Notes under the pieces: model-generated
Database searches by the model: none
What the model saw: only the letters and a program-made list of their open reading frames with translations
Told to the model about the DNA's origin: nothing
Program-made: the position numbers and the translations under genes
Shown: in pieces, positions 1-47,048 of the stretch
How positions within the stretch are numbered: the stretch's first letter is position 1
Layout of the letters: each line of letters begins with the position of its first letter
Source of the DNA: a virus
DNA length: 47,048 nucleotides
Strand: one strand, 5' to 3'
IMG/VR virus record: IMGVR_UViG_3300043473_000082
Location: 1 to 47,048 of that record

Positions 1-127
1 CGCCGCATCCGCGGCGGCCTTGTCGGCGGCCGCCTTGTCGGACGCGGCCTTGTCGGCGGCGGCCTTGTCGGCAGCAGCCTTGTCGGCGGCAGCCTTGTCG
101 GCGGCTGCCTGGTCCTTAGCCGCCTTG
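1..127. repeat. Terminal overlap identical to 46922-47048 (circular closure / assembly overlap)
   Basis: Read directly: the first and last 127 nt of the window are the same string. A minus-strand ORF stays in frame across the junction. Confidence 0.9.
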
Positions 128-315
128 TCGGCGGCGTCCTTGTCGGCCTTGTCCTTGTCGATCTGCGTGAAGTAATCCCTCTTGTTACCGACATTTGTCA
201 TGCCCTGGTACACATCGCCGGTCACCCGATCGATCGCATAGCCCGGCCGCTCGGTCATGTCGTACCGGGTATTTGGATCAAAACCGCCCCCGCCGCCGCC
301 ACCTTTACCGCCCAT
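1..315 (-). CDS. Gly-start (MGGKGGGG) virion-module protein, paralog B; N-terminal part of a gene that wraps the junction (remainder is 46703-46921)
   Basis: ATG at 315-313 (rc). Manual translation: MGGKGGGGGGGFDPNTRYDMTERPGYAIDRVTGDVYQGMTNVGNKRDYFTQIDKDKADKDAADKAAKDQ(AAADK)n. 105 codons end exactly at base 1 and continue at 46921, giving 177 aa in total. Absent from the ORF track because it is split. Confidence 0.8.
   Translation of the reverse strand, partial: MGGKGGGGGGGFDPNTRYDMTERPGYAIDRVTGDVYQGMTNVGNKRDYFTQIDKDKADKDAADKAAKDQAAADKAAADKAAADKAAADKAASDKAAADKAAADAA
11..160 (-). repeat. 15-nt-period tandem repeat (GCCTTGTCGGCGGCN), in frame as an (A-A-A-D-K)n tract
   Basis: About 9 consecutive imperfect 15-mers visible on the plus strand. 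Codes DKAAADKAAADKAAS... in paralog B. Confidence 0.85.
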
Positions 316-324
316 GTTCGGTCC

Positions 325-825
325 TCACGTCTGCGTGGTGGTTAGAGAAGATGATTTGGTCGACGGCCCCTTTTTGTAGCTGTCGATGCCGCCGACCCAG
401 TACTTCGGCGGGTTTAAGATCGAACCACCGAGCACGTCGCCGGTCGGCTGATCGATGGCGCCACCAGGGTCTACGGGTGTCGGCGCCGGGTCGGCTGCCG
501 CCGGCGTCACCACAGGATCGTCCGGCTTCTTCTCCGGCTCGGGCGCGACGGGTGTAGGTGTATCTGCGGCGGGTACGGCCGCTGCGGCCGGAGGGGCTGC
601 GCCGTACAGCTCGGTGAACATCGACTGCATCCAGGGGTCGACATAGCCACCTGGCGTTCTGGTGTCGGCCTTGTTTTTGGCGCCGCCCGCATTGGCGTAC
701 CAGTCCGCCTCGTTGGCAAAATCCTTGCGGTTCGCCTCAAACAGCGGCTTGTAATAGGCCTGCTGCGTCGGGTCTTTGACATCCCAACTGGTCGTCTGGC
801 CGCCGCCGCCACCCTTGCCACCCAT
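325..825 (-). CDS. Gly-start (MGGKGGGGG) virion-module protein, paralog A, with PPKYWVGG C-terminal motif
   Basis: ORF track 325-828. The ATG at 825 overlaps the GNAT stop (TGATG) and gives MGGKGGGGGQ as in the paralogs. Pro/Ala-rich middle; C-terminus GDVLGGSILNPPKYWVGGIDS...TTQT. Confidence 0.8.
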   Translation of the reverse strand: MGGKGGGGGQTTSWDVKDPTQQAYYKPLFEANRKDFANEADWYANAGGAKNKADTRTPGGYVDPWMQSMFTELYGAAPPAAAAVPAADTPTPVAPEPEKKPDDPVVTPAAADPAPTPVDPGGAIDQPTGDVLGGSILNPPKYWVGGIDSYKKGPSTKSSSLTTTQT

Positions 826-1334
826 CACAGCACCTTCCTGAAAACAGTGCCGACATAGTCGGCACCGAAGTGCCGGCCGATCATGTTCATCAGCGAGTTC
901 TGCTCCGGCATGCCGGAAGCGATCGGGAAGTTCATCACCTTGCAGCCTTCGCTCTTGGCCAGCGTCAGCACCAGCGCCACCAGCCGGCGGCCGAGGTCGG
1001 TGCGGTGATATTTCTTGACCACATAGGTTTCATCCATCACCGCGATCGGATCGGTGAAGACGTCGAAGGTGTGGTAGCTGCACAGGCCGACCAGCTCGTC
1101 ACCGTCCATCGCGATGACGTAAGGCGCGTAGCCGGAGCCGATCGCGCCGAACAGATACCGCTGCGCTTTCTCCGCGTGGAATTGCAGATCCCTGGCCCAG
1201 CAGGAGCGCGCGAAGAAGTCGCCGAGGAACGGCACGATCTTCTCGACGTCACCGACCTCGGCCAGCCGCAACTCAATGTGCGGTGTGGCTGTTGTTCTGC
1301 GCCGCGTGGTCGGCACTGGCACTGCCATGTTCAT
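825..1334 (-). CDS. GNAT-family N-acetyltransferase
   Basis: 169 aa. ...VGLCSYH..ETYVVKKYHRTDLGRRLVALVLTLAKSEGCKVM... fits the GNAT acetyl-CoA-binding region (R/Q-x-x-G-x-G/A-like RTDLGRRL). SD AGGTGG lies 7 nt before the ATG at 1334. An alternative TTG start at 1271 is possible. Confidence 0.75.
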   Translation of the reverse strand: MNMAVPVPTTRRRTTATPHIELRLAEVGDVEKIVPFLGDFFARSCWARDLQFHAEKAQRYLFGAIGSGYAPYVIAMDGDELVGLCSYHTFDVFTDPIAVMDETYVVKKYHRTDLGRRLVALVLTLAKSEGCKVMNFPIASGMPEQNSLMNMIGRHFGADYVGTVFRKVL

Positions 1335-1794
1335 CTCTGAGCCACCTGTAAGCCGTGAAATCTTCGCCGCCTGTACCGTAGCCTCGCAGCAGCCCCTCCG
1401 GCTCTGCGCCGATCAATCCCATGAAGCGCGCAACGTCATCCCGGCGCGCCATGGCGGCGGCCTCGACCCGATGGTAGCCGTTTTCACCTAAGAAAGGCAG
1501 CACGAAGCCCCGGATCTGGCGCAGCATGGGTATCACCGCCCTGGGCCACGCTTCGGTGCCGAAAGCGAAACCGGCGCCCACACCCTCGCGGCGGTTGACC
1601 AAACCCCAGATCGCGATCGGCCCCGTCTCGTAATCGAACGCGCAGAACGCGAATACCTTGTGCCGCATGATAACCGCAGGCAGCGTGTTGAGATCGACGC
1701 CGGACGCCATCATCTCCCAGTGATCTTCCATGCGAAGATTCTCCAGCACCGCATGGATCATGCCGCGATCGGCGTGGGTGATGTCGATGCTCAT
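1273..1794 (-). CDS. T7 gp13-like (DUF2833-like) small virion-module protein, possibly acetyltransferase-fold
   Basis: An internal ATG at 1794 forms an ATGA overlap with the upstream stop at 1791. 173 aa, MSIDITHADRGMIHAVLENLRMEDHWEMM...PIAIWGLV...FAFGTEAW. Follows the nozzle gene, as gp13 does in T7-like maps. The family call is from memory of the sequence pattern. Confidence 0.6.
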   Translation of the reverse strand: MSIDITHADRGMIHAVLENLRMEDHWEMMASGVDLNTLPAVIMRHKVFAFCAFDYETGPIAIWGLVNRREGVGAGFAFGTEAWPRAVIPMLRQIRGFVLPFLGENGYHRVEAAAMARRDDVARFMGLIGAEPEGLLRGYGTGGEDFTAYRWLRDEHGSASADHAAQNNSHTAH

Positions 1795-3230
1795 CCGCTC
1801 TCCGATACCTGGTAATGCACCACCATGTTGGAGAGGATCTGCGGCCCGGGCTGGCGTTCCGCCACCGGCGTGCCGATCGGGTTGGAGCGCAGCCGCAGCG
1901 ACATGTGGGTGGAGTGGCCAACGATGGGGAAGCGGCCCTGCAGGAACGAGGAGCCGTCGAATAGGCCGACATAATCCTCGCTGTAGGGATCTTCGATGTT
2001 GAAGGCGCAGGACACCTCCCACGGCAGGCCGGTGCAGGTGGCGTCCAAGCCAGTAAAAGTCTTGAAGGTGGCGACGTTCTCGCCGGCGTGAAACGGAAAC
2101 ACCAGCTCGACATAGCAGTCGTCGTAGACCGGGCCGTCTTCCGAGATGCCGCCATAGGCGTAGACCATGTTCGCCGTGTCGCGCACCACCACGCGGTTAT
2201 CGTGGACGGCGGCGGCGGTGATGGTGAAGCCGGGATCGTACTCGGACCAGGCGGTGATCTTAGGCCCGGGGAACGCGGAGAGGATGTAGATGCGATCGGG
2301 GAAGATGATCCAGAACCGCCCGGTCACCGGCTGCAACAGCGCGATGATGCCGCTCATCCAGTCCTCGCCCATGTAGCGGAAGAGATCCTGGATGACAGGA
2401 TCGAGCGGTGAGCCGATGTCGGACACCGCGGCCGCCAGTGAAGAATTCCGCGCGCGCAGGCTGCGGATGCCGGAGGCTGAGACGTACATGACATCGCCGG
2501 AGCCGTATTGCAGTACGCTGCGCCAGGCCATGGTGCCGGCTTGCCGCAGGGTCTGGACGTATTGGTTCTTCTCCGGCAGCGGGTCCATCACCCAGAGCTG
2601 GGTGGCGGTCTTCGACATGATCGCCAGCTTGTCGTAGTAGACCTCCAACGCGATCGCGTCGGTCATGTCGGAATCGCCAAGCGAAAGATCGATAAACCCG
2701 GAGCCATCCTGCACCGTGTTCGGCGGCGGCTGATACCACATCGCCGGATTGCCGGTGGCCGAGAAGTGCAGCACGTTGCCGCCGACGGCGTACATCTTGG
2801 TCTTGTAGGTCTTGCAGTAAAAGCCGTTGGCGGTCGGCACGTTGATGCCGTCATAGTAGCGGCCGATATTGCCGGCGCTGTCCTTCCACAGGATCGCGAA
2901 CACCTTGTCATCGAAGATGTCGAAGTCGATGATCTCGTAGATCGTGGTGGTGGCCTGGCCGAGCACGCCGATCGACCACAGGCCGGCGGGCGGCTCGGTC
3001 TTGTAAGGACCATTTGGGCCGAACGTGTAGAGCTTCTGGTTGACCTCGACCAGGCCGCGGCTCTGCGGCGAGCATTCCCAGAACGGCACGAACGCCATGC
3101 GCTTTTCGATCTCGCCGCCGGGGGTGATGTGGCAGTTGATCATGCTGCGCAGCGTGCCGGCTGGCGCGGTCAGTTCGGAACGTCGGATGTCCAGCCCGGC
3201 TGCGAAGTCCGTGATCGTGAAGTATGGCAA
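1791..3230 (-). CDS. Putative tail tubular/nozzle protein (gp12-like position)
   Basis: 479 aa. TTG start preceded by GGAGG. Sits between the adaptor-like and gp13-like genes. No motif recognised; the call is positional. Confidence 0.55.
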   Translation of the reverse strand: MPYFTITDFAAGLDIRRSELTAPAGTLRSMINCHITPGGEIEKRMAFVPFWECSPQSRGLVEVNQKLYTFGPNGPYKTEPPAGLWSIGVLGQATTTIYEIIDFDIFDDKVFAILWKDSAGNIGRYYDGINVPTANGFYCKTYKTKMYAVGGNVLHFSATGNPAMWYQPPPNTVQDGSGFIDLSLGDSDMTDAIALEVYYDKLAIMSKTATQLWVMDPLPEKNQYVQTLRQAGTMAWRSVLQYGSGDVMYVSASGIRSLRARNSSLAAAVSDIGSPLDPVIQDLFRYMGEDWMSGIIALLQPVTGRFWIIFPDRIYILSAFPGPKITAWSEYDPGFTITAAAVHDNRVVVRDTANMVYAYGGISEDGPVYDDCYVELVFPFHAGENVATFKTFTGLDATCTGLPWEVSCAFNIEDPYSEDYVGLFDGSSFLQGRFPIVGHSTHMSLRLRSNPIGTPVAERQPGPQILSNMVVHYQVSESG

Positions 3231-3243
3231 ACGACTACCTCCA

Positions 3244-3987
3244 TCAGCCGGGGATGTAGTCGATGTATGGCACAGCGCGGCGGCTCTTGTCCGGGTCGTT
3301 GCCGCCGCGGTAGATGCCGCCCATGTTGTAGTTCGCGCGCTTGTCCGCGCCCTGGTCTGCCAGCAGACGCCGCAGGTAGTTCTGCGCCTTGGTGAGCTTC
3401 ATGGACGCCGCTTCGTTCTTCTGGGTCGCCATCACCTCGGCCGCCGCAAACAGCACGATCGCCTTGCTATCGATCACGCAGGTGTCGGTGTCGTTGACCA
3501 GGCGATTTAACGGCGCCATGCCTTCGAAGCGGATCAACATGTCATCGGTCGAGGGTGCCGGGATCAGTTCGAACTGGCCGTCGGGTTTGGTGAGCGGCGG
3601 ATTGACCGTGAGGTCCATGCCGACCACATTGCGCCAGCGCGCCGGCGTGCCGAGGCCGACGCCGGACGGCTTGATCATCCAGGGATCGATGCCGTAGGTC
3701 AGCCGCCGCCATTCCGAATTCATGCTGGTCGCGACCCACAGGTTCTGCACCTGTTCGAACAGCATGATCTCGGGGAAGTCGTAGGTGGTCTGGCCGGCGG
3801 TCAGCCCCATGTCCAGCCACAGCTTGAGGTGCTGCCAGTTATAGGCGTCCCACAGCTCGCGCTGCTGGCGCGCCAGGATGATGTCCAGCGAGCTTTGCGC
3901 TTGTGTGCCTTGCGCCGGGTTCATGCTGGTGCCGGTTTCGGCCCGCAGTTCCCGGCGTAGCTCCAGCAGTGTTACCCCTAGCGGCAT
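3244..3987 (-). CDS. Putative head-to-tail adaptor / tail tubular A-like protein
   Basis: 247 aa. The start overlaps the upstream stop (TGATG). The N-terminus LLELRRELRAETG...LDIILARQQRELWDAYNW resembles podovirus adaptor proteins. Mainly positional. Confidence 0.5.
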   Translation of the reverse strand: MPLGVTLLELRRELRAETGTSMNPAQGTQAQSSLDIILARQQRELWDAYNWQHLKLWLDMGLTAGQTTYDFPEIMLFEQVQNLWVATSMNSEWRRLTYGIDPWMIKPSGVGLGTPARWRNVVGMDLTVNPPLTKPDGQFELIPAPSTDDMLIRFEGMAPLNRLVNDTDTCVIDSKAIVLFAAAEVMATQKNEAASMKLTKAQNYLRRLLADQGADKRANYNMGGIYRGGNDPDKSRRAVPYIDYIPG

Positions 3988-4451
3988 CAGGCCTCCTTGG
4001 CGACTTCAGCCTTGCGTCCGCGCGGTTTGAAGATCGGCTCAAGTGCGGCCGCGGCCAGGTTCTTGGCCACCTCGTCCTCGCCGCCGTCATCTTCTTCGTC
4101 ATCGCCGTTGCCCGGCTTCGGCTCCTTGGTCGATACTTTCGTGCCGTCCGCGTAGCGCGGCAGGTCTTCCTCGCCGGTCATCATGAAGTCCATGCGGAAG
4201 GCCCGCCCCGGAAAGCACGTCTCGACAACCCGGGGGCCGTAGATGCTGGTCAGGCGATTCTTTTCGTCCGTCGGCCAGACCTCGCCGATGCCGCACGGCA
4301 TGATGTCCATGACGTTCTCTTCGCCGTGCAGCTGCATCAGCACCTGTATTTCAGGCCAGGTCACCGGGTTGAATTCGTTGTAGATCACGGTGTGGCAATT
4401 CTGCCCCGCGAGATTGATCTTGCAGGTGCAGTACTGGATCTTCTTGGTCAT
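3987..4451 (-). CDS. Hypothetical head-module protein with acidic C-terminal tail
   Basis: Internal ATG at 4451 (MTKKIQYCTCK...), ATGA-coupled to the upstream gene. The 37-aa N-terminal extension in the ORF track overlaps the upstream CDS and is Arg/Gly-rich. 154 aa with a DDEEDDGGEDE tract. Confidence 0.7.
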   Translation of the reverse strand: MTKKIQYCTCKINLAGQNCHTVIYNEFNPVTWPEIQVLMQLHGEENVMDIMPCGIGEVWPTDEKNRLTSIYGPRVVETCFPGRAFRMDFMMTGEEDLPRYADGTKVSTKEPKPGNGDDEEDDGGEDEVAKNLAAAALEPIFKPRGRKAEVAKEA

Positions 4452-4684
4452 TGACCGTTCCTCTTCGTTGTGGCCGCTTTGACCGCCCACATCGCCGCCT
4501 CTTCGTAGGCGGTCTGCGCCAGGCTGGCGAGCCGCGGCTCCAGCTCCTTCAGATCCTCGCACAGATCGATCAGGTCGGCGGTGTGCCGCTTGAGCTTATC
4601 AACCAAGTTGTCTTGGCTCGGGTTGAACGATTCGCGCACGCGGTGTGCGCCGATCGATCCCTGTGTCTGGTGTTGATCAGGCAT
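4448..4684 (-). CDS. Small helical protein next to the capsid gene; candidate Acb2/Tad1-like hairpin (nucleotide-sponge) protein
   Basis: ATG at 4684 preceded by AAGGAGACTCC. 78 aa: ...ESFNPSQDNLVDKLKRHTADLIDLCEDLKELEPRLASLAQTAYEEAAMWAVKAATTK. The pattern FNPS..V..LK...A.LID ... SLA.T..EEA.MWAVKA is recalled from that family. Confidence 0.7.
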   Translation of the reverse strand: MPDQHQTQGSIGAHRVRESFNPSQDNLVDKLKRHTADLIDLCEDLKELEPRLASLAQTAYEEAAMWAVKAATTKRNGQ

Positions 4685-4706
4685 GGAGTCTCCTTGCTGG
4701 AAAATC

Positions 4707-4736
4707 GGGGCCGCGAAAAAATTTTTTCGCGACCCC
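4707..4736 (-). terminator. Rho-independent terminator downstream of the major capsid gene
   Basis: On the minus strand: GGGGTCGCG-AAAAAATTTTTT-CGCGGCCCC followed by GATTTTCC. Starts 9 nt after the capsid stop. Confidence 0.75.
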
Positions 4737-4744
4737 AAAGAGGG

Positions 4745-5863
4745 TCAGGCAATATCCATGACCACGGCGCCGTTCAGGCGTCGGGCACAGAGCTGGCCTG
4801 TCGAGGTGATCGCGCGGTAGATCACATACTTGTCCGGCGCGCGATCGGGTGAGTGCTGGTGCCGCCACTCGTCCTGCATGGCGACCAGGAAGATGTCGCG
4901 GTTGTCCCACCAGTAGCAACGCTTCGATTTGCCGAGCGCGTCGAGCGAGGGGTCGTACTCGAAATCGGTTCCCATATAGGAGATCTTGCCGACCGAGATG
5001 TCCTTGCCTGATGCGAAGCCCTGCATCGAGTAGTTGCCGTTGGCGCGCAGCTCGGTTTCGAGAGCGCCTAACCAGTCACTGCCACAGAGAGCAGTATTGG
5101 GCTTGGCGCCGAACCGGGTGAGCTGGCGGTATTCCTTCTGCAGCAGCGTGATCAGCGCGCCGCCATTGGTGGTGTTGGACGTGATCGGCCCGCCACCCCA
5201 GGCAGCCAACGCCGGCGTGGTGCCGACGGCAGTGCCCATCGCCGCGGTGTAGGCGCGGTTTCTCCACCAGGTCCGCTGCGCGCGGTTGATGCCGGCCACG
5301 ATGCCCACGCTCGGATCGTCGGTGACCAGCGCCGCCATACCCGCGAGCGCCTTGGGATCGCCGGCGCCGTTGGTCCACAGCAGGTTGTTCATGCCGCGGG
5401 CGTACTGCTCGGAGACGTCCTGGAGCGCGTCTTCCAAGAGGCCGACCAGGACGGTGTCGTCACGGCCGGAGTGCTCGTTGGTGTCGTCCATGTTGCCGGA
5501 ATCGGTGACGCTGATGCCGTCGGACTTCAGTTCCGAATGCGTCAGCATGATGCCGATGTGGTGCTCCTTCCAGGGGAACACCGCCTGGGTGAGGTTGGCC
5601 GGGGTGTAATAGTTGACGGTGTCGGCAAGCTCGTAACCGACCAATTGATCGGCGGTGCCGGGCGCTGCGGTGTTACCGAAGTCGCCCTTCACGCTAACGA
5701 TAATATTTCCCTTGCCGCCGGGGAATGTCTTCTTCTTGCCCTCCATCGCGGCGAGCAAGGGTTTCTCTTGGATCGCTTCCTGGAACGCGGTGCCTTTGTT
5801 CAACCACCAATCGAGGGCGGCCGTCGTAATATGATTCAGCAGTGGAGCTGTATAGGTAGGCAT
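4745..5863 (-). CDS. Major capsid protein
   Basis: 372 aa. Lies directly after the scaffold-like gene and before a strong terminator. Composition and size are typical of HK97-fold capsid proteins. Positional. Confidence 0.75.
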   Translation of the reverse strand: MPTYTAPLLNHITTAALDWWLNKGTAFQEAIQEKPLLAAMEGKKKTFPGGKGNIIVSVKGDFGNTAAPGTADQLVGYELADTVNYYTPANLTQAVFPWKEHHIGIMLTHSELKSDGISVTDSGNMDDTNEHSGRDDTVLVGLLEDALQDVSEQYARGMNNLLWTNGAGDPKALAGMAALVTDDPSVGIVAGINRAQRTWWRNRAYTAAMGTAVGTTPALAAWGGGPITSNTTNGGALITLLQKEYRQLTRFGAKPNTALCGSDWLGALETELRANGNYSMQGFASGKDISVGKISYMGTDFEYDPSLDALGKSKRCYWWDNRDIFLVAMQDEWRHQHSPDRAPDKYVIYRAITSTGQLCARRLNGAVVMDIA

Positions 5864-5880
5864 GGTCGCCTCTCAAATGG

Positions 5881-6888
5881 TTAGAGGCGCGCTCCTTCCC
5901 GGGCGAACCTGACTGCTTCCAGCAGCGAGGTCGGCTCAGGCGAATTCGCGCCGGCGGTACGTCCGGTGCTGCTCGGGTTTCTGTATGTGGCGCGGCGCTG
6001 GGGTGCCCAGGCTTTGAACTGCTCGTTGACCCGGCGATACGCCTCCTGGGCGATCTGAATGCCGTGCTCGGGCGACCGGGGAGCGCCTTGTTCGCGCATC
6101 ACGGCCCACATCATCTGCTGAACAGCGTTTTTCTTCGCCGCGTAATCGGGGTCTTTGCGCGCAACCTGCGCTTCCCAGGCATTGACGGTGTTCGTCACCT
6201 GATTCGCTAGCACTTCTCGCTGTGCTGCCTGTTGCTGTACCGATGCCGACTGCTGGTGCTGCGCAAGCGCAGCCTGCTGGCGAACCACGTTGGTTTGCGC
6301 CATCGCCTTGTCCATGCGCTCGCGCGAGTACATGGCCGCGGCCTGGGTCGTCATGTGCCCCTGAGCGACCTGCGCTTGCAGGTCCGGGGGCAACGATATG
6401 CCAAGGTACTCTTCGCAAAGCTTCACGTAGGGCCGAACCCCCTCGTAAAACTTATGGAAATTCCCTTGCCGCATCGCGGCCATCAACTCCAGGCCCATCA
6501 GAAAATCGTCCTGCCCGATGTCATGGGTGCGGAGATACTGGGTGACCTGGTCGGCAGCTTGTGCGCTCGGCTCTAACGCCTTCAACCGCTGAACTTCGGC
6601 AGCCAACTTCATGCGCTGCTTGTTCAGCTTCGAGACTCGACGCTTCGCGCTTTGCGAAAGTTTAGCTAGCTCCTCGGGAGGCGCTTCTTCCGGCAAGTCG
6701 GAATCATCGTCCCGTGCGGCTTGGGCTGGCGAACCCCGGTCGCCGTCGTCATCACGATTGGCGTTGATACGCAGCTCGGGGACTGCGTCCTGCATCGCTT
6801 CGTGAAGACTCTGGCCGCCTGTACCTGGCGAAGGTACGTTTTCGACGGACGTGGCTATCGCGGTGGATAGCTTGTCGTCTTCTGCCAT
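5881..6888 (-). CDS. Scaffolding protein
   Basis: 335 aa, Ala/Gln/Glu-rich predicted helical protein between portal and capsid genes. Confidence 0.6.
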   Translation of the reverse strand: MAEDDKLSTAIATSVENVPSPGTGGQSLHEAMQDAVPELRINANRDDDGDRGSPAQAARDDDSDLPEEAPPEELAKLSQSAKRRVSKLNKQRMKLAAEVQRLKALEPSAQAADQVTQYLRTHDIGQDDFLMGLELMAAMRQGNFHKFYEGVRPYVKLCEEYLGISLPPDLQAQVAQGHMTTQAAAMYSRERMDKAMAQTNVVRQQAALAQHQQSASVQQQAAQREVLANQVTNTVNAWEAQVARKDPDYAAKKNAVQQMMWAVMREQGAPRSPEHGIQIAQEAYRRVNEQFKAWAPQRRATYRNPSSTGRTAGANSPEPTSLLEAVRFAREGARL

Positions 6889-6940
6889 GGTGCGGTTCTC
6901 CCGGTGCCGTCTGGCACCTGTGGTCGATCAATAAGCCAAA

Positions 6941-9562
6941 TTAGCCCGGCATGGAAGGCATCTTGACCTGGCTGGGCATCGGGTGCGGCCGGCCGGGCGG
7001 GGCACCGGACAGCGTGGTCTGGGCATCCGGCGCGCTTGGCGGCGGGCCGCCGGGCGGTGCGGGCGCGTTCATGGCGCCTTGCGGCCCCATCGCAGCGCCC
7101 GCCGCGGCACCGGCGCCGGGCATGGTCGGCGCGCCGCCGCCTGGCGGCCCGCCGCTCATGGCGCCGTTCATAGCAACAATAGAAGGAAGCGCCGACTTAA
7201 AAGCTTCCGTAAGGTCAAGCCGATCGTCCAGCCGACGCAGAACGTCCTTGGCCAGGAATTCGGGGTCGATACCGGGAAGCTGGATAAGCAGAGGATACAG
7301 TCTCTGCGCATTTGCGATTTCCTGCGCCTGATTCGGGCGGCCCATGCTGCCCGCTTCGATTTCCAGGAGGATTTCATTGGCGACGTTCTGCGCCTCCGGG
7401 TTGGCGGGCCACACCGCGCCTTGCCCAACGACCTGCTTGACCCGTTCTTGGCTCATCTCGCGAAGCAGGATTTGACCCCCGTTGCGAGCAAGTTGGGTAA
7501 GCAGGTCGTTGAGGTCGTCAATGTTACTACCCATCGAGGTCATGCGCGACCCCTCGGCGATCTGGCTCTGGGTCGCGGTGGTGTTGGAGGTGCCGCCGAG
7601 GTTGGCCTCCTGAATGCCGGTGGTGCGCAGGATGTCCTCGTAGACAGGATTCACTTCGTACAGATTCGGATCGACGCCGGCGCCGGCGTAGGCCTGCAAC
7701 AGCTGCTTGATGTCCTGCTGGGGCTGCAGCGCATTGAGCTGGATGATCGCGTTGGCTTCGCGGTTGCTGATCCGCTCCAGATCCTCGGCGTCCAGCGCAC
7801 CCGCCACCACGCCAATGAACGGCCGGCCGGCGATGCGCTGTTCCTTCAGCCCCTCGCGGCAGCGGTTATATTCCAGCTGCATGTCGCGGATCAGGCGGAC
7901 GTCGGACGGCGGGTACAGCTCCTTCTCGTCCTCGATGCCGTTGAACAGCAACCCGTACCAAGGGTAGAACCGCTCGTTGTAGACGTCCGGCGACATCGGC
8001 TCGCGCAGGAATTCCTTGTAGCCGTCGCAGACCACATAAACCAAACCATCCTTGCGGGAGTAGATCTCCCAGACGATCGCGTTCTTGTCGCCGCGGTTCT
8101 CGTCCTTGTCTTTGGATGTGGACCAATTGGCCATCATCGCCACCGGGTCGTTGGCGGCGTTGTCGCCATACTCGGTGCAGTGGCCGCGGACGTCGACGCC
8201 GTAGATCTCCTCGATCTCGGATGTCGACAGCAGATACTCTTCCGCCACCCAGTCGGCGGCGACCCAGTTCTTCAGGTCGATGCACTTGACGTCGGGAATG
8301 ATCTTGGTGGATTGCGGGAAGTCGAAGGTCAGGCCCTCGCGCACCACATGCCCCTGCTGCGCCATCAGATCCTTCAGCAGCAGCTTGATCTGCTCGGCTT
8401 CCAAATCGTTGTCGTCGGTGATGTCGTCGGCGGCGTCGGCGGCCAGCCGTTGCAGCGTGGCCAGCCGTTCGTTGGCATCCGCGATGCCTTTCTCCAGATC
8501 GGGGCGCTGGGCCATCACCCGCTCGTAACCGAGCTTGACGTAGGCCACCCCGTTGGTGACGGCCCGGCGCACCGTCATTTTAAGCATGGATTTAAATGGG
8601 TGTGGTTGATTATCTACTTCGTAGGCGTAAAGCAGCTCCAAAGTCCGAGCCAGTTTGTCCATCATGATGTTTTCGTTCTTGACGCGCGCGGCGTCCATCA
8701 TGATGTCCATGCCGGAGCCGACCGCCTGCGCCATCATCGGCGACCCCGGCGGCACCACGCCTTGCGCAGCACCCGCGGCAGCGGCCATGCCAAGCTGGTC
8801 GCCGAGGCCAGAGCCGCCGCTCATGGCGCCCGGGATCGGCCCTGCGCCCATGCCGGGCATGGTAGCGCCACCAAGCTGGGAGCCGACGGCGGCCGAGATC
8901 GCGTTCAGGCTGCCGCCTGGCGGGCCACCAACAATCCCGCCAGGCGCGCCACCTGGTGGGGCGGAAGGAGCACCGCCGGCCATCAGAGCGTCGATCGAGG
9001 TGTTATTGGTCGCCATCGGCATCGCGCCACTGAGCGCGCCGGAGGCTGCCTGCATCACGCCGCCCATCATCTCCGGCGGCAGGCCACCCATGCCGCCCAT
9101 GCCGCCCATCTGGGCCTGCTGCATCATCATGGCGCCGGACTGCATCAATTGGGTCAGCGTGGTCTGCGATTCATCCCATGACGTGGCATTGAGACGGGGC
9201 CGTTTCTTGGCAACGGCTTTGGGGTTTTTGGCGTAGAGGAAGGCGGTCTTTTGCGCCACCAGGCGCAGAGTAAGGTTCGCCACATAGCGACGGTCTGAAG
9301 CATCTTTGGACCACTGCTTGCCAAAAGCGAACTCCTGATCTTCGCGCATGCGATCGAATGACGGTTTCCAGAACCGCTTGGCCTTCTTGACCTTGTCGAC
9401 CCAGGACGTGACCAGGCGGTGCCGCCGCTGCGGCGGCTCGGGCTGGTTGCGGGGGATGAGGTTGGGACGGCCGGTGTTGGAGTTGATGTCGGCTTCGCTG
9501 CTGGCGTCCGGGCTTTCGCCTGAGAACAGCCCCATCATGGAGTTGTCGAAGGTGTCTACCAT
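6941..9562 (-). CDS. Portal protein (unusually large, with Gly/Met/Pro/Ala-rich insertions)
   Basis: 873 aa. The start overlaps the TerL stop by 7 nt. Lies between TerL and scaffold. Low-complexity segments at about aa 138-290 and over the last ~70 aa. Confidence 0.75.
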   Translation of the reverse strand: MVDTFDNSMMGLFSGESPDASSEADINSNTGRPNLIPRNQPEPPQRRHRLVTSWVDKVKKAKRFWKPSFDRMREDQEFAFGKQWSKDASDRRYVANLTLRLVAQKTAFLYAKNPKAVAKKRPRLNATSWDESQTTLTQLMQSGAMMMQQAQMGGMGGMGGLPPEMMGGVMQAASGALSGAMPMATNNTSIDALMAGGAPSAPPGGAPGGIVGGPPGGSLNAISAAVGSQLGGATMPGMGAGPIPGAMSGGSGLGDQLGMAAAAGAAQGVVPPGSPMMAQAVGSGMDIMMDAARVKNENIMMDKLARTLELLYAYEVDNQPHPFKSMLKMTVRRAVTNGVAYVKLGYERVMAQRPDLEKGIADANERLATLQRLAADAADDITDDNDLEAEQIKLLLKDLMAQQGHVVREGLTFDFPQSTKIIPDVKCIDLKNWVAADWVAEEYLLSTSEIEEIYGVDVRGHCTEYGDNAANDPVAMMANWSTSKDKDENRGDKNAIVWEIYSRKDGLVYVVCDGYKEFLREPMSPDVYNERFYPWYGLLFNGIEDEKELYPPSDVRLIRDMQLEYNRCREGLKEQRIAGRPFIGVVAGALDAEDLERISNREANAIIQLNALQPQQDIKQLLQAYAGAGVDPNLYEVNPVYEDILRTTGIQEANLGGTSNTTATQSQIAEGSRMTSMGSNIDDLNDLLTQLARNGGQILLREMSQERVKQVVGQGAVWPANPEAQNVANEILLEIEAGSMGRPNQAQEIANAQRLYPLLIQLPGIDPEFLAKDVLRRLDDRLDLTEAFKSALPSIVAMNGAMSGGPPGGGAPTMPGAGAAAGAAMGPQGAMNAPAPPGGPPPSAPDAQTTLSGAPPGRPHPMPSQVKMPSMPG

Positions 9563-11133
9563 CCTTGCAAACTCCTGGCCCGGCGGCTCTGGCCTTCGCG
9601 GCGGCGGGTTTGCTGAAACATCTCAGCGAACGAGCCTTCCCTGATGTCCGGCTCCGGCGGCTTGTTCCGGGTCCGGCCATGCATCTTAGCCAGTCCTAGA
9701 CCAATTAGGGCCAAAGCGTCGACAAAATCGTCCTTGGCGCCGTGCGGAAACTTCAGAATCTGGTCCTGGGCGTCGGCCCACCAGCGGGCGAAGGCCGGGA
9801 AATGCACCATCTTCATCGAGCAGCGGGCCTGAATTGATTGCGCGCGCTGCTGCTTGTCGGCGGCCGGATTGATCGGATCGATGGCGCAAAACACCTGCTT
9901 CTCGATCATCCGTTTGCGCAGGAAGGGACCGAGGCTCTTGGTGATGGCTCCGCCCTCGGCCCACCAAAACTGCGGCTTGTACTTCTTCATCAGTCCGACC
10001 ATGGAATCGATCGCGGTGTGGCTGTCGAGCTTGGCCCAGACCACGTCCGGCATGATCCAGATGTTGTCTTTCTCATCGACGCCGACAATCATCAGACAGG
10101 TCTTGTCGGCCACGCGATCGGTCGACACCGCGTGATCGCTGGCGCCGTAGAACCGCATCTTCTGCCAGGACGGCATGTCGTCCATCTTGTTGTAGGGGAC
10201 GAGGTCGGTTGCCTGGAAGAACGCGCCGCCTTGCGGCGAGGGCTTGCCTTGATACAGAGCTGAAAAGCCGCGGGGGTCGGTGGCGCGAATCTCTTCCAGA
10301 TATTCCTTGGTGAACCGCTCTGGCCACAGCGGCTCGCCGGGTTGGCGGCCGAGGATGTCGTTGTCTTCGGCTAGCGCGGGTAGATCGATCTTGCGCCAGC
10401 CCTTGGCTTCTTCCGGGTTGTAGTAGGGGTTCATCGGGTCGATCAGTCGGCCGACGAGGTCGTCTTCTGTCCATCGCGTTTGAACGATAACAATCGTCCC
10501 CGTGGAGTCCATGAGGCGTGTGCGGAGCACCTGGTTGTACCAGGTCCACAGCTTCTCCCGCACCAGCATGGAATCCGCTTCCGTGCGATCTTTAATCGGG
10601 TCGTCCAGCAATATACAATGACCACCCCGTCCCGTGATGGACGAACCACGGCCCACCGAGAATACGACACCGTCTCGCGTAGTCTGGACGCGATTGACTG
10701 CACTGGCGCCTACCTTGATCTCCACCGCCGGAAACACCTGAGCATACTCCGGGGTAGCCATAATATCCCGTACCCGGCGCCCCAGATCCCAGCTGTAGTG
10801 CTCGTTGTAGGTGGCGACGATGATCGATCGATCGGGGTGCCGGCCGATATACCAAGCAGGAAACATCGCGCTAGCCAGGGTAGTCTTGCCAAACCGTGGC
10901 CCCACATTGATCATCAACCTCCGATAATCGCCGCGCTCGACCTCCTCCAGGGAGCGGCCGATCACGCGATGGAATTGCTGCGGCAGGTACAGTGACTTGG
11001 TGACGTCGTCGTCAAAGTTGGGGTCCGGCATCATCAGCTGCGTGAACGCGATCAAGTCATCCCGGGCAGTGAGGATGGCCCGCTTGCGCCGCAGCAATTT
11101 GAGTTGCCGCTCCTTCTCAGGCGTTGTCGTCAT
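9556..11133 (-). CDS. terL: Terminase large subunit
   Basis: 525 aa. Walker A GPRFGKTT, Walker B HCILLDDP, C-terminal nuclease-like AKDDFVDALAL. Immediately upstream of the portal gene. Confidence 0.9.
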   Translation of the reverse strand: MTTTPEKERQLKLLRRKRAILTARDDLIAFTQLMMPDPNFDDDVTKSLYLPQQFHRVIGRSLEEVERGDYRRLMINVGPRFGKTTLASAMFPAWYIGRHPDRSIIVATYNEHYSWDLGRRVRDIMATPEYAQVFPAVEIKVGASAVNRVQTTRDGVVFSVGRGSSITGRGGHCILLDDPIKDRTEADSMLVREKLWTWYNQVLRTRLMDSTGTIVIVQTRWTEDDLVGRLIDPMNPYYNPEEAKGWRKIDLPALAEDNDILGRQPGEPLWPERFTKEYLEEIRATDPRGFSALYQGKPSPQGGAFFQATDLVPYNKMDDMPSWQKMRFYGASDHAVSTDRVADKTCLMIVGVDEKDNIWIMPDVVWAKLDSHTAIDSMVGLMKKYKPQFWWAEGGAITKSLGPFLRKRMIEKQVFCAIDPINPAADKQQRAQSIQARCSMKMVHFPAFARWWADAQDQILKFPHGAKDDFVDALALIGLGLAKMHGRTRNKPPEPDIREGSFAEMFQQTRRREGQSRRARSLQGW

Positions 11134-11350
11134 GCTTGTACTTGGCCTGCGGCACGTCCGGCATGGTGCGGATCTTGGCCCTCGGCGCCGAGCTGACCGC
11201 GTTGACGGTGGGGTCCACCGCCTGCGGGCCTTTGTTCGGCGAGGTGTGGTGGCTGAAATTGTCCTGGGTCTTGGAGAAGTTCGGCGGCGCGGTCTTGATG
11301 CCGGGCGGCGGCTTGATGTTGACGGTGGGCGCCTTGGTCATCTTGGCCAT
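11117..11350 (-). CDS. Hypothetical small protein upstream of terL
   Basis: 77 aa with high GC3 in frame. TAATG coupling to the upstream gene. No recognisable motif. Confidence 0.6.
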   Translation of the reverse strand: MAKMTKAPTVNIKPPPGIKTAPPNFSKTQDNFSHHTSPNKGPQAVDPTVNAVSSAPRAKIRTMPDVPQAKYKHDDNA

Positions 11351-12135
11351 TAACGTGGTCCTCCGGGTCTGCGCGCCGCGTAGGCGTCCTCGGCTGCGCG
11401 GTTAAGTTGCTCCAGCTCTTTCTTGTACATGCCGCTCGACCCCAGGACATACATCGCGCTTGCCCGTTGCTGCTGGTCAACCTTGCCGCCGCCCTTCTCG
11501 GGGTCGCCGGCCTGGGTAGCCATCAAATAGCGGACTACGAGTTCTTCACTGGGCAGTTTCTTGAAGAGTTCAGCCAGTGCCGGATCTTGTCTTAGCTTAT
11601 TGAGGCCGCGGTGTACCGATTCATGGACGATCGCCGACGGGTCCGGCGCACCGGTGGAGACGTACATGGAATCCTTAGCGGGCGAATAGGCGCCGGCGAT
11701 GTTGCCCTCGCCCATCCTGACGTCGAAAACGGCGCGGCTGGGGTCGTAGCCGAGGTTGGCCACCGGCACCCGGTTGGCGGCCAAGGCCGCCTGCGCCAGC
11801 GTGGTGCCCAGCGTATCGCCAACCGGCGAGGTGTCCGGCGTCCTCAGATCGAGGTTACGCGAACCGCTATCGTCCAGCGCTAGCGCCGTGGCCTCGCCGG
11901 TGGACATGCCCTCGGCCGACATCGGGATGAAGTTCTTGCCGCGCTGCACGCCGGCCACCCGGGCGACGTTGCCCTGGGTGTACGGCTCGTTACCGGTGCC
12001 GTAGCCGAAATCGTACTTGCGGGCTTCCAGCGCGTCCTCCGGCGTCGGATAGCCGGCCAGCGGCGGCGCCAAGGTAGTGGTCGTCGGCGGGTCGCCGCCG
12101 GTCAGCTGCCGGAAGATGTCGCCGATACCCGCCAT
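11350..12135 (-). CDS. Hypothetical protein with HExxH zinc-metallopeptidase motif (candidate lysis enzyme or virion protein)
   Basis: 261 aa with IVHESVHRGL (HExxH). Follows the small membrane-protein trio on the minus strand. Confidence 0.7.
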   Translation of the reverse strand: MAGIGDIFRQLTGGDPPTTTTLAPPLAGYPTPEDALEARKYDFGYGTGNEPYTQGNVARVAGVQRGKNFIPMSAEGMSTGEATALALDDSGSRNLDLRTPDTSPVGDTLGTTLAQAALAANRVPVANLGYDPSRAVFDVRMGEGNIAGAYSPAKDSMYVSTGAPDPSAIVHESVHRGLNKLRQDPALAELFKKLPSEELVVRYLMATQAGDPEKGGGKVDQQQRASAMYVLGSSGMYKKELEQLNRAAEDAYAARRPGGPR

Positions 12136-12139
12136 GATG

Positions 12140-12256
12140 TCACTTCTTCTTGCCGCCCTTCGGCGGTTTGCCCTGGCGGGCGCTTTGTACGGCAGCAGAT
12201 GGCTTGACCGGCTTGCCGACGGCGGCGGGGCCTTTGCCGCCTGATTTCTTGGGCAT
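12140..12256 (-). CDS. Possible 38-aa lysine-rich peptide
   Basis: Manual translation MPKKSGGKGPAAVGKPVKPSAAVQSARQGKPPKGGKKK. GGAGCTAGCA precedes the ATG. Below the ORF-track size cut-off. Confidence 0.35.
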   Translation of the reverse strand: MPKKSGGKGPAAVGKPVKPSAAVQSARQGKPPKGGKKK

Positions 12257-12265
12257 TGCTAGCTC

Positions 12266-12436
12266 CTATCCATGAATGGGGGCGCCGAACACTTTCCAGC
12301 CGAGCAGCAGGAACAGCACGAACAGCAGCAGCATGTTGCCGATCGCGCCGTAAGGTGCCGCCCAGCCGGAGTGTACCAGGACGCCGAACACGAACCAGAT
12401 CAGCATCAGCACCCAGAAGGCAAGGCCTAAGGTCAT
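12266..12436 (-). CDS. Small two-TM membrane protein (holin-like)
   Basis: Internal ATG at 12436 preceded by GGGAGATAGCC. 56 aa: MTLGLAFWVLMLIWFVFGVLVHSGWAAPYGAIGNMLLLFVLFLLLGWKVFGAPIHG. The upstream part of the track ORF is Arg/Pro-rich and overlaps the lipoprotein gene. Confidence 0.7.
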   Translation of the reverse strand: MTLGLAFWVLMLIWFVFGVLVHSGWAAPYGAIGNMLLLFVLFLLLGWKVFGAPIHG

Positions 12437-12438
12437 GG

Positions 12439-12612
12439 CTATCTCCCGTCGCAACGCGCGATCTGCACCAGGTTGCGGGCTAGGAGCCGGCACTCGGAGC
12501 GGGCGTTGAGGGCTTCGATGTCGGCGCGGGTGTAATAGAGGGCTTCGCGATCGGTGACGATACATCCGCTGAGTGACAGCGCCAGCATTCCCAGCAGCAG
12601 GATGATCTTCAA
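12439..12612 (-). CDS. Small lipoprotein (o-spanin-like); not in the ORF track
   Basis: TTG start 6 nt after GGAGG. 57 aa: (M)KIILLLGMLALSLSGCIVTDREALYYTRADIEALNARSECRLLARNLVQIARCDGR. Lipobox LSGC plus two further Cys. Confidence 0.7.
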   Translation of the reverse strand: MKIILLLGMLALSLSGCIVTDREALYYTRADIEALNARSECRLLARNLVQIARCDGR

Positions 12613-12622
12613 GGCTAGCCTC

Positions 12623-12802
12623 CTATTTCACAATGGTGGCGATGCACTTCTCCAACATGGCGTCCCGGCGGCTCGCAGCATCGCCGATCTTGCCCAAGGT
12701 GAACCAAAATCCGGTAAACACAATAACATTGATAAGCATCGCCGCCATCAGGACCGGGGTGTCCTGAAAAGCGTTGGCGACCTTGTCGAAGATGCGGGTC
12801 AT
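12623..12802 (-). CDS. Small single-TM membrane protein (i-spanin- or holin-like); not in the ORF track
   Basis: ATG at 12802. 59 aa: MTRIFDKVANAFQDTPVLMAAMLINVIVFTGFWFTLGKIGDAASRRDAMLEKCIATIVK. One hydrophobic helix and one C-terminal Cys. Confidence 0.65.
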   Translation of the reverse strand: MTRIFDKVANAFQDTPVLMAAMLINVIVFTGFWFTLGKIGDAASRRDAMLEKCIATIVK

Positions 12803-12835
12803 GTCACGCTGGGTTTAAGTTGATCGTCGGTCATG

Positions 12836-14044
12836 TCAGAGCCTCGCGTCCGCTTTGTAAGCCCAGCGCGCATACCCGCCAGCTATGGTAGACGCCAGCT
12901 GAAACGCACCCATGTCTACACTCGCAGAGTTATTCGTGATTGCCCCTCCGGCGTTGCCAGGATCAAGCACGGTCATCGTCACCGTAGGAGCGGCGCGCAT
13001 CGTCCTGTTCCACGGCCGGGTCTGGGTCATCGAGGCTGCGGCAGGCACCTGCATCATGATCTGGCCGATGTCGAGATAACGTTGGCACGTCACCAGTTCC
13101 TGATCGTACGGCCGCATGATCAGCGCCGAGCGCGCGGCAGATGGCGCTTCGCTGCCGGGGAGGACAACGACGCCGGTGAAATAAATCACCCCCGGCGAAG
13201 CAAAGAAATTTGTCGTTGCTGGCGAGCCAACAGCATTCGCATTGGTGTTCCAGGCATTCGCCGCTGCCGCCTTGCGCCCACTGCCGGCGCCAAAACAAAA
13301 ACCGATTGTCGCGCCGAGGCCGTTCGTCGATAGCCACGTTCCGTCCGTGCAGCCCGGAATAGTGACCGTCTTGAACTGCCATGCGCCAGCTGTGATCGGC
13401 ACATCCACAACATACGAACGATCACTGCCTCGGATCGATACGCCCATCGTCCCTGAGATGTTGGGAAACACCCAGAAGCCGATCGTGACAGGTTGTGCGT
13501 TTTGTCCGCCAAACGACAGCCGCGCCCAACGATAGCCCTCTATGATCTGATAGATGAAACTACCCGACAGGCTTTCGGTCAGCGGGTTCGCGACGGTGCA
13601 TTGAAAGCCAAGGCAGTAGGGGAAACCGGCCAGGCTGCTGATGCCGATTTGTGCGGGTGTTGCGGTCGCTGCGGCTCCAACCATAGCGACACCAAACCCA
13701 TCGAGCACATAATTTGCCCCGTTCGTTATGGTTGCCGCTCCACCACCCTGGTTGACCTCCATCGAGCCGTTGATCTGCATGCCTGAATAGGCGAGCGCGT
13801 CCATGGGCGCCGCCGCGAATTTCGGATGGACGTGGTCCTCGCGCGCGTACTTGGTCGCGGTGCCGACCAGGCCTGTCGCCTGGTCCATCAGCGGCACAGC
13901 GGCCGCGGGGGCCGCGGTGGTGACCTGGGCGCCGACGGTGGTCCACTTGGTGCCGTCATAGGTGTATTGCGGCTGGCCGACAACGGCCGGCACCGGGTAC
14001 TTGTCGCCGGCGATCGGCGAGGCGGGGAAGTCGAGCGCGGCCAT
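12836..14044 (-). CDS. Tail fibre protein 2 (C-terminal module paralogous to 14393-16105)
   Basis: 402 aa. N-terminus FPASPIAGDKYPVP...YTYDGTKWTTVG is typical of fibre N-termini. Shares APMDALAYSGMQINGSM and VVLPG.EAPSAARSALIMRP.DQELV.CQRY with the 570-aa fibre. Confidence 0.8.
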   Translation of the reverse strand: MAALDFPASPIAGDKYPVPAVVGQPQYTYDGTKWTTVGAQVTTAAPAAAVPLMDQATGLVGTATKYAREDHVHPKFAAAPMDALAYSGMQINGSMEVNQGGGAATITNGANYVLDGFGVAMVGAAATATPAQIGISSLAGFPYCLGFQCTVANPLTESLSGSFIYQIIEGYRWARLSFGGQNAQPVTIGFWVFPNISGTMGVSIRGSDRSYVVDVPITAGAWQFKTVTIPGCTDGTWLSTNGLGATIGFCFGAGSGRKAAAANAWNTNANAVGSPATTNFFASPGVIYFTGVVVLPGSEAPSAARSALIMRPYDQELVTCQRYLDIGQIMMQVPAAASMTQTRPWNRTMRAAPTVTMTVLDPGNAGGAITNNSASVDMGAFQLASTIAGGYARWAYKADARL

Positions 14045-14049
14045 CTCGT

Positions 14050-14391
14050 TTATCCCTTCCGCTTCGGCAATACCTTGCGCGCCGCCGGCGTCTCGCCGCG
14101 CGCCTTGGCCGCGAAGTCCTCTACCGTTATCGGCGGCAGGCCTTCCAGTGCGAGGATGCGGTTTTCATGCTCGAAGGCGATCTCCTGGCCTGGCGTCGGT
14201 GTCTGGGCCGCCGGCTCAGGCGGCACATAGGGATCGGCCGTGTTGCCGGCTTCCCGCCACTGGATGTAGCCAGGAGAGAATTGATCGCCGTTGTAGTCGC
14301 GGTTGGCCATGTCGGGCGGGATGCAGGCGCCGTCGCTGTGGCGAATGACGGTGCAGGGTTCTTCGGTGGCGGTGAGTTGATAGTCGGACAT
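14050..14391 (-). CDS. Putative tail-fibre assembly/chaperone protein
   Basis: The internal ATG at 14391 lies 1 nt downstream of the fibre stop (14393-14395). 113 aa, MSDYQLTATEEPCTVIRHSDG... Sits between two fibre genes. Confidence 0.55.
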   Translation of the reverse strand: MSDYQLTATEEPCTVIRHSDGACIPPDMANRDYNGDQFSPGYIQWREAGNTADPYVPPEPAAQTPTPGQEIAFEHENRILALEGLPPITVEDFAAKARGETPAARKVLPKRKG

Positions 14392-14392
14392 G

Positions 14393-16105
14393 TCAGAACC
14401 TCGCGTCAAATCGGATGTTGGCGGCATTGCCGACAAGAACGGCGGGGTTGTTCACCGTCATTCCAGAGAAACCAGCTATGTTGATGGTCGCGCCTGTCGC
14501 GTCCACCGCGCCGATCGTAGGCGTTGCCGTGGATGTGAAGTTGGCATTCGCATAAACCGTGATCGTGCTCGGCACAAAAAACAAAGTCGGACTGGTTCGC
14601 TTGACGGCGCGATACGGCACCGCCAACGAAATGTTAGTTGGCGCGGCTACCCAACCAAGAACGGCGTTCGACACCGGCTCGAAATACCGCTGACACGCCA
14701 CCAGCTCCTGATCGAACGGCCGCATGATCAGCGCCGAGCGCGCGGCAGATGGCGCTTCGATGCCGGGGAGGACGACGACGCCGGTGATGACCAGTCCATC
14801 AGAACCTGCAGTGGTAGCAAAATTGATCGCGCCAGGCACCGACATGAAATTGCCGGCCGTCCATGCGTTTGGAGCCGTGACGAAATTGCTTCCACTCAAG
14901 ACCCCAAAAGTCAGTATCAACCCGGTGGCATTATCTTTCGGCCAGGCGCCGGTTGTGTCCCCCGGAACGGTGATGGTTTTATATTCAAAAGTCGCGGCCG
15001 CGTTGATCGGGACGCCAACCACATAGGATCGATTGCCCGCGATGTTGCGCAGAGAAACGGGCAGCGTTCCGGTTCGGAGCGCGCTATACACCCAAAATCC
15101 GATCGTGATCGGCTGCGCATTCGCCGCGCCAAACCCAAGGCGTGAAACCCGATAGCCTTCGATGTATTGCACCAGCGCGGCGTAGTCTGTCGCGCCCGGT
15201 GCGACGTTGGCAATCGTCGGCACAACCATGAGAGAATTGGGAAAACCAGGCGGACCCGAAGGGTTCTGGAAAGCGTTGAACGACTGAACTCCGCTTGTCT
15301 GCAGCTTCCAGCCATCGATAATGTTTTTTATTGAACCAGGCACAACGGGCACGTTGCCTGCCCCGTTCTCCTGGCTGACATCCATCGACCCGTTGATCTG
15401 CATGCCGGAGTAGGCGAGCGCGTCCATCGGCGCAGCGAAGATGTTCTGCCGCGCCTGCACCTGCTGTGCTGCCGTCAGCGCCTGCGCCGCGTCGTAGCGC
15501 ACCGCGCTAGCGCCGATCAGGCTGACGTAGTTGGAGGAGTCCGGCTGGGGCGCGGCGATCACCCAGGTGGTCGAGTTGCCGTCGTTGTAGCGGATGTAGA
15601 GCTGGCCATCGAGCGTGCAGTACCACAGCGTGGAATCGATCGGGTCCGGCGACGGCTTGACGTCGGAGACGATCACGCTGGATTTCAGCGCAACGAGGTT
15701 ATCGACGTAGGTCTTGTTGGTGGCGTGGGTGCCGACGCTCGGCGCGGTCGCCGGCAGCGTCAGCATGCCGCTCATGACGTCGCCCGCCTTGGCGACGTAT
15801 TGCGGGTCGATGACGCCCACCATCATGGCCCAGTCGGCCGCGACAAAGGCGCCAGGGCCGGTGGCGTTCTTGGCGCGGAACAGGGACGTGCCGTTGACGA
15901 CGAAATCGTTGGTGACGTACTGCGCCGCGGTGTCGAAGTAGCGGATCGCGATCATCGCCTTCGGCGCGCCTAGCGTGCCGGCGGCGGCATCGCCGAGGTG
16001 GAGCTGGCGGTTGGCGGTGTTGACGGCGATCTCGCCCGGCTCGAGCGGATTCGGGGCCGGGGTCGCCGGATTGGAGGTCCGGCGGTGGCGATATTGGCTA
16101 GTCAT
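14393..16105 (-). CDS. Tail fibre protein 1
   Basis: 570 aa. N-terminus LEPGEIAVNTANRQLHLGD resembles a phage fibre N-terminal motif. The C-terminal module is paralogous to 12836-14044, including a 43-nt identical DNA core. Confidence 0.8.
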   Translation of the reverse strand: MTSQYRHRRTSNPATPAPNPLEPGEIAVNTANRQLHLGDAAAGTLGAPKAMIAIRYFDTAAQYVTNDFVVNGTSLFRAKNATGPGAFVAADWAMMVGVIDPQYVAKAGDVMSGMLTLPATAPSVGTHATNKTYVDNLVALKSSVIVSDVKPSPDPIDSTLWYCTLDGQLYIRYNDGNSTTWVIAAPQPDSSNYVSLIGASAVRYDAAQALTAAQQVQARQNIFAAPMDALAYSGMQINGSMDVSQENGAGNVPVVPGSIKNIIDGWKLQTSGVQSFNAFQNPSGPPGFPNSLMVVPTIANVAPGATDYAALVQYIEGYRVSRLGFGAANAQPITIGFWVYSALRTGTLPVSLRNIAGNRSYVVGVPINAAATFEYKTITVPGDTTGAWPKDNATGLILTFGVLSGSNFVTAPNAWTAGNFMSVPGAINFATTAGSDGLVITGVVVLPGIEAPSAARSALIMRPFDQELVACQRYFEPVSNAVLGWVAAPTNISLAVPYRAVKRTSPTLFFVPSTITVYANANFTSTATPTIGAVDATGATINIAGFSGMTVNNPAVLVGNAANIRFDARF

Positions 16106-16118
16106 CTCAAGCCCTCAA

Positions 16119-16466
16119 TCAATCGCGCTTGTAGTAACCACGCTTGATCCGATTGCGGATCTGGACGTCGACTACATGCGGTGCAGCGTACAACACCGGC
16201 GCGCCTGCGGATATAGGCCCGTCTACCGGATCAGGCATCGGCTGAAGGTTTGGCGGCGTCGGCGGCGGGACGTCGGCCAGCACATAGGGAGGTGCGACGG
16301 TGCCTTCCGGCAGGACCACCGGCGGGAAGTTGGTGTCGTACTCGGCCTTTTCCGTTGCGATCGCGTTGGCCGCATCCGCGGTAGCATACAGCTCGTTCAA
16401 TACGTTGCGCGGCCCGGTGAAGTCGTTCGGGTTGGTTAAGCGGTTCGGCCTCACCGGGTCGGTCAT
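16119..16466 (-). CDS. Hypothetical tail-module protein, Pro-rich
   Basis: 115 aa ORF in the late operon. No motif recognised. Confidence 0.6.
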   Translation of the reverse strand: MTDPVRPNRLTNPNDFTGPRNVLNELYATADAANAIATEKAEYDTNFPPVVLPEGTVAPPYVLADVPPPTPPNLQPMPDPVDGPISAGAPVLYAAPHVVDVQIRNRIKRGYYKRD

Positions 16467-16472
16467 GCTGCT

Positions 16473-17042
16473 TTACTTCTTGCGCTTGACGCCCGGTCTG
16501 TCGGCGTCTTCTTCCTCGGCTTCGGTGTAGATCGGCGGCGGGTCGGCGCGTTCGCCTTCGCCATGTTCGTGGGTCATGTCGTTGGTGTCGTTGTTACCGG
16601 GGCCGGACACCGGGACGTACTCGCCAGCTGCGCCAGGAGAGCCGCGCAGGTCAACCTCGTCGGTCTGGTTCTGTCGCATCGCCTCGGTCGGCGACAGCGG
16701 CGAGTTGGCCGGCGTGCCCATCGGGTCTTTCTGGTCGATAAAGGCGCCAGCCGGCTCGCCGGAAGGCGTCAACGGCTTGTCTTTATTGATCTCGGAGCTG
16801 CGCTCACCCTCGCGCGGATTAGCCGGCGTGGGCACGTTTTGGGCCTGTTTTTGGCCTTTTTCCGCGTTTTTGCGCTCTTCTTCGCGTTGATTCGGCGTTT
16901 TGTCTGGTCCAGCCATGATTTTATCCCTCTGTTTAGGTTTTGAGCGTTTCACAGCGGACTTTTTGACTTTGGAAGCCTCTTTACCTGGCTTTTTGCCCGG
17001 TTTTTTGGGTTTTTCGCCCTTTTTAGGCTTCCTGGACATCAA
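16473..17042 (-). CDS. Intrinsically disordered protein, Lys-rich N-terminus and acidic C-terminus
   Basis: 189 aa: MMSRKPKKGEKPKKPGKKPGKEASKVKKSAVKRSKPK ... EAEEEDADRPGVKRKK. ATGA-coupled to the upstream gene. Confidence 0.65.
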   Translation of the reverse strand: MMSRKPKKGEKPKKPGKKPGKEASKVKKSAVKRSKPKQRDKIMAGPDKTPNQREEERKNAEKGQKQAQNVPTPANPREGERSSEINKDKPLTPSGEPAGAFIDQKDPMGTPANSPLSPTEAMRQNQTDEVDLRGSPGAAGEYVPVSGPGNNDTNDMTHEHGEGERADPPPIYTEAEEEDADRPGVKRKK

Positions 17043-17449
17043 CTCCTCCGCTTCTTAGCCCCGCCTTCGCGGGCCACGTCCGTAAACGTCAGAGTTGAGG
17101 CCGCAGACACTGAAGGCCCGGTCCTGACCGTAACAGCAACGGTTCCGGGGAGGAAAAGTGCCGGATTAATCGTCGTCGTCAGGGTGGAATCGTCCACGAA
17201 GGTGGTCGGCGCATCCACCAAGCCGAGCACGATGACGCTTGCGGCCTCGAAATCAGCGCCGGTGGCCGTCAACGTGAATTCCGGGTCGGTAATGGCCGCG
17301 GTGTCGGGGTCGATGCTGGCTAAGACCGGCGGCTCGACGTTGGCGCCGGGGTCGCCGACGAGGGGCACGTCACCCGTCTTGACGATGATGTTGGCGGGAC
17401 CGCGGATGACAAGGGTTTTGCCTGCGGCTACTTCATAGTGCTGCGCCAT
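17039..17449 (-). CDS. Ig-like (IPT/TIG-like) domain protein
   Basis: 136 aa. PVLASIDPDTAAITDPEFTLTATGADFEAASVIVLG...TVAVTVRTG resembles IPT/TIG-type Ig folds. Confidence 0.6.
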   Translation of the reverse strand: MAQHYEVAAGKTLVIRGPANIIVKTGDVPLVGDPGANVEPPVLASIDPDTAAITDPEFTLTATGADFEAASVIVLGLVDAPTTFVDDSTLTTTINPALFLPGTVAVTVRTGPSVSAASTLTFTDVAREGGAKKRRS

Positions 17450-17877
17450 CAGTAGGTTCCTCCATCGATTACGGCCGGCATTGAGTTGACTTGCACCCAG
17501 GCGATCGGGCCGCCCGGGGGCTGGGCCTGGCGCGCATATTGAAAGCCGTCATTGGGCGCGTCAGGAAAGCTGCCGCCGGTCAGGCCGATCGGTCCCTGCA
17601 CGCCTTGCGGCCCCTGCGGGCCTTGCGAACCCACATCACCCTTGGGGCCTTGAATTCCCTGCGGCCCCGGGCCGCCGGCGGGGCCGATGTCGCCCTTGGG
17701 ACCGATCGGCCCAGTCGGACCTGGGTCGCCTTTCGGGCCTTGGGGGCCAGTGGTGGACGAGAACGCGGTCGGGATCACCTTGCCGGCGCCGCTGATGCCG
17801 GTGGCGGCGACGGCTTCCGTTGGGTCGGCGTCGTCGGAGGTCGGTATCCACAAGGCTACGCGGGCGTTCTGTGTCAT
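17449..17877 (-). CDS. Collagen-like triple-helix repeat protein (fibre component)
   Basis: The ATG at 17877 forms an ATGA overlap with the upstream stop. About 20 uninterrupted G-X-Y triplets ([59 protein letters not shown]). Confidence 0.85.
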
Positions 17878-19277
17878 GGCAGGATCAAATCCGATGCGTG
17901 CCAGGTGCCCCACATCCGGCAACCCAGCTGAGGTGCTGAAGACATAGTGAGCACGGCGCCGGTGGCGGTGAAATCCACCGCCGGCTCTTGCACGATACCA
18001 TCAATCGAGATCGCGACCTCGGCGACTTGGGAGGCCGCGATCGGCAGATGGCCCATGGTCGGGTTGTTGTACTTCATATCGAAGATCTTGTTGGTGCCAT
18101 CCGGCGCGGGGCTAAGGATCAGCTTAAAGACCGAGATGGCGCCGGGGGCGAGCTGGCTGGCCTCGACCAGGATGTCCCACTGAATGATGGAGTTGACGGT
18201 GGCGCCGACCGCCAAAGTCAGCGTGGAGGTCGGCTTATCGACGGTGTAATCCATGCCGCCGACCAGGCGGATGCCGTTGAGATGGACGTCTGAGTCGTTC
18301 TTGGTGACCAGCGGGATGTTGGAGTTGACGTCGGGGCCGGTGAAGATCTTCTGGCCGGCGGTGGCGACGTAGACGTAGTTGGCTTGATACGCCGGCGTGG
18401 CCTTGATCGGCGTCACCCACTGGGTGCCGTCCCAGACATAGAGCGCGCCGGTTTCGGTGTTGTAATAAAAGCTGCCCGGCGCCAAGGGGTCCGGCGTCAC
18501 CAAGCCCGTGCCGGGGTTGGCCTCTCCCGGCATCGGCGGCGTCGGCCAGGCGCCGAGGTAGTAAAAATTCCAGTGCCCGACCAGCTGCTGCGCGTACAAC
18601 GCCCACCACTTGGCGCTCCAGAGGCCGGCGAGGCCGCCTTCAACCGGCTGGTAATAGAGGCCGTGGCCCCACGGCGTGGTCTGGGTATACGCCGGCGCGT
18701 CGTTGGGGTTGACCACCGGGCCGGCTAAGTATTCCGCCCAGGCGGCGGCCTGCTCCTGGTTCGTTTCGCTGACCTCGGCGTGGGCTTGGGAGTAGTTGGC
18801 CCAGTTCTCGGCGTCAGAAGTCTGCGCATCCACCGTTGCGGTGGCGTTGATGGCGATGTCGGCGCGGCGGCTGATGACGTCTTGGGCGGCGTTGACCGCG
18901 GTCAGGAACTGGGCGGCGCTGACGGCGGCGCTCTCGGCGTCACGGGCAAAGCCGGAGGCCTCGCGCACCGTGGTGACGATCCGGGACGCGGCCTGCTGGG
19001 CCAGTTCGGCGGTATGGGTAATGCGCGCCTCAACGCTGTCGATCTCGGCGCGGGTGTGCTTGAGATCTGTGGCGAGCTGGCCCTGGCCGACGCTGTGGGC
19101 TTTCAGCTTGCCGTCATCGGCGCGGATGTCTTTGAGGGCTTGTTGCGTGGAGCGGATCGCCTCGATCAGGTTCTGGATCTGGGCGTCCAGGCGATCGCCA
19201 GGAAATGGCCCGCGCGGGTTGTTCTTGGCAATGTCGGCAAAGCTGACTTGCTGGGTCGGGGGCTTCAAGGCCGCCAT
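17874..19277 (-). CDS. Tail fibre/tail-associated protein (first gene of the late block)
   Basis: 467 aa. Coiled-coil N-terminal half, then [24 protein letters not shown], a fibre-type motif. Confidence 0.7.
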
Positions 19278-19321
19278 GTGCTATCCTTCGCGATGAGCCG
19301 CTACAGCCGAGGATTGGATTT

Positions 19322-19825
19322 ATGGCACTTGACGAAGGGAAAAGGAAGGTCACGCTGACGTCGCAGGAGCTGACCATCCTGAGCCAATTGGAGCACGGCG
19401 CGCACTTCAACGCACTACACACCGACAGCGCGAGCCTAAAAGAGAAAGGCTTGGCGTTTGACGATTTCGGGCGGCTGGGGCTGTCCGAGGCCGGCCGGCG
19501 GGTGCTGCGTCACCACAACTACATCCTGGAAGGCGATCACCGCATCCTGCGCACGCACCTCATCGATGACGAGCACGTCGCCGACGTGTCGACGCTGGAC
19601 CCGATGACGGCGCCGCATCTGGTGCATTCATCCGCGTCGAAGCTGGAGCGCAGCGCGATCGTGTTGATTGAAGAAGAGCCTTACGAAGATCTGCCGCCGG
19701 CGTCGGATGCGCGGCAGAAGGCGATGCGCGCCGCGGGCGTTGCGTCGGGCAAGACCGGCGTGTGGGTGGACGATGCGTGGGTGCAAGCATTCATCGATGC
19801 GTTCGATGATGACGCCGTTGGATGA
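19322..19825 (+). CDS. Hypothetical early protein
   Basis: 167 aa. First plus-strand ORF, divergent from the late block. No motif recognised. Confidence 0.65.
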   Translation: MALDEGKRKVTLTSQELTILSQLEHGAHFNALHTDSASLKEKGLAFDDFGRLGLSEAGRRVLRHHNYILEGDHRILRTHLIDDEHVADVSTLDPMTAPHLVHSSASKLERSAIVLIEEEPYEDLPPASDARQKAMRAAGVASGKTGVWVDDAWVQAFIDAFDDDAVG

Positions 19826-19913
19826 AAAGTGGTTGCGGATTTCGATAGTTGTCATAGCAACCATCGTTGTATTCGTTTGTATATACCGCGTTGTTGAATG
19901 GTGGATGAGATGA
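19806..19913 (+). CDS. Possible 35-aa single-TM peptide
   Basis: MMTPLDEKWLRISIVVIATIVVFVCIYRVVEWWMR, taken from an internal ATG of track ORF 19668-19913. Overlaps the upstream stop region. Confidence 0.35.
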   Translation: MMTPLDEKWLRISIVVIATIVVFVCIYRVVEWWMR

Positions 19914-19946
19914 TGGTCGACATTCGATTGTTCTGTAAATCAGAAC

Positions 19947-20007
19947 ACAGAAAAAATCAAAAATTTGCCGCGCGAGCGATCAGAGAAAAATAAAAAATTT
20001 GCCACGC
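19947..20007. repeat. Two direct copies of AGAAAAA(A)T(C/A)AAAAATTTGCC(G/A)CGC in an AT-rich intergenic region
   Basis: Copies end at 19973 and 20007, about 34 bp apart. The local AT-richness contrasts with the genome. Confidence 0.7.
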
Positions 20008-20051
20008 AGCATTGCGTTTGCGCAGGCTGGTGCAGCGCGCCCCCGCCGGGG

Positions 20052-20076
20052 GGTAATTCTCTCGGATGCGATGACA
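20052..20076. terminator. Perfect 25-bp palindrome/hairpin TCGGATGCGATG-A-CATCGCATCCGA (bidirectional terminator or operator)
   Basis: Read directly. Lies between the end of the plus-strand early genes and the 3' end of minus-strand gene 20136-20396. Confidence 0.6.
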
Positions 20077-20135
20077 TCGCATCCGATCGATCGACAACCC
20101 ATTGATTTCATTGATCTTTTACGATCGCGTCAAAA

Positions 20136-20396
20136 CTACTCTTCAAGCTTTGCAATGGCGTCATCTAACTCGGCGGCTGTTAGATCGACGCCGCGGCGCC
20201 GATCGGCGCCGACCGATTCCGCTTCGCTGAAATACTCTAAAAGCGTTCGACCTGCGCTTGCTTTCGACGCTGCGCTAGCGTCTTTCGATCGCAGCACATT
20301 CAAAAGCGCTTCCTTTACTTCTGTCCTGAGACTGTCCTTTGCGGAATCGTCGATCGGCCTTTTGCTTTGCGCTATCTGTTCGGCCTTTTTTGGCAT
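20136..20396 (-). CDS. Hypothetical charged helical protein
   Basis: 86 aa. GC3 looks better in this frame than in the overlapping one across 20275-20396. Confidence 0.6.
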   Translation of the reverse strand: MPKKAEQIAQSKRPIDDSAKDSLRTEVKEALLNVLRSKDASAASKASAGRTLLEYFSEAESVGADRRRGVDLTAAELDDAIAKLEE

Positions 20397-20601
20397 GCTT
20401 TAACCTTTCCAGATTCCATTGCTGCAGCCGACCTGCATGATACTGACATTGCGTCACGCCGCGCAACGCAAGCTTGCCACATGGCTTGCCACTATGCCGC
20501 GCGATCGCATTGCATATGCGTCGATTGATGGCGCCGCGCTTGATTTGCGTTTTGGCCATTGCCGCGCGCCACATGGCATTGCCTGATCCGCTTGTTTTCA
20601 T
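20275..20601 (-). CDS. Small Cys-containing basic protein, zinc-ribbon-like N-terminus (C-x10-C...C-x-YH-x-G)
   Basis: 108 aa. RRICNAIARHSGKPCGKLALRGVTQCQYHAG resembles the Cys/HGG motif of small alphaproteobacterial/phage proteins. The last 122 nt overlap 20136-20396 in another frame with poorer GC3. Confidence 0.5.
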   Translation of the reverse strand: MKTSGSGNAMWRAAMAKTQIKRGAINRRICNAIARHSGKPCGKLALRGVTQCQYHAGRLQQWNLERLKHAKKGRTDSAKQKADRRFRKGQSQDRSKGSAFECAAIERR

Positions 20602-20628
20602 ATTTTTTGATCTTTTTTCATTTTTGCT

Positions 20629-20648
20629 ATTGTGCCATTTGGCACAAT
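20629..20648. promoter_or_regulatory. 20-bp palindrome ATTGTGCCA-TT-TGGCACAAT in a divergent AT-rich intergenic region (operator candidate)
   Basis: Read directly. Lies between the divergent starts at 20601 (-) and 20713 (+). Confidence 0.55.
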
Positions 20649-20712
20649 GTGCTTTAACACCATTGCGCCGCGGCGTTGCGGCGAAAACAGGAAACAGGAA
20701 ACAGGTCTTACC

Positions 20713-21375
20713 ATGCTACTCAAAGAAGCCACAGCCATTGCCGGTTCTATTGGTTATCCGGCCAAAATGCCCGGCACATCATACGGAATCTCGGCGCAAT
20801 CATGCAAGGTCGGCTCAAAGCTTGCGCAGGTCGAAGGATCGACCTGCGCCAAATGCTACGCCTTAAAAGGCAATTACATCTATCCGTCCGTCAAAACGGC
20901 ACATGCAAAACGCGAGGCTGGTTTGGTCAATCCACTATGGGCCAAAGCCATGGTTGGCATGTTGCGATCGGCGCACAAACCCAAAAAAGATGGCTCGCAA
21001 TTGCCCCCATATCATCGTTGGCATGACTCGGGCGATTTACAGTCGGTCGATCACCTAGAACAAATTTGCATTGTCGCAGCCGAAACCCCTGAGCTGTTTC
21101 ATTGGCTGCCGACTCGTGAAATCGGAATCTTGCTGGCTTTCATCAAGGCCGGCGGCATTGTTCCTGCAAATCTGACAATCCGAGTCAGCGCAACCATGGT
21201 TGACGGTAACGCGACCAAAGCATGGCCGACGACGTCGACGGTGCACCATACCAAATCAGCCCAAGGGCATGATTGCCCTGCAATCCATAGGGAAGGCGCC
21301 GATGCCGGCAAGTGTGCGGATTGCCGAGCATGCTGGTCAAGGGACGTTGCTAACGTGTCTTACCATCAACACTAG
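20713..21375 (+). CDS. Cys-rich early protein (GP88-like domain suspected)
   Basis: ATG at 20713 preceded by three GAAACAG repeats. 220 aa with STCAKCY and GKCADCRACW Cys clusters and HRWHDSGD. Confidence 0.7.
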   Translation: MLLKEATAIAGSIGYPAKMPGTSYGISAQSCKVGSKLAQVEGSTCAKCYALKGNYIYPSVKTAHAKREAGLVNPLWAKAMVGMLRSAHKPKKDGSQLPPYHRWHDSGDLQSVDHLEQICIVAAETPELFHWLPTREIGILLAFIKAGGIVPANLTIRVSATMVDGNATKAWPTTSTVHHTKSAQGHDCPAIHREGADAGKCADCRACWSRDVANVSYHQH

Positions 21376-21458
21376 ACCGCAACACCATAGCATTCACGCC
21401 AGGCGCCGCGAGGCTACCTGGCTTGAAGGCATAGGAAACCACGAAAGGAAACAGGACC

Positions 21459-21680
21459 ATGACCCAGATGTTTTTAGATACCGTTCATTTCAGCCCTCGC
21501 CGGCATTTTGGCGTGGTGTTGGATGCCGAGGGTTTCATCCTCGGCAGAACGCCGATGTTTCGCACCGCCAAGCAGGCAATGGATGCTGCGCGCGCGTTGC
21601 GGGATGACATCAACACCGCATGCGACACCGCCCGCGAGGCCTTCCGCCTCAGCAGGGAAAAAAGGAAACAGGGCCAATGA
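21459..21680 (+). CDS. Hypothetical early protein
   Basis: 73 aa, preceded by AGGAAACAGGACC. Confidence 0.65.
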   Translation: MTQMFLDTVHFSPRRHFGVVLDAEGFILGRTPMFRTAKQAMDAARALRDDINTACDTAREAFRLSREKRKQGQ

Positions 21681-21865
21681 TGACGAGCCGAATCGAAGCT
21701 GACTTTAACCGCCGCTGGGTTGATGCCAACCCGGAGCTATTCGCAAAAGCCATCCTAAAGATGCTGGAAACGCATCCGATGACGGAATGGAGCTACCGCA
21801 TCACACCCGCCTACATGCCTGGGATGACGTTCCAGGTTGTCGCAAACAGGAAACAGGAAGTCTGA
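21677..21865 (+). CDS. Hypothetical early protein
   Basis: Internal ATG at 21677 with ATGA coupling, preceded by AAAGGAAACAGGG. 62 aa, MMTSRIEADFNRRWVD... Confidence 0.6.
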   Translation: MMTSRIEADFNRRWVDANPELFAKAILKMLETHPMTEWSYRITPAYMPGMTFQVVANRKQEV

Positions 21866-21867
21866 TC

Positions 21868-22167
21868 ATGACACTATCAACCGTAGCGAAGGAAGCTTTA
21901 ACCCTGGCCTATGCCACCAAGGGCAAAAACCGCGGGCAGTTGCTCGCCAAGTGCCCGAGGTCCGAAACCCTGGCCGCAGCCGCCTGGCAGGGAGCCATGC
22001 TGTCCTGCAATCCGTACAAGGCCTCGATCGGCGCCATGCTGTTCATGTCCGAGGCGCAGCGCGCAGTCCGCGACGAGGTGCTGGCGCACTTCGACGCCCT
22101 GCCGAGGGAATACCGCATCATGGCACAACGCGATCGCGAGGCGCTGGAGGCGCTCGGCGTATGGTGA
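21868..22167 (+). CDS. Hypothetical early protein
   Basis: Internal ATG at 21868 preceded by CAAACAGGAAACAGGAAG. 99 aa. Confidence 0.6.
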   Translation: MTLSTVAKEALTLAYATKGKNRGQLLAKCPRSETLAAAAWQGAMLSCNPYKASIGAMLFMSEAQRAVRDEVLAHFDALPREYRIMAQRDREALEALGVW

Positions 22168-22184
22168 GGCCCCGACCCATAGTC

Positions 22185-22373
22185 ATGAGCGTTGAACGCT
22201 TCACCGAGGGCCTAAAGGCCCTCGGATACAACATCTCGACCGCCAACAGCCTGCTCGGCATCGGCCGTACCTCCCTGTACCGAATCTCCAAGGGAGGAGC
22301 GCCCGTGCCCATGGTAGTGGCCAAGCTGATGGACATGTACGAGCGCCACGGCATCCCCGAGGAGCACAGATAG
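22185..22373 (+). CDS. Small helix-turn-helix DNA-binding protein
   Basis: Internal ATG at 22185. 62 aa with an HTH-like segment, TANSLLGIGRTSLYRISKG. Confidence 0.6.
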   Translation: MSVERFTEGLKALGYNISTANSLLGIGRTSLYRISKGGAPVPMVVAKLMDMYERHGIPEEHR

Positions 22374-22375
22374 CC

Positions 22376-22477
22376 ATGATCGAAACCCTGCAAGCTCTCG
22401 ACCAGCTCAGTTCCTATATGAGCTACGTCACCGCCGTAGTCCTGGTACTGTGTGCCCTCGGCGTAGTCCGCTGGTAG
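22376..22477 (+). CDS. Possible 33-aa membrane peptide
   Basis: Manual translation MIETLQALDQLSSYMSYVTAVVLVLCALGVVRW. Ends 5 nt before the terminator hairpin. Confidence 0.35.
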   Translation: MIETLQALDQLSSYMSYVTAVVLVLCALGVVRW

Positions 22478-22482
22478 CGAAA

Positions 22483-22506
22483 ACGGCCCGGCAGTAGCCG
22501 GGCCGT
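22483..22506. terminator. Bidirectional stem-loop ACGGCCCGGC-AGTA-GCCGGGCCGT between convergent genes
   Basis: Perfect 10-bp GC stem between the plus-strand early operon end and the minus-strand gene end at 22513. Confidence 0.7.
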
Positions 22507-22512
22507 AGTCGT

Positions 22513-22731
22513 TCAGTCAGACCGCCGGTGCAGCTCGGCGTAGTACAGGCTCGCCACTCGGAACGCCTCATCGACATCCCGCTGCTGCATGTCAGGCGTA
22601 GTGCCAAAGCGAACAATCAGCATCTTCCGCGCCATGGCCGCCACCTCGTAGCGGGTGTTATCCTGCTCGTAGTCTGCCCCCCTCTTTGCGATCTTTTCCG
22701 TCAGTCTCTTGGCTAGTGCATCAGGCATCAT
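22513..22731 (-). CDS. Hypothetical protein
   Basis: 72 aa, preceded by GAGGAGCGATTGTT. Last gene of the minus-strand replication operon. Confidence 0.6.
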   Translation of the reverse strand: MMPDALAKRLTEKIAKRGADYEQDNTRYEVAAMARKMLIVRFGTTPDMQQRDVDEAFRVASLYYAELHRRSD

Positions 22732-22747
22732 AACAATCGCTCCTCAA

Positions 22748-22773
22748 TATCCCGGCGGGGTATCCCGGCGGGG
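22748..22773. repeat. Tandem direct repeat 2 x TATCCCGGCGGGG
   Basis: Read directly. 17-42 nt upstream of the ATG at 22731 (minus-strand sense). Confidence 0.8.
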
Positions 22774-22806
22774 TAAAACCGGCTAATTTCGGTATTGATT
22801 TACCAT

Positions 22807-22895
22807 CATGTCGCTTCATTCCACAGCCTCCGGTTATACGCGCGTACGCGTGTGCGTGATAGCTATAACCGGAGCTAGTGGCATGAAGTGACATG
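22807..22895. other. 89-nt extended imperfect hairpin/palindrome in the primase-downstream intergenic region
   Basis: Outer arms CATGTCGCTTCAT / ATGAAGTGACATG (13 bp, one G-T). Middle pairing CCAC/GTGG. Inner arms CTCCGGTTATA / TATAACCGGAG (11 bp). 25-nt apical region CGCGCGTACGCGTGTGCGTGATAGC. Confidence 0.75.
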
Positions 22896-22904
22896 CCCCT
22901 ATCC

Positions 22905-25361
22905 CTATACCACCTTGAACCCTGACTTATCCGCGGGTGTAGATGGCCGAAGCCCGCGCATGCACCGCCCCTTGGCGTTAGTGCGCGTCAGCTCATAGCC
23001 GCGCCGCTCCAGCGCCTCGATCAGCGCCCGCTGCGTACCCGCCTCGGACCCCGTCGCCTGCGCATAGAGCAACCATGATTTGAACAACTCCCCGTTGGCG
23101 GTAGTGGCGCTCAGGTCATCCACATAGAATTCCACCAGCCACTGCCCGATCAGATCCTGCCCACTGAAGTACTTCTCGGTAGCCTCCCGCACCGCCGCCG
23201 GCTGCGCCAACCCACCCTGCTGCCAAGCCAGGCAGCCATCGACCAGCCACTGCATAATGCCACAACCCTCGGCCCGAAGCTTCTGCTCCAGCTGCTTGTC
23301 CTGGTCCGCCTTTTCCACCTTGTTCAGGAACGGCACCAGGTTGAACCGCCGGCGCACCGCGTCATCGAGATTCTTCAGCCGCGGATTATGATTGCCGATC
23401 AGGGCCAGCTTGAACGCTGGCGTAAACGTGAAATTATCCTGCCGTATGAACCGCGCCGTGATCGGGTCGCCGCCGGTCATCTGCTTGATGCGAGCCTCGG
23501 CCCACGATCGCCCCTCCTCCGTCTCGCTGGCCGTCACCATGCGGGCGCCGCGCAGCATGGCAATATCGGTGGAGTGCCCATCGTGCTGCTTGGCCGTGAA
23601 CATATCCATCGTCGCCGTCAGCGCGTAGTCACCCATCAGCCAGGCGATGGTGTTAAGCATCACGCTCTTGCCGTTGCCGCCCGAACCCGAGCCGAACCAC
23701 AGCGCGTGCTCGCAGGTATCCCCGGTCAGGCAGTAACCAAACCATCGCTGGTTGAACCTAATCAGCTCCTCGTCGCCCTTGAACGTCTGCGCTAAGAACC
23801 TATCCCAGATCGGCGTAGGCGCCCGCCGGGGCGCCATTGCCGCGAGCTTGCTGATCCCGTCGGCCGCGTCCGGCGAACGCACCACGCCCGCCCGCAGGTC
23901 CAGCGTACCGTCAGGCGTCCCCATCAGATACTGATCCTGATCCCAATGCTTCGAAGTCACCGCCATCCGCGGGTCCGTCGCCGCGATCCGCTCCACCGCC
24001 GAAAAGAACCCGGCCGAGCGCATCGCCTTGATCGCCTTCTTCTCCCGTTCCCGCTTCGACATCTGCCGCGAGATCTCGCGCGCCAAATGGAACGCCATCC
24101 GCCGCCGGTCCTGCTGCCAGTACACATTGTCCCACATGAACCACGCGCCGGTATCGTGGCAGTACCGCATGCCCGAAGCCGTCTGCTCGGCGAGCGCCAG
24201 CGCCACCAGATCCTGCGTCAGCAGCCCGTCGCCCGTGCTCGCCGCGCCGCCCGGCGGCGCCGTGGCGTCCTCGGCCTCGCGCTCAGGCTCATCCGCCGGC
24301 GGCGGTTCGGCCTCCTGTACCCGTTCCTTGATCCGCTCCATCGCGCCCGCGATGCTGCTCAAGTCTGAATCGTGAGGTATGTCGGCCGGGAAGTGCCAGG
24401 CCGGGCCTTTCCAATCCATTACCTGGACGCAGTCGTAGCGCCGCGACCAGGACGCCTTGCACCGTCCCGCCGTGCGCGATACCGGATCGAAGAACCCCGC
24501 GGTGCAGCGCACCTCGCCGTGCTCGGCCACCAGCGCCGTCAGCGTGGCGTAGCTCACCACGCCATACAAAGTTGTATCGAACCGCGTCGTTTCGCGATCG
24601 ATGTCGAAGATGTGCCCGAGCTTGCCGTCGCCGTCATCGTCCTCGGCCACCACCTCCCAGCCATCCGCGATCGCGGCCTCCTCGAATAGCCGCCGGATCT
24701 CCTGCACCTGGGCCAAATCAAGCGTTGGCAGTTCACTAAACGGCACCTCGGCCAGGCCGATGCCATCCGCCCACTCGTACGACACCGCCACCGAACCGTC
24801 ATCGCGTATCGTATGCGGCCCATAGACCCCGAACTGCCGCGAGCACTTGCCCTCCTTGGTCGGCCCGCCGCCGAAGATCTCGACATGGTGGTACTCCGGC
24901 GGCTCGGCGTCAGCACCCGCGGCGCGCCAGGCAGCCAGATCGGCGGCGCGGACAAACTTGTGTGTGCCTTTCCTGACAAAGGGTTCGCCGATGTAGCGGA
25001 AGAACCATGCCACCTTGTGCTCACCGCCGCCGTAGCGCACTGGCGCACGCGCCGCGACGTCAGGCGCCACCCGCGTGATGATGTCGACCAAGCGCGACAT
25101 CAGCGCCGCGTCGTTAACATCGCCGTCGAGCGCGCCGAGGCCGTCCTGCAGCCGGGCGCCGGTGGCGCGATATTTACGATGTCGATGCGACCACGAATCG
25201 AGCGCGGCCAGGACGTCGCCGCCGTACCGCTTGGCATCGCGCGTGTAGAAGTCCTTGGAATTCCAGCCTTTCAGCAAGCAGATCTTGGAAAGGTTGGGCA
25301 CTGGGAAGTAGCCGTTGGCCCAGAGTTGCTTTCGTAAGGTGTTCAGTTCAGTATCTGTCAC
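22905..25361 (-). CDS. Bifunctional primase-polymerase / SF3 (P4/D5-type) primase-helicase
   Basis: 818 aa, GTG start after AAACAGGAG. The N-terminus is prim-pol-like (GYFPVPNLSKICLLKGW). C-terminal Walker A is GSGSGGNGKS with P4-type helicase context. Confidence 0.85.
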   Translation of the reverse strand: MTDTELNTLRKQLWANGYFPVPNLSKICLLKGWNSKDFYTRDAKRYGGDVLAALDSWSHRHRKYRATGARLQDGLGALDGDVNDAALMSRLVDIITRVAPDVAARAPVRYGGGEHKVAWFFRYIGEPFVRKGTHKFVRAADLAAWRAAGADAEPPEYHHVEIFGGGPTKEGKCSRQFGVYGPHTIRDDGSVAVSYEWADGIGLAEVPFSELPTLDLAQVQEIRRLFEEAAIADGWEVVAEDDDGDGKLGHIFDIDRETTRFDTTLYGVVSYATLTALVAEHGEVRCTAGFFDPVSRTAGRCKASWSRRYDCVQVMDWKGPAWHFPADIPHDSDLSSIAGAMERIKERVQEAEPPPADEPEREAEDATAPPGGAASTGDGLLTQDLVALALAEQTASGMRYCHDTGAWFMWDNVYWQQDRRRMAFHLAREISRQMSKREREKKAIKAMRSAGFFSAVERIAATDPRMAVTSKHWDQDQYLMGTPDGTLDLRAGVVRSPDAADGISKLAAMAPRRAPTPIWDRFLAQTFKGDEELIRFNQRWFGYCLTGDTCEHALWFGSGSGGNGKSVMLNTIAWLMGDYALTATMDMFTAKQHDGHSTDIAMLRGARMVTASETEEGRSWAEARIKQMTGGDPITARFIRQDNFTFTPAFKLALIGNHNPRLKNLDDAVRRRFNLVPFLNKVEKADQDKQLEQKLRAEGCGIMQWLVDGCLAWQQGGLAQPAAVREATEKYFSGQDLIGQWLVEFYVDDLSATTANGELFKSWLLYAQATGSEAGTQRALIEALERRGYELTRTNAKGRCMRGLRPSTPADKSGFKVV

Positions 25362-25402
25362 GTTCTAATCTCCTGTTTGGGATGACGGGATGGCGAACAA
25401 AA

Positions 25403-25428
25403 GGGCCGGGCGCTAACGCGCCCGGCCC
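25403..25428 (-). terminator. Stem-loop GGGCCGGGCGC-TAAC-GCGCCCGGCCC after VRR-NUC
   Basis: Perfect 11-bp stem abutting the stop codon. Followed by TTTTGTT on the minus strand. Confidence 0.7.
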
Positions 25429-25739
25429 TATTTTCTACGGGACGCAGCGAGCAGTTCGGTAATATCCGCCGAGTTGCGCACCACCGCAATCGCTACATCC
25501 AGCGCGCCGAACGCGGTCATATACCAGATCTGATGCGGCGACAGCCGGCCGCCTCTGGGCCGCTTCACCTCGACAAAATAGATTCGCCCGCCAGGCAATA
25601 TAACCAAACGATCGAAGAAGCCGCGGCGGCCGATCACCCGCACCTTCTCGGCCAGCCCGCCGGCGGCGCGGACCCGCGCCACCAGCTCGGCCTCGACCAG
25701 GTTTTCGCGCTTGACAGCATCCGTCATTCCATGATCCAA
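25428..25739 (-). CDS. VRR-NUC domain nuclease
   Basis: 103 aa. FDRLVILPGGRIYFVEVKRPRGGRLSPHQIWYM matches the D...ExK core and the downstream Q of VRR-NUC. Confidence 0.85.
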   Translation of the reverse strand: MDHGMTDAVKRENLVEAELVARVRAAGGLAEKVRVIGRRGFFDRLVILPGGRIYFVEVKRPRGGRLSPHQIWYMTAFGALDVAIAVVRNSADITELLAASRRK

Positions 25740-25745
25740 CTCGTT

Positions 25746-25758
25746 TCAGATAATCTGA
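25746..25758. promoter_or_regulatory. Operator-like palindrome TCAGATAATCTGA in a divergent intergenic region
   Basis: Perfect 6-1-6 palindrome between the divergent starts at 25739 (-) and 25780 (+). The same motif type occurs twice at 34480-34522. Confidence 0.6.
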
Positions 25759-25779
25759 TGATAAGAAAAAGGAAGCACG

Positions 25780-27027
25780 GTGTCCAACCATTCGCAGCTC
25801 GTCGGCGGCTCTTCCGCTGACCGCCTTCTCAACTGCCCGGGTTCTTACAGCCTCATCGTCGCGCTGCCGCCGCAGCCGGACTCCACCTCCACGTTCGCCG
25901 AGGAAGGCACCTTCGCTCACGCGGTCATGGACCTGATCGCGCGCAAGCGCATGAAGGTGCCCACCGCCGACATGCGCGCCGAGGCCGAGGATCTGCTCGG
26001 CGTCACCGTCTACGATCGCGAGGTCACCGAAAAGCATCTCGATGAACTGATCTATCCGGCGATCGAGGCCATGCAAGCCTTGGAGGGAATCTACGGCGGC
26101 GGCTTCAAGGTGGTCGCGGTCGAGGCCAAGGTCCGCTTCCCCGGCGCGCCGGCGTTCGGCACCGCCGACCTGCTGCTGCAATCCAAAACCCACGTCCTGC
26201 TCGCCGATTACAAATTTGGCGTTGGTGTGGTTACCGCGGTGTACGCCGACGAGAGCGGCGAGCGCATGAACCCGCAGCTGATGTTTTATCTGGCCGCCGC
26301 CCAGCACACGCTGCCGCGGCTGTTCAACAACAAGCGCAAGCTCGGGGTCGCCATCATCCAGCCCCGCGCCGAGCCGCAGTTGACCTACGCCGAGGTGCAG
26401 CCCGAGGAAGTCACCTGGTTCATTCAGGACGTCGAGCGCGCCATCGACTTAGCCTTGAGCCGCGACCCGCCGCTGATCCGCGGCGAGCACTGCAAATGGT
26501 GCCCGGCCAAGACCATCTGCCCGAAATGGGTCGGCCCGATCAAGGAGCTGGCGCTGATCGGCAAGACCCCGCAGCAGCGCACCGAGATGGTCAGCAAGGA
26601 GATAACACCGTTCGCCGAGTATCTGTCCCGCGCCAAGCAGCTGACCGAGGATCTGGCCGTGTTCGCCAAGGAGATCGACGCGCAACTGAAAGCCTATCTG
26701 GAGGATGGCGGCCACGTCCCCGGCTACGTGTTGCAGCCGAAGCGAAAGCTTAAGCAGTGGATTGACGAGGACACCGTCGCAGAATGCTTGAGCAAGCTTG
26801 GTTTTGCGTGGGACGAAATCTGGCAAAACAAGTTGCGCACGTTTGCCGAAACCGACAAGACCGCCAAGAAGAAGCACCTCAAGATTCCAGACGCTCTGCG
26901 CGTGGCGCCGGAGACAGATGAAACCGTGGTGGTGCGCGCCGAGCAGGCCACCCTGCCTCCGGTCGAGCGCCCGCTCGCGATCGAACAATTCGCGGCATCC
27001 GCCGCAAAGCTATCCCGCAAGGGGTGA
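25780..27027 (+). CDS. PD-(D/E)XK exonuclease with Cas4/AddB-type Cys cluster (DUF2800-like)
   Basis: 415 aa, GTG start. N-terminal LLNCPGS Cys, GTADLLL...LLADYKFG (D...D/E-x-K), and C-terminal HCKWCPAKTICP. Confidence 0.85.
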   Translation: MSNHSQLVGGSSADRLLNCPGSYSLIVALPPQPDSTSTFAEEGTFAHAVMDLIARKRMKVPTADMRAEAEDLLGVTVYDREVTEKHLDELIYPAIEAMQALEGIYGGGFKVVAVEAKVRFPGAPAFGTADLLLQSKTHVLLADYKFGVGVVTAVYADESGERMNPQLMFYLAAAQHTLPRLFNNKRKLGVAIIQPRAEPQLTYAEVQPEEVTWFIQDVERAIDLALSRDPPLIRGEHCKWCPAKTICPKWVGPIKELALIGKTPQQRTEMVSKEITPFAEYLSRAKQLTEDLAVFAKEIDAQLKAYLEDGGHVPGYVLQPKRKLKQWIDEDTVAECLSKLGFAWDEIWQNKLRTFAETDKTAKKKHLKIPDALRVAPETDETVVVRAEQATLPPVERPLAIEQFAASAAKLSRKG

Positions 27028-27085
27028 TGGTGTAGCTGCCGACCAACAGTAACCGGCAACAGGACGAAAACAGGACTAAAATATT

Positions 27086-27814
27086 ATGGCAAACGAAGTA
27101 ACCAAAGCCGCCGCCCTTCCCGCAGCCCTGGTCGCCAAGATCGCGGCCGGCATCGGCAAGTCACAGATCGGCGCCGGCGCCGGCGGCGGCGGGCAGATCC
27201 TGCTGCGGCTGGTCACCGGCAAGTGGCTGTTCGGCCAGGGCAACGACGAGGTCCAGCACGGCTCATCCTGGCTGGTCAACATCACCACGTTCAAGCACGG
27301 CGACGTCACCTGGTTCGAAAGCCAGCTGGTGGACGAGTACATGGTCGACATGTGGTCGGACACCCGCCCGCTGCCCGGCCCGCACGCCACTGGCGCCTCG
27401 CCGAAGCCGCAGATGTCGGTCGAGATGAAGTGCATGAACGGCGAGGATGCCGGCCTGCAGGTGCTCTACAAGATCTCCTCGCTCGGCGGCACCGCCGCTT
27501 TGTTCGACCTGAAGGAAGCCGTACGCCGCCGGGTGGACGAGCACGGGCCGGAGTACCCGTTCCTGTTCCCGGTGATCGAGCTGGGCTTCACCTCCTACCC
27601 GAACAAGCGCTACGGCGGCACCACCTACAACCCGGTGCTCAAGCGCACCGGCTGGGCCGACATCAACGGTATCCTGGAATCCGCCGACGAGGGCGGCGCG
27701 CCTGCCCAGGTGAAGGAGCCGGCGCCGGCCAAGCCGGCCAAGCCCTCGCTCAAGGCGGTGCCGGACCCCGAGCCGCAGCAGGCCGCCACGGGGCAGCGCC
27801 GCCGCCCTCGCTAA
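27086..27814 (+). CDS. Replication-module protein of unknown function (sits where ssDNA-binding proteins occur in similar modules)
   Basis: 242 aa, preceded by GGCAACAGGACGAAAACAGGAC. Pro/Ala/Lys-rich C-terminal tail. The functional suggestion is positional only. Confidence 0.7.
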   Translation: MANEVTKAAALPAALVAKIAAGIGKSQIGAGAGGGGQILLRLVTGKWLFGQGNDEVQHGSSWLVNITTFKHGDVTWFESQLVDEYMVDMWSDTRPLPGPHATGASPKPQMSVEMKCMNGEDAGLQVLYKISSLGGTAALFDLKEAVRRRVDEHGPEYPFLFPVIELGFTSYPNKRYGGTTYNPVLKRTGWADINGILESADEGGAPAQVKEPAPAKPAKPSLKAVPDPEPQQAATGQRRRPR

Positions 27815-27822
27815 CCGCTATA

Positions 27823-27846
27823 CCGCCGGGGCTACGGCCCCGGCGG
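27823..27846 (+). terminator. Stem-loop CCGCCGGGGC-TACG-GCCCCGGCGG upstream of the polymerase gene (terminator/attenuator)
   Basis: Perfect 10-bp stem starting 8 nt after the stop at 27814. Confidence 0.5.
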
Positions 27847-27887
27847 GCTACCCTTAAAACCCGCGCACGCACAAACAGAGAACCCAC

Positions 27888-30032
27888 ATGGACAACGACC
27901 GTGAAAACGGGCGCACCTTTGCGCCTGACGCTATCGGCTGGATCGATTTTGAGTCGAGGAGCCAGGAGGACATCAAGGCCGGCACCTACCGCTACATGGG
28001 CGAGGCCGACGCCATCATCTGCGCGTTCGCGCTCGGCGATGGCCCGCCGCGCTACGTCCCGGCCAAGACCTTCAACGCGCCGCTGTGCTGGGACGACATG
28101 CCGATCGACTTCCGCCGCTTTCATGAGCGCGTCATGGCCGGCACCGCGATCTGGTGCGCTTGGAACGCCGGCTTCGACAAGGCCGCCTGGAACTATGCCA
28201 CGCTCGACTTCCCCTTCATGGAGGCCGAGCACATCATCGACGCCATGACCCAGGCCATGGTCAACGGCCTGCCGGCCAGCCTGAAGATGGCGGCCAGGCA
28301 GGCCAAGGTCACCGCCAAGCTCGATGAAGGCACCGAGTTGATCAAGCTGTTCTGCCTGCCGGAATCCGCAGCTACTCCACAGAGTCATCCACAGGAGTGG
28401 CGGCAGTTCGGGATCTACGCGCTCGGCGACATCGTCGCCATGCGCGAGATCTTCCAGGTCACCCGCCAACTGCCGCTGGCCGAGTGGCGCGAATACTGGG
28501 CGATGGAGAAGATCAACGAGCGCGGTGTGGCGATCGACCTGGAGATGGTCAAGCACGCCACCTGGCTCGCCCATGAGGACAAGCGCCGATCGTCGGGGCT
28601 GCTGCTGGAGCTGACCCAAGGCGCCGTCAACACGGTGGACGAGGTCGCCAGGCTCACCAAGTGGCTACTGACGCAGCTGCCGCCGGAGGGCCGCGACATC
28701 CTGGTCAAGCGCGAGGAGGAGCTGGACGATGACGGCAGCGTGATCAAGCCGGCCAAGTACTCGCTGACCCGCAGCAAGGTCGAGCGCCTGCTCGCCTATC
28801 TCAGCTCCGAGTTCGACAAGGGGGTCTTCATCGGCGGCACCGGGGCGGCGTTCAAGGTGCTCCAGATCCGGCTCTACGGCGGCTCCAAGGCCCCCGCCAA
28901 GTTCCAGAAGATCTTGGCCCAGCACGTCAACGGCACGCTGTACGGGCAGTACGTCTTCGCCGGCGCGCCGCAAACCGGGAGGGCGTCGAGCAAGGGGGTC
29001 CAGGTCCATAACCTGACCCGGTCGTTCCTGCCCTACGAGCATGAGGCGATCGAGGCCATCCTCGACAAGTGCGACTATGACGAGCTGGCCACGCTGGGAG
29101 ACTTAAGCCCGGTGGCCAGGAAGCTGGCGTTGCTGATTCGGCCGGCTTTCGTTTCACATGAAACCAATACCTTCGTGTGGTCGGACTGGTCCAACATCGA
29201 GGCCCGGATCGTGCCGTGGCTGTGCGACTACCTTCCCGGCGCCGCCGCGCGGGTCCAGATCTTCCGCGACATCGATGCCGACCCCTCGATCCCGGACGTC
29301 TACACCCGCACCGCCAGCGAGATCTCGCACATCCCGATCGCCGAGGTCACCAAGGCAATCCGACAACGCGGCAAGGTGGCCGAGCTCGCGCTTGGATTCC
29401 TGGGTGGCGTCGGCTCGCTCCTGAGCATGGGCGCCGGCTACGGCATCCATTTCACCGACGCCGAGGCCAAGACCATCGTCACCAACTGGCGTGCCGCCAA
29501 CCCGTGGGCGATGCGCTTCGGCGACGAGCTATGGGACGCCATGCTGGAGGCCAAGGACGCCCCCCACAACTTCGTTGCGGTCGGCCGGGTTGGCTTCATC
29601 TTCTTCCCTGAGCTGCTTGGCGGTTCCATGCTACTCCGGCTGCCGAGCGGCCGCTTCCTGACCTATCGCCGGATGCACTGGGACATGGTCCCGGTCAAGG
29701 ACGACGACGACAACGTCATCGGCCACCAGCGTGAGATGACCTACGCCCGCGGCTTCGGCCGGGTGAAGCTGTGGAAGGGGGAACTGGTCAACAACGCCAC
29801 CCAGGGCACGGCCGCGGACATCCTGCGCGGCACCTTGGTACGGCTGCAAAGCATGGCCTCGGTGCGCCTGCACACCCATGACGAGATCCTGCTGGAGGTT
29901 TCGCTGGAAGACGTCGAGCTAGCCACCGGCATGCTCGGTCGCGTCATGCAGCAGGGCTTTGATTGGTCCGAGGGGTTGCCGATCGTCAGCGAGGAAACGG
30001 TATCTCCATACTACACAAAGTGCGAGGTGTGA
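27888..30032 (+). CDS. Family A DNA polymerase with 3'-5' exonuclease domain
   Basis: 714 aa. Exo I GWIDFESRS, motif A DWSNIEARIV, motif B RQRGKVAELALGFLGG, motif C HTHDEILLEV. Confidence 0.95.
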   Translation: MDNDRENGRTFAPDAIGWIDFESRSQEDIKAGTYRYMGEADAIICAFALGDGPPRYVPAKTFNAPLCWDDMPIDFRRFHERVMAGTAIWCAWNAGFDKAAWNYATLDFPFMEAEHIIDAMTQAMVNGLPASLKMAARQAKVTAKLDEGTELIKLFCLPESAATPQSHPQEWRQFGIYALGDIVAMREIFQVTRQLPLAEWREYWAMEKINERGVAIDLEMVKHATWLAHEDKRRSSGLLLELTQGAVNTVDEVARLTKWLLTQLPPEGRDILVKREEELDDDGSVIKPAKYSLTRSKVERLLAYLSSEFDKGVFIGGTGAAFKVLQIRLYGGSKAPAKFQKILAQHVNGTLYGQYVFAGAPQTGRASSKGVQVHNLTRSFLPYEHEAIEAILDKCDYDELATLGDLSPVARKLALLIRPAFVSHETNTFVWSDWSNIEARIVPWLCDYLPGAAARVQIFRDIDADPSIPDVYTRTASEISHIPIAEVTKAIRQRGKVAELALGFLGGVGSLLSMGAGYGIHFTDAEAKTIVTNWRAANPWAMRFGDELWDAMLEAKDAPHNFVAVGRVGFIFFPELLGGSMLLRLPSGRFLTYRRMHWDMVPVKDDDDNVIGHQREMTYARGFGRVKLWKGELVNNATQGTAADILRGTLVRLQSMASVRLHTHDEILLEVSLEDVELATGMLGRVMQQGFDWSEGLPIVSEETVSPYYTKCEV

Positions 30033-30033
30033 C

Positions 30034-30474
30034 ATGCCTGCAACAACCAAGGCCCGGCCGATCCCGGACGCGATCCGCAAGCGCCTGGCCCAGATGCTGC
30101 CGCTGCTGTCCTCCGACAACGCCGGCGAGTGCGCGGCCGCTGCAGGGGCCATAGGGAGGCTCCTGAAGGGCCATGGCCTGGACTGGCATGATCTGACCGC
30201 CGCGGTCACAGAACCTCCCAGCGAGGCCCGCTACAAGCCTGAGCCGCCTCCCAGGCGGGAACCCCCACCCCCACCCGACACCCACAACCTGTCGGCCGCC
30301 GAGGTGAAGGAGCTGGTCCAGGCCATCCTGAGCCACCACCACTACCTCAACGAACGCTCCAAGGCCTTCCTGATGGGGCAACTGGACCGCGCCAAATACG
30401 GCCGGGTGCTGTTCTCGGACAAGCAGTGGAAGTGGCTGATGGATCTCACCCAGCAGGCGGGGATCGCGTCATGA
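30034..30474 (+). CDS. Hypothetical replication-module protein (DUF2786-like N-terminus)
   Basis: Internal ATG at 30034, 1 nt after the polymerase stop. 146 aa with LLSSDNAGECAAAAGAIGRLLKGHGLDWHDL and a Pro-rich linker. Confidence 0.65.
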   Translation: MPATTKARPIPDAIRKRLAQMLPLLSSDNAGECAAAAGAIGRLLKGHGLDWHDLTAAVTEPPSEARYKPEPPPRREPPPPPDTHNLSAAEVKELVQAILSHHHYLNERSKAFLMGQLDRAKYGRVLFSDKQWKWLMDLTQQAGIAS

Positions 30475-30833
30475 CCAACTTCGGGGAGGATTTTGCCGGC
30501 ACCCGGCAGCGAATCCTGAACGAGTTGCTGTCGATGCAGTGGCGGGGCTGGCGCTACCTGAAGCGGATCGGCGGCGTCCGCTACGGCGCTCGGATACTGG
30601 AGCTGAAGCGGCTGGGCTACAAGTTCGAGGATTCGCCGACCAACGATCCCCACGGCAAGATGTACCGGCTGCTCAGTCCCGATCCCGGCGAACCACAGCC
30701 CAAGCAGGTCAAGATCTACCTGCCTGAAGAGTACGTCATCGAGCTGCTGACTGACCGCACGCTGTACCCAGAAGCAGAGACAATCGTGGCTCAGGCGCTG
30801 CGTATATTCCAAGCCAACAAGCACAAGCTATGA
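30471..30833 (+). CDS. Winged-helix-like DNA-binding protein
   Basis: Internal ATG at 30471 (ATGA coupling). 120 aa with RILNELLSMQWRGWRYLKRIGGVRYGARILELKRLGYKFE. Confidence 0.6.
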   Translation: MTNFGEDFAGTRQRILNELLSMQWRGWRYLKRIGGVRYGARILELKRLGYKFEDSPTNDPHGKMYRLLSPDPGEPQPKQVKIYLPEEYVIELLTDRTLYPEAETIVAQALRIFQANKHKL

Positions 30834-30843
30834 GGCTCCACCC

Positions 30844-31095
30844 ATGCCAGGCAACACGCGCAAAAGTAAGTGGAACAAGCCCGGCGGCGCCCGCACCAGC
30901 GGCGACATGAAGGACGCTGCGACGATCGAGGAGGCGGCCGAAACCATCAACCGGATCAACGCCCGCACCAAACGGGAAAAAGCCGACGCCAACGCCGTGA
31001 CGAAGGCGGAACGGGACAAGGCCAAGATCACGCTGCCATCGCCGGAATCCATGGCCAAGTTATTGAAAGACATCAAAGATGAGACAGAAAAGTGA
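30844..31095 (+). CDS. Hypothetical basic coiled-coil protein
   Basis: 83 aa. Overlaps the SNF2 start by 17 nt. Confidence 0.55.
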   Translation: MPGNTRKSKWNKPGGARTSGDMKDAATIEEAAETINRINARTKREKADANAVTKAERDKAKITLPSPESMAKLLKDIKDETEK

Positions 31096-32485
31096 GCTGC
31101 GGCACTACCAGGAGCGCATCGCCGGCTTCCTCTACGAGCACGATGAGGCGATCGGCGTGGCCCGTCCTGGCGGCGGCAAGACGGTGGCCGCCCTGACTGC
31201 AATTGAAGAGCTGATCCGCGACAAGCACATCCGCCACGCGCTGGTGATCGCGCCGAAGCGCGTGGCGCGTGTGGTGTGGCCGGACGAGATCAAGTTATGG
31301 GCGCACACAAAGGGCCTGTCCTATCAGGTGCTGACCGGCACGCCGCGGCAGCGCGCCGACATGCTGGCGGATTCCGCCGGGTTCAAGATCACCATCGTTG
31401 GCCTCGACGTGGTCGAGTGGTTGATCAAGGAGTTGCAGCAATATTATCCTGATGCCCACCCGCTGTTTGATCTACTGGTCATCGATGAGGTCAGCCGGCT
31501 TCGTAACCCCACCGGCAAGCGCGCGCAGTACCTGCTGCGTCACGTCAAGCGGTGGAAGATGCGCTGGGGCTTAAGCGGAACGCTGCGGCCCTCCGGCGCC
31601 GAAGACCTCTTCATGCCGGCCACCGTCATCACAAACGCGAAGCTGTGGGGGCGATCGTTTTACAAGTGGCGCCAGCAGCGGTTCTATCCGCTTGATTACA
31701 ACGGCTACAACTGGGCACCGCTGCCGGGTGCGGAGGAAACGATCAACCGCGAGATCGCACCGCTCTGCGTCACCCTTCGCGATGACGAGCTGCCGCAGCT
31801 GCCGGAACTGTCGGTGATCTTCGACCGCGTCGTACTGCCCGCCGCCGCCCGTAAGCAGTACGAGGACATGGAGCGCAAGCTGATGACGGGCCTCGGCGAT
31901 AATGTTGTGCTTGCGGCCTCGGCCGCGGTCGCGACGGGAAAGCTTGCTCAGATTGCCAACGGTTTCATCTACGACAATCAGCGTATCACCGAGCGAATCC
32001 ACGACGAGAAGCGGGACTGGCTCCAGGATATTATCGACAACGCGACTGGGCCAACGCTGCTGATCTACGAATACCGCGAGGATCTGGAAATGCTGCGCGA
32101 CATCCTCGGCGAGGATTTGCCGTATTTGGGCGATGGGGTCACCGACGTGAAATCGGATGCTCATATCGCCGCCTGGAATCGAAAAGAACTGCCCTTCATG
32201 GCGCTCCATCCTGCTTCCGGCGGCCACGGGCTGAACCTACAGCACGGCGGGTGCGACATGGCGTGGGTGTCGCCGACATGGTCACCGGAATTGTGGGAGC
32301 AAACAATTGCCCGCCTGCATCGTTCCGGTCAAATACACCCTGTGATCGTGCGCGTCTGTACGGCCGCCGACACTGTCGACCAGATGAAGATCAACCGCGT
32401 GCATCTTAAAATGACCGCGCAGGAAGCCTTCGAAGCGTATCTGCGCCAGGTCGATTACGCGGTGCCTAGTGCTAGCGCCAGTTGA
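31079..32485 (+). CDS. SNF2/DEAD-like superfamily 2 helicase
   Basis: 468 aa. Motif I ARPGGGKT, motif II LVIDEVSRLRN, motif VI QTIARLHRSGQ. Confidence 0.9.
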   Translation: MRQKSELRHYQERIAGFLYEHDEAIGVARPGGGKTVAALTAIEELIRDKHIRHALVIAPKRVARVVWPDEIKLWAHTKGLSYQVLTGTPRQRADMLADSAGFKITIVGLDVVEWLIKELQQYYPDAHPLFDLLVIDEVSRLRNPTGKRAQYLLRHVKRWKMRWGLSGTLRPSGAEDLFMPATVITNAKLWGRSFYKWRQQRFYPLDYNGYNWAPLPGAEETINREIAPLCVTLRDDELPQLPELSVIFDRVVLPAAARKQYEDMERKLMTGLGDNVVLAASAAVATGKLAQIANGFIYDNQRITERIHDEKRDWLQDIIDNATGPTLLIYEYREDLEMLRDILGEDLPYLGDGVTDVKSDAHIAAWNRKELPFMALHPASGGHGLNLQHGGCDMAWVSPTWSPELWEQTIARLHRSGQIHPVIVRVCTAADTVDQMKINRVHLKMTAQEAFEAYLRQVDYAVPSASAS

Positions 32486-32682
32486 TCTGGGTGTTGGAAG
32501 GCGTGCGCCTCATCGATCCGCCCGCGGATCAGGGCGTCGGCGATCTGGGTGTTGAGGTTGAAGAGCTGGTCGCGGTTGAGCAGATACCGGGCCGGGTGCT
32601 CGCCGTTAACTGACAGATTCAACACAGGTTGGGCGGCGGTGGGCAGGGTCAGGAAGACGTAGCGAGCTGGCGTCCCAGGCAT
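32455..32682 (-). CDS. Hypothetical protein
   Basis: 75 aa with strongly GC3-biased codons. Convergent with the SNF2 3' end and overlapping it by 31 nt. Confidence 0.6.
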   Translation of the reverse strand: MPGTPARYVFLTLPTAAQPVLNLSVNGEHPARYLLNRDQLFNLNTQIADALIRGRIDEAHAFQHPDQLALALGTA

Positions 32683-32777
32683 GTTCTCACCCTTGGTTTT
32701 TGGTGCCCCTGGTCACGATAGAGCACCGTAAATGCGGCCGCCATATTGCACCAAGGTACATTGTCCCCAAGGCCAGG

Positions 32778-33338
32778 CTATCGGTCCCGGTGCAGCCAGC
32801 GCGTCTCCGGCGCGCCGTCATAGCCGTGCTCGAATACCAGCCAGCAATAGTCGCTCTTACCGCCGCCGACCTTGCCGCCGGAGGTGATGACGTGGCCTGG
32901 CGGCATCGACGGCCGCGGCGTCAAGAGCCAGATCCGGCGTAGCGGTGTCTCGGCGAGCCAATGCGCGGCGTTGAGCCGGGCGGTCGGCATGATGACCGCC
33001 ACCTTGCGGATGGCGCGCTTGAGCGCGTGCTGGGTGAACGCCGGCAGGATGTCGAACGGCGGATTGGTGACGATGTTGGCGTGCATACCCTGATGGCTGA
33101 AGAAGTCCTGCCGGGTGGAATCCCAGCCGCGATCGGCGATGTCGGAACCGAGCGCCTGGTAGCCGGCTTGGAGCGCCGACACCACGATGCGGCCGAAGCC
33201 GCAGGCCGGGTCGTAGATCCGGCCGACGAATTTTTCCTCGTCAAACAGCCGCTCGCTCACCCATTCAGGCTCGACATAGTGCTCGTTGACGCGGGGGTAT
33301 GCGGGGGAATGCGGGACGTGGGTCCAAGGCTGCGACAT
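32778..33338 (-). CDS. N6-adenine-type DNA methyltransferase (orphan)
   Basis: 186 aa. SAM-binding motif I DPACGFG followed by catalytic motif IV NPPF. No adjacent endonuclease. Confidence 0.8.
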   Translation of the reverse strand: MSQPWTHVPHSPAYPRVNEHYVEPEWVSERLFDEEKFVGRIYDPACGFGRIVVSALQAGYQALGSDIADRGWDSTRQDFFSHQGMHANIVTNPPFDILPAFTQHALKRAIRKVAVIMPTARLNAAHWLAETPLRRIWLLTPRPSMPPGHVITSGGKVGGGKSDYCWLVFEHGYDGAPETRWLHRDR

Positions 33339-33550
33339 CAGTTGACTTCCTCGATCCGCTTGGCGCCGTCGGCGGTCCAGCGGTAGTTGACGGGTTCATC
33401 GACCTCGATGACGCGGGTGGCGCGCACCGAGGTCCAGCGATAGGACAGGTCGGCGACGTAGTGCTGGGCCTCGATCTCGGTGGCAAAGCGTGCCGTGTTG
33501 CCGGCCCATTCGTCGCCGCCGTAGGTTTTGACTTCTGGGGACCAGCTCAT
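33338..33550 (-). CDS. Hypothetical protein
   Basis: 70 aa. Its stop overlaps the downstream methyltransferase start by 1 nt (TGATG). Confidence 0.6.
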   Translation of the reverse strand: MSWSPEVKTYGGDEWAGNTARFATEIEAQHYVADLSYRWTSVRATRVIEVDEPVNYRWTADGAKRIEEVN

Positions 33551-33819
33551 GCGCGCCCCCTGGTGCGCTGGGGTGACGGCAACACGGCGTTAATATCCGT
33601 AGCCAGCGCCCGCATCGCGAGATCGAACTGTTCCCGGCTGCCGCGGGCGTTGGCCATCACAATGCCGCAGGCCTGGGCGGCGCCGATGTAGAACGTCATC
33701 CGCATGGATTCGCGCTGGTAGTCCTGGGCGCCGCCCTTGGTCAGCTGCTCGGCCATTTGCTGCCATAGCTCCCGCAGTGAATCCTGCGGGTCGAGTTCGA
33801 AGCAGATATGCTCGCTCAT
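33547..33819 (-). CDS. Hypothetical protein
   Basis: 90 aa with ATGA coupling at both ends. Confidence 0.6.
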   Translation of the reverse strand: MSEHICFELDPQDSLRELWQQMAEQLTKGGAQDYQRESMRMTFYIGAAQACGIVMANARGSREQFDLAMRALATDINAVLPSPQRTRGRA

Positions 33820-34202
33820 TTGCTTGTTCCCTGTATTTGCGCTGCTGCCTGCAATTGTTCGATCGCGCTTTTCTCCATTCGGTCGATTACCTCGGCCGGC
33901 GGCGTCGGTGCTTCATCGATCTCATCGATCACGGTCAGCGTGTCTTTGGCCTCTTCCATCAGCAACGTGGCGTTGACCATCTTGGTCGCCAGCTGGATCA
34001 AGAGCTTGCGGAAGCGGATGCTTTCGTGGCGGTAGCGATCGCGCTCCTCCACCATCATGACAACGCGGTCTTCCTCGCGATGCAGATCGGCCTTCAGTTG
34101 CTCGATCGTTTCTCTCGCGGTGATCAGCGCGTCGTTCATGTAGTTGACCTCGGCAAGTGCTGCCGCGCGGCGTTCGGTGGCGTCGGACACTATCTGGTTC
34201 AT
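33816..34202 (-). CDS. Hypothetical coiled-coil protein
   Basis: Internal ATG at 34202 forms an ATGA overlap with the Cro-like stop. 128 aa, heptad-rich. Confidence 0.6.
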   Translation of the reverse strand: MNQIVSDATERRAAALAEVNYMNDALITARETIEQLKADLHREEDRVVMMVEERDRYRHESIRFRKLLIQLATKMVNATLLMEEAKDTLTVIDEIDEAPTPPAEVIDRMEKSAIEQLQAAAQIQGTSK

Positions 34203-34465
34203 GCAGTCCTCTGGGTTTGGGATGTGGGCTTTTTCTTCTTCGCGCGCATGATCCTGGCCGGCTGGCGCATCGGCCACAAATGGTCGGGTGCAACCCGGCC
34301 GCGGGCGCGCAGTTCGTCCTGGATCAGCAGGTAGGTGTCGGCCGGAAACTTGCCGGCCGCGCGCCAGTTGTAGACGGCAGTCAGCGAGGCCGAGGTGATC
34401 TCGGCGATCGCCTCGATGCCGTTGAGCGCGTCGATGACGTCTTCTACGGAGTTGATGGTCGTCAT
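34199..34465 (-). CDS. Cro/YdaS-like small DNA-binding regulator
   Basis: 88 aa. AEITSASLTAVYNWRAAGKFPADTYLLI resembles Cro/YdaS-type HTH. First gene next to the palindromic operator. Confidence 0.6.
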   Translation of the reverse strand: MTTINSVEDVIDALNGIEAIAEITSASLTAVYNWRAAGKFPADTYLLIQDELRARGRVAPDHLWPMRQPARIMRAKKKKPTSQTQRTA

Positions 34466-34476
34466 GTGTTGTCCTT

Positions 34477-34525
34477 ATCTCAGATAATATGAATTTGCAA
34501 CTTGCAAATTCAGAATATCTGAGAT
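34477..34525. promoter_or_regulatory. 49-bp near-perfect palindrome (24-bp arms, 2 mismatches) in the AT-rich divergent control region
   Basis: ATCTCAGATAATATGAATTTGCAA-C-TTGCAAATTCAGAATATCTGAGAT. Contains the half-operators TCAGATAATATGA (34480-34492) and TCAGAATATCTGA (34510-34522). Confidence 0.8.
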
Positions 34526-34534
34526 ATACTGTGG

Positions 34535-34768
34535 ATGACGCGAATCATCAAGCTCAAGGAAAATATCATGATAAGCCCGGCCCAATTACGCATGCTCAAG
34601 GACTGCGCCGTGGACGGCGAGCCAACTGACTACGCCGACTTCTTCTTGCGCTCCGGCAGCTCGGCGCTTGGTTGGCGCAACCGGGAGCGCGTCATCGAAG
34701 CCCTGATCCGCAAGGATCTGCTGGACAGCGATCTGAAAGTCACCGAGCGCGGAAGGGCTTTGGTATGA
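34535..34768 (+). CDS. Small protein, possible winged-helix regulator
   Basis: 77 aa. First gene divergent from the Cro-like gene. An alternative start is at MISPAQL. Confidence 0.55.
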   Translation: MTRIIKLKENIMISPAQLRMLKDCAVDGEPTDYADFFLRSGSSALGWRNRERVIEALIRKDLLDSDLKVTERGRALV

Positions 34769-34857
34769 TCGACATCACCGCCGTGCTCGCCGCCGTCATC
34801 ACGGTCAGCACCCTGGTCACCATCTATGCTTTGCTGCTGTCGGAGCGCGTGCAATGA
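34765..34857 (+). CDS. 30-aa single-TM peptide
   Basis: MIDITAVLAAVITVSTLVTIYALLLSERVQ. ATGA-coupled on both sides. Confidence 0.45.
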   Translation: MIDITAVLAAVITVSTLVTIYALLLSERVQ

Positions 34858-35345
34858 AACACCCCCTCGTCAACCGCACATCACCGAAGGGTCAACCTTT
34901 CCTGGGGACGTGCGCGACATGCGGCAAGACCAATATTCCGCTTGATAAAGTATCAACGGAAGAATGCGAAAAGCCAGGCATGACGTATGAGCAAGCTATC
35001 CTCGCTGCCATTACGCCGGAGCGAGGGAAGCTGCTAATCATGATGTTGCTGTGCATGGCGCTGCTGCTGACCGTGACGGTGCAGGCGTTCGCGGCGGATC
35101 TCACGCCGGAAGAGAAGACCGAGATGCTGAAGCAGGCCTACCGGATCAATGGCGGCCGCATGGGCGGCCCCCTGGTCGACCTCACCTTAGTCCCGCCGCC
35201 GGAGGCCGAGCTGCCGCTGATCTACCCGGAGCCGCCGGTTAAGGTCACGGCGGTGGTGCCGAAAGCAGCATTGCGCGTTGACGTCTGCCGGCGCCACAAC
35301 ATGCGCAAGGTGGTCACGGGGCGATCCTGGCGCTGCCGGAAATAG
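34854..35345 (+). CDS. Membrane protein: Cys-containing N-terminal segment, central TM/signal-anchor, Pro-rich C-terminal domain
   Basis: 163 aa with GTCATCGK...C, then LLIMMLLCMALLLTVTVQAFA-AD, and a C-terminal VCRRHNMRKVVTGRSWRCRK. Confidence 0.65.
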   Translation: MKHPLVNRTSPKGQPFLGTCATCGKTNIPLDKVSTEECEKPGMTYEQAILAAITPERGKLLIMMLLCMALLLTVTVQAFAADLTPEEKTEMLKQAYRINGGRMGGPLVDLTLVPPPEAELPLIYPEPPVKVTAVVPKAALRVDVCRRHNMRKVVTGRSWRCRK

Positions 35346-35402
35346 GGTAAGGAGTATTGACCTGGAAAGTTGAAAAATTGAAAAAATTTTTGCGGAGGTC
35401 AA

Positions 35403-35445
35403 CGCACGGCACAGCAACGCTGTACCGTGCGGTGCATTCCGCACC
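35403..35445 (+). promoter_or_regulatory. Two adjacent stem-loops in the leader of the PEP-CTERM gene (also usable as terminator of the upstream operon)
   Basis: CGCACGGCACAGC-AAC-GCTGTACCGTGCG (one mismatch), then GGTGC-ATTCC-GCACC. Preceded by TTGACC (35357-35362) and an A/T-rich tract. Confidence 0.55.
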
Positions 35446-35466
35446 TTCCCTGATCAGGAGCATTCT

Positions 35467-36039
35467 ATGAGAAAACTTTTACTTGCGACCACGGCGTTAC
35501 TAGCTTTGACGACGGCCAGCCAGGCGGCGTTCGTTAATACCTTGGGAAATAACCCGACCTCTGCCACCGGGCACTTCTCCAACGCGGTGAACAACTCCAC
35601 GTTTGTGGATGATTTCACCTTCACGTTGAGTGGCGGAACGCAGTTTGTCGCGTTCGCTTCCGCCACCAACGACTTCGCCGGGCCGGGAGATTTCATCGCC
35701 AATTTCACCGGGCAGTTGTTCTCGTTCGGTACGGACTTGCTGCCGTTCACGGCGGATGACTTCGCGGTCAATCCGATTGCGACCCCGCATCCTTGCGCGG
35801 ACAACCCGGACAACTGCCAGGCCCTATCCGGCAGCGCCCTGCTCGCGGCGGGCGGCTATTACCTGCAGTTCACCGGCACCGGCGGCGGCACCGCCGGCTA
35901 CGGCGGCGACCTGACCACTGCGGCGGTTGCCGCGGTGCCGGAGCCGGCCACCTGGCTGATGATGATCCTTGGCTTCGCCGGCATCGGCAGCGTCTCGCTG
36001 TTCCGCCGCCGGGGCGAGCACCCGTTCCGGCTGGCGTAA
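35467..36039 (+). CDS. Secreted PEP-CTERM (PEPxxWA-type) sorting-domain protein with FxDxF motif
   Basis: 190 aa. Signal peptide MRKLLLATTALLALTTASQA, FVDDF motif, and C-terminus VPEPATWLMMILGFAGIGSVSLFRRRG (PEP motif + TM helix + Arg cluster). Confidence 0.8.
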   Translation: MRKLLLATTALLALTTASQAAFVNTLGNNPTSATGHFSNAVNNSTFVDDFTFTLSGGTQFVAFASATNDFAGPGDFIANFTGQLFSFGTDLLPFTADDFAVNPIATPHPCADNPDNCQALSGSALLAAGGYYLQFTGTGGGTAGYGGDLTTAAVAAVPEPATWLMMILGFAGIGSVSLFRRRGEHPFRLA

Positions 36040-36065
36040 CGCCGCGTTCGCCAGACGGCATCAGA

Positions 36066-36095
36066 GACGGGAGGACAGGCCCCTGTCCTCCCGTC
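36066..36095 (+). terminator. 13-bp GC-rich stem-loop just after the PEP-CTERM gene
   Basis: GACGGGAGGACAG-GCCC-CTGTCCTCCCGTC, starting 27 nt after the stop. No clear U-tract. Confidence 0.6.
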
Positions 36096-36117
36096 GACCA
36101 CCACCCAAGGCCAGCAC

Positions 36118-36321
36118 ATGAGCGACATCGTAAAAGAATACAGTGAACTTGTTTACCGCACAGAGTTGAACGAAGCACTCACCCGTATCGAACAGTTGGA
36201 AGCGGCGCTGCTGACGATCATGGACAACGCATATAACGGTGAGTGGACGTTGCCAAGTACGTTTGGCAACTGCGCTTGCGCCGCCCTCGACCAGAGTTCA
36301 CCGCCCAAGGCCAGCACATGA
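36118..36321 (+). CDS. RIEQLEAAL-motif minigene A
   Basis: 67 aa with TRIEQLEAAL and C-terminal AALDQSSPPKAST. Its ATG is supplied by the conserved leader CACCACCCAAGGCCAGCACATGA. Confidence 0.65.
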   Translation: MSDIVKEYSELVYRTELNEALTRIEQLEAALLTIMDNAYNGEWTLPSTFGNCACAALDQSSPPKAST

Positions 36322-36533
36322 CTGATGAGCACACCAAGTGGCTGCAACAACGGCTCCGTGAAACATCGGGAGAGTTGGTGCAGGCTAACGACCGCATCGA
36401 ACAACTGGAAGCGGCGCTGCGATGGATTGCCGATATCGAACCGGAATACGAATACCACGGCACGCTGAATGCGCAGGTGGTTCGCATTCTTGAAACCGCC
36501 CGCGCCGCCCTCGCACCGGAGCAGGATAAATGA
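36318..36533 (+). CDS. RIEQLEAAL-motif minigene B
   Basis: Internal ATG at 36318 (ATGA coupling, conserved leader). 71 aa with DRIEQLEAAL and ARAALAPEQDK. Confidence 0.65.
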   Translation: MTDEHTKWLQQRLRETSGELVQANDRIEQLEAALRWIADIEPEYEYHGTLNAQVVRILETARAALAPEQDK

Positions 36534-36715
36534 CATTCGATGACTTGCTCATTGAGCACGATGTAACGCGGGAAGAAAGAACCGCTTTGGTGTGGCGGCT
36601 GGCGGCACTTCGGGCACAACGCACCGTTGAACGGTTGATGGATGACACTGAGTTTAAAAGGCGGCGAAAGGAATTTCTGGACGTACTACGCGACACACTG
36701 GAGCAGGACAAATGA
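36530..36715 (+). CDS. Minigene C (no RIEQLEAAL motif)
   Basis: 61 aa with ATGA coupling at both ends. Confidence 0.55.
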   Translation: MTFDDLLIEHDVTREERTALVWRLAALRAQRTVERLMDDTEFKRRRKEFLDVLRDTLEQDK

Positions 36716-36918
36716 GCGAAGAAAAAATGAGTTTGATCGAAGAGTTGCAAAACCCTCCTTACCCTGAAGGTGGCCATCTCGATGATCTAATACAAAGCGC
36801 CGCCGCCCGCATCGAACAACTCGAAGCGGCGCTGCGGGAGATTGCCATATACAACGACAATATAACCAAGACCATACGCGAACTCGACCAGAGTTCACCG
36901 CCCAAGGCCAGCCCATGA
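36712..36918 (+). CDS. RIEQLEAAL-motif minigene D
   Basis: 68 aa with ARIEQLEAAL and ELDQSSPPKASP. Its 3' 36 nt are nearly identical to the 3' end of minigene A. Confidence 0.65.
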   Translation: MSEEKMSLIEELQNPPYPEGGHLDDLIQSAAARIEQLEAALREIAIYNDNITKTIRELDQSSPPKASP

Positions 36919-37271
36919 CGATAGATTGGCAGATGGAAGCAGACCGCGCCAACCGACTTTATGGTGACGCTTCCCGTCGCATCGAACAACTGGAAGCGGC
37001 GCTCCATCAAATGAACGACGCATTTACTGCTGCTTATAATACTGCTGCTTCTGCGCGCATCGAACAACTGGAAGCGGCGCTACGGGATGGCAAGAATTGG
37101 TTACGGCGTAACGCAAACGCAGAGAAAGAACCGGCGGCACGTGCTGCATTCATTGAAGCCCACAACGCTTTTGCCGAAATCGCCCGCGCCGCCCTCGACC
37201 AGCTACCCGCCCCCGAAGAATCCAAAGCTGCCCATGCCGCCGCCGAGGCCCGCACCGCCACCCATCTCTAG
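36915..37271 (+). CDS. RIEQLEAAL-motif minigene E (two motif copies)
   Basis: 118 aa with RRIEQLEAAL, ARIEQLEAAL and ARAALDQLPAPEESK. Its 3' end overlaps the convergent 1145-aa gene by 69 nt. Confidence 0.6.
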   Translation: MTIDWQMEADRANRLYGDASRRIEQLEAALHQMNDAFTAAYNTAASARIEQLEAALRDGKNWLRRNANAEKEPAARAAFIEAHNAFAEIARAALDQLPAPEESKAAHAAAEARTATHL

Positions 37272-40200
37272 GCCGCCGCTGCTGCCGAAGTCGAAGCCGC
37301 CGCTCCCAAGGCCTGATCCGAAGCCGGAGCCACCGCCCCAGCCCAAGCCGCCCAACATGTCGAGCGAGATCGGCATGAAGCTGCCGGCGTTGAACGCCGC
37401 CGAGCCGCCGCCGGGGCCTTGCGCCATACTGTCGAGCAGCGGCGTCGAGAAGGTCGAGTTCTGGATCGGCGGCAGCATGCCGGCCATGGCGATCGAACCG
37501 CCCTGGCTGGCCCCCGGCATGAACGCTGCCGAGATGCCCGGCGCCGGGGCGTTCAGCCCGGCCGGTGCCAGCGACAGCCCGCCAGGACCACCCGCACCGG
37601 GCTGACCCGGCATCTGGATCGGCTCCGGCGGCAGCACTGGCTGCGCCTCGGGCGGTGGCGGGGCCGCCTGCGGCACCCGCTCCTGGTCCTTCATGGCGTT
37701 CTCGATCGCCTGTGCCATCTCAGGGGTGATGGTCGGCTGCTGGCCTTGCGGGTGCTGGCTGATCTCGCGCGCCTCGTTCTGGTGCAGCGCCTCGGCGGCG
37801 CGGCCGGCCTCCTCGATGTTGTCGTACTTGCCAAGGTGGTTGCCGGTTTCCTTGTAGCGTTGGATCGCCTCCCGGTCGGACATGATCCGCCCGCCCTCCT
37901 TCGGGACGGTAGGGATGTTGACCTCGCGGCCGTTCTCGCCGACGCCGATCGTGCGCACCGTGGAGATCTCGCCGTCCGGCCCCTGCACCGCGGGCTGGCT
38001 GGCCGGGTCCATGGTGGCGCCATCTAGTCCAGGAGGCGCCAGCGATGTCTTGCGCCGTGCACTGATGTCGGTGGCGCCTGACGTGCCGAAGTCGCTGCGC
38101 TTGCCAACCTTTGGAGGCCCTTCCTTGATGGCGTCCTGGAACTGCTTCTGGGTGACGCCGACCGCATCCAGCCCCTGCTGCAGCTGACCCTTGGCCATGC
38201 CGCCGTAGAGCGGGTGGTTGACCACCTCGCGCACGGTCATGTCCTTGACCATGCCAGGCACCTGGCTGCCGGCGCCCTTTTTCAGGCTCTCGGCGAAGTC
38301 GACGGTCTTCATGTCGAGATACCGATGCGCAGGGTTGCCAGGCGGCGGCGCGGTCGGCGCCATCGGAGGCGGCGCGGCCCTCGGTGGGGGCGGTGGCGGG
38401 GCCGCCGCCGCCGAAGGCAGGGGCGGCGGCGGCGCGGCCGCCCTCGCTGGCGGCGACGGGGGTGGTGCCGCCGCAGCGGGAGGGGGTGCAGGTGCGACCG
38501 CCGGAGCGGCCATCACCGGTGGCTTGGCGGCGTTGACCGCGGCCGTGTCGGCGTCGGGGTACAGCGTGGTGGCGGTGGTCGCTACCTCGTTCTCGGGGTC
38601 TTGCAGGCCGCCGATGCCGGCGGTCGGCACCGCCGCCGTACCCTTGTCGAACACGTCCGCAGCCGCGGTTGCGGGTTTTGCTGGTTCTGCGGACGCGGTC
38701 GCGACCGTGCCGGCGCCGCCCGAGCCAGGCACGCCTTTCTCGGCCAGGTAGCCACTGACGGCGTCTCGCATGGTGGCCGACTGGCTGCCGACATCCTTCG
38801 GGCTGGACGTAGGCGCCTGTGCCACCTGGGTCTGCGGATTCTTCAGCGCGGCTTCGGTCTTCTTGTGCCATTCCTGGATGTTGCGGACGTTGTCGGGGCC
38901 GTGCGCAGCCGGGTTCTGGTCCTTGCGGAAGAACTGCGACCCACCTTGCGAGGTGTAGGTGGGGGTGGAGTTGGTGCGCGACTTCGCCGCCGTGTCACCG
39001 GAGGCGTAGTCGGTGGCCAGGTTGGTGACGTTGCTGCCGGCGAACGCCTTGTCCTGCAGGGCGTACATCTCGGCCTTGAGCTGCGGGTTGTTGCGGATCT
39101 CGGCCAGCCGCGATTGGAACTTGGCTGGATCTTTGACCATGTAGTCCGCGTGGTAGGCCGGGTCCATCGCCTTGGCGAACGGCTCGCCGCGGGCGTTGAC
39201 CCGGTTCATCATGGCCTCGGCCACGCCCTGCCGGCCCGCCGGCGAGCCGTCCTCCGCGATCATGATCGCGGCCATGGTTTCCCGCACCGACGGGTTGGCG
39301 TCGGCGATGGCCTTGTACGGCGCACGCTGGTCCGCCAGGGCGCCGCCGCCTCCGGCGCTGGATGTCCCGCCGGGCAGCAGCTCCTGCGGCACCAGGCTGG
39401 TGGGCGAGGTGCTGGCCACCTTGGCCTCGCCAGGCGGCGTCCGCGATCGTGAGCTGAACTCGGTCGACCCCGACGTGCCTTTGCTTTCCGCCTGCGGGCC
39501 GACGCCCTTCGGTGGCTCGGCCTGGAGCTTGTTGGCCGGCGTGGTGTCTGATGGTGCCGGCCAGTTGGTCTTTGGGTCGGCCTGCGCGGGCAGCCCCTTG
39601 TCCCAGGCCGGCACCGGCGGGCCGGCCGGCTTTTGCTGCGACGGCCCGCTATACTTCGGATCGACCTGGACGTGGACCTTGTCGTTGGCGTGCGGGAATT
39701 CGATGCCGTATTGCTTGCCGTTCTTGTCGGCCCAGTCGCGGAATTCGCCAGACGGGATGTCGCCGGCACCGCCGTGCTGATGGCGTGACTGACCCGGCTT
39801 GGCGGCGAGGCCGCCGCCGTGCTCGAAACGATCGCGATAGATCCGCTGCACGTCCTCGCCGCGCGAGAACTCGCCGAACTTGGCCTGCTTGCCGGTTGCC
39901 GCCTCGTAGTCCTGGCCGGCCTGGCGCAGCCGTGCGGCCAGCTCCGGGTCGAGGTTCTTGTAGCCGCCCGATTCGGTCAGCGGCGAGTTGACGATTCTGC
40001 CATCAACGATCTTGCTGTTGTGGCCGCCGCGCTCGGCCAGGTACTGGATGTCGGACTGGTAGCCGCCGGTGACCACGCCCTTCTCGACGCCGGTCACAGC
40101 ACCGCCGGGCGCCTTCTCATGCATGTAGGCCACGGCCGCCGGGCTGCCGGCCGGTAGCTTGGAGGCATCGAAGCCCGGCTTCAGGCCGGGGATGGCCTCG

Positions 40201-40640
40201 GCCACCGCCGGTGCCCCAGGCTCACCCAGCTTCGGTCGCGCGTAGTTCTGGCCGCGGACGCTGTCGCTGCGGCCGCCTCCGGTCTTCTCGTCCGACTTGG
40301 TTATCGTATGGCCCTGGGCCACCTTGGCCTTGTCGAACAGACCCTTCAGCAGCCCGCCGAGGTCGGGACTGCCGCTGTCGTACTTGGCCTCCGGGGCGGC
40401 GCCCGCCCGTGCACCAGTGCCGGGCGCCACCTGCAACGGCGCGGTCGGGGTCTGGACCACGCCCTTGGGTGCCCGCCCTGGGGTGCCCAGCAGTTGCTGG
40501 AGCTGGGACAGCGCGTCAGGCGAGGAGACGATCGCCCGGATCGCCGCCTGGGTGTCCTCGCCGAGCAGCGGCGTCTTGCCCTCCAGCATCTTCTGCCGGG
40601 AGCGTTCGCGCTCGATCGCCATGTCGTCCATGTACGCCAT
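37203..40640 (-). CDS. Large internal virion/ejection protein (gp16-like) with M15 peptidase-like and SleB-like cell-wall hydrolase regions, Pro-rich linker and Gly-rich tail
   Basis: 1145 aa. SRHQHGGAGD...DKVHVQVD (VanY/M15-type H-x6-D...H) at about aa 190-330. MAAIMIAEDGSPAGRQGVAEAMMNRV (SleB/Hydrolase_2-like) at about aa 440-575. The C-terminus ends ...GGGMGSFGFFGGG. Confidence 0.8.
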   Translation of the reverse strand: MAYMDDMAIERERSRQKMLEGKTPLLGEDTQAAIRAIVSSPDALSQLQQLLGTPGRAPKGVVQTPTAPLQVAPGTGARAGAAPEAKYDSGSPDLGGLLKGLFDKAKVAQGHTITKSDEKTGGGRSDSVRGQNYARPKLGEPGAPAVAEAIPGLKPGFDASKLPAGSPAAVAYMHEKAPGGAVTGVEKGVVTGGYQSDIQYLAERGGHNSKIVDGRIVNSPLTESGGYKNLDPELAARLRQAGQDYEAATGKQAKFGEFSRGEDVQRIYRDRFEHGGGLAAKPGQSRHQHGGAGDIPSGEFRDWADKNGKQYGIEFPHANDKVHVQVDPKYSGPSQQKPAGPPVPAWDKGLPAQADPKTNWPAPSDTTPANKLQAEPPKGVGPQAESKGTSGSTEFSSRSRTPPGEAKVASTSPTSLVPQELLPGGTSSAGGGGALADQRAPYKAIADANPSVRETMAAIMIAEDGSPAGRQGVAEAMMNRVNARGEPFAKAMDPAYHADYMVKDPAKFQSRLAEIRNNPQLKAEMYALQDKAFAGSNVTNLATDYASGDTAAKSRTNSTPTYTSQGGSQFFRKDQNPAAHGPDNVRNIQEWHKKTEAALKNPQTQVAQAPTSSPKDVGSQSATMRDAVSGYLAEKGVPGSGGAGTVATASAEPAKPATAAADVFDKGTAAVPTAGIGGLQDPENEVATTATTLYPDADTAAVNAAKPPVMAAPAVAPAPPPAAAAPPPSPPARAAAPPPPLPSAAAAPPPPPPRAAPPPMAPTAPPPGNPAHRYLDMKTVDFAESLKKGAGSQVPGMVKDMTVREVVNHPLYGGMAKGQLQQGLDAVGVTQKQFQDAIKEGPPKVGKRSDFGTSGATDISARRKTSLAPPGLDGATMDPASQPAVQGPDGEISTVRTIGVGENGREVNIPTVPKEGGRIMSDREAIQRYKETGNHLGKYDNIEEAGRAAEALHQNEAREISQHPQGQQPTITPEMAQAIENAMKDQERVPQAAPPPPEAQPVLPPEPIQMPGQPGAGGPGGLSLAPAGLNAPAPGISAAFMPGASQGGSIAMAGMLPPIQNSTFSTPLLDSMAQGPGGGSAAFNAGSFMPISLDMLGGLGWGGGSGFGSGLGSGGFDFGSSGGLEMGGGAGLGGGMGSFGFFGGG

Positions 40641-42763
40641 CAGGGCACCCTTGGACCGGGTTGCAATTGCTGCTGTTCGCGCTGCTGCGCCGCCGCGTTC
40701 AGCGCACTGACCAGCTCGGCCATGCTCGTCACCGGCGGCGCGGCGCCACCACCTAGCGCGTTGATGGCGTGGTCGCCTTGCAGGTAGTTCGCGCGCAGCG
40801 CGCGGATGGCCGGCATTGCGCCAAGCCCGGCGATGCGGCCGGCCCAGCCAGCGCCGGGGATGCCGGTGGCGGTGCCGAGCTGGCCCAGTGTCTCGCTGCC
40901 GGCCATCATGCGGCCGACGCTTTCACCGACCCCGCCGACGGTGCGGCCCAGCCCGGTCTGGCTGGTCGGGTAGTCCAGCGCCCGCGCTAGCGTGGCGACA
41001 TCCATGACACCGGGCAGCTGCGGGCCGGCGATGGTGGCGCGGGCATCCGGGTGCATGCGCTCGATTTCATTGGCCAGATTGGCCGGGCCGCGGGCGCCTT
41101 GGGCGGGGTGGTTGATGGTGTCGTTGCCGAGGTAGCGTAAGAGATCACCCATGATGCTGTTGACCTGGGGGTGCTGCGTGGCCTCCAAGGTGCCGAGCCG
41201 CACCGGGTTCTGCTCGCCGCCGGTCAAGTAGTTGAAAGCCTGCTTCGGCTCCTTGTCGAAGATCTGCTGCAAGGCCTGGTAGTCGCCGCCCTCGCGCTCG
41301 ACCGCGTGGGTGCGGCCCTGCACGTTCTGGAAATCCTGCCGCGGCACGCCGCGGTTCTCGGCGGTGACGCGCATGGCCTCGGTCGCCGGAGGATACAGCG
41401 ATGCCGTCGGCGGCATCCGGCCGCCCTGCGGGGTGTCGAGCGAGCGGCCGAGGTCGGTACGCCAGCCGCGGAACGGGCCGTAGGGCACCGTCTCGGAGGC
41501 GCCGGGCCGGGAGCCTGGCGCGCCAGCTGGCCCCGGCAAGCCCGGCGGCGGGCCTGGTTGCCCCGGCGGTGGCCGGCCGCCGCCTTGCAGGATCGGCATC
41601 CCGGCGGCGTCCCGGTTAACCAGCGGTGCGAGCTGTTCGGTGAGCCGGAAGTCCATTGCCTCCCGCTTCGGCACGCTTAAGCCGGCCTGCGGGTCGGTCA
41701 TCATGTTGTAGCCCTGCTCGCGCATCGGCGTTATCGCCACCGGCGTGTTGGCGCCGACGCGGTCCTGCAGCCGCATCTGGGCGCCCTCGCTGCCGGCGCG
41801 CAGCGCCTCGGCGCTCTCGCGCGCCGCGGTGATGGCGTTCTCGCCGATCGTGCCGGGGGTCGGGTTACCATGGGTGGAGCCGCGCTCCGTTGCCAGCCGG
41901 TCCAGCGCGGCGCCAATGTCCGCGCGGGCGCCGCGCCGGGCGCGATCGATGATTCCCATGCTGCCGACCTGGTTGCCGAGCGTGCGCTCCAGGTTCTGGA
42001 TGTCGCGGTTGCCGAGCATGCCGGCGGTCGGCCGCACGTCCTGGGCGGCGGCGGCCGCGGCGATCCCCGCGGCATTGGGCGCGGCTTGCGCGGCCAACCG
42101 GTTGTGGCTGTAGCGTTGTGCGGCGCCCTGCGCCACCGTCGGCGCGGCGCCGCCGATGATGGAGCCGAGCAGCGCGCCGGTTTCGCGATCGCCCAGCTTA
42201 TCGCCGATATAGCCCCCGACCTCGCCGCCGTAATGCGAGGCCACGGTGGGTGCCACGATCTGCGAGGTGGTGGCGCCCGCCACGCGGCCCGCGGTGTTCA
42301 GCGCCGTTGTGCCGGCCGCGGCGGCATTGGCCACGCCACCCGCGCCGCCGCCGATCAGGGCGCTGCCGGCGCCCTCCAGGAGCTGGCGCAGGGTGCTGGG
42401 GTCTTGCACCACGCCACCCCCGCCGGCCTCGATCATCTGGGGACCGAGCGGGGTTATCTGAGGCGGTTTCTCGACGCCGGCAATACGGCCGCCGACACGG
42501 GACAGCATGTTGGTGATGCCGATACCGAGGTCAGGCAGGCCGGTCATCGCGCCGGAGAACATCCGGTTCATGGTGGCGTCGAAGCCACCGGGGTTGGCGG
42601 CGCGCCGGGCGCGCAGTTCGGCCTCGGCGTCGGGCAGCCCCCCGCTGGTTTCGGCATCGCGCAGCTCGCGGTAGCGCGCCGCCTTCTGCACGAACTCCGG
42701 CGTGCCCTTGGCCGTCTCGGCGTTCTGCACGATCCAGTTGTCGAGGTCATCGATCTCAGCCAT
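40640..42763 (-). CDS. Putative internal virion/ejection protein (gp15-like position)
   Basis: 707 aa, translationally coupled (TGATG) to the 1145-aa gene. Gly/Ala-rich. Confidence 0.65.
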   Translation of the reverse strand: MAEIDDLDNWIVQNAETAKGTPEFVQKAARYRELRDAETSGGLPDAEAELRARRAANPGGFDATMNRMFSGAMTGLPDLGIGITNMLSRVGGRIAGVEKPPQITPLGPQMIEAGGGGVVQDPSTLRQLLEGAGSALIGGGAGGVANAAAAGTTALNTAGRVAGATTSQIVAPTVASHYGGEVGGYIGDKLGDRETGALLGSIIGGAAPTVAQGAAQRYSHNRLAAQAAPNAAGIAAAAAAQDVRPTAGMLGNRDIQNLERTLGNQVGSMGIIDRARRGARADIGAALDRLATERGSTHGNPTPGTIGENAITAARESAEALRAGSEGAQMRLQDRVGANTPVAITPMREQGYNMMTDPQAGLSVPKREAMDFRLTEQLAPLVNRDAAGMPILQGGGRPPPGQPGPPPGLPGPAGAPGSRPGASETVPYGPFRGWRTDLGRSLDTPQGGRMPPTASLYPPATEAMRVTAENRGVPRQDFQNVQGRTHAVEREGGDYQALQQIFDKEPKQAFNYLTGGEQNPVRLGTLEATQHPQVNSIMGDLLRYLGNDTINHPAQGARGPANLANEIERMHPDARATIAGPQLPGVMDVATLARALDYPTSQTGLGRTVGGVGESVGRMMAGSETLGQLGTATGIPGAGWAGRIAGLGAMPAIRALRANYLQGDHAINALGGGAAPPVTSMAELVSALNAAAQQREQQQLQPGPRVP

Positions 42764-42766
42764 GGG

Positions 42767-44401
42767 CTACCGTCCTAGCACTGCATCGGCGCCGCGCCGC
42801 GGCGGCGGCGCCGCCGTCGTCGCCGCGCCCCCGGATCGTAGGATCATATCCCGGTCGTACACCAACGGCTCTACCAGAGGGACGAGTACTTCTTCCGGTG
42901 CCAGCCCGGCTTTCGGCGCTACCTGCTCGCGGTAGAACTTGTCGGTGATGTCCCTGGATGACTTGATCTCGTCCATCCGGTTCTTGAGGGTGTCGATCAG
43001 GTTGAGGCGAACCTGCGCATCCATGGTGCCGCCGCCCTGGATCAGCCGGTTGAAGGTGCCGACGATGCTTTGCGGGATGGTGCCCGAGTTCATCACCAGC
43101 TTGCCCTCGCTGTCGCGCACCACCGAGCCTGGGTCCATCAGCTTGGCGAAGGCGTACATGATGTTGATGTCGCCTTGGTTGGTCGGCGCCTGCGCCGACT
43201 TGATCGCCGAATTGTACAGCGGCGCGGTTATGATCCAATCCGATACGGCCTGCGTGTTCTGATACTCCTTGCGCAATTCGGCGGCCTGGGCCGGGCCTTT
43301 GTAGAGCACTTCGTCGGCGTTGGGGTCGACATAGGGCGAGCGCGGCGCGTCAGGCGGCGCGAGATGCCGGCCCTTGGCGACGTCGTCGGCTATCTGGTGC
43401 AGCTGCTTCAGATTGTCGGGTATCGGCTCGGCGCGCACGTTCTTGGTGATCTTGCGTCCGGCTTCGTCAGTGTCGATGCGGCTGCGCGGATAGGCGATTT
43501 CGAACAGCCGCGCCGCCTCCATCGCCTGCACCGGCGTCCTTAAGCCGCCGTTGGTAATGCGCTCGTCATCGAGCTTGGCCAGCGCCACGCGCGCCTTGTT
43601 CTTGTCGTCCATCGGACTGACTGCCGATGCGTCGGCCACGCCGCCGAGCAGCCAGTTGTCGCCCTCCGGCTTGTCGGCCTGGGAGATACGCCGTCCGGTG
43701 GGTTGCCTGGTGACCGGGTCGATCTCGACCCAGTTCTTGATCGTGACCTTGGTGTCGTCGCGCTGGTTCAGCGAGATCGGATTGGCCAACACATAGCTCG
43801 GGCCTGGCGATACCCGCGAGGCCACGGCCTGTCCGATCGGCTCGTTCTTGTCGTTGACCGGCACCCACTGCTTGATCGGATTCTTGCTATCGTCGGCGCC
43901 GATATGGGTCGGGAATTTGCCGGTGGAATAGAACTCCAGCTCGGCGCGCTTGCGAGCGTCTTCAGGCACGCCGGTGGCGCCGACGGTGGCGTAACTGAGC
44001 GATGCCGGTCCCTGCCCCGGCTTGGCCAGCGTATCGGCTTTGCCGGTGGCGACCAGGTAAGCGCGCCTTGCTTCGGCTGCGGCCTGCTCGCGCGGGTCGA
44101 TGAAGGTGGCCTTGGGCAGGCCGGCGGTAACGGCGGGATCGTTGATGTCGCCGACGAACGGCCCGACCGTTGTGGTCGGCGCCGCCTGCGCCGCCGGGAC
44201 TGCGGCGTCGAGCAGACCGGAGGCGGCGTTCCTGAGCTGATAGTCTTCCTCTTCCCGCGCCCGCTTGATGCGCTGGTCCTTGATGACCTCGGCGGCGTGG
44301 ATGTTGGACAGCGCCTTGCCTGGCGCGGATTCGAGGCCGCTCACCACGTTGCCGAGAATGCTGCCCCAGCCTGCCGAGCCGTCAACGAACTGCGAACCCA
44401 T
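42767..44401 (-). CDS. Putative internal virion protein
   Basis: 544 aa in the late operon between the gp14-like and gp15-like positions. Confidence 0.65.
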   Translation of the reverse strand: MGSQFVDGSAGWGSILGNVVSGLESAPGKALSNIHAAEVIKDQRIKRAREEEDYQLRNAASGLLDAAVPAAQAAPTTTVGPFVGDINDPAVTAGLPKATFIDPREQAAAEARRAYLVATGKADTLAKPGQGPASLSYATVGATGVPEDARKRAELEFYSTGKFPTHIGADDSKNPIKQWVPVNDKNEPIGQAVASRVSPGPSYVLANPISLNQRDDTKVTIKNWVEIDPVTRQPTGRRISQADKPEGDNWLLGGVADASAVSPMDDKNKARVALAKLDDERITNGGLRTPVQAMEAARLFEIAYPRSRIDTDEAGRKITKNVRAEPIPDNLKQLHQIADDVAKGRHLAPPDAPRSPYVDPNADEVLYKGPAQAAELRKEYQNTQAVSDWIITAPLYNSAIKSAQAPTNQGDINIMYAFAKLMDPGSVVRDSEGKLVMNSGTIPQSIVGTFNRLIQGGGTMDAQVRLNLIDTLKNRMDEIKSSRDITDKFYREQVAPKAGLAPEEVLVPLVEPLVYDRDMILRSGGAATTAAPPPRRGADAVLGR

Positions 44402-44412
44402 AAGCTCATCCC

Positions 44413-45105
44413 CTATACCGACATGCCGGACGCCATCGCATTGCCAAGCCCGCCGCCGGCGATCTGCGCGCCGGCTGCAGCGCCTGCGCCGAGCGACTGA
44501 CCACCATGCTGCACGATCTTGATCGGCTCGACCGCCTTGGCCACGTTATACGCTGCCAGCTCACCGGCGCGCTCGTTTCCTGCCAGACGAATATCCTGAC
44601 CGGATGCGTTTAGGATCGTGTTAGCGCGGTTTGTAAGTCCGAACTGGCTGCCGCCATAGGACTGCACCGCGGCCAGCGCGGAGATCCGCTTGCGCGCTTC
44701 GATCGCGGCTTGTTGTATTTGCGCCTGGATGTTGGTCTTGGCGTAGTCGCCGGCGCCCTCCTGGCCGCTCAACATCTTGCCGGCCAGCGTGTTGGGGTCG
44801 CCCTTCTCCAGGTTGGCGACCTCCTCCGGGGTCAGCTCCTTATCCAGCCGCGCCTCTTCGTTCTCCTGCGCCGCCTTCTGCTTCTCCGGGGTCAGTTCAC
44901 TGAGCGAGGCCGAGCGCGCGGCTTCCGCGTTACGCCGCAGCGCCTCGTCGCGCTTCTGGAAGTCGGCCGCCTGCCGGCGCTGGTAGTCGACCCAGCTGTC
45001 GTTGGCCGCCTGCTGCTGGTTGGCCATGTCCTCCTGCGCCGCATAGTTGGCGTAGGCCATGCCGACCGAGAGCGCCAAGCCAATCATGCTGATCGGGTCA
45101 CACAT
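44413..45105 (-). CDS. Putative internal virion protein with N-terminal hydrophobic segment (gp14-like position)
   Basis: 230 aa. MCDPISMIGLALSVGMAYANYAA, then a coiled-coil, then a Gly/Ala-rich C-terminus. Confidence 0.65.
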   Translation of the reverse strand: MCDPISMIGLALSVGMAYANYAAQEDMANQQQAANDSWVDYQRRQAADFQKRDEALRRNAEAARSASLSELTPEKQKAAQENEEARLDKELTPEEVANLEKGDPNTLAGKMLSGQEGAGDYAKTNIQAQIQQAAIEARKRISALAAVQSYGGSQFGLTNRANTILNASGQDIRLAGNERAGELAAYNVAKAVEPIKIVQHGGQSLGAGAAAGAQIAGGGLGNAMASGMSV

Positions 45106-45108
45106 CGG

Positions 45109-45750
45109 CTATCCTGTGTAGCTGACCGAGCCGCCGCCAGTTGGCGACCGCGGGTTGAGGTAACTGTTAGCCTGGTTGGCACCGTATACCGGTGCCACCG
45201 CCGAGCCGAGGCCGATGACGATCGGCTTGAACATGTCGCCGAGCGCACCCGTGTTGGGCTGCGTCAGCTGCGCATTGGCGGCGCTGTTAGCCGCCGTGTT
45301 GGCCGCCACGGTTGGATCTTCGGTTTGGTAGAGCTGGTTGTAGGCTTGCTGCTGCTGGCTCGCGATGCTCTGGCGCAGCGCGGATGTATCGGTATCCGCC
45401 TTGGCGCGCAGGCCGGCCTCGTTGACCGCCATCTGGTTCTCCATCTGGCCCTGGGCGAAGCCGGCCGATGAGGAGCGCAACAGACCAGCGCGCGCCAGGT
45501 CAGCCGTCATGCCGGTCTTGGCGGTGTCGTACTGGCTCTCCAGTTGCGGCAGCGCGTAGTTCAGCGAGGCGTCTTTGTATTTGTTGAAGAACTCATCGCC
45601 GAAATTGTCCGGCCCGAACAGCGTATCGATCGCGCTTTTCCCTTGATCAAGCCGGGCCTGGCGCAGGTTCTCTTTCTGCTCGGCCTTGCGGGCCTGCTCC
45701 ATCTGGAACTGGACCATCTGGTTATTGCTTGGTCCCGATTTGCCGCCCAT
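45109..45750 (-). CDS. Gln/Ala-rich virion-module protein with MGGKSG N-terminus
   Basis: 213 aa. Shares only the N-terminal MGGK(S/G)G with the four upstream paralogs. SD GAAGGAGG. Confidence 0.7.
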   Translation of the reverse strand: MGGKSGPSNNQMVQFQMEQARKAEQKENLRQARLDQGKSAIDTLFGPDNFGDEFFNKYKDASLNYALPQLESQYDTAKTGMTADLARAGLLRSSSAGFAQGQMENQMAVNEAGLRAKADTDTSALRQSIASQQQQAYNQLYQTEDPTVAANTAANSAANAQLTQPNTGALGDMFKPIVIGLGSAVAPVYGANQANSYLNPRSPTGGGSVSYTG

Positions 45751-45762
45751 CGCGACCTCCTT

Positions 45763-46101
45763 CTATGCTTGTGGACCAGGCGGCGGGGTTAGCATGCGCG
45801 GCTTCGCGGCGGCCTTCTTTTCCTGCTCGTCCCAATACACCGGCGGTTTGATGATGGCGCTGGCCATCGCATCGCCGGTGTCGGTTTTGATGTTGGTTGG
45901 CGGCGCGGTTGATTTCTCCAGCGCGGCCTTGGCGGTGGCGTCGGCGGCCGCCTTCTTGACGTTGATGGTCTGCTGGTAGTCCGACATGTCGATCGGCTTC
46001 TCCTTGGCAAGCGTGATCTTCGCTTCCTCGGGCGTGCCGTAGCCTGATGTGTCCTCCGGCTGCTGATAGTAGTTGCCGCCGCCGCCGCCTTTGCCGCCCA
46101 T
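45763..46101 (-). CDS. Gly-start (MGGKGGGGG) virion-module protein, paralog D (divergent tail IIKPPVYW)
   Basis: 112 aa. SD GAGGAGG. Confidence 0.7.
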   Translation of the reverse strand: MGGKGGGGGNYYQQPEDTSGYGTPEEAKITLAKEKPIDMSDYQQTINVKKAAADATAKAALEKSTAPPTNIKTDTGDAMASAIIKPPVYWDEQEKKAAAKPRMLTPPPGPQA

Positions 46102-46112
46102 GTCGACCTCCT

Positions 46113-46691
46113 CTAGGTCTGTGTCGTTCTGAGCGCACCGCGACCGCGACCGCCAAGGGAATCGCTGGTCTGGGCGTCGAGGCCACCGACCCAGTATTTC
46201 GGCGGCTTGAGCACAGCGCCGCCGAGGAGGTCGCCGGTTTCTGTCGCCGGCGCCGGGGTGCCGAGCGGCGTGCCCGTCTCGATCGGCGTGCCGATCGGGG
46301 CCACGGGTGCCGCCCCCGTCTTCGTAACGGAGGGCGTGTCCGGCGTAGCCAGGTTGGTTGTCGCTTTCGGCGCCGCCGCGACCGCGGCGGCATCTGCCGC
46401 CGCCTTGTCGGCGGCGGCCTTGTCAGCCACAACCTTGTCCGCTGCGGCCTTGTCGGCCGCGGCCTTGTCGGACGCCGCCTTATCTGCGGCGGCCTTGTCG
46501 GCCGCCGCCTTGTCCGCTGCCGAGGTATCGGGCCACATCTCCGCGGCGCTGTTGGCGAGTATCCTGCTGCTGGAATCCCGCACCACGCCGGTGCTCCGGT
46601 CAATGAAATACCCGGGATGCGACGTCGTATCGTAGACGCGATTGATCGCCGCCGTTGGATCTTCGCCGCCACCGCCACCTTTGCCGCCCAT
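46113..46691 (-). CDS. Gly-start (MGGKGGGGG) virion-module protein, paralog C
   Basis: 192 aa with HPGYFIDRSTGVV (compare paralog B, RPGYAIDRVTGDV), an (AAADK)n tract, and GDLLGGAVLKPPKYWVGGLD...RTTQT. Confidence 0.8.
   Translation of the reverse strand: MGGKGGGGGEDPTAAINRVYDTTSHPGYFIDRSTGVVRDSSSRILANSAAEMWPDTSAADKAAADKAAADKAASDKAAADKAAADKVVADKAAADKAAADAAAVAAAPKATTNLATPDTPSVTKTGAAPVAPIGTPIETGTPLGTPAPATETGDLLGGAVLKPPKYWVGGLDAQTSDSLGGRGRGALRTTQT
46381..46523 (-). repeat. 15-nt-period tandem repeat encoding (AAADK)n in paralog C
   Basis: GCCTTGTCGGCGGCN-type units repeated about 9 times, imperfectly. Confidence 0.8.
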
Positions 46692-46702
46692 GGTCGTATC
46701 CT

Positions 46703-47048
46703 TTACAGCGTTGTCCGTAACGATGATTTGCGCGTCGACGGTGACTTGAAGCTATCCGCGCCGCCGACCCAGTATTTCGGCGGATCGAGCACCGCGCCGC
46801 CGAGCGCGTCACCGGCGCCGGCGCCGCCGAGGGCCGGGTTGCCGGCGGCGGTGGGCTGGGTGATGGCGCCGCCGGCCGTGATCGGCGCGCCGATCGGCGT
46901 GTGCGCCAGCTTGTCGGCCGCCGCCGCATCCGCGGCGGCCTTGTCGGCGGCCGCCTTGTCGGACGCGGCCTTGTCGGCGGCGGCCTTGTCGGCAGCAGCC
47001 TTGTCGGCGGCAGCCTTGTCGGCGGCTGCCTGGTCCTTAGCCGCCTTG
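46703..47048 (-). CDS. C-terminal part of wrap-around paralog B (see 1-315; 46922-47048 duplicates 1-127)
   Basis: Manual translation ...AADKLAHTPIGAPITAGGAITQPTAAGNPALGGAGAGDALGGAVLDPPKYWVGGADSFKSPSTRKSSLRTTL, stop TAA at 46705-46703. In frame with base 1 after removing the overlap. Confidence 0.8.
   Translation of the reverse strand, partial: KAAKDQAAADKAAADKAAADKAAADKAASDKAAADKAAADAAAADKLAHTPIGAPITAGGAITQPTAAGNPALGGAGAGDALGGAVLDPPKYWVGGADSFKSPSTRKSSLRTTL

Follow-up and report, generated by a model that had tools for sequence, protein, structure and literature searches.

Tandem glycine-start proteins in a podophage ejection module and the covariation of their second residue with an adjacent GNAT acetyltransferase gene

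Phage T4, a myovirus, encodes the internal proteins IPI-III, which are tandem, fast-diversifying injected proteins with a conserved N-terminal signal of about 10 residues (capsid targeting sequence) that is cut by the prohead protease; to our knowledge, they have neither a conserved C-terminal peptide nor a linked acetyltransferase gene. Among enzymes that act on protein N-termini, NatD has as its substrate the histone H4 N-terminus (SGRGKGGKG), and N-myristoyltransferase acts on viral entry proteins that begin MG…, such as VP4 of picornaviruses, a small protein inside the capsid that is released on entry. In phage P22, the host OpdA removes a 20-residue leader of the ejection protein gp7 ahead of KGGKGG, and the mature KGGKG terminus has been read by Edman degradation; it is therefore unblocked, and the GGKGG motif can work uncapped. 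The small ejected proteins of podophages have been located in virion structures only recently (T7 gp6.7 and gp7.3 in 2024): the C-terminal loop of gp7.3 anchors six copies at the junction of nozzle and adaptor, and residues 2-15 at the N-terminus of gp6.7 are wrapped around the portal barrel (PMC11784390). Internal virion protein A of T7 (gp13) is an acetyltransferase-like assembly factor that is needed for morphogenesis and absent from the virion (PMC4819975); literature searches found no substrate for it.

The locus described here lies in a window of 47,048 nucleotides, the whole stretch of viral DNA that was analysed (IMG/VR record IMGVR_UViG_3300043473_000082), and is arranged as follows:

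1791..3987, minus strand: adaptor and tail hub/nozzle, 5' of the module (hub, 479 aa, 1791-3230; adaptor, 247 aa, 3244-3987)
1273..1788, minus strand: gp13-type gene with an acetyltransferase fold (T7 internal virion protein A family, phrog_308, E=3.8e-10)
825..1334, minus strand: GNAT acetyltransferase (phrog_1249 / PF00583), by profile matches and predicted fold
325..825, minus strand: family member A, 166 aa, with MGGKGGGGG tag, three-helix variable module, Pro/Ala spacer and PPKYWVGG…TTTQT tail
1..315, minus strand: family member B, 5' part (start codon 313-315; (AAADK)n 15-nt tandem repeat at 11-147)
46703..46921, minus strand: family member B, 3' part (stop 46703-46705), which joins 1-315 without the 127-nt duplicate
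46922..47048, no strand: circular-contig overlap (assembly artefact), an exact duplicate of window positions 1-127
46113..46691, minus strand: family member C, 192 aa, with the N-module type of B (HPGYFIDRSTGVV), (AAADK)n at 46396-46514 and PPKYWVGG…RTTQT tail
45763..46101, minus strand: family member D, 112 aa, of the MGGKGGGGGNYYQQPxDTSGYxTPEEAK orthologue type, with degenerate tail KPPVYW
45109..45750, minus strand: E, 213 aa, conserved ejection-module protein with start MGGKSGPSNNQ
44413..45105, minus strand: F, 230 aa, comparable to T7 gp14 in position and N-terminus, with a hydrophobic N-terminus (MCDPISMIGLAL…) and a C-terminus rich in Gly
37203..44401, minus strand: three large internal/ejection proteins (544, 707 and 1145 aa), 3' of F

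The sequence-only reading had placed these genes in a T7-like ejection module. The placement stands, with the gp13-like gene in phrog_308, the GNAT in PF00583 and F resembling T7 gp14 in position and N-terminus, whereas the label T7-like does not extend to the adaptor and hub, which resemble the SU10 and P22 types. Specifically, a homologue from this region in a related locus (L006) matches PF24175 (SU10_adaptor), and the hub and adaptor homologues in Mae-Yong1326-1 are annotated as packaged DNA stabilization protein and tail tubular protein. The large proteins 3' of F share synteny with the Amidase_2-bearing large proteins of relatives and with an RHph_N65 gene product that is a putative injection protein. 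The host is probably Bradyrhizobium-like, as judged from NCBI names that place E and GNAT homologues in Bradyrhizobium and from one prophage.

Five successive minus-strand genes (A-E) start with MGGK, as had been described, and each is preceded by a Shine-Dalgarno sequence. A reads MGGKGGGGGQ…GDVLGGSILNPPKYWVGGIDSYKKGPSTKSSSLTTTQT, C reads MGGKGGGGGE…GDLLGGAVLKPPKYWVGGLDAQ…GALRTTQT and D reads MGGKGGGGGN…IIKPPVYW…; the C-termini of A, B and C follow GDxLGGxxLxPPKYWVGG…TTQT or TTL, in agreement with the earlier observation of a PPKYWVGG tail in these three proteins and of its degenerate form (IIKPPVYW) in D. Also borne out are the TGATG junction, where the GNAT stop and the A start have one base in common, and the (R/H)PGY.IDR.TG.V motif common to B and C, which is present too in the homologues P0009, P0011 and P0012 (the homologues of A being P0002-P0012). 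Moreover, each gene stops inside the Shine-Dalgarno sequence of its successor (TGAGGA, TAGAGGAGG). The proposed extent of B had to be revised: the literal join of 46703-47048 to 1-315 gives 661 nt and breaks the frame. The terminal 127 nt of the window are identical at both ends, as the overlap of a circular assembly; the circle without this duplicate measures 46,921 bp, and B, as 46703-46921 plus 1-315, is 534 nt long (177 aa) and in frame (MGGKGGGGGGGF…GDALGGAVLDPPKYWVGGADSFKSPSTRKSSLRTTL), with an uncertain number of repeats because the assembly junction falls within its 15-nt (AAADK) tandem repeat.

The proteins share an architecture that consists of an M-GGK-G5 tag (common to E), a short variable module, a spacer described as stiff (Pro/Ala-rich or (AAADK)n) and a C-terminal peptide of ~35 conserved residues with the consensus GDxLGGxxLxPPxYWVGG…basic/Ser…SLxTTQT. 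In an alignment of 15 members, M1-G8 are invariant and the middles are unrelated, and the low-complexity, unrelated character of the middles noted at first sight is confirmed in the array and in its relatives. Clustering of 138 proteins, with the low-complexity spacers masked beforehand, yields at least 55 clusters of this N-module, the largest of which (27 of the 138 proteins) is the D type, always the final small gene ahead of E; the unrelated middle modules number at least 50. Some members are mosaic proteins, with tails that are 96-97% identical and unrelated heads. The AF2 model of A contains helices at 19-33, 39-44 and 64-74, with pLDDT <50 for residues 1-10 and 119-166; both ends are thus predicted to be disordered in isolation, with a small helical module between them.

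Searches of A-F against Pfam, PHROGs, NCBIfam and PDB sequences return nothing beyond low-complexity noise, namely HC2 matches to the (AAADK) repeats and a kelch-like 20-mer, so that the view of A-D as an undescribed family holds in these collections, and A has no tblastn match in 50,697 phage records. Conversely, a profile search run exhaustively over 1.84 billion representatives recovers ~50 true members, 39 of which start with MGGK and almost all of which end in …TTQT. More than 100 metagenomic podophage contigs contain the family, as do Bradyrhizobium prophages, and in every case it is flanked by the T7-gp13-type gene and the GNAT on one side and by the ejection proteins E and F on the other; the survey of copy number that had been recommended gives 0 to 5 small genes per locus. 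Where the array is missing, E directly follows the GNAT, whose stop overlaps or abuts the E start. The peptide is kept in relatives that share just 35-55% identity, and Lys4 is near-invariant in the small proteins. The E profile, run against one genome per species, has no confirmed match, and a search of IMG/VR for relatives of T7 gp14 returned close relatives alone. Judged from the synonymous codon differences, the ~100 related loci and the members found by profile search, the array is not a product of chance; A-D appear to have arisen by a tandem expansion, specific to this lineage, of small ejection-module proteins that are disordered for the most part, with a putative virion location that we infer from synteny, and E is the likely source of the MGGK tag.

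T7 gp7.3 and gp6.7, small ejected proteins, are among the closest described systems; like the present proteins, they are ~90-190 aa long and mostly disordered, and they are associated with the tail channel or core, a location that is putative here. T7 gp7.3 starts with MGKK and ends in a basic tail rich in Ser and Gly (…GGKKSLSVARSSGGGINI), of which the final 15 residues are anchored in the nozzle; the likeness of this tail to those of A-D is one of composition only, and A-D give no Pfam match to the gp7.3 profile PF11653 at E≤0.01 (gp7.3 itself, 2.8e-61). T7 gp6.7 starts with MC and is resembled by the Cys-start small genes of relatives that have no GNAT (MCFSSKKYKALQ vs MCFSPKIKTPK), whereas neither E nor a Cys-type E (from locus L104) matches its profile PF17570 even at E≤10. 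The T7 genes sit 5' of the portal gene, outside the IVP operon; a tandem array, the PPKYWVGG motif and a second GNAT are all absent from T7. F does not match the T7 gp14 profile PF24072 at E≤10, so its likeness to gp14 is limited to position, size, MC start and hydrophobic N-terminus.

E and P22 gp7 are ejection proteins of similar length (213 vs 229 aa), and both begin with a GGKGG-type motif: the mature N-terminus of gp7 (KGGKGGADKSAK) is almost the same as in some E homologues, among them the one from L093 (SGGGKGGADNSAKK), and E itself has GGKSGPSN. However, profile-profile comparison by hhalign gives a probability of 0.1%, PF25688 (P22 gp7) is unmatched at E≤10, and the motif is exposed by leader cleavage in gp7, whereas in E it starts at residue 2. 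The idea that the tag is a cleavage site, one of three offered at the outset, is thus unlikely, because no leader precedes it, and a protease-cleaved leader was rejected for the same reason. As in T4 IPI-III, a conserved N-terminal signal stands on otherwise unrelated tandem genes; no protease gene was identified within the window.

The product of the GNAT gene belongs to the GNAT superfamily (PF00583, 32.9 bits against a cut-off of 20.7; phrog_1249, E=7.6e-10), and its AF2 model (pLDDT 89.9) is a canonical GNAT fold in a single 169-aa domain. Foldseek returns 653 PDB GNAT matches at E≤0.001, which are generic (including NatD, RimI and Naa60) and point to no substrate class, as small-molecule acetyltransferases are as frequent among the neighbours as protein ones. 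H88, D101 and E102 are invariant polar residues, and motif A is partly degenerate (RTDLGR). The enzyme has in common with N-terminal acyltransferase systems the GNAT fold and putative substrates that, after Met removal, would present G/S/A followed by Gly and Lys. N-myristoyltransferase, by contrast, is a duplicated GNAT, and neither the single domain found here nor the substrates, with Gly at position 6 of A-D and Ser at position 5 of E, correspond to that system and its consensus M-G-x-x-x-S/T. A relation to RTX-toxin acyltransferases (TAAT/HlyC) likewise finds no support, in that the enzyme matches the Acetyltransf_1/7/10/CG families only; the Gly-Lys context of the HlyC type is present, and the Lys is missing in some GNAT-linked E N-termini. 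The gp13-type gene matches phrog_308 over 2-150 of 151 positions, lies between the tail hub and the IVP-B-like gene, and thereby joins a family that holds T7 gp13, ε15 gp13 and P-SSP7_032.

The main new result concerns the covariation of N-terminal residues with these two genes. Among 98 distinct E homologues, counted after two apparent exceptions were resolved, E starts with M-G/S/A in 66/66 cases in which the GNAT is present and with MC in 32/32 in which it is absent. The small genes behave similarly, with an MG start in 80 of ~91 beside a GNAT and an MC start in all 13 without it, one of which retains an LPPGKYWGNN motif. F, in turn, starts with MC in 78/78 loci with the gp13-type gene vs 0/5 without. 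In isolated phages, the gp13-type gene and the Cys are both present in T7, ε15, P-SSP7 and nine others and both absent from phiKMV and SP6, with MPK9 as the single exception; P22 gp14, considered as a counter-example, was set aside, as it belongs to phrog_651 and not to phrog_308 or phrog_1249. In VpV262, a phrog_1249 GNAT is followed by a protein that starts MSKAV…. Relatives with a GNAT include Rhizobium phage RHph_N65, in which E starts with MGKKGGG…, and a Bradyrhizobium japonicum prophage at 4.99-5.01 Mb of CP126010.1. On an NJ tree of E, ~2 changes suffice for the switch between GNAT and Cys, which leaves few independent events in the case of E, whereas the rule for gp13 and F involves 4 coincident changes. 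Other observations delimit the pattern: ten members of one subclade start with MP… yet retain the tail (an N-terminal Pro is a poor acetyl acceptor), phiKMV and SP6 have an Ala2 IVP-B though the GNAT is absent, and Cys-type relatives also have Gly runs (e.g., MCFGGGGGDGG). Lys4 was rejected as a universal acceptor, since some GNAT-linked E proteins have no early Lys (MGGGGGGGDN, MSGSAPSN).

At the level of comparative sequence analysis, this covariation shows a functional coupling between the presence of the GNAT and G/S/A at residue 2, and the linkage of GNAT and tag suggests that the enzyme recognises or modifies the glycine-rich first residues; a role in targeting or docking is equally compatible with it. 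Of the three initial ideas, the link to the GNAT gains real support from this comparison, whereas a cleavage site is unlikely and a pure flexible leader leaves the covariation unexplained.

The reading that we tentatively prefer, while holding it to be somewhat short of probable as a whole, combines these elements. Met1 would be removed because residue 2 is small, and the GNAT encoded just 5' would recognise the exposed Gly-Gly-Lys N-terminus and probably acylate it, with acetylation of the alpha-amine as the likeliest chemistry and Lys4 as a possible acceptor. Either entry into the portal/core complex or a function after ejection would depend on the N-terminal cap, and the C-terminal peptide would probably dock in the portal channel or tail hub, on the model of T7 gp7.3, whose C-terminal loop sits in the nozzle. 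Each variable module would be interchangeable cargo that reaches the host envelope early, and in relatives that have no GNAT the same proteins, starting with Cys, would rely on the gp13-type protein.

A serious but rather less likely explanation is recognition without chemistry, in which the tag serves to target or dock the proteins, with the portal barrel, the core or a dedicated chaperone as its partner, and the GNAT-fold protein is a non-catalytic assembly factor that hands the bound protein to the procapsid. T7 gp13, needed for morphogenesis and not in the virion (PMC4819975), offers a precedent, as do residues 2-15 of gp6.7 on the portal barrel and P22 gp7, which enters procapsids via residues 21-154 with its KGGKG N-terminus unblocked; the sharing of the tag by E and the small proteins and the partly degenerate motif A point the same way, and specific binding accounts for the covariation as well as catalysis does. 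Conversely, the invariant acidic and His residues and the intact core of the modelled GNAT suggest a working active site, and the alternation of Cys with Gly/Ser/Ala, each of which permits Met excision and leaves an N-terminus that is reactive or accessible, fits a chemical need at residue 2 better than a binding epitope, because the residues after position 2 vary widely.

It is very unlikely that the tag is a flexible leader whose Gly run helps the unfolded protein to thread its way along the tail channel or across a host pore, comparable to the Gly-rich N-terminal translocation domains of colicins, with the GNAT unrelated to it. Ejection proteins must pass a narrow channel, residues 1-10 of A are predicted to be disordered, and the Gly runs of the Cys-type relatives are in keeping with such a leader, which leaves unexplained the strict identity of residue 2, its covariation with both acetyltransferase-fold genes and the near-invariant Lys4 of the small proteins; a pure leader is insufficient because of that covariation. 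Lastly, the overlap of stop codons with the next Shine-Dalgarno sequence and the mosaics with near-identical tails and unrelated heads might suggest that the gene ends are conserved as nucleic-acid signals with no peptide function, either for the initiation or coupling of translation or as "cassette borders" at which recombination shuffles modules, but this is extremely improbable, since the synonymous variation of the MGGKGGGGG codons from copy to copy speaks for selection on the peptide, the peptide is conserved at 35-55% identity, the ~35 C-terminal residues exceed the needs of a Shine-Dalgarno overlap, and the residue-2 covariation belongs to the protein.

Returning to the preferred reading, an extension of it, which we consider unlikely, is that the ejection modules of podophages carry their own systems for acylating N-termini, with phrog_308 enzymes acting on Cys-start proteins (including T7 gp14 and gp6.7) and phrog_1249 enzymes on G/S/A-start proteins (including the MGGK family), and that the group transferred is a fatty acyl. 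If so, the small ejected proteins would be lipid-anchored membrane-penetration factors, the phage counterpart of the myristoylated picornavirus VP4. The locus provides a natural experiment, in which residue 2 of several proteins per genome switches with one or the other acetyltransferase-fold gene, a pattern that extends from uncultured soil phages to T7, ε15, P-SSP7, phiKMV and SP6. The covariation makes a role of T7 gp13 directly testable through the N-terminal state of gp14 and gp6.7, and the design of constant ends around a variable middle suggests a route for loading foreign peptides into podophage virions.

All five consecutive genes recognised in the sequence-only reading are present on the minus strand, namely four small genes (A-D) and E, the next conserved protein of the ejection module, each preceded by a Shine-Dalgarno sequence; the observation holds with one coordinate correction, in B. 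The genes concerned are:

1273-1788, gp13-type gene (phrog_308, the family of T7 gp13, ε15 gp13 and P-SSP7_032)
825-1334, GNAT acetyltransferase gene (above the PF00583 cut-off, phrog_1249 match, AF2 pLDDT 89.9)
325-825, minus strand, A, begins MGGKGGGGG
46113-46691, minus strand, C, begins MGGKGGGGG
45763-46101, minus strand, D, begins MGGKGGGGG
45109-45750, minus strand, E, begins MGGKSG
44413-45105, F, T7 gp14-like by position and N-terminus

The wrap-around gene B exists, but its literal join (46703-47048 + 1-315) is 661 nt long and out of frame, because the first 127 nt of the window (1-127) are identical to the last 127 nt (46922-47048), which is the mark of a circular assembly. Once this copy is removed, the circle measures 46,921 bp and B has 534 nt (177 aa), starting MGGKGGGGGGG and ending GDALGGAVLDPPKYWVGGADSFKSPSTRKSSLRTTL. 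The contig junction falls within the 15-nt tandem repeat encoding (AAADK)n in B (B and C carry such repeats at 11-147, 46396-46514 and 46910-47035), so the repeat number of B is uncertain and may be mis-assembled. The stop codon of GNAT and the start codon of A overlap by one base (TGATG), and each small gene terminates within the ribosome-binding site of the one that follows. MGGKGGGGG is encoded by different synonymous codons from copy to copy, thus the conserved entity is the peptide. Adaptor and tail-hub genes lie upstream of the family, and E, F and three large proteins downstream. Gene 825-1334 is a true GNAT, with hundreds of GNAT matches in Foldseek. Elsewhere in the window, 20001-22000 has a G+C of 0.55 vs ~0.63 in the remainder, marks the boundary of oppositely oriented gene blocks and could have a regulatory function or contain an origin; 38001-42000 holds the two largest internal-protein genes, with an unusually high G+C (0.70-0.72) and a strongly negative AT skew relative to the rest.

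A-D, E and F have no match in Pfam, PHROGs, NCBIfam or PDB sequences beyond low-complexity noise, such as weak spurious matches of the (AAADK)n repeats to the histone-like HC2 family. The family was found again in IMG/VR, ENA, JGI and Logan contigs, and a profile search run exhaustively against 1.84 billion cluster representatives returned only 61 matches, ~50 of them true members (115-200 aa; MGGK start in 39; a …TTQT end in nearly all). The layout in relatives is constant, with GNAT followed by 1-4 variable small genes, a conserved D-type gene and E; array loci carry 2-5 small genes, D-type included, and 34 GNAT-positive lineages carry none. The module after the Gly run falls into ~55 unrelated clusters among 138 distinct members, and some proteins whose tails match the A tail at 96-97% identity have unrelated heads; therefore, the genes behave as cassettes with constant ends. 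In the AF2 model of A, residues 19-74 form a small three-helix module and both conserved ends are disordered in isolation. The spacer is rich in Pro/Ala in some members and (AAADK)n in others, the latter probably a salt-bridged single charged helix. In one subclade (L039, L041, L061, L065), array members begin MPW…, MPYR… or MPTQ… in place of MGGK (for example, L041 3792-4160 and 4168-4635) and retain the Pro/Ala spacer and the C-terminal tail (…LLPPPSIW…GSISTTK).

The closest isolated phages by capsid, Microcystis phage Mae-Yong1326-1 and Rhizobium phage RHph_N65, both lack A-D and share the order gp13-type gene, GNAT (RHph_N65 only), E, F and injection protein. A Bradyrhizobium japonicum prophage (L108; CP126010.1, 4,993,800-5,012,441) carries the gp13-type gene, GNAT, two MGGK small genes, E and F, with all stop and start codons overlapping. 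This prophage suggests that relatives have a temperate lifestyle and Bradyrhizobium-like hosts, and a type I restriction-modification locus adjoins it. In the GNAT-less locus L104, a 382-aa Gly/Pro-rich protein (3840-4988; MCPTNGSTQ start, …ENISLGDILGMALSAPGTRR end) sits where the small-gene array would. One relative, L171, has an HNH-endonuclease-like ORF (5532-6038) between E and F, and in L171 and L132 F has an apparent non-ATG start codon (…T-I-CDP…).

The second residue of E covaries with GNAT. Among 98 distinct E homologues out of 184 loci, with both acetyltransferase-fold genes found by iterated profile search, E starts with M-G/S/A in 66/66 cases with GNAT (53 G, 9 S, 4 A; MC in 0) and with MC in 32/32 cases without it (M-G/S/A in 0); these counts follow the correction of two seeming exceptions, L132 and L179, in which GNAT is present and overlaps the E start. 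The small genes ahead of E behave likewise, with 80 MG and 10 MP starts at GNAT-positive loci, the latter restricted to one subclade, and 13/13 MC starts at GNAT-less loci, including MCFSSKKYKALQ…, which resembles T7 gp6.7 (MCFSPKIKTPK…), and MCTPVTVG…LPPGKYWGNN…, which retains the family motif. In array-less relatives, the stop of GNAT adjoins or overlaps the start of E, which begins MGGK, MGKK, MSKK, MSGGGK or MAGGGK; the tag probably originates from E, and it tracks GNAT.

A parallel relation links F to the gp13-type gene. When this gene is present, the N-terminus of F is (M)C[DEN]P in 78/78 loci with a known start; when it is absent (L093/L094, L098/L102, L121, L164), F starts MV, MG, MA or MD in 5/5 known cases and Cys occurs in 0/5 (MDPLTLALL in L164 vs MCDPLT in relatives). 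No locus lacks both the gp13-type gene and GNAT. On a neighbour-joining tree of E built without its first 15 residues, with changes counted by parsimony, the gp13-type gene and Cys2 of F change four times each, at coincident tips, and GNAT and Cys2 of E twice each, again at coincident tips. Isolated phages agree with the gp13-type/Cys2 rule, since the next internal virion protein starts MC in 13/14 phages with a phrog_308 gene:

N-termini of the next internal virion protein in isolated phages
phrog_308 present: T7 MCWAAA; ε15 MCSPAI; P-SSP7 (V)CLGAA; Ralstonia P-PSG-11 MCGPAA; Xanthomonas Tenjo MCEPIT; Vibrio 1.021.A MCEPTT; Pseudomonas AF MCFPAA; Roseobacter CRP-361 MCDPVT; P-SCSP1u MCNPVA; Nostoc Nsp-JY18 MCTVGL; Pelagibacter HTVC201P MCDIQS; RHEph01 MCVDPI; ICP3 MK-MCDPVS
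phrog_308 present, sole exception: Pseudomonas MPK9 MGAALA
phrog_308 absent: phiKMV MAFWLP; SP6 MAIGTA
phrog_1249 GNAT in place of phrog_308: VpV262 MSKAVR

P22 was rejected as a counter-example, its gp14 belonging to a different PHROG (phrog_651).

Methionine aminopeptidase removes the initiator Met when position 2 is G, S, A, C, P or V. Almost all the position-2 residues found here permit this removal, so the constraint bears on the N-terminal residue that becomes exposed. In several proteins per genome, this residue changes according to which of the two acetyltransferase-fold genes is present, which argues that the products of these genes recognise the N-termini, which they may modify or only bind. 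The interpretation in the sequence-only reading is partly supported: among the roles that it offered for the Gly-rich start (a targeting or processing signal, a modification site linked to GNAT, or a flexible leader), the GNAT link is the one that gains evidence. We tentatively favour acylation of the N-termini, in its simplest form acetylation of the alpha-amine, because the GNAT fold is intact with invariant H88, D101 and E102, and because an N-terminal Cys would be chemically able to accept an acyl group from a thioester. The chief points against acylation are the existence of MP-start members, the few independent GNAT switches (two on the E tree) and the unblocked N-terminus (KGGKG) of mature P22 gp7 (PMC8402733); its close rival, recognition without chemistry, is only somewhat less likely. 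Mature P22 gp7 (L107, 2370-3059) begins KGGKGGADKSAK, nearly identical to the SGGGKGGADNSAKK that starts the E homologue of L093 (4992-5633), although the full proteins lack profile-level similarity.

The best analogue of the C-terminal peptide is T7 gp7.3, six copies of which are held at the nozzle/adaptor junction by their 15 C-terminal residues, the remainder being disordered in the channel (PMC11784390); the two are alike in composition and logic only, and homology is not detectable. Small disordered ejected podophage proteins are a known kind, as are tandem internal proteins with a common N-terminal signal, of which T4 is an example. As far as searches of libraries and literature can show, the family itself, its two-ended constant design with tandem diversification, and the covariation of residue 2 with the acetyltransferases, extending to T7 and ε15, are new. 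IVP-A proteins were described by Hardies et al. as acetyltransferase-like, non-structural assembly factors (PMC4819975), and no proposal for their substrate was found in the literature searched. The residue-2 covariation makes this long-standing question on gp13-type proteins directly testable.
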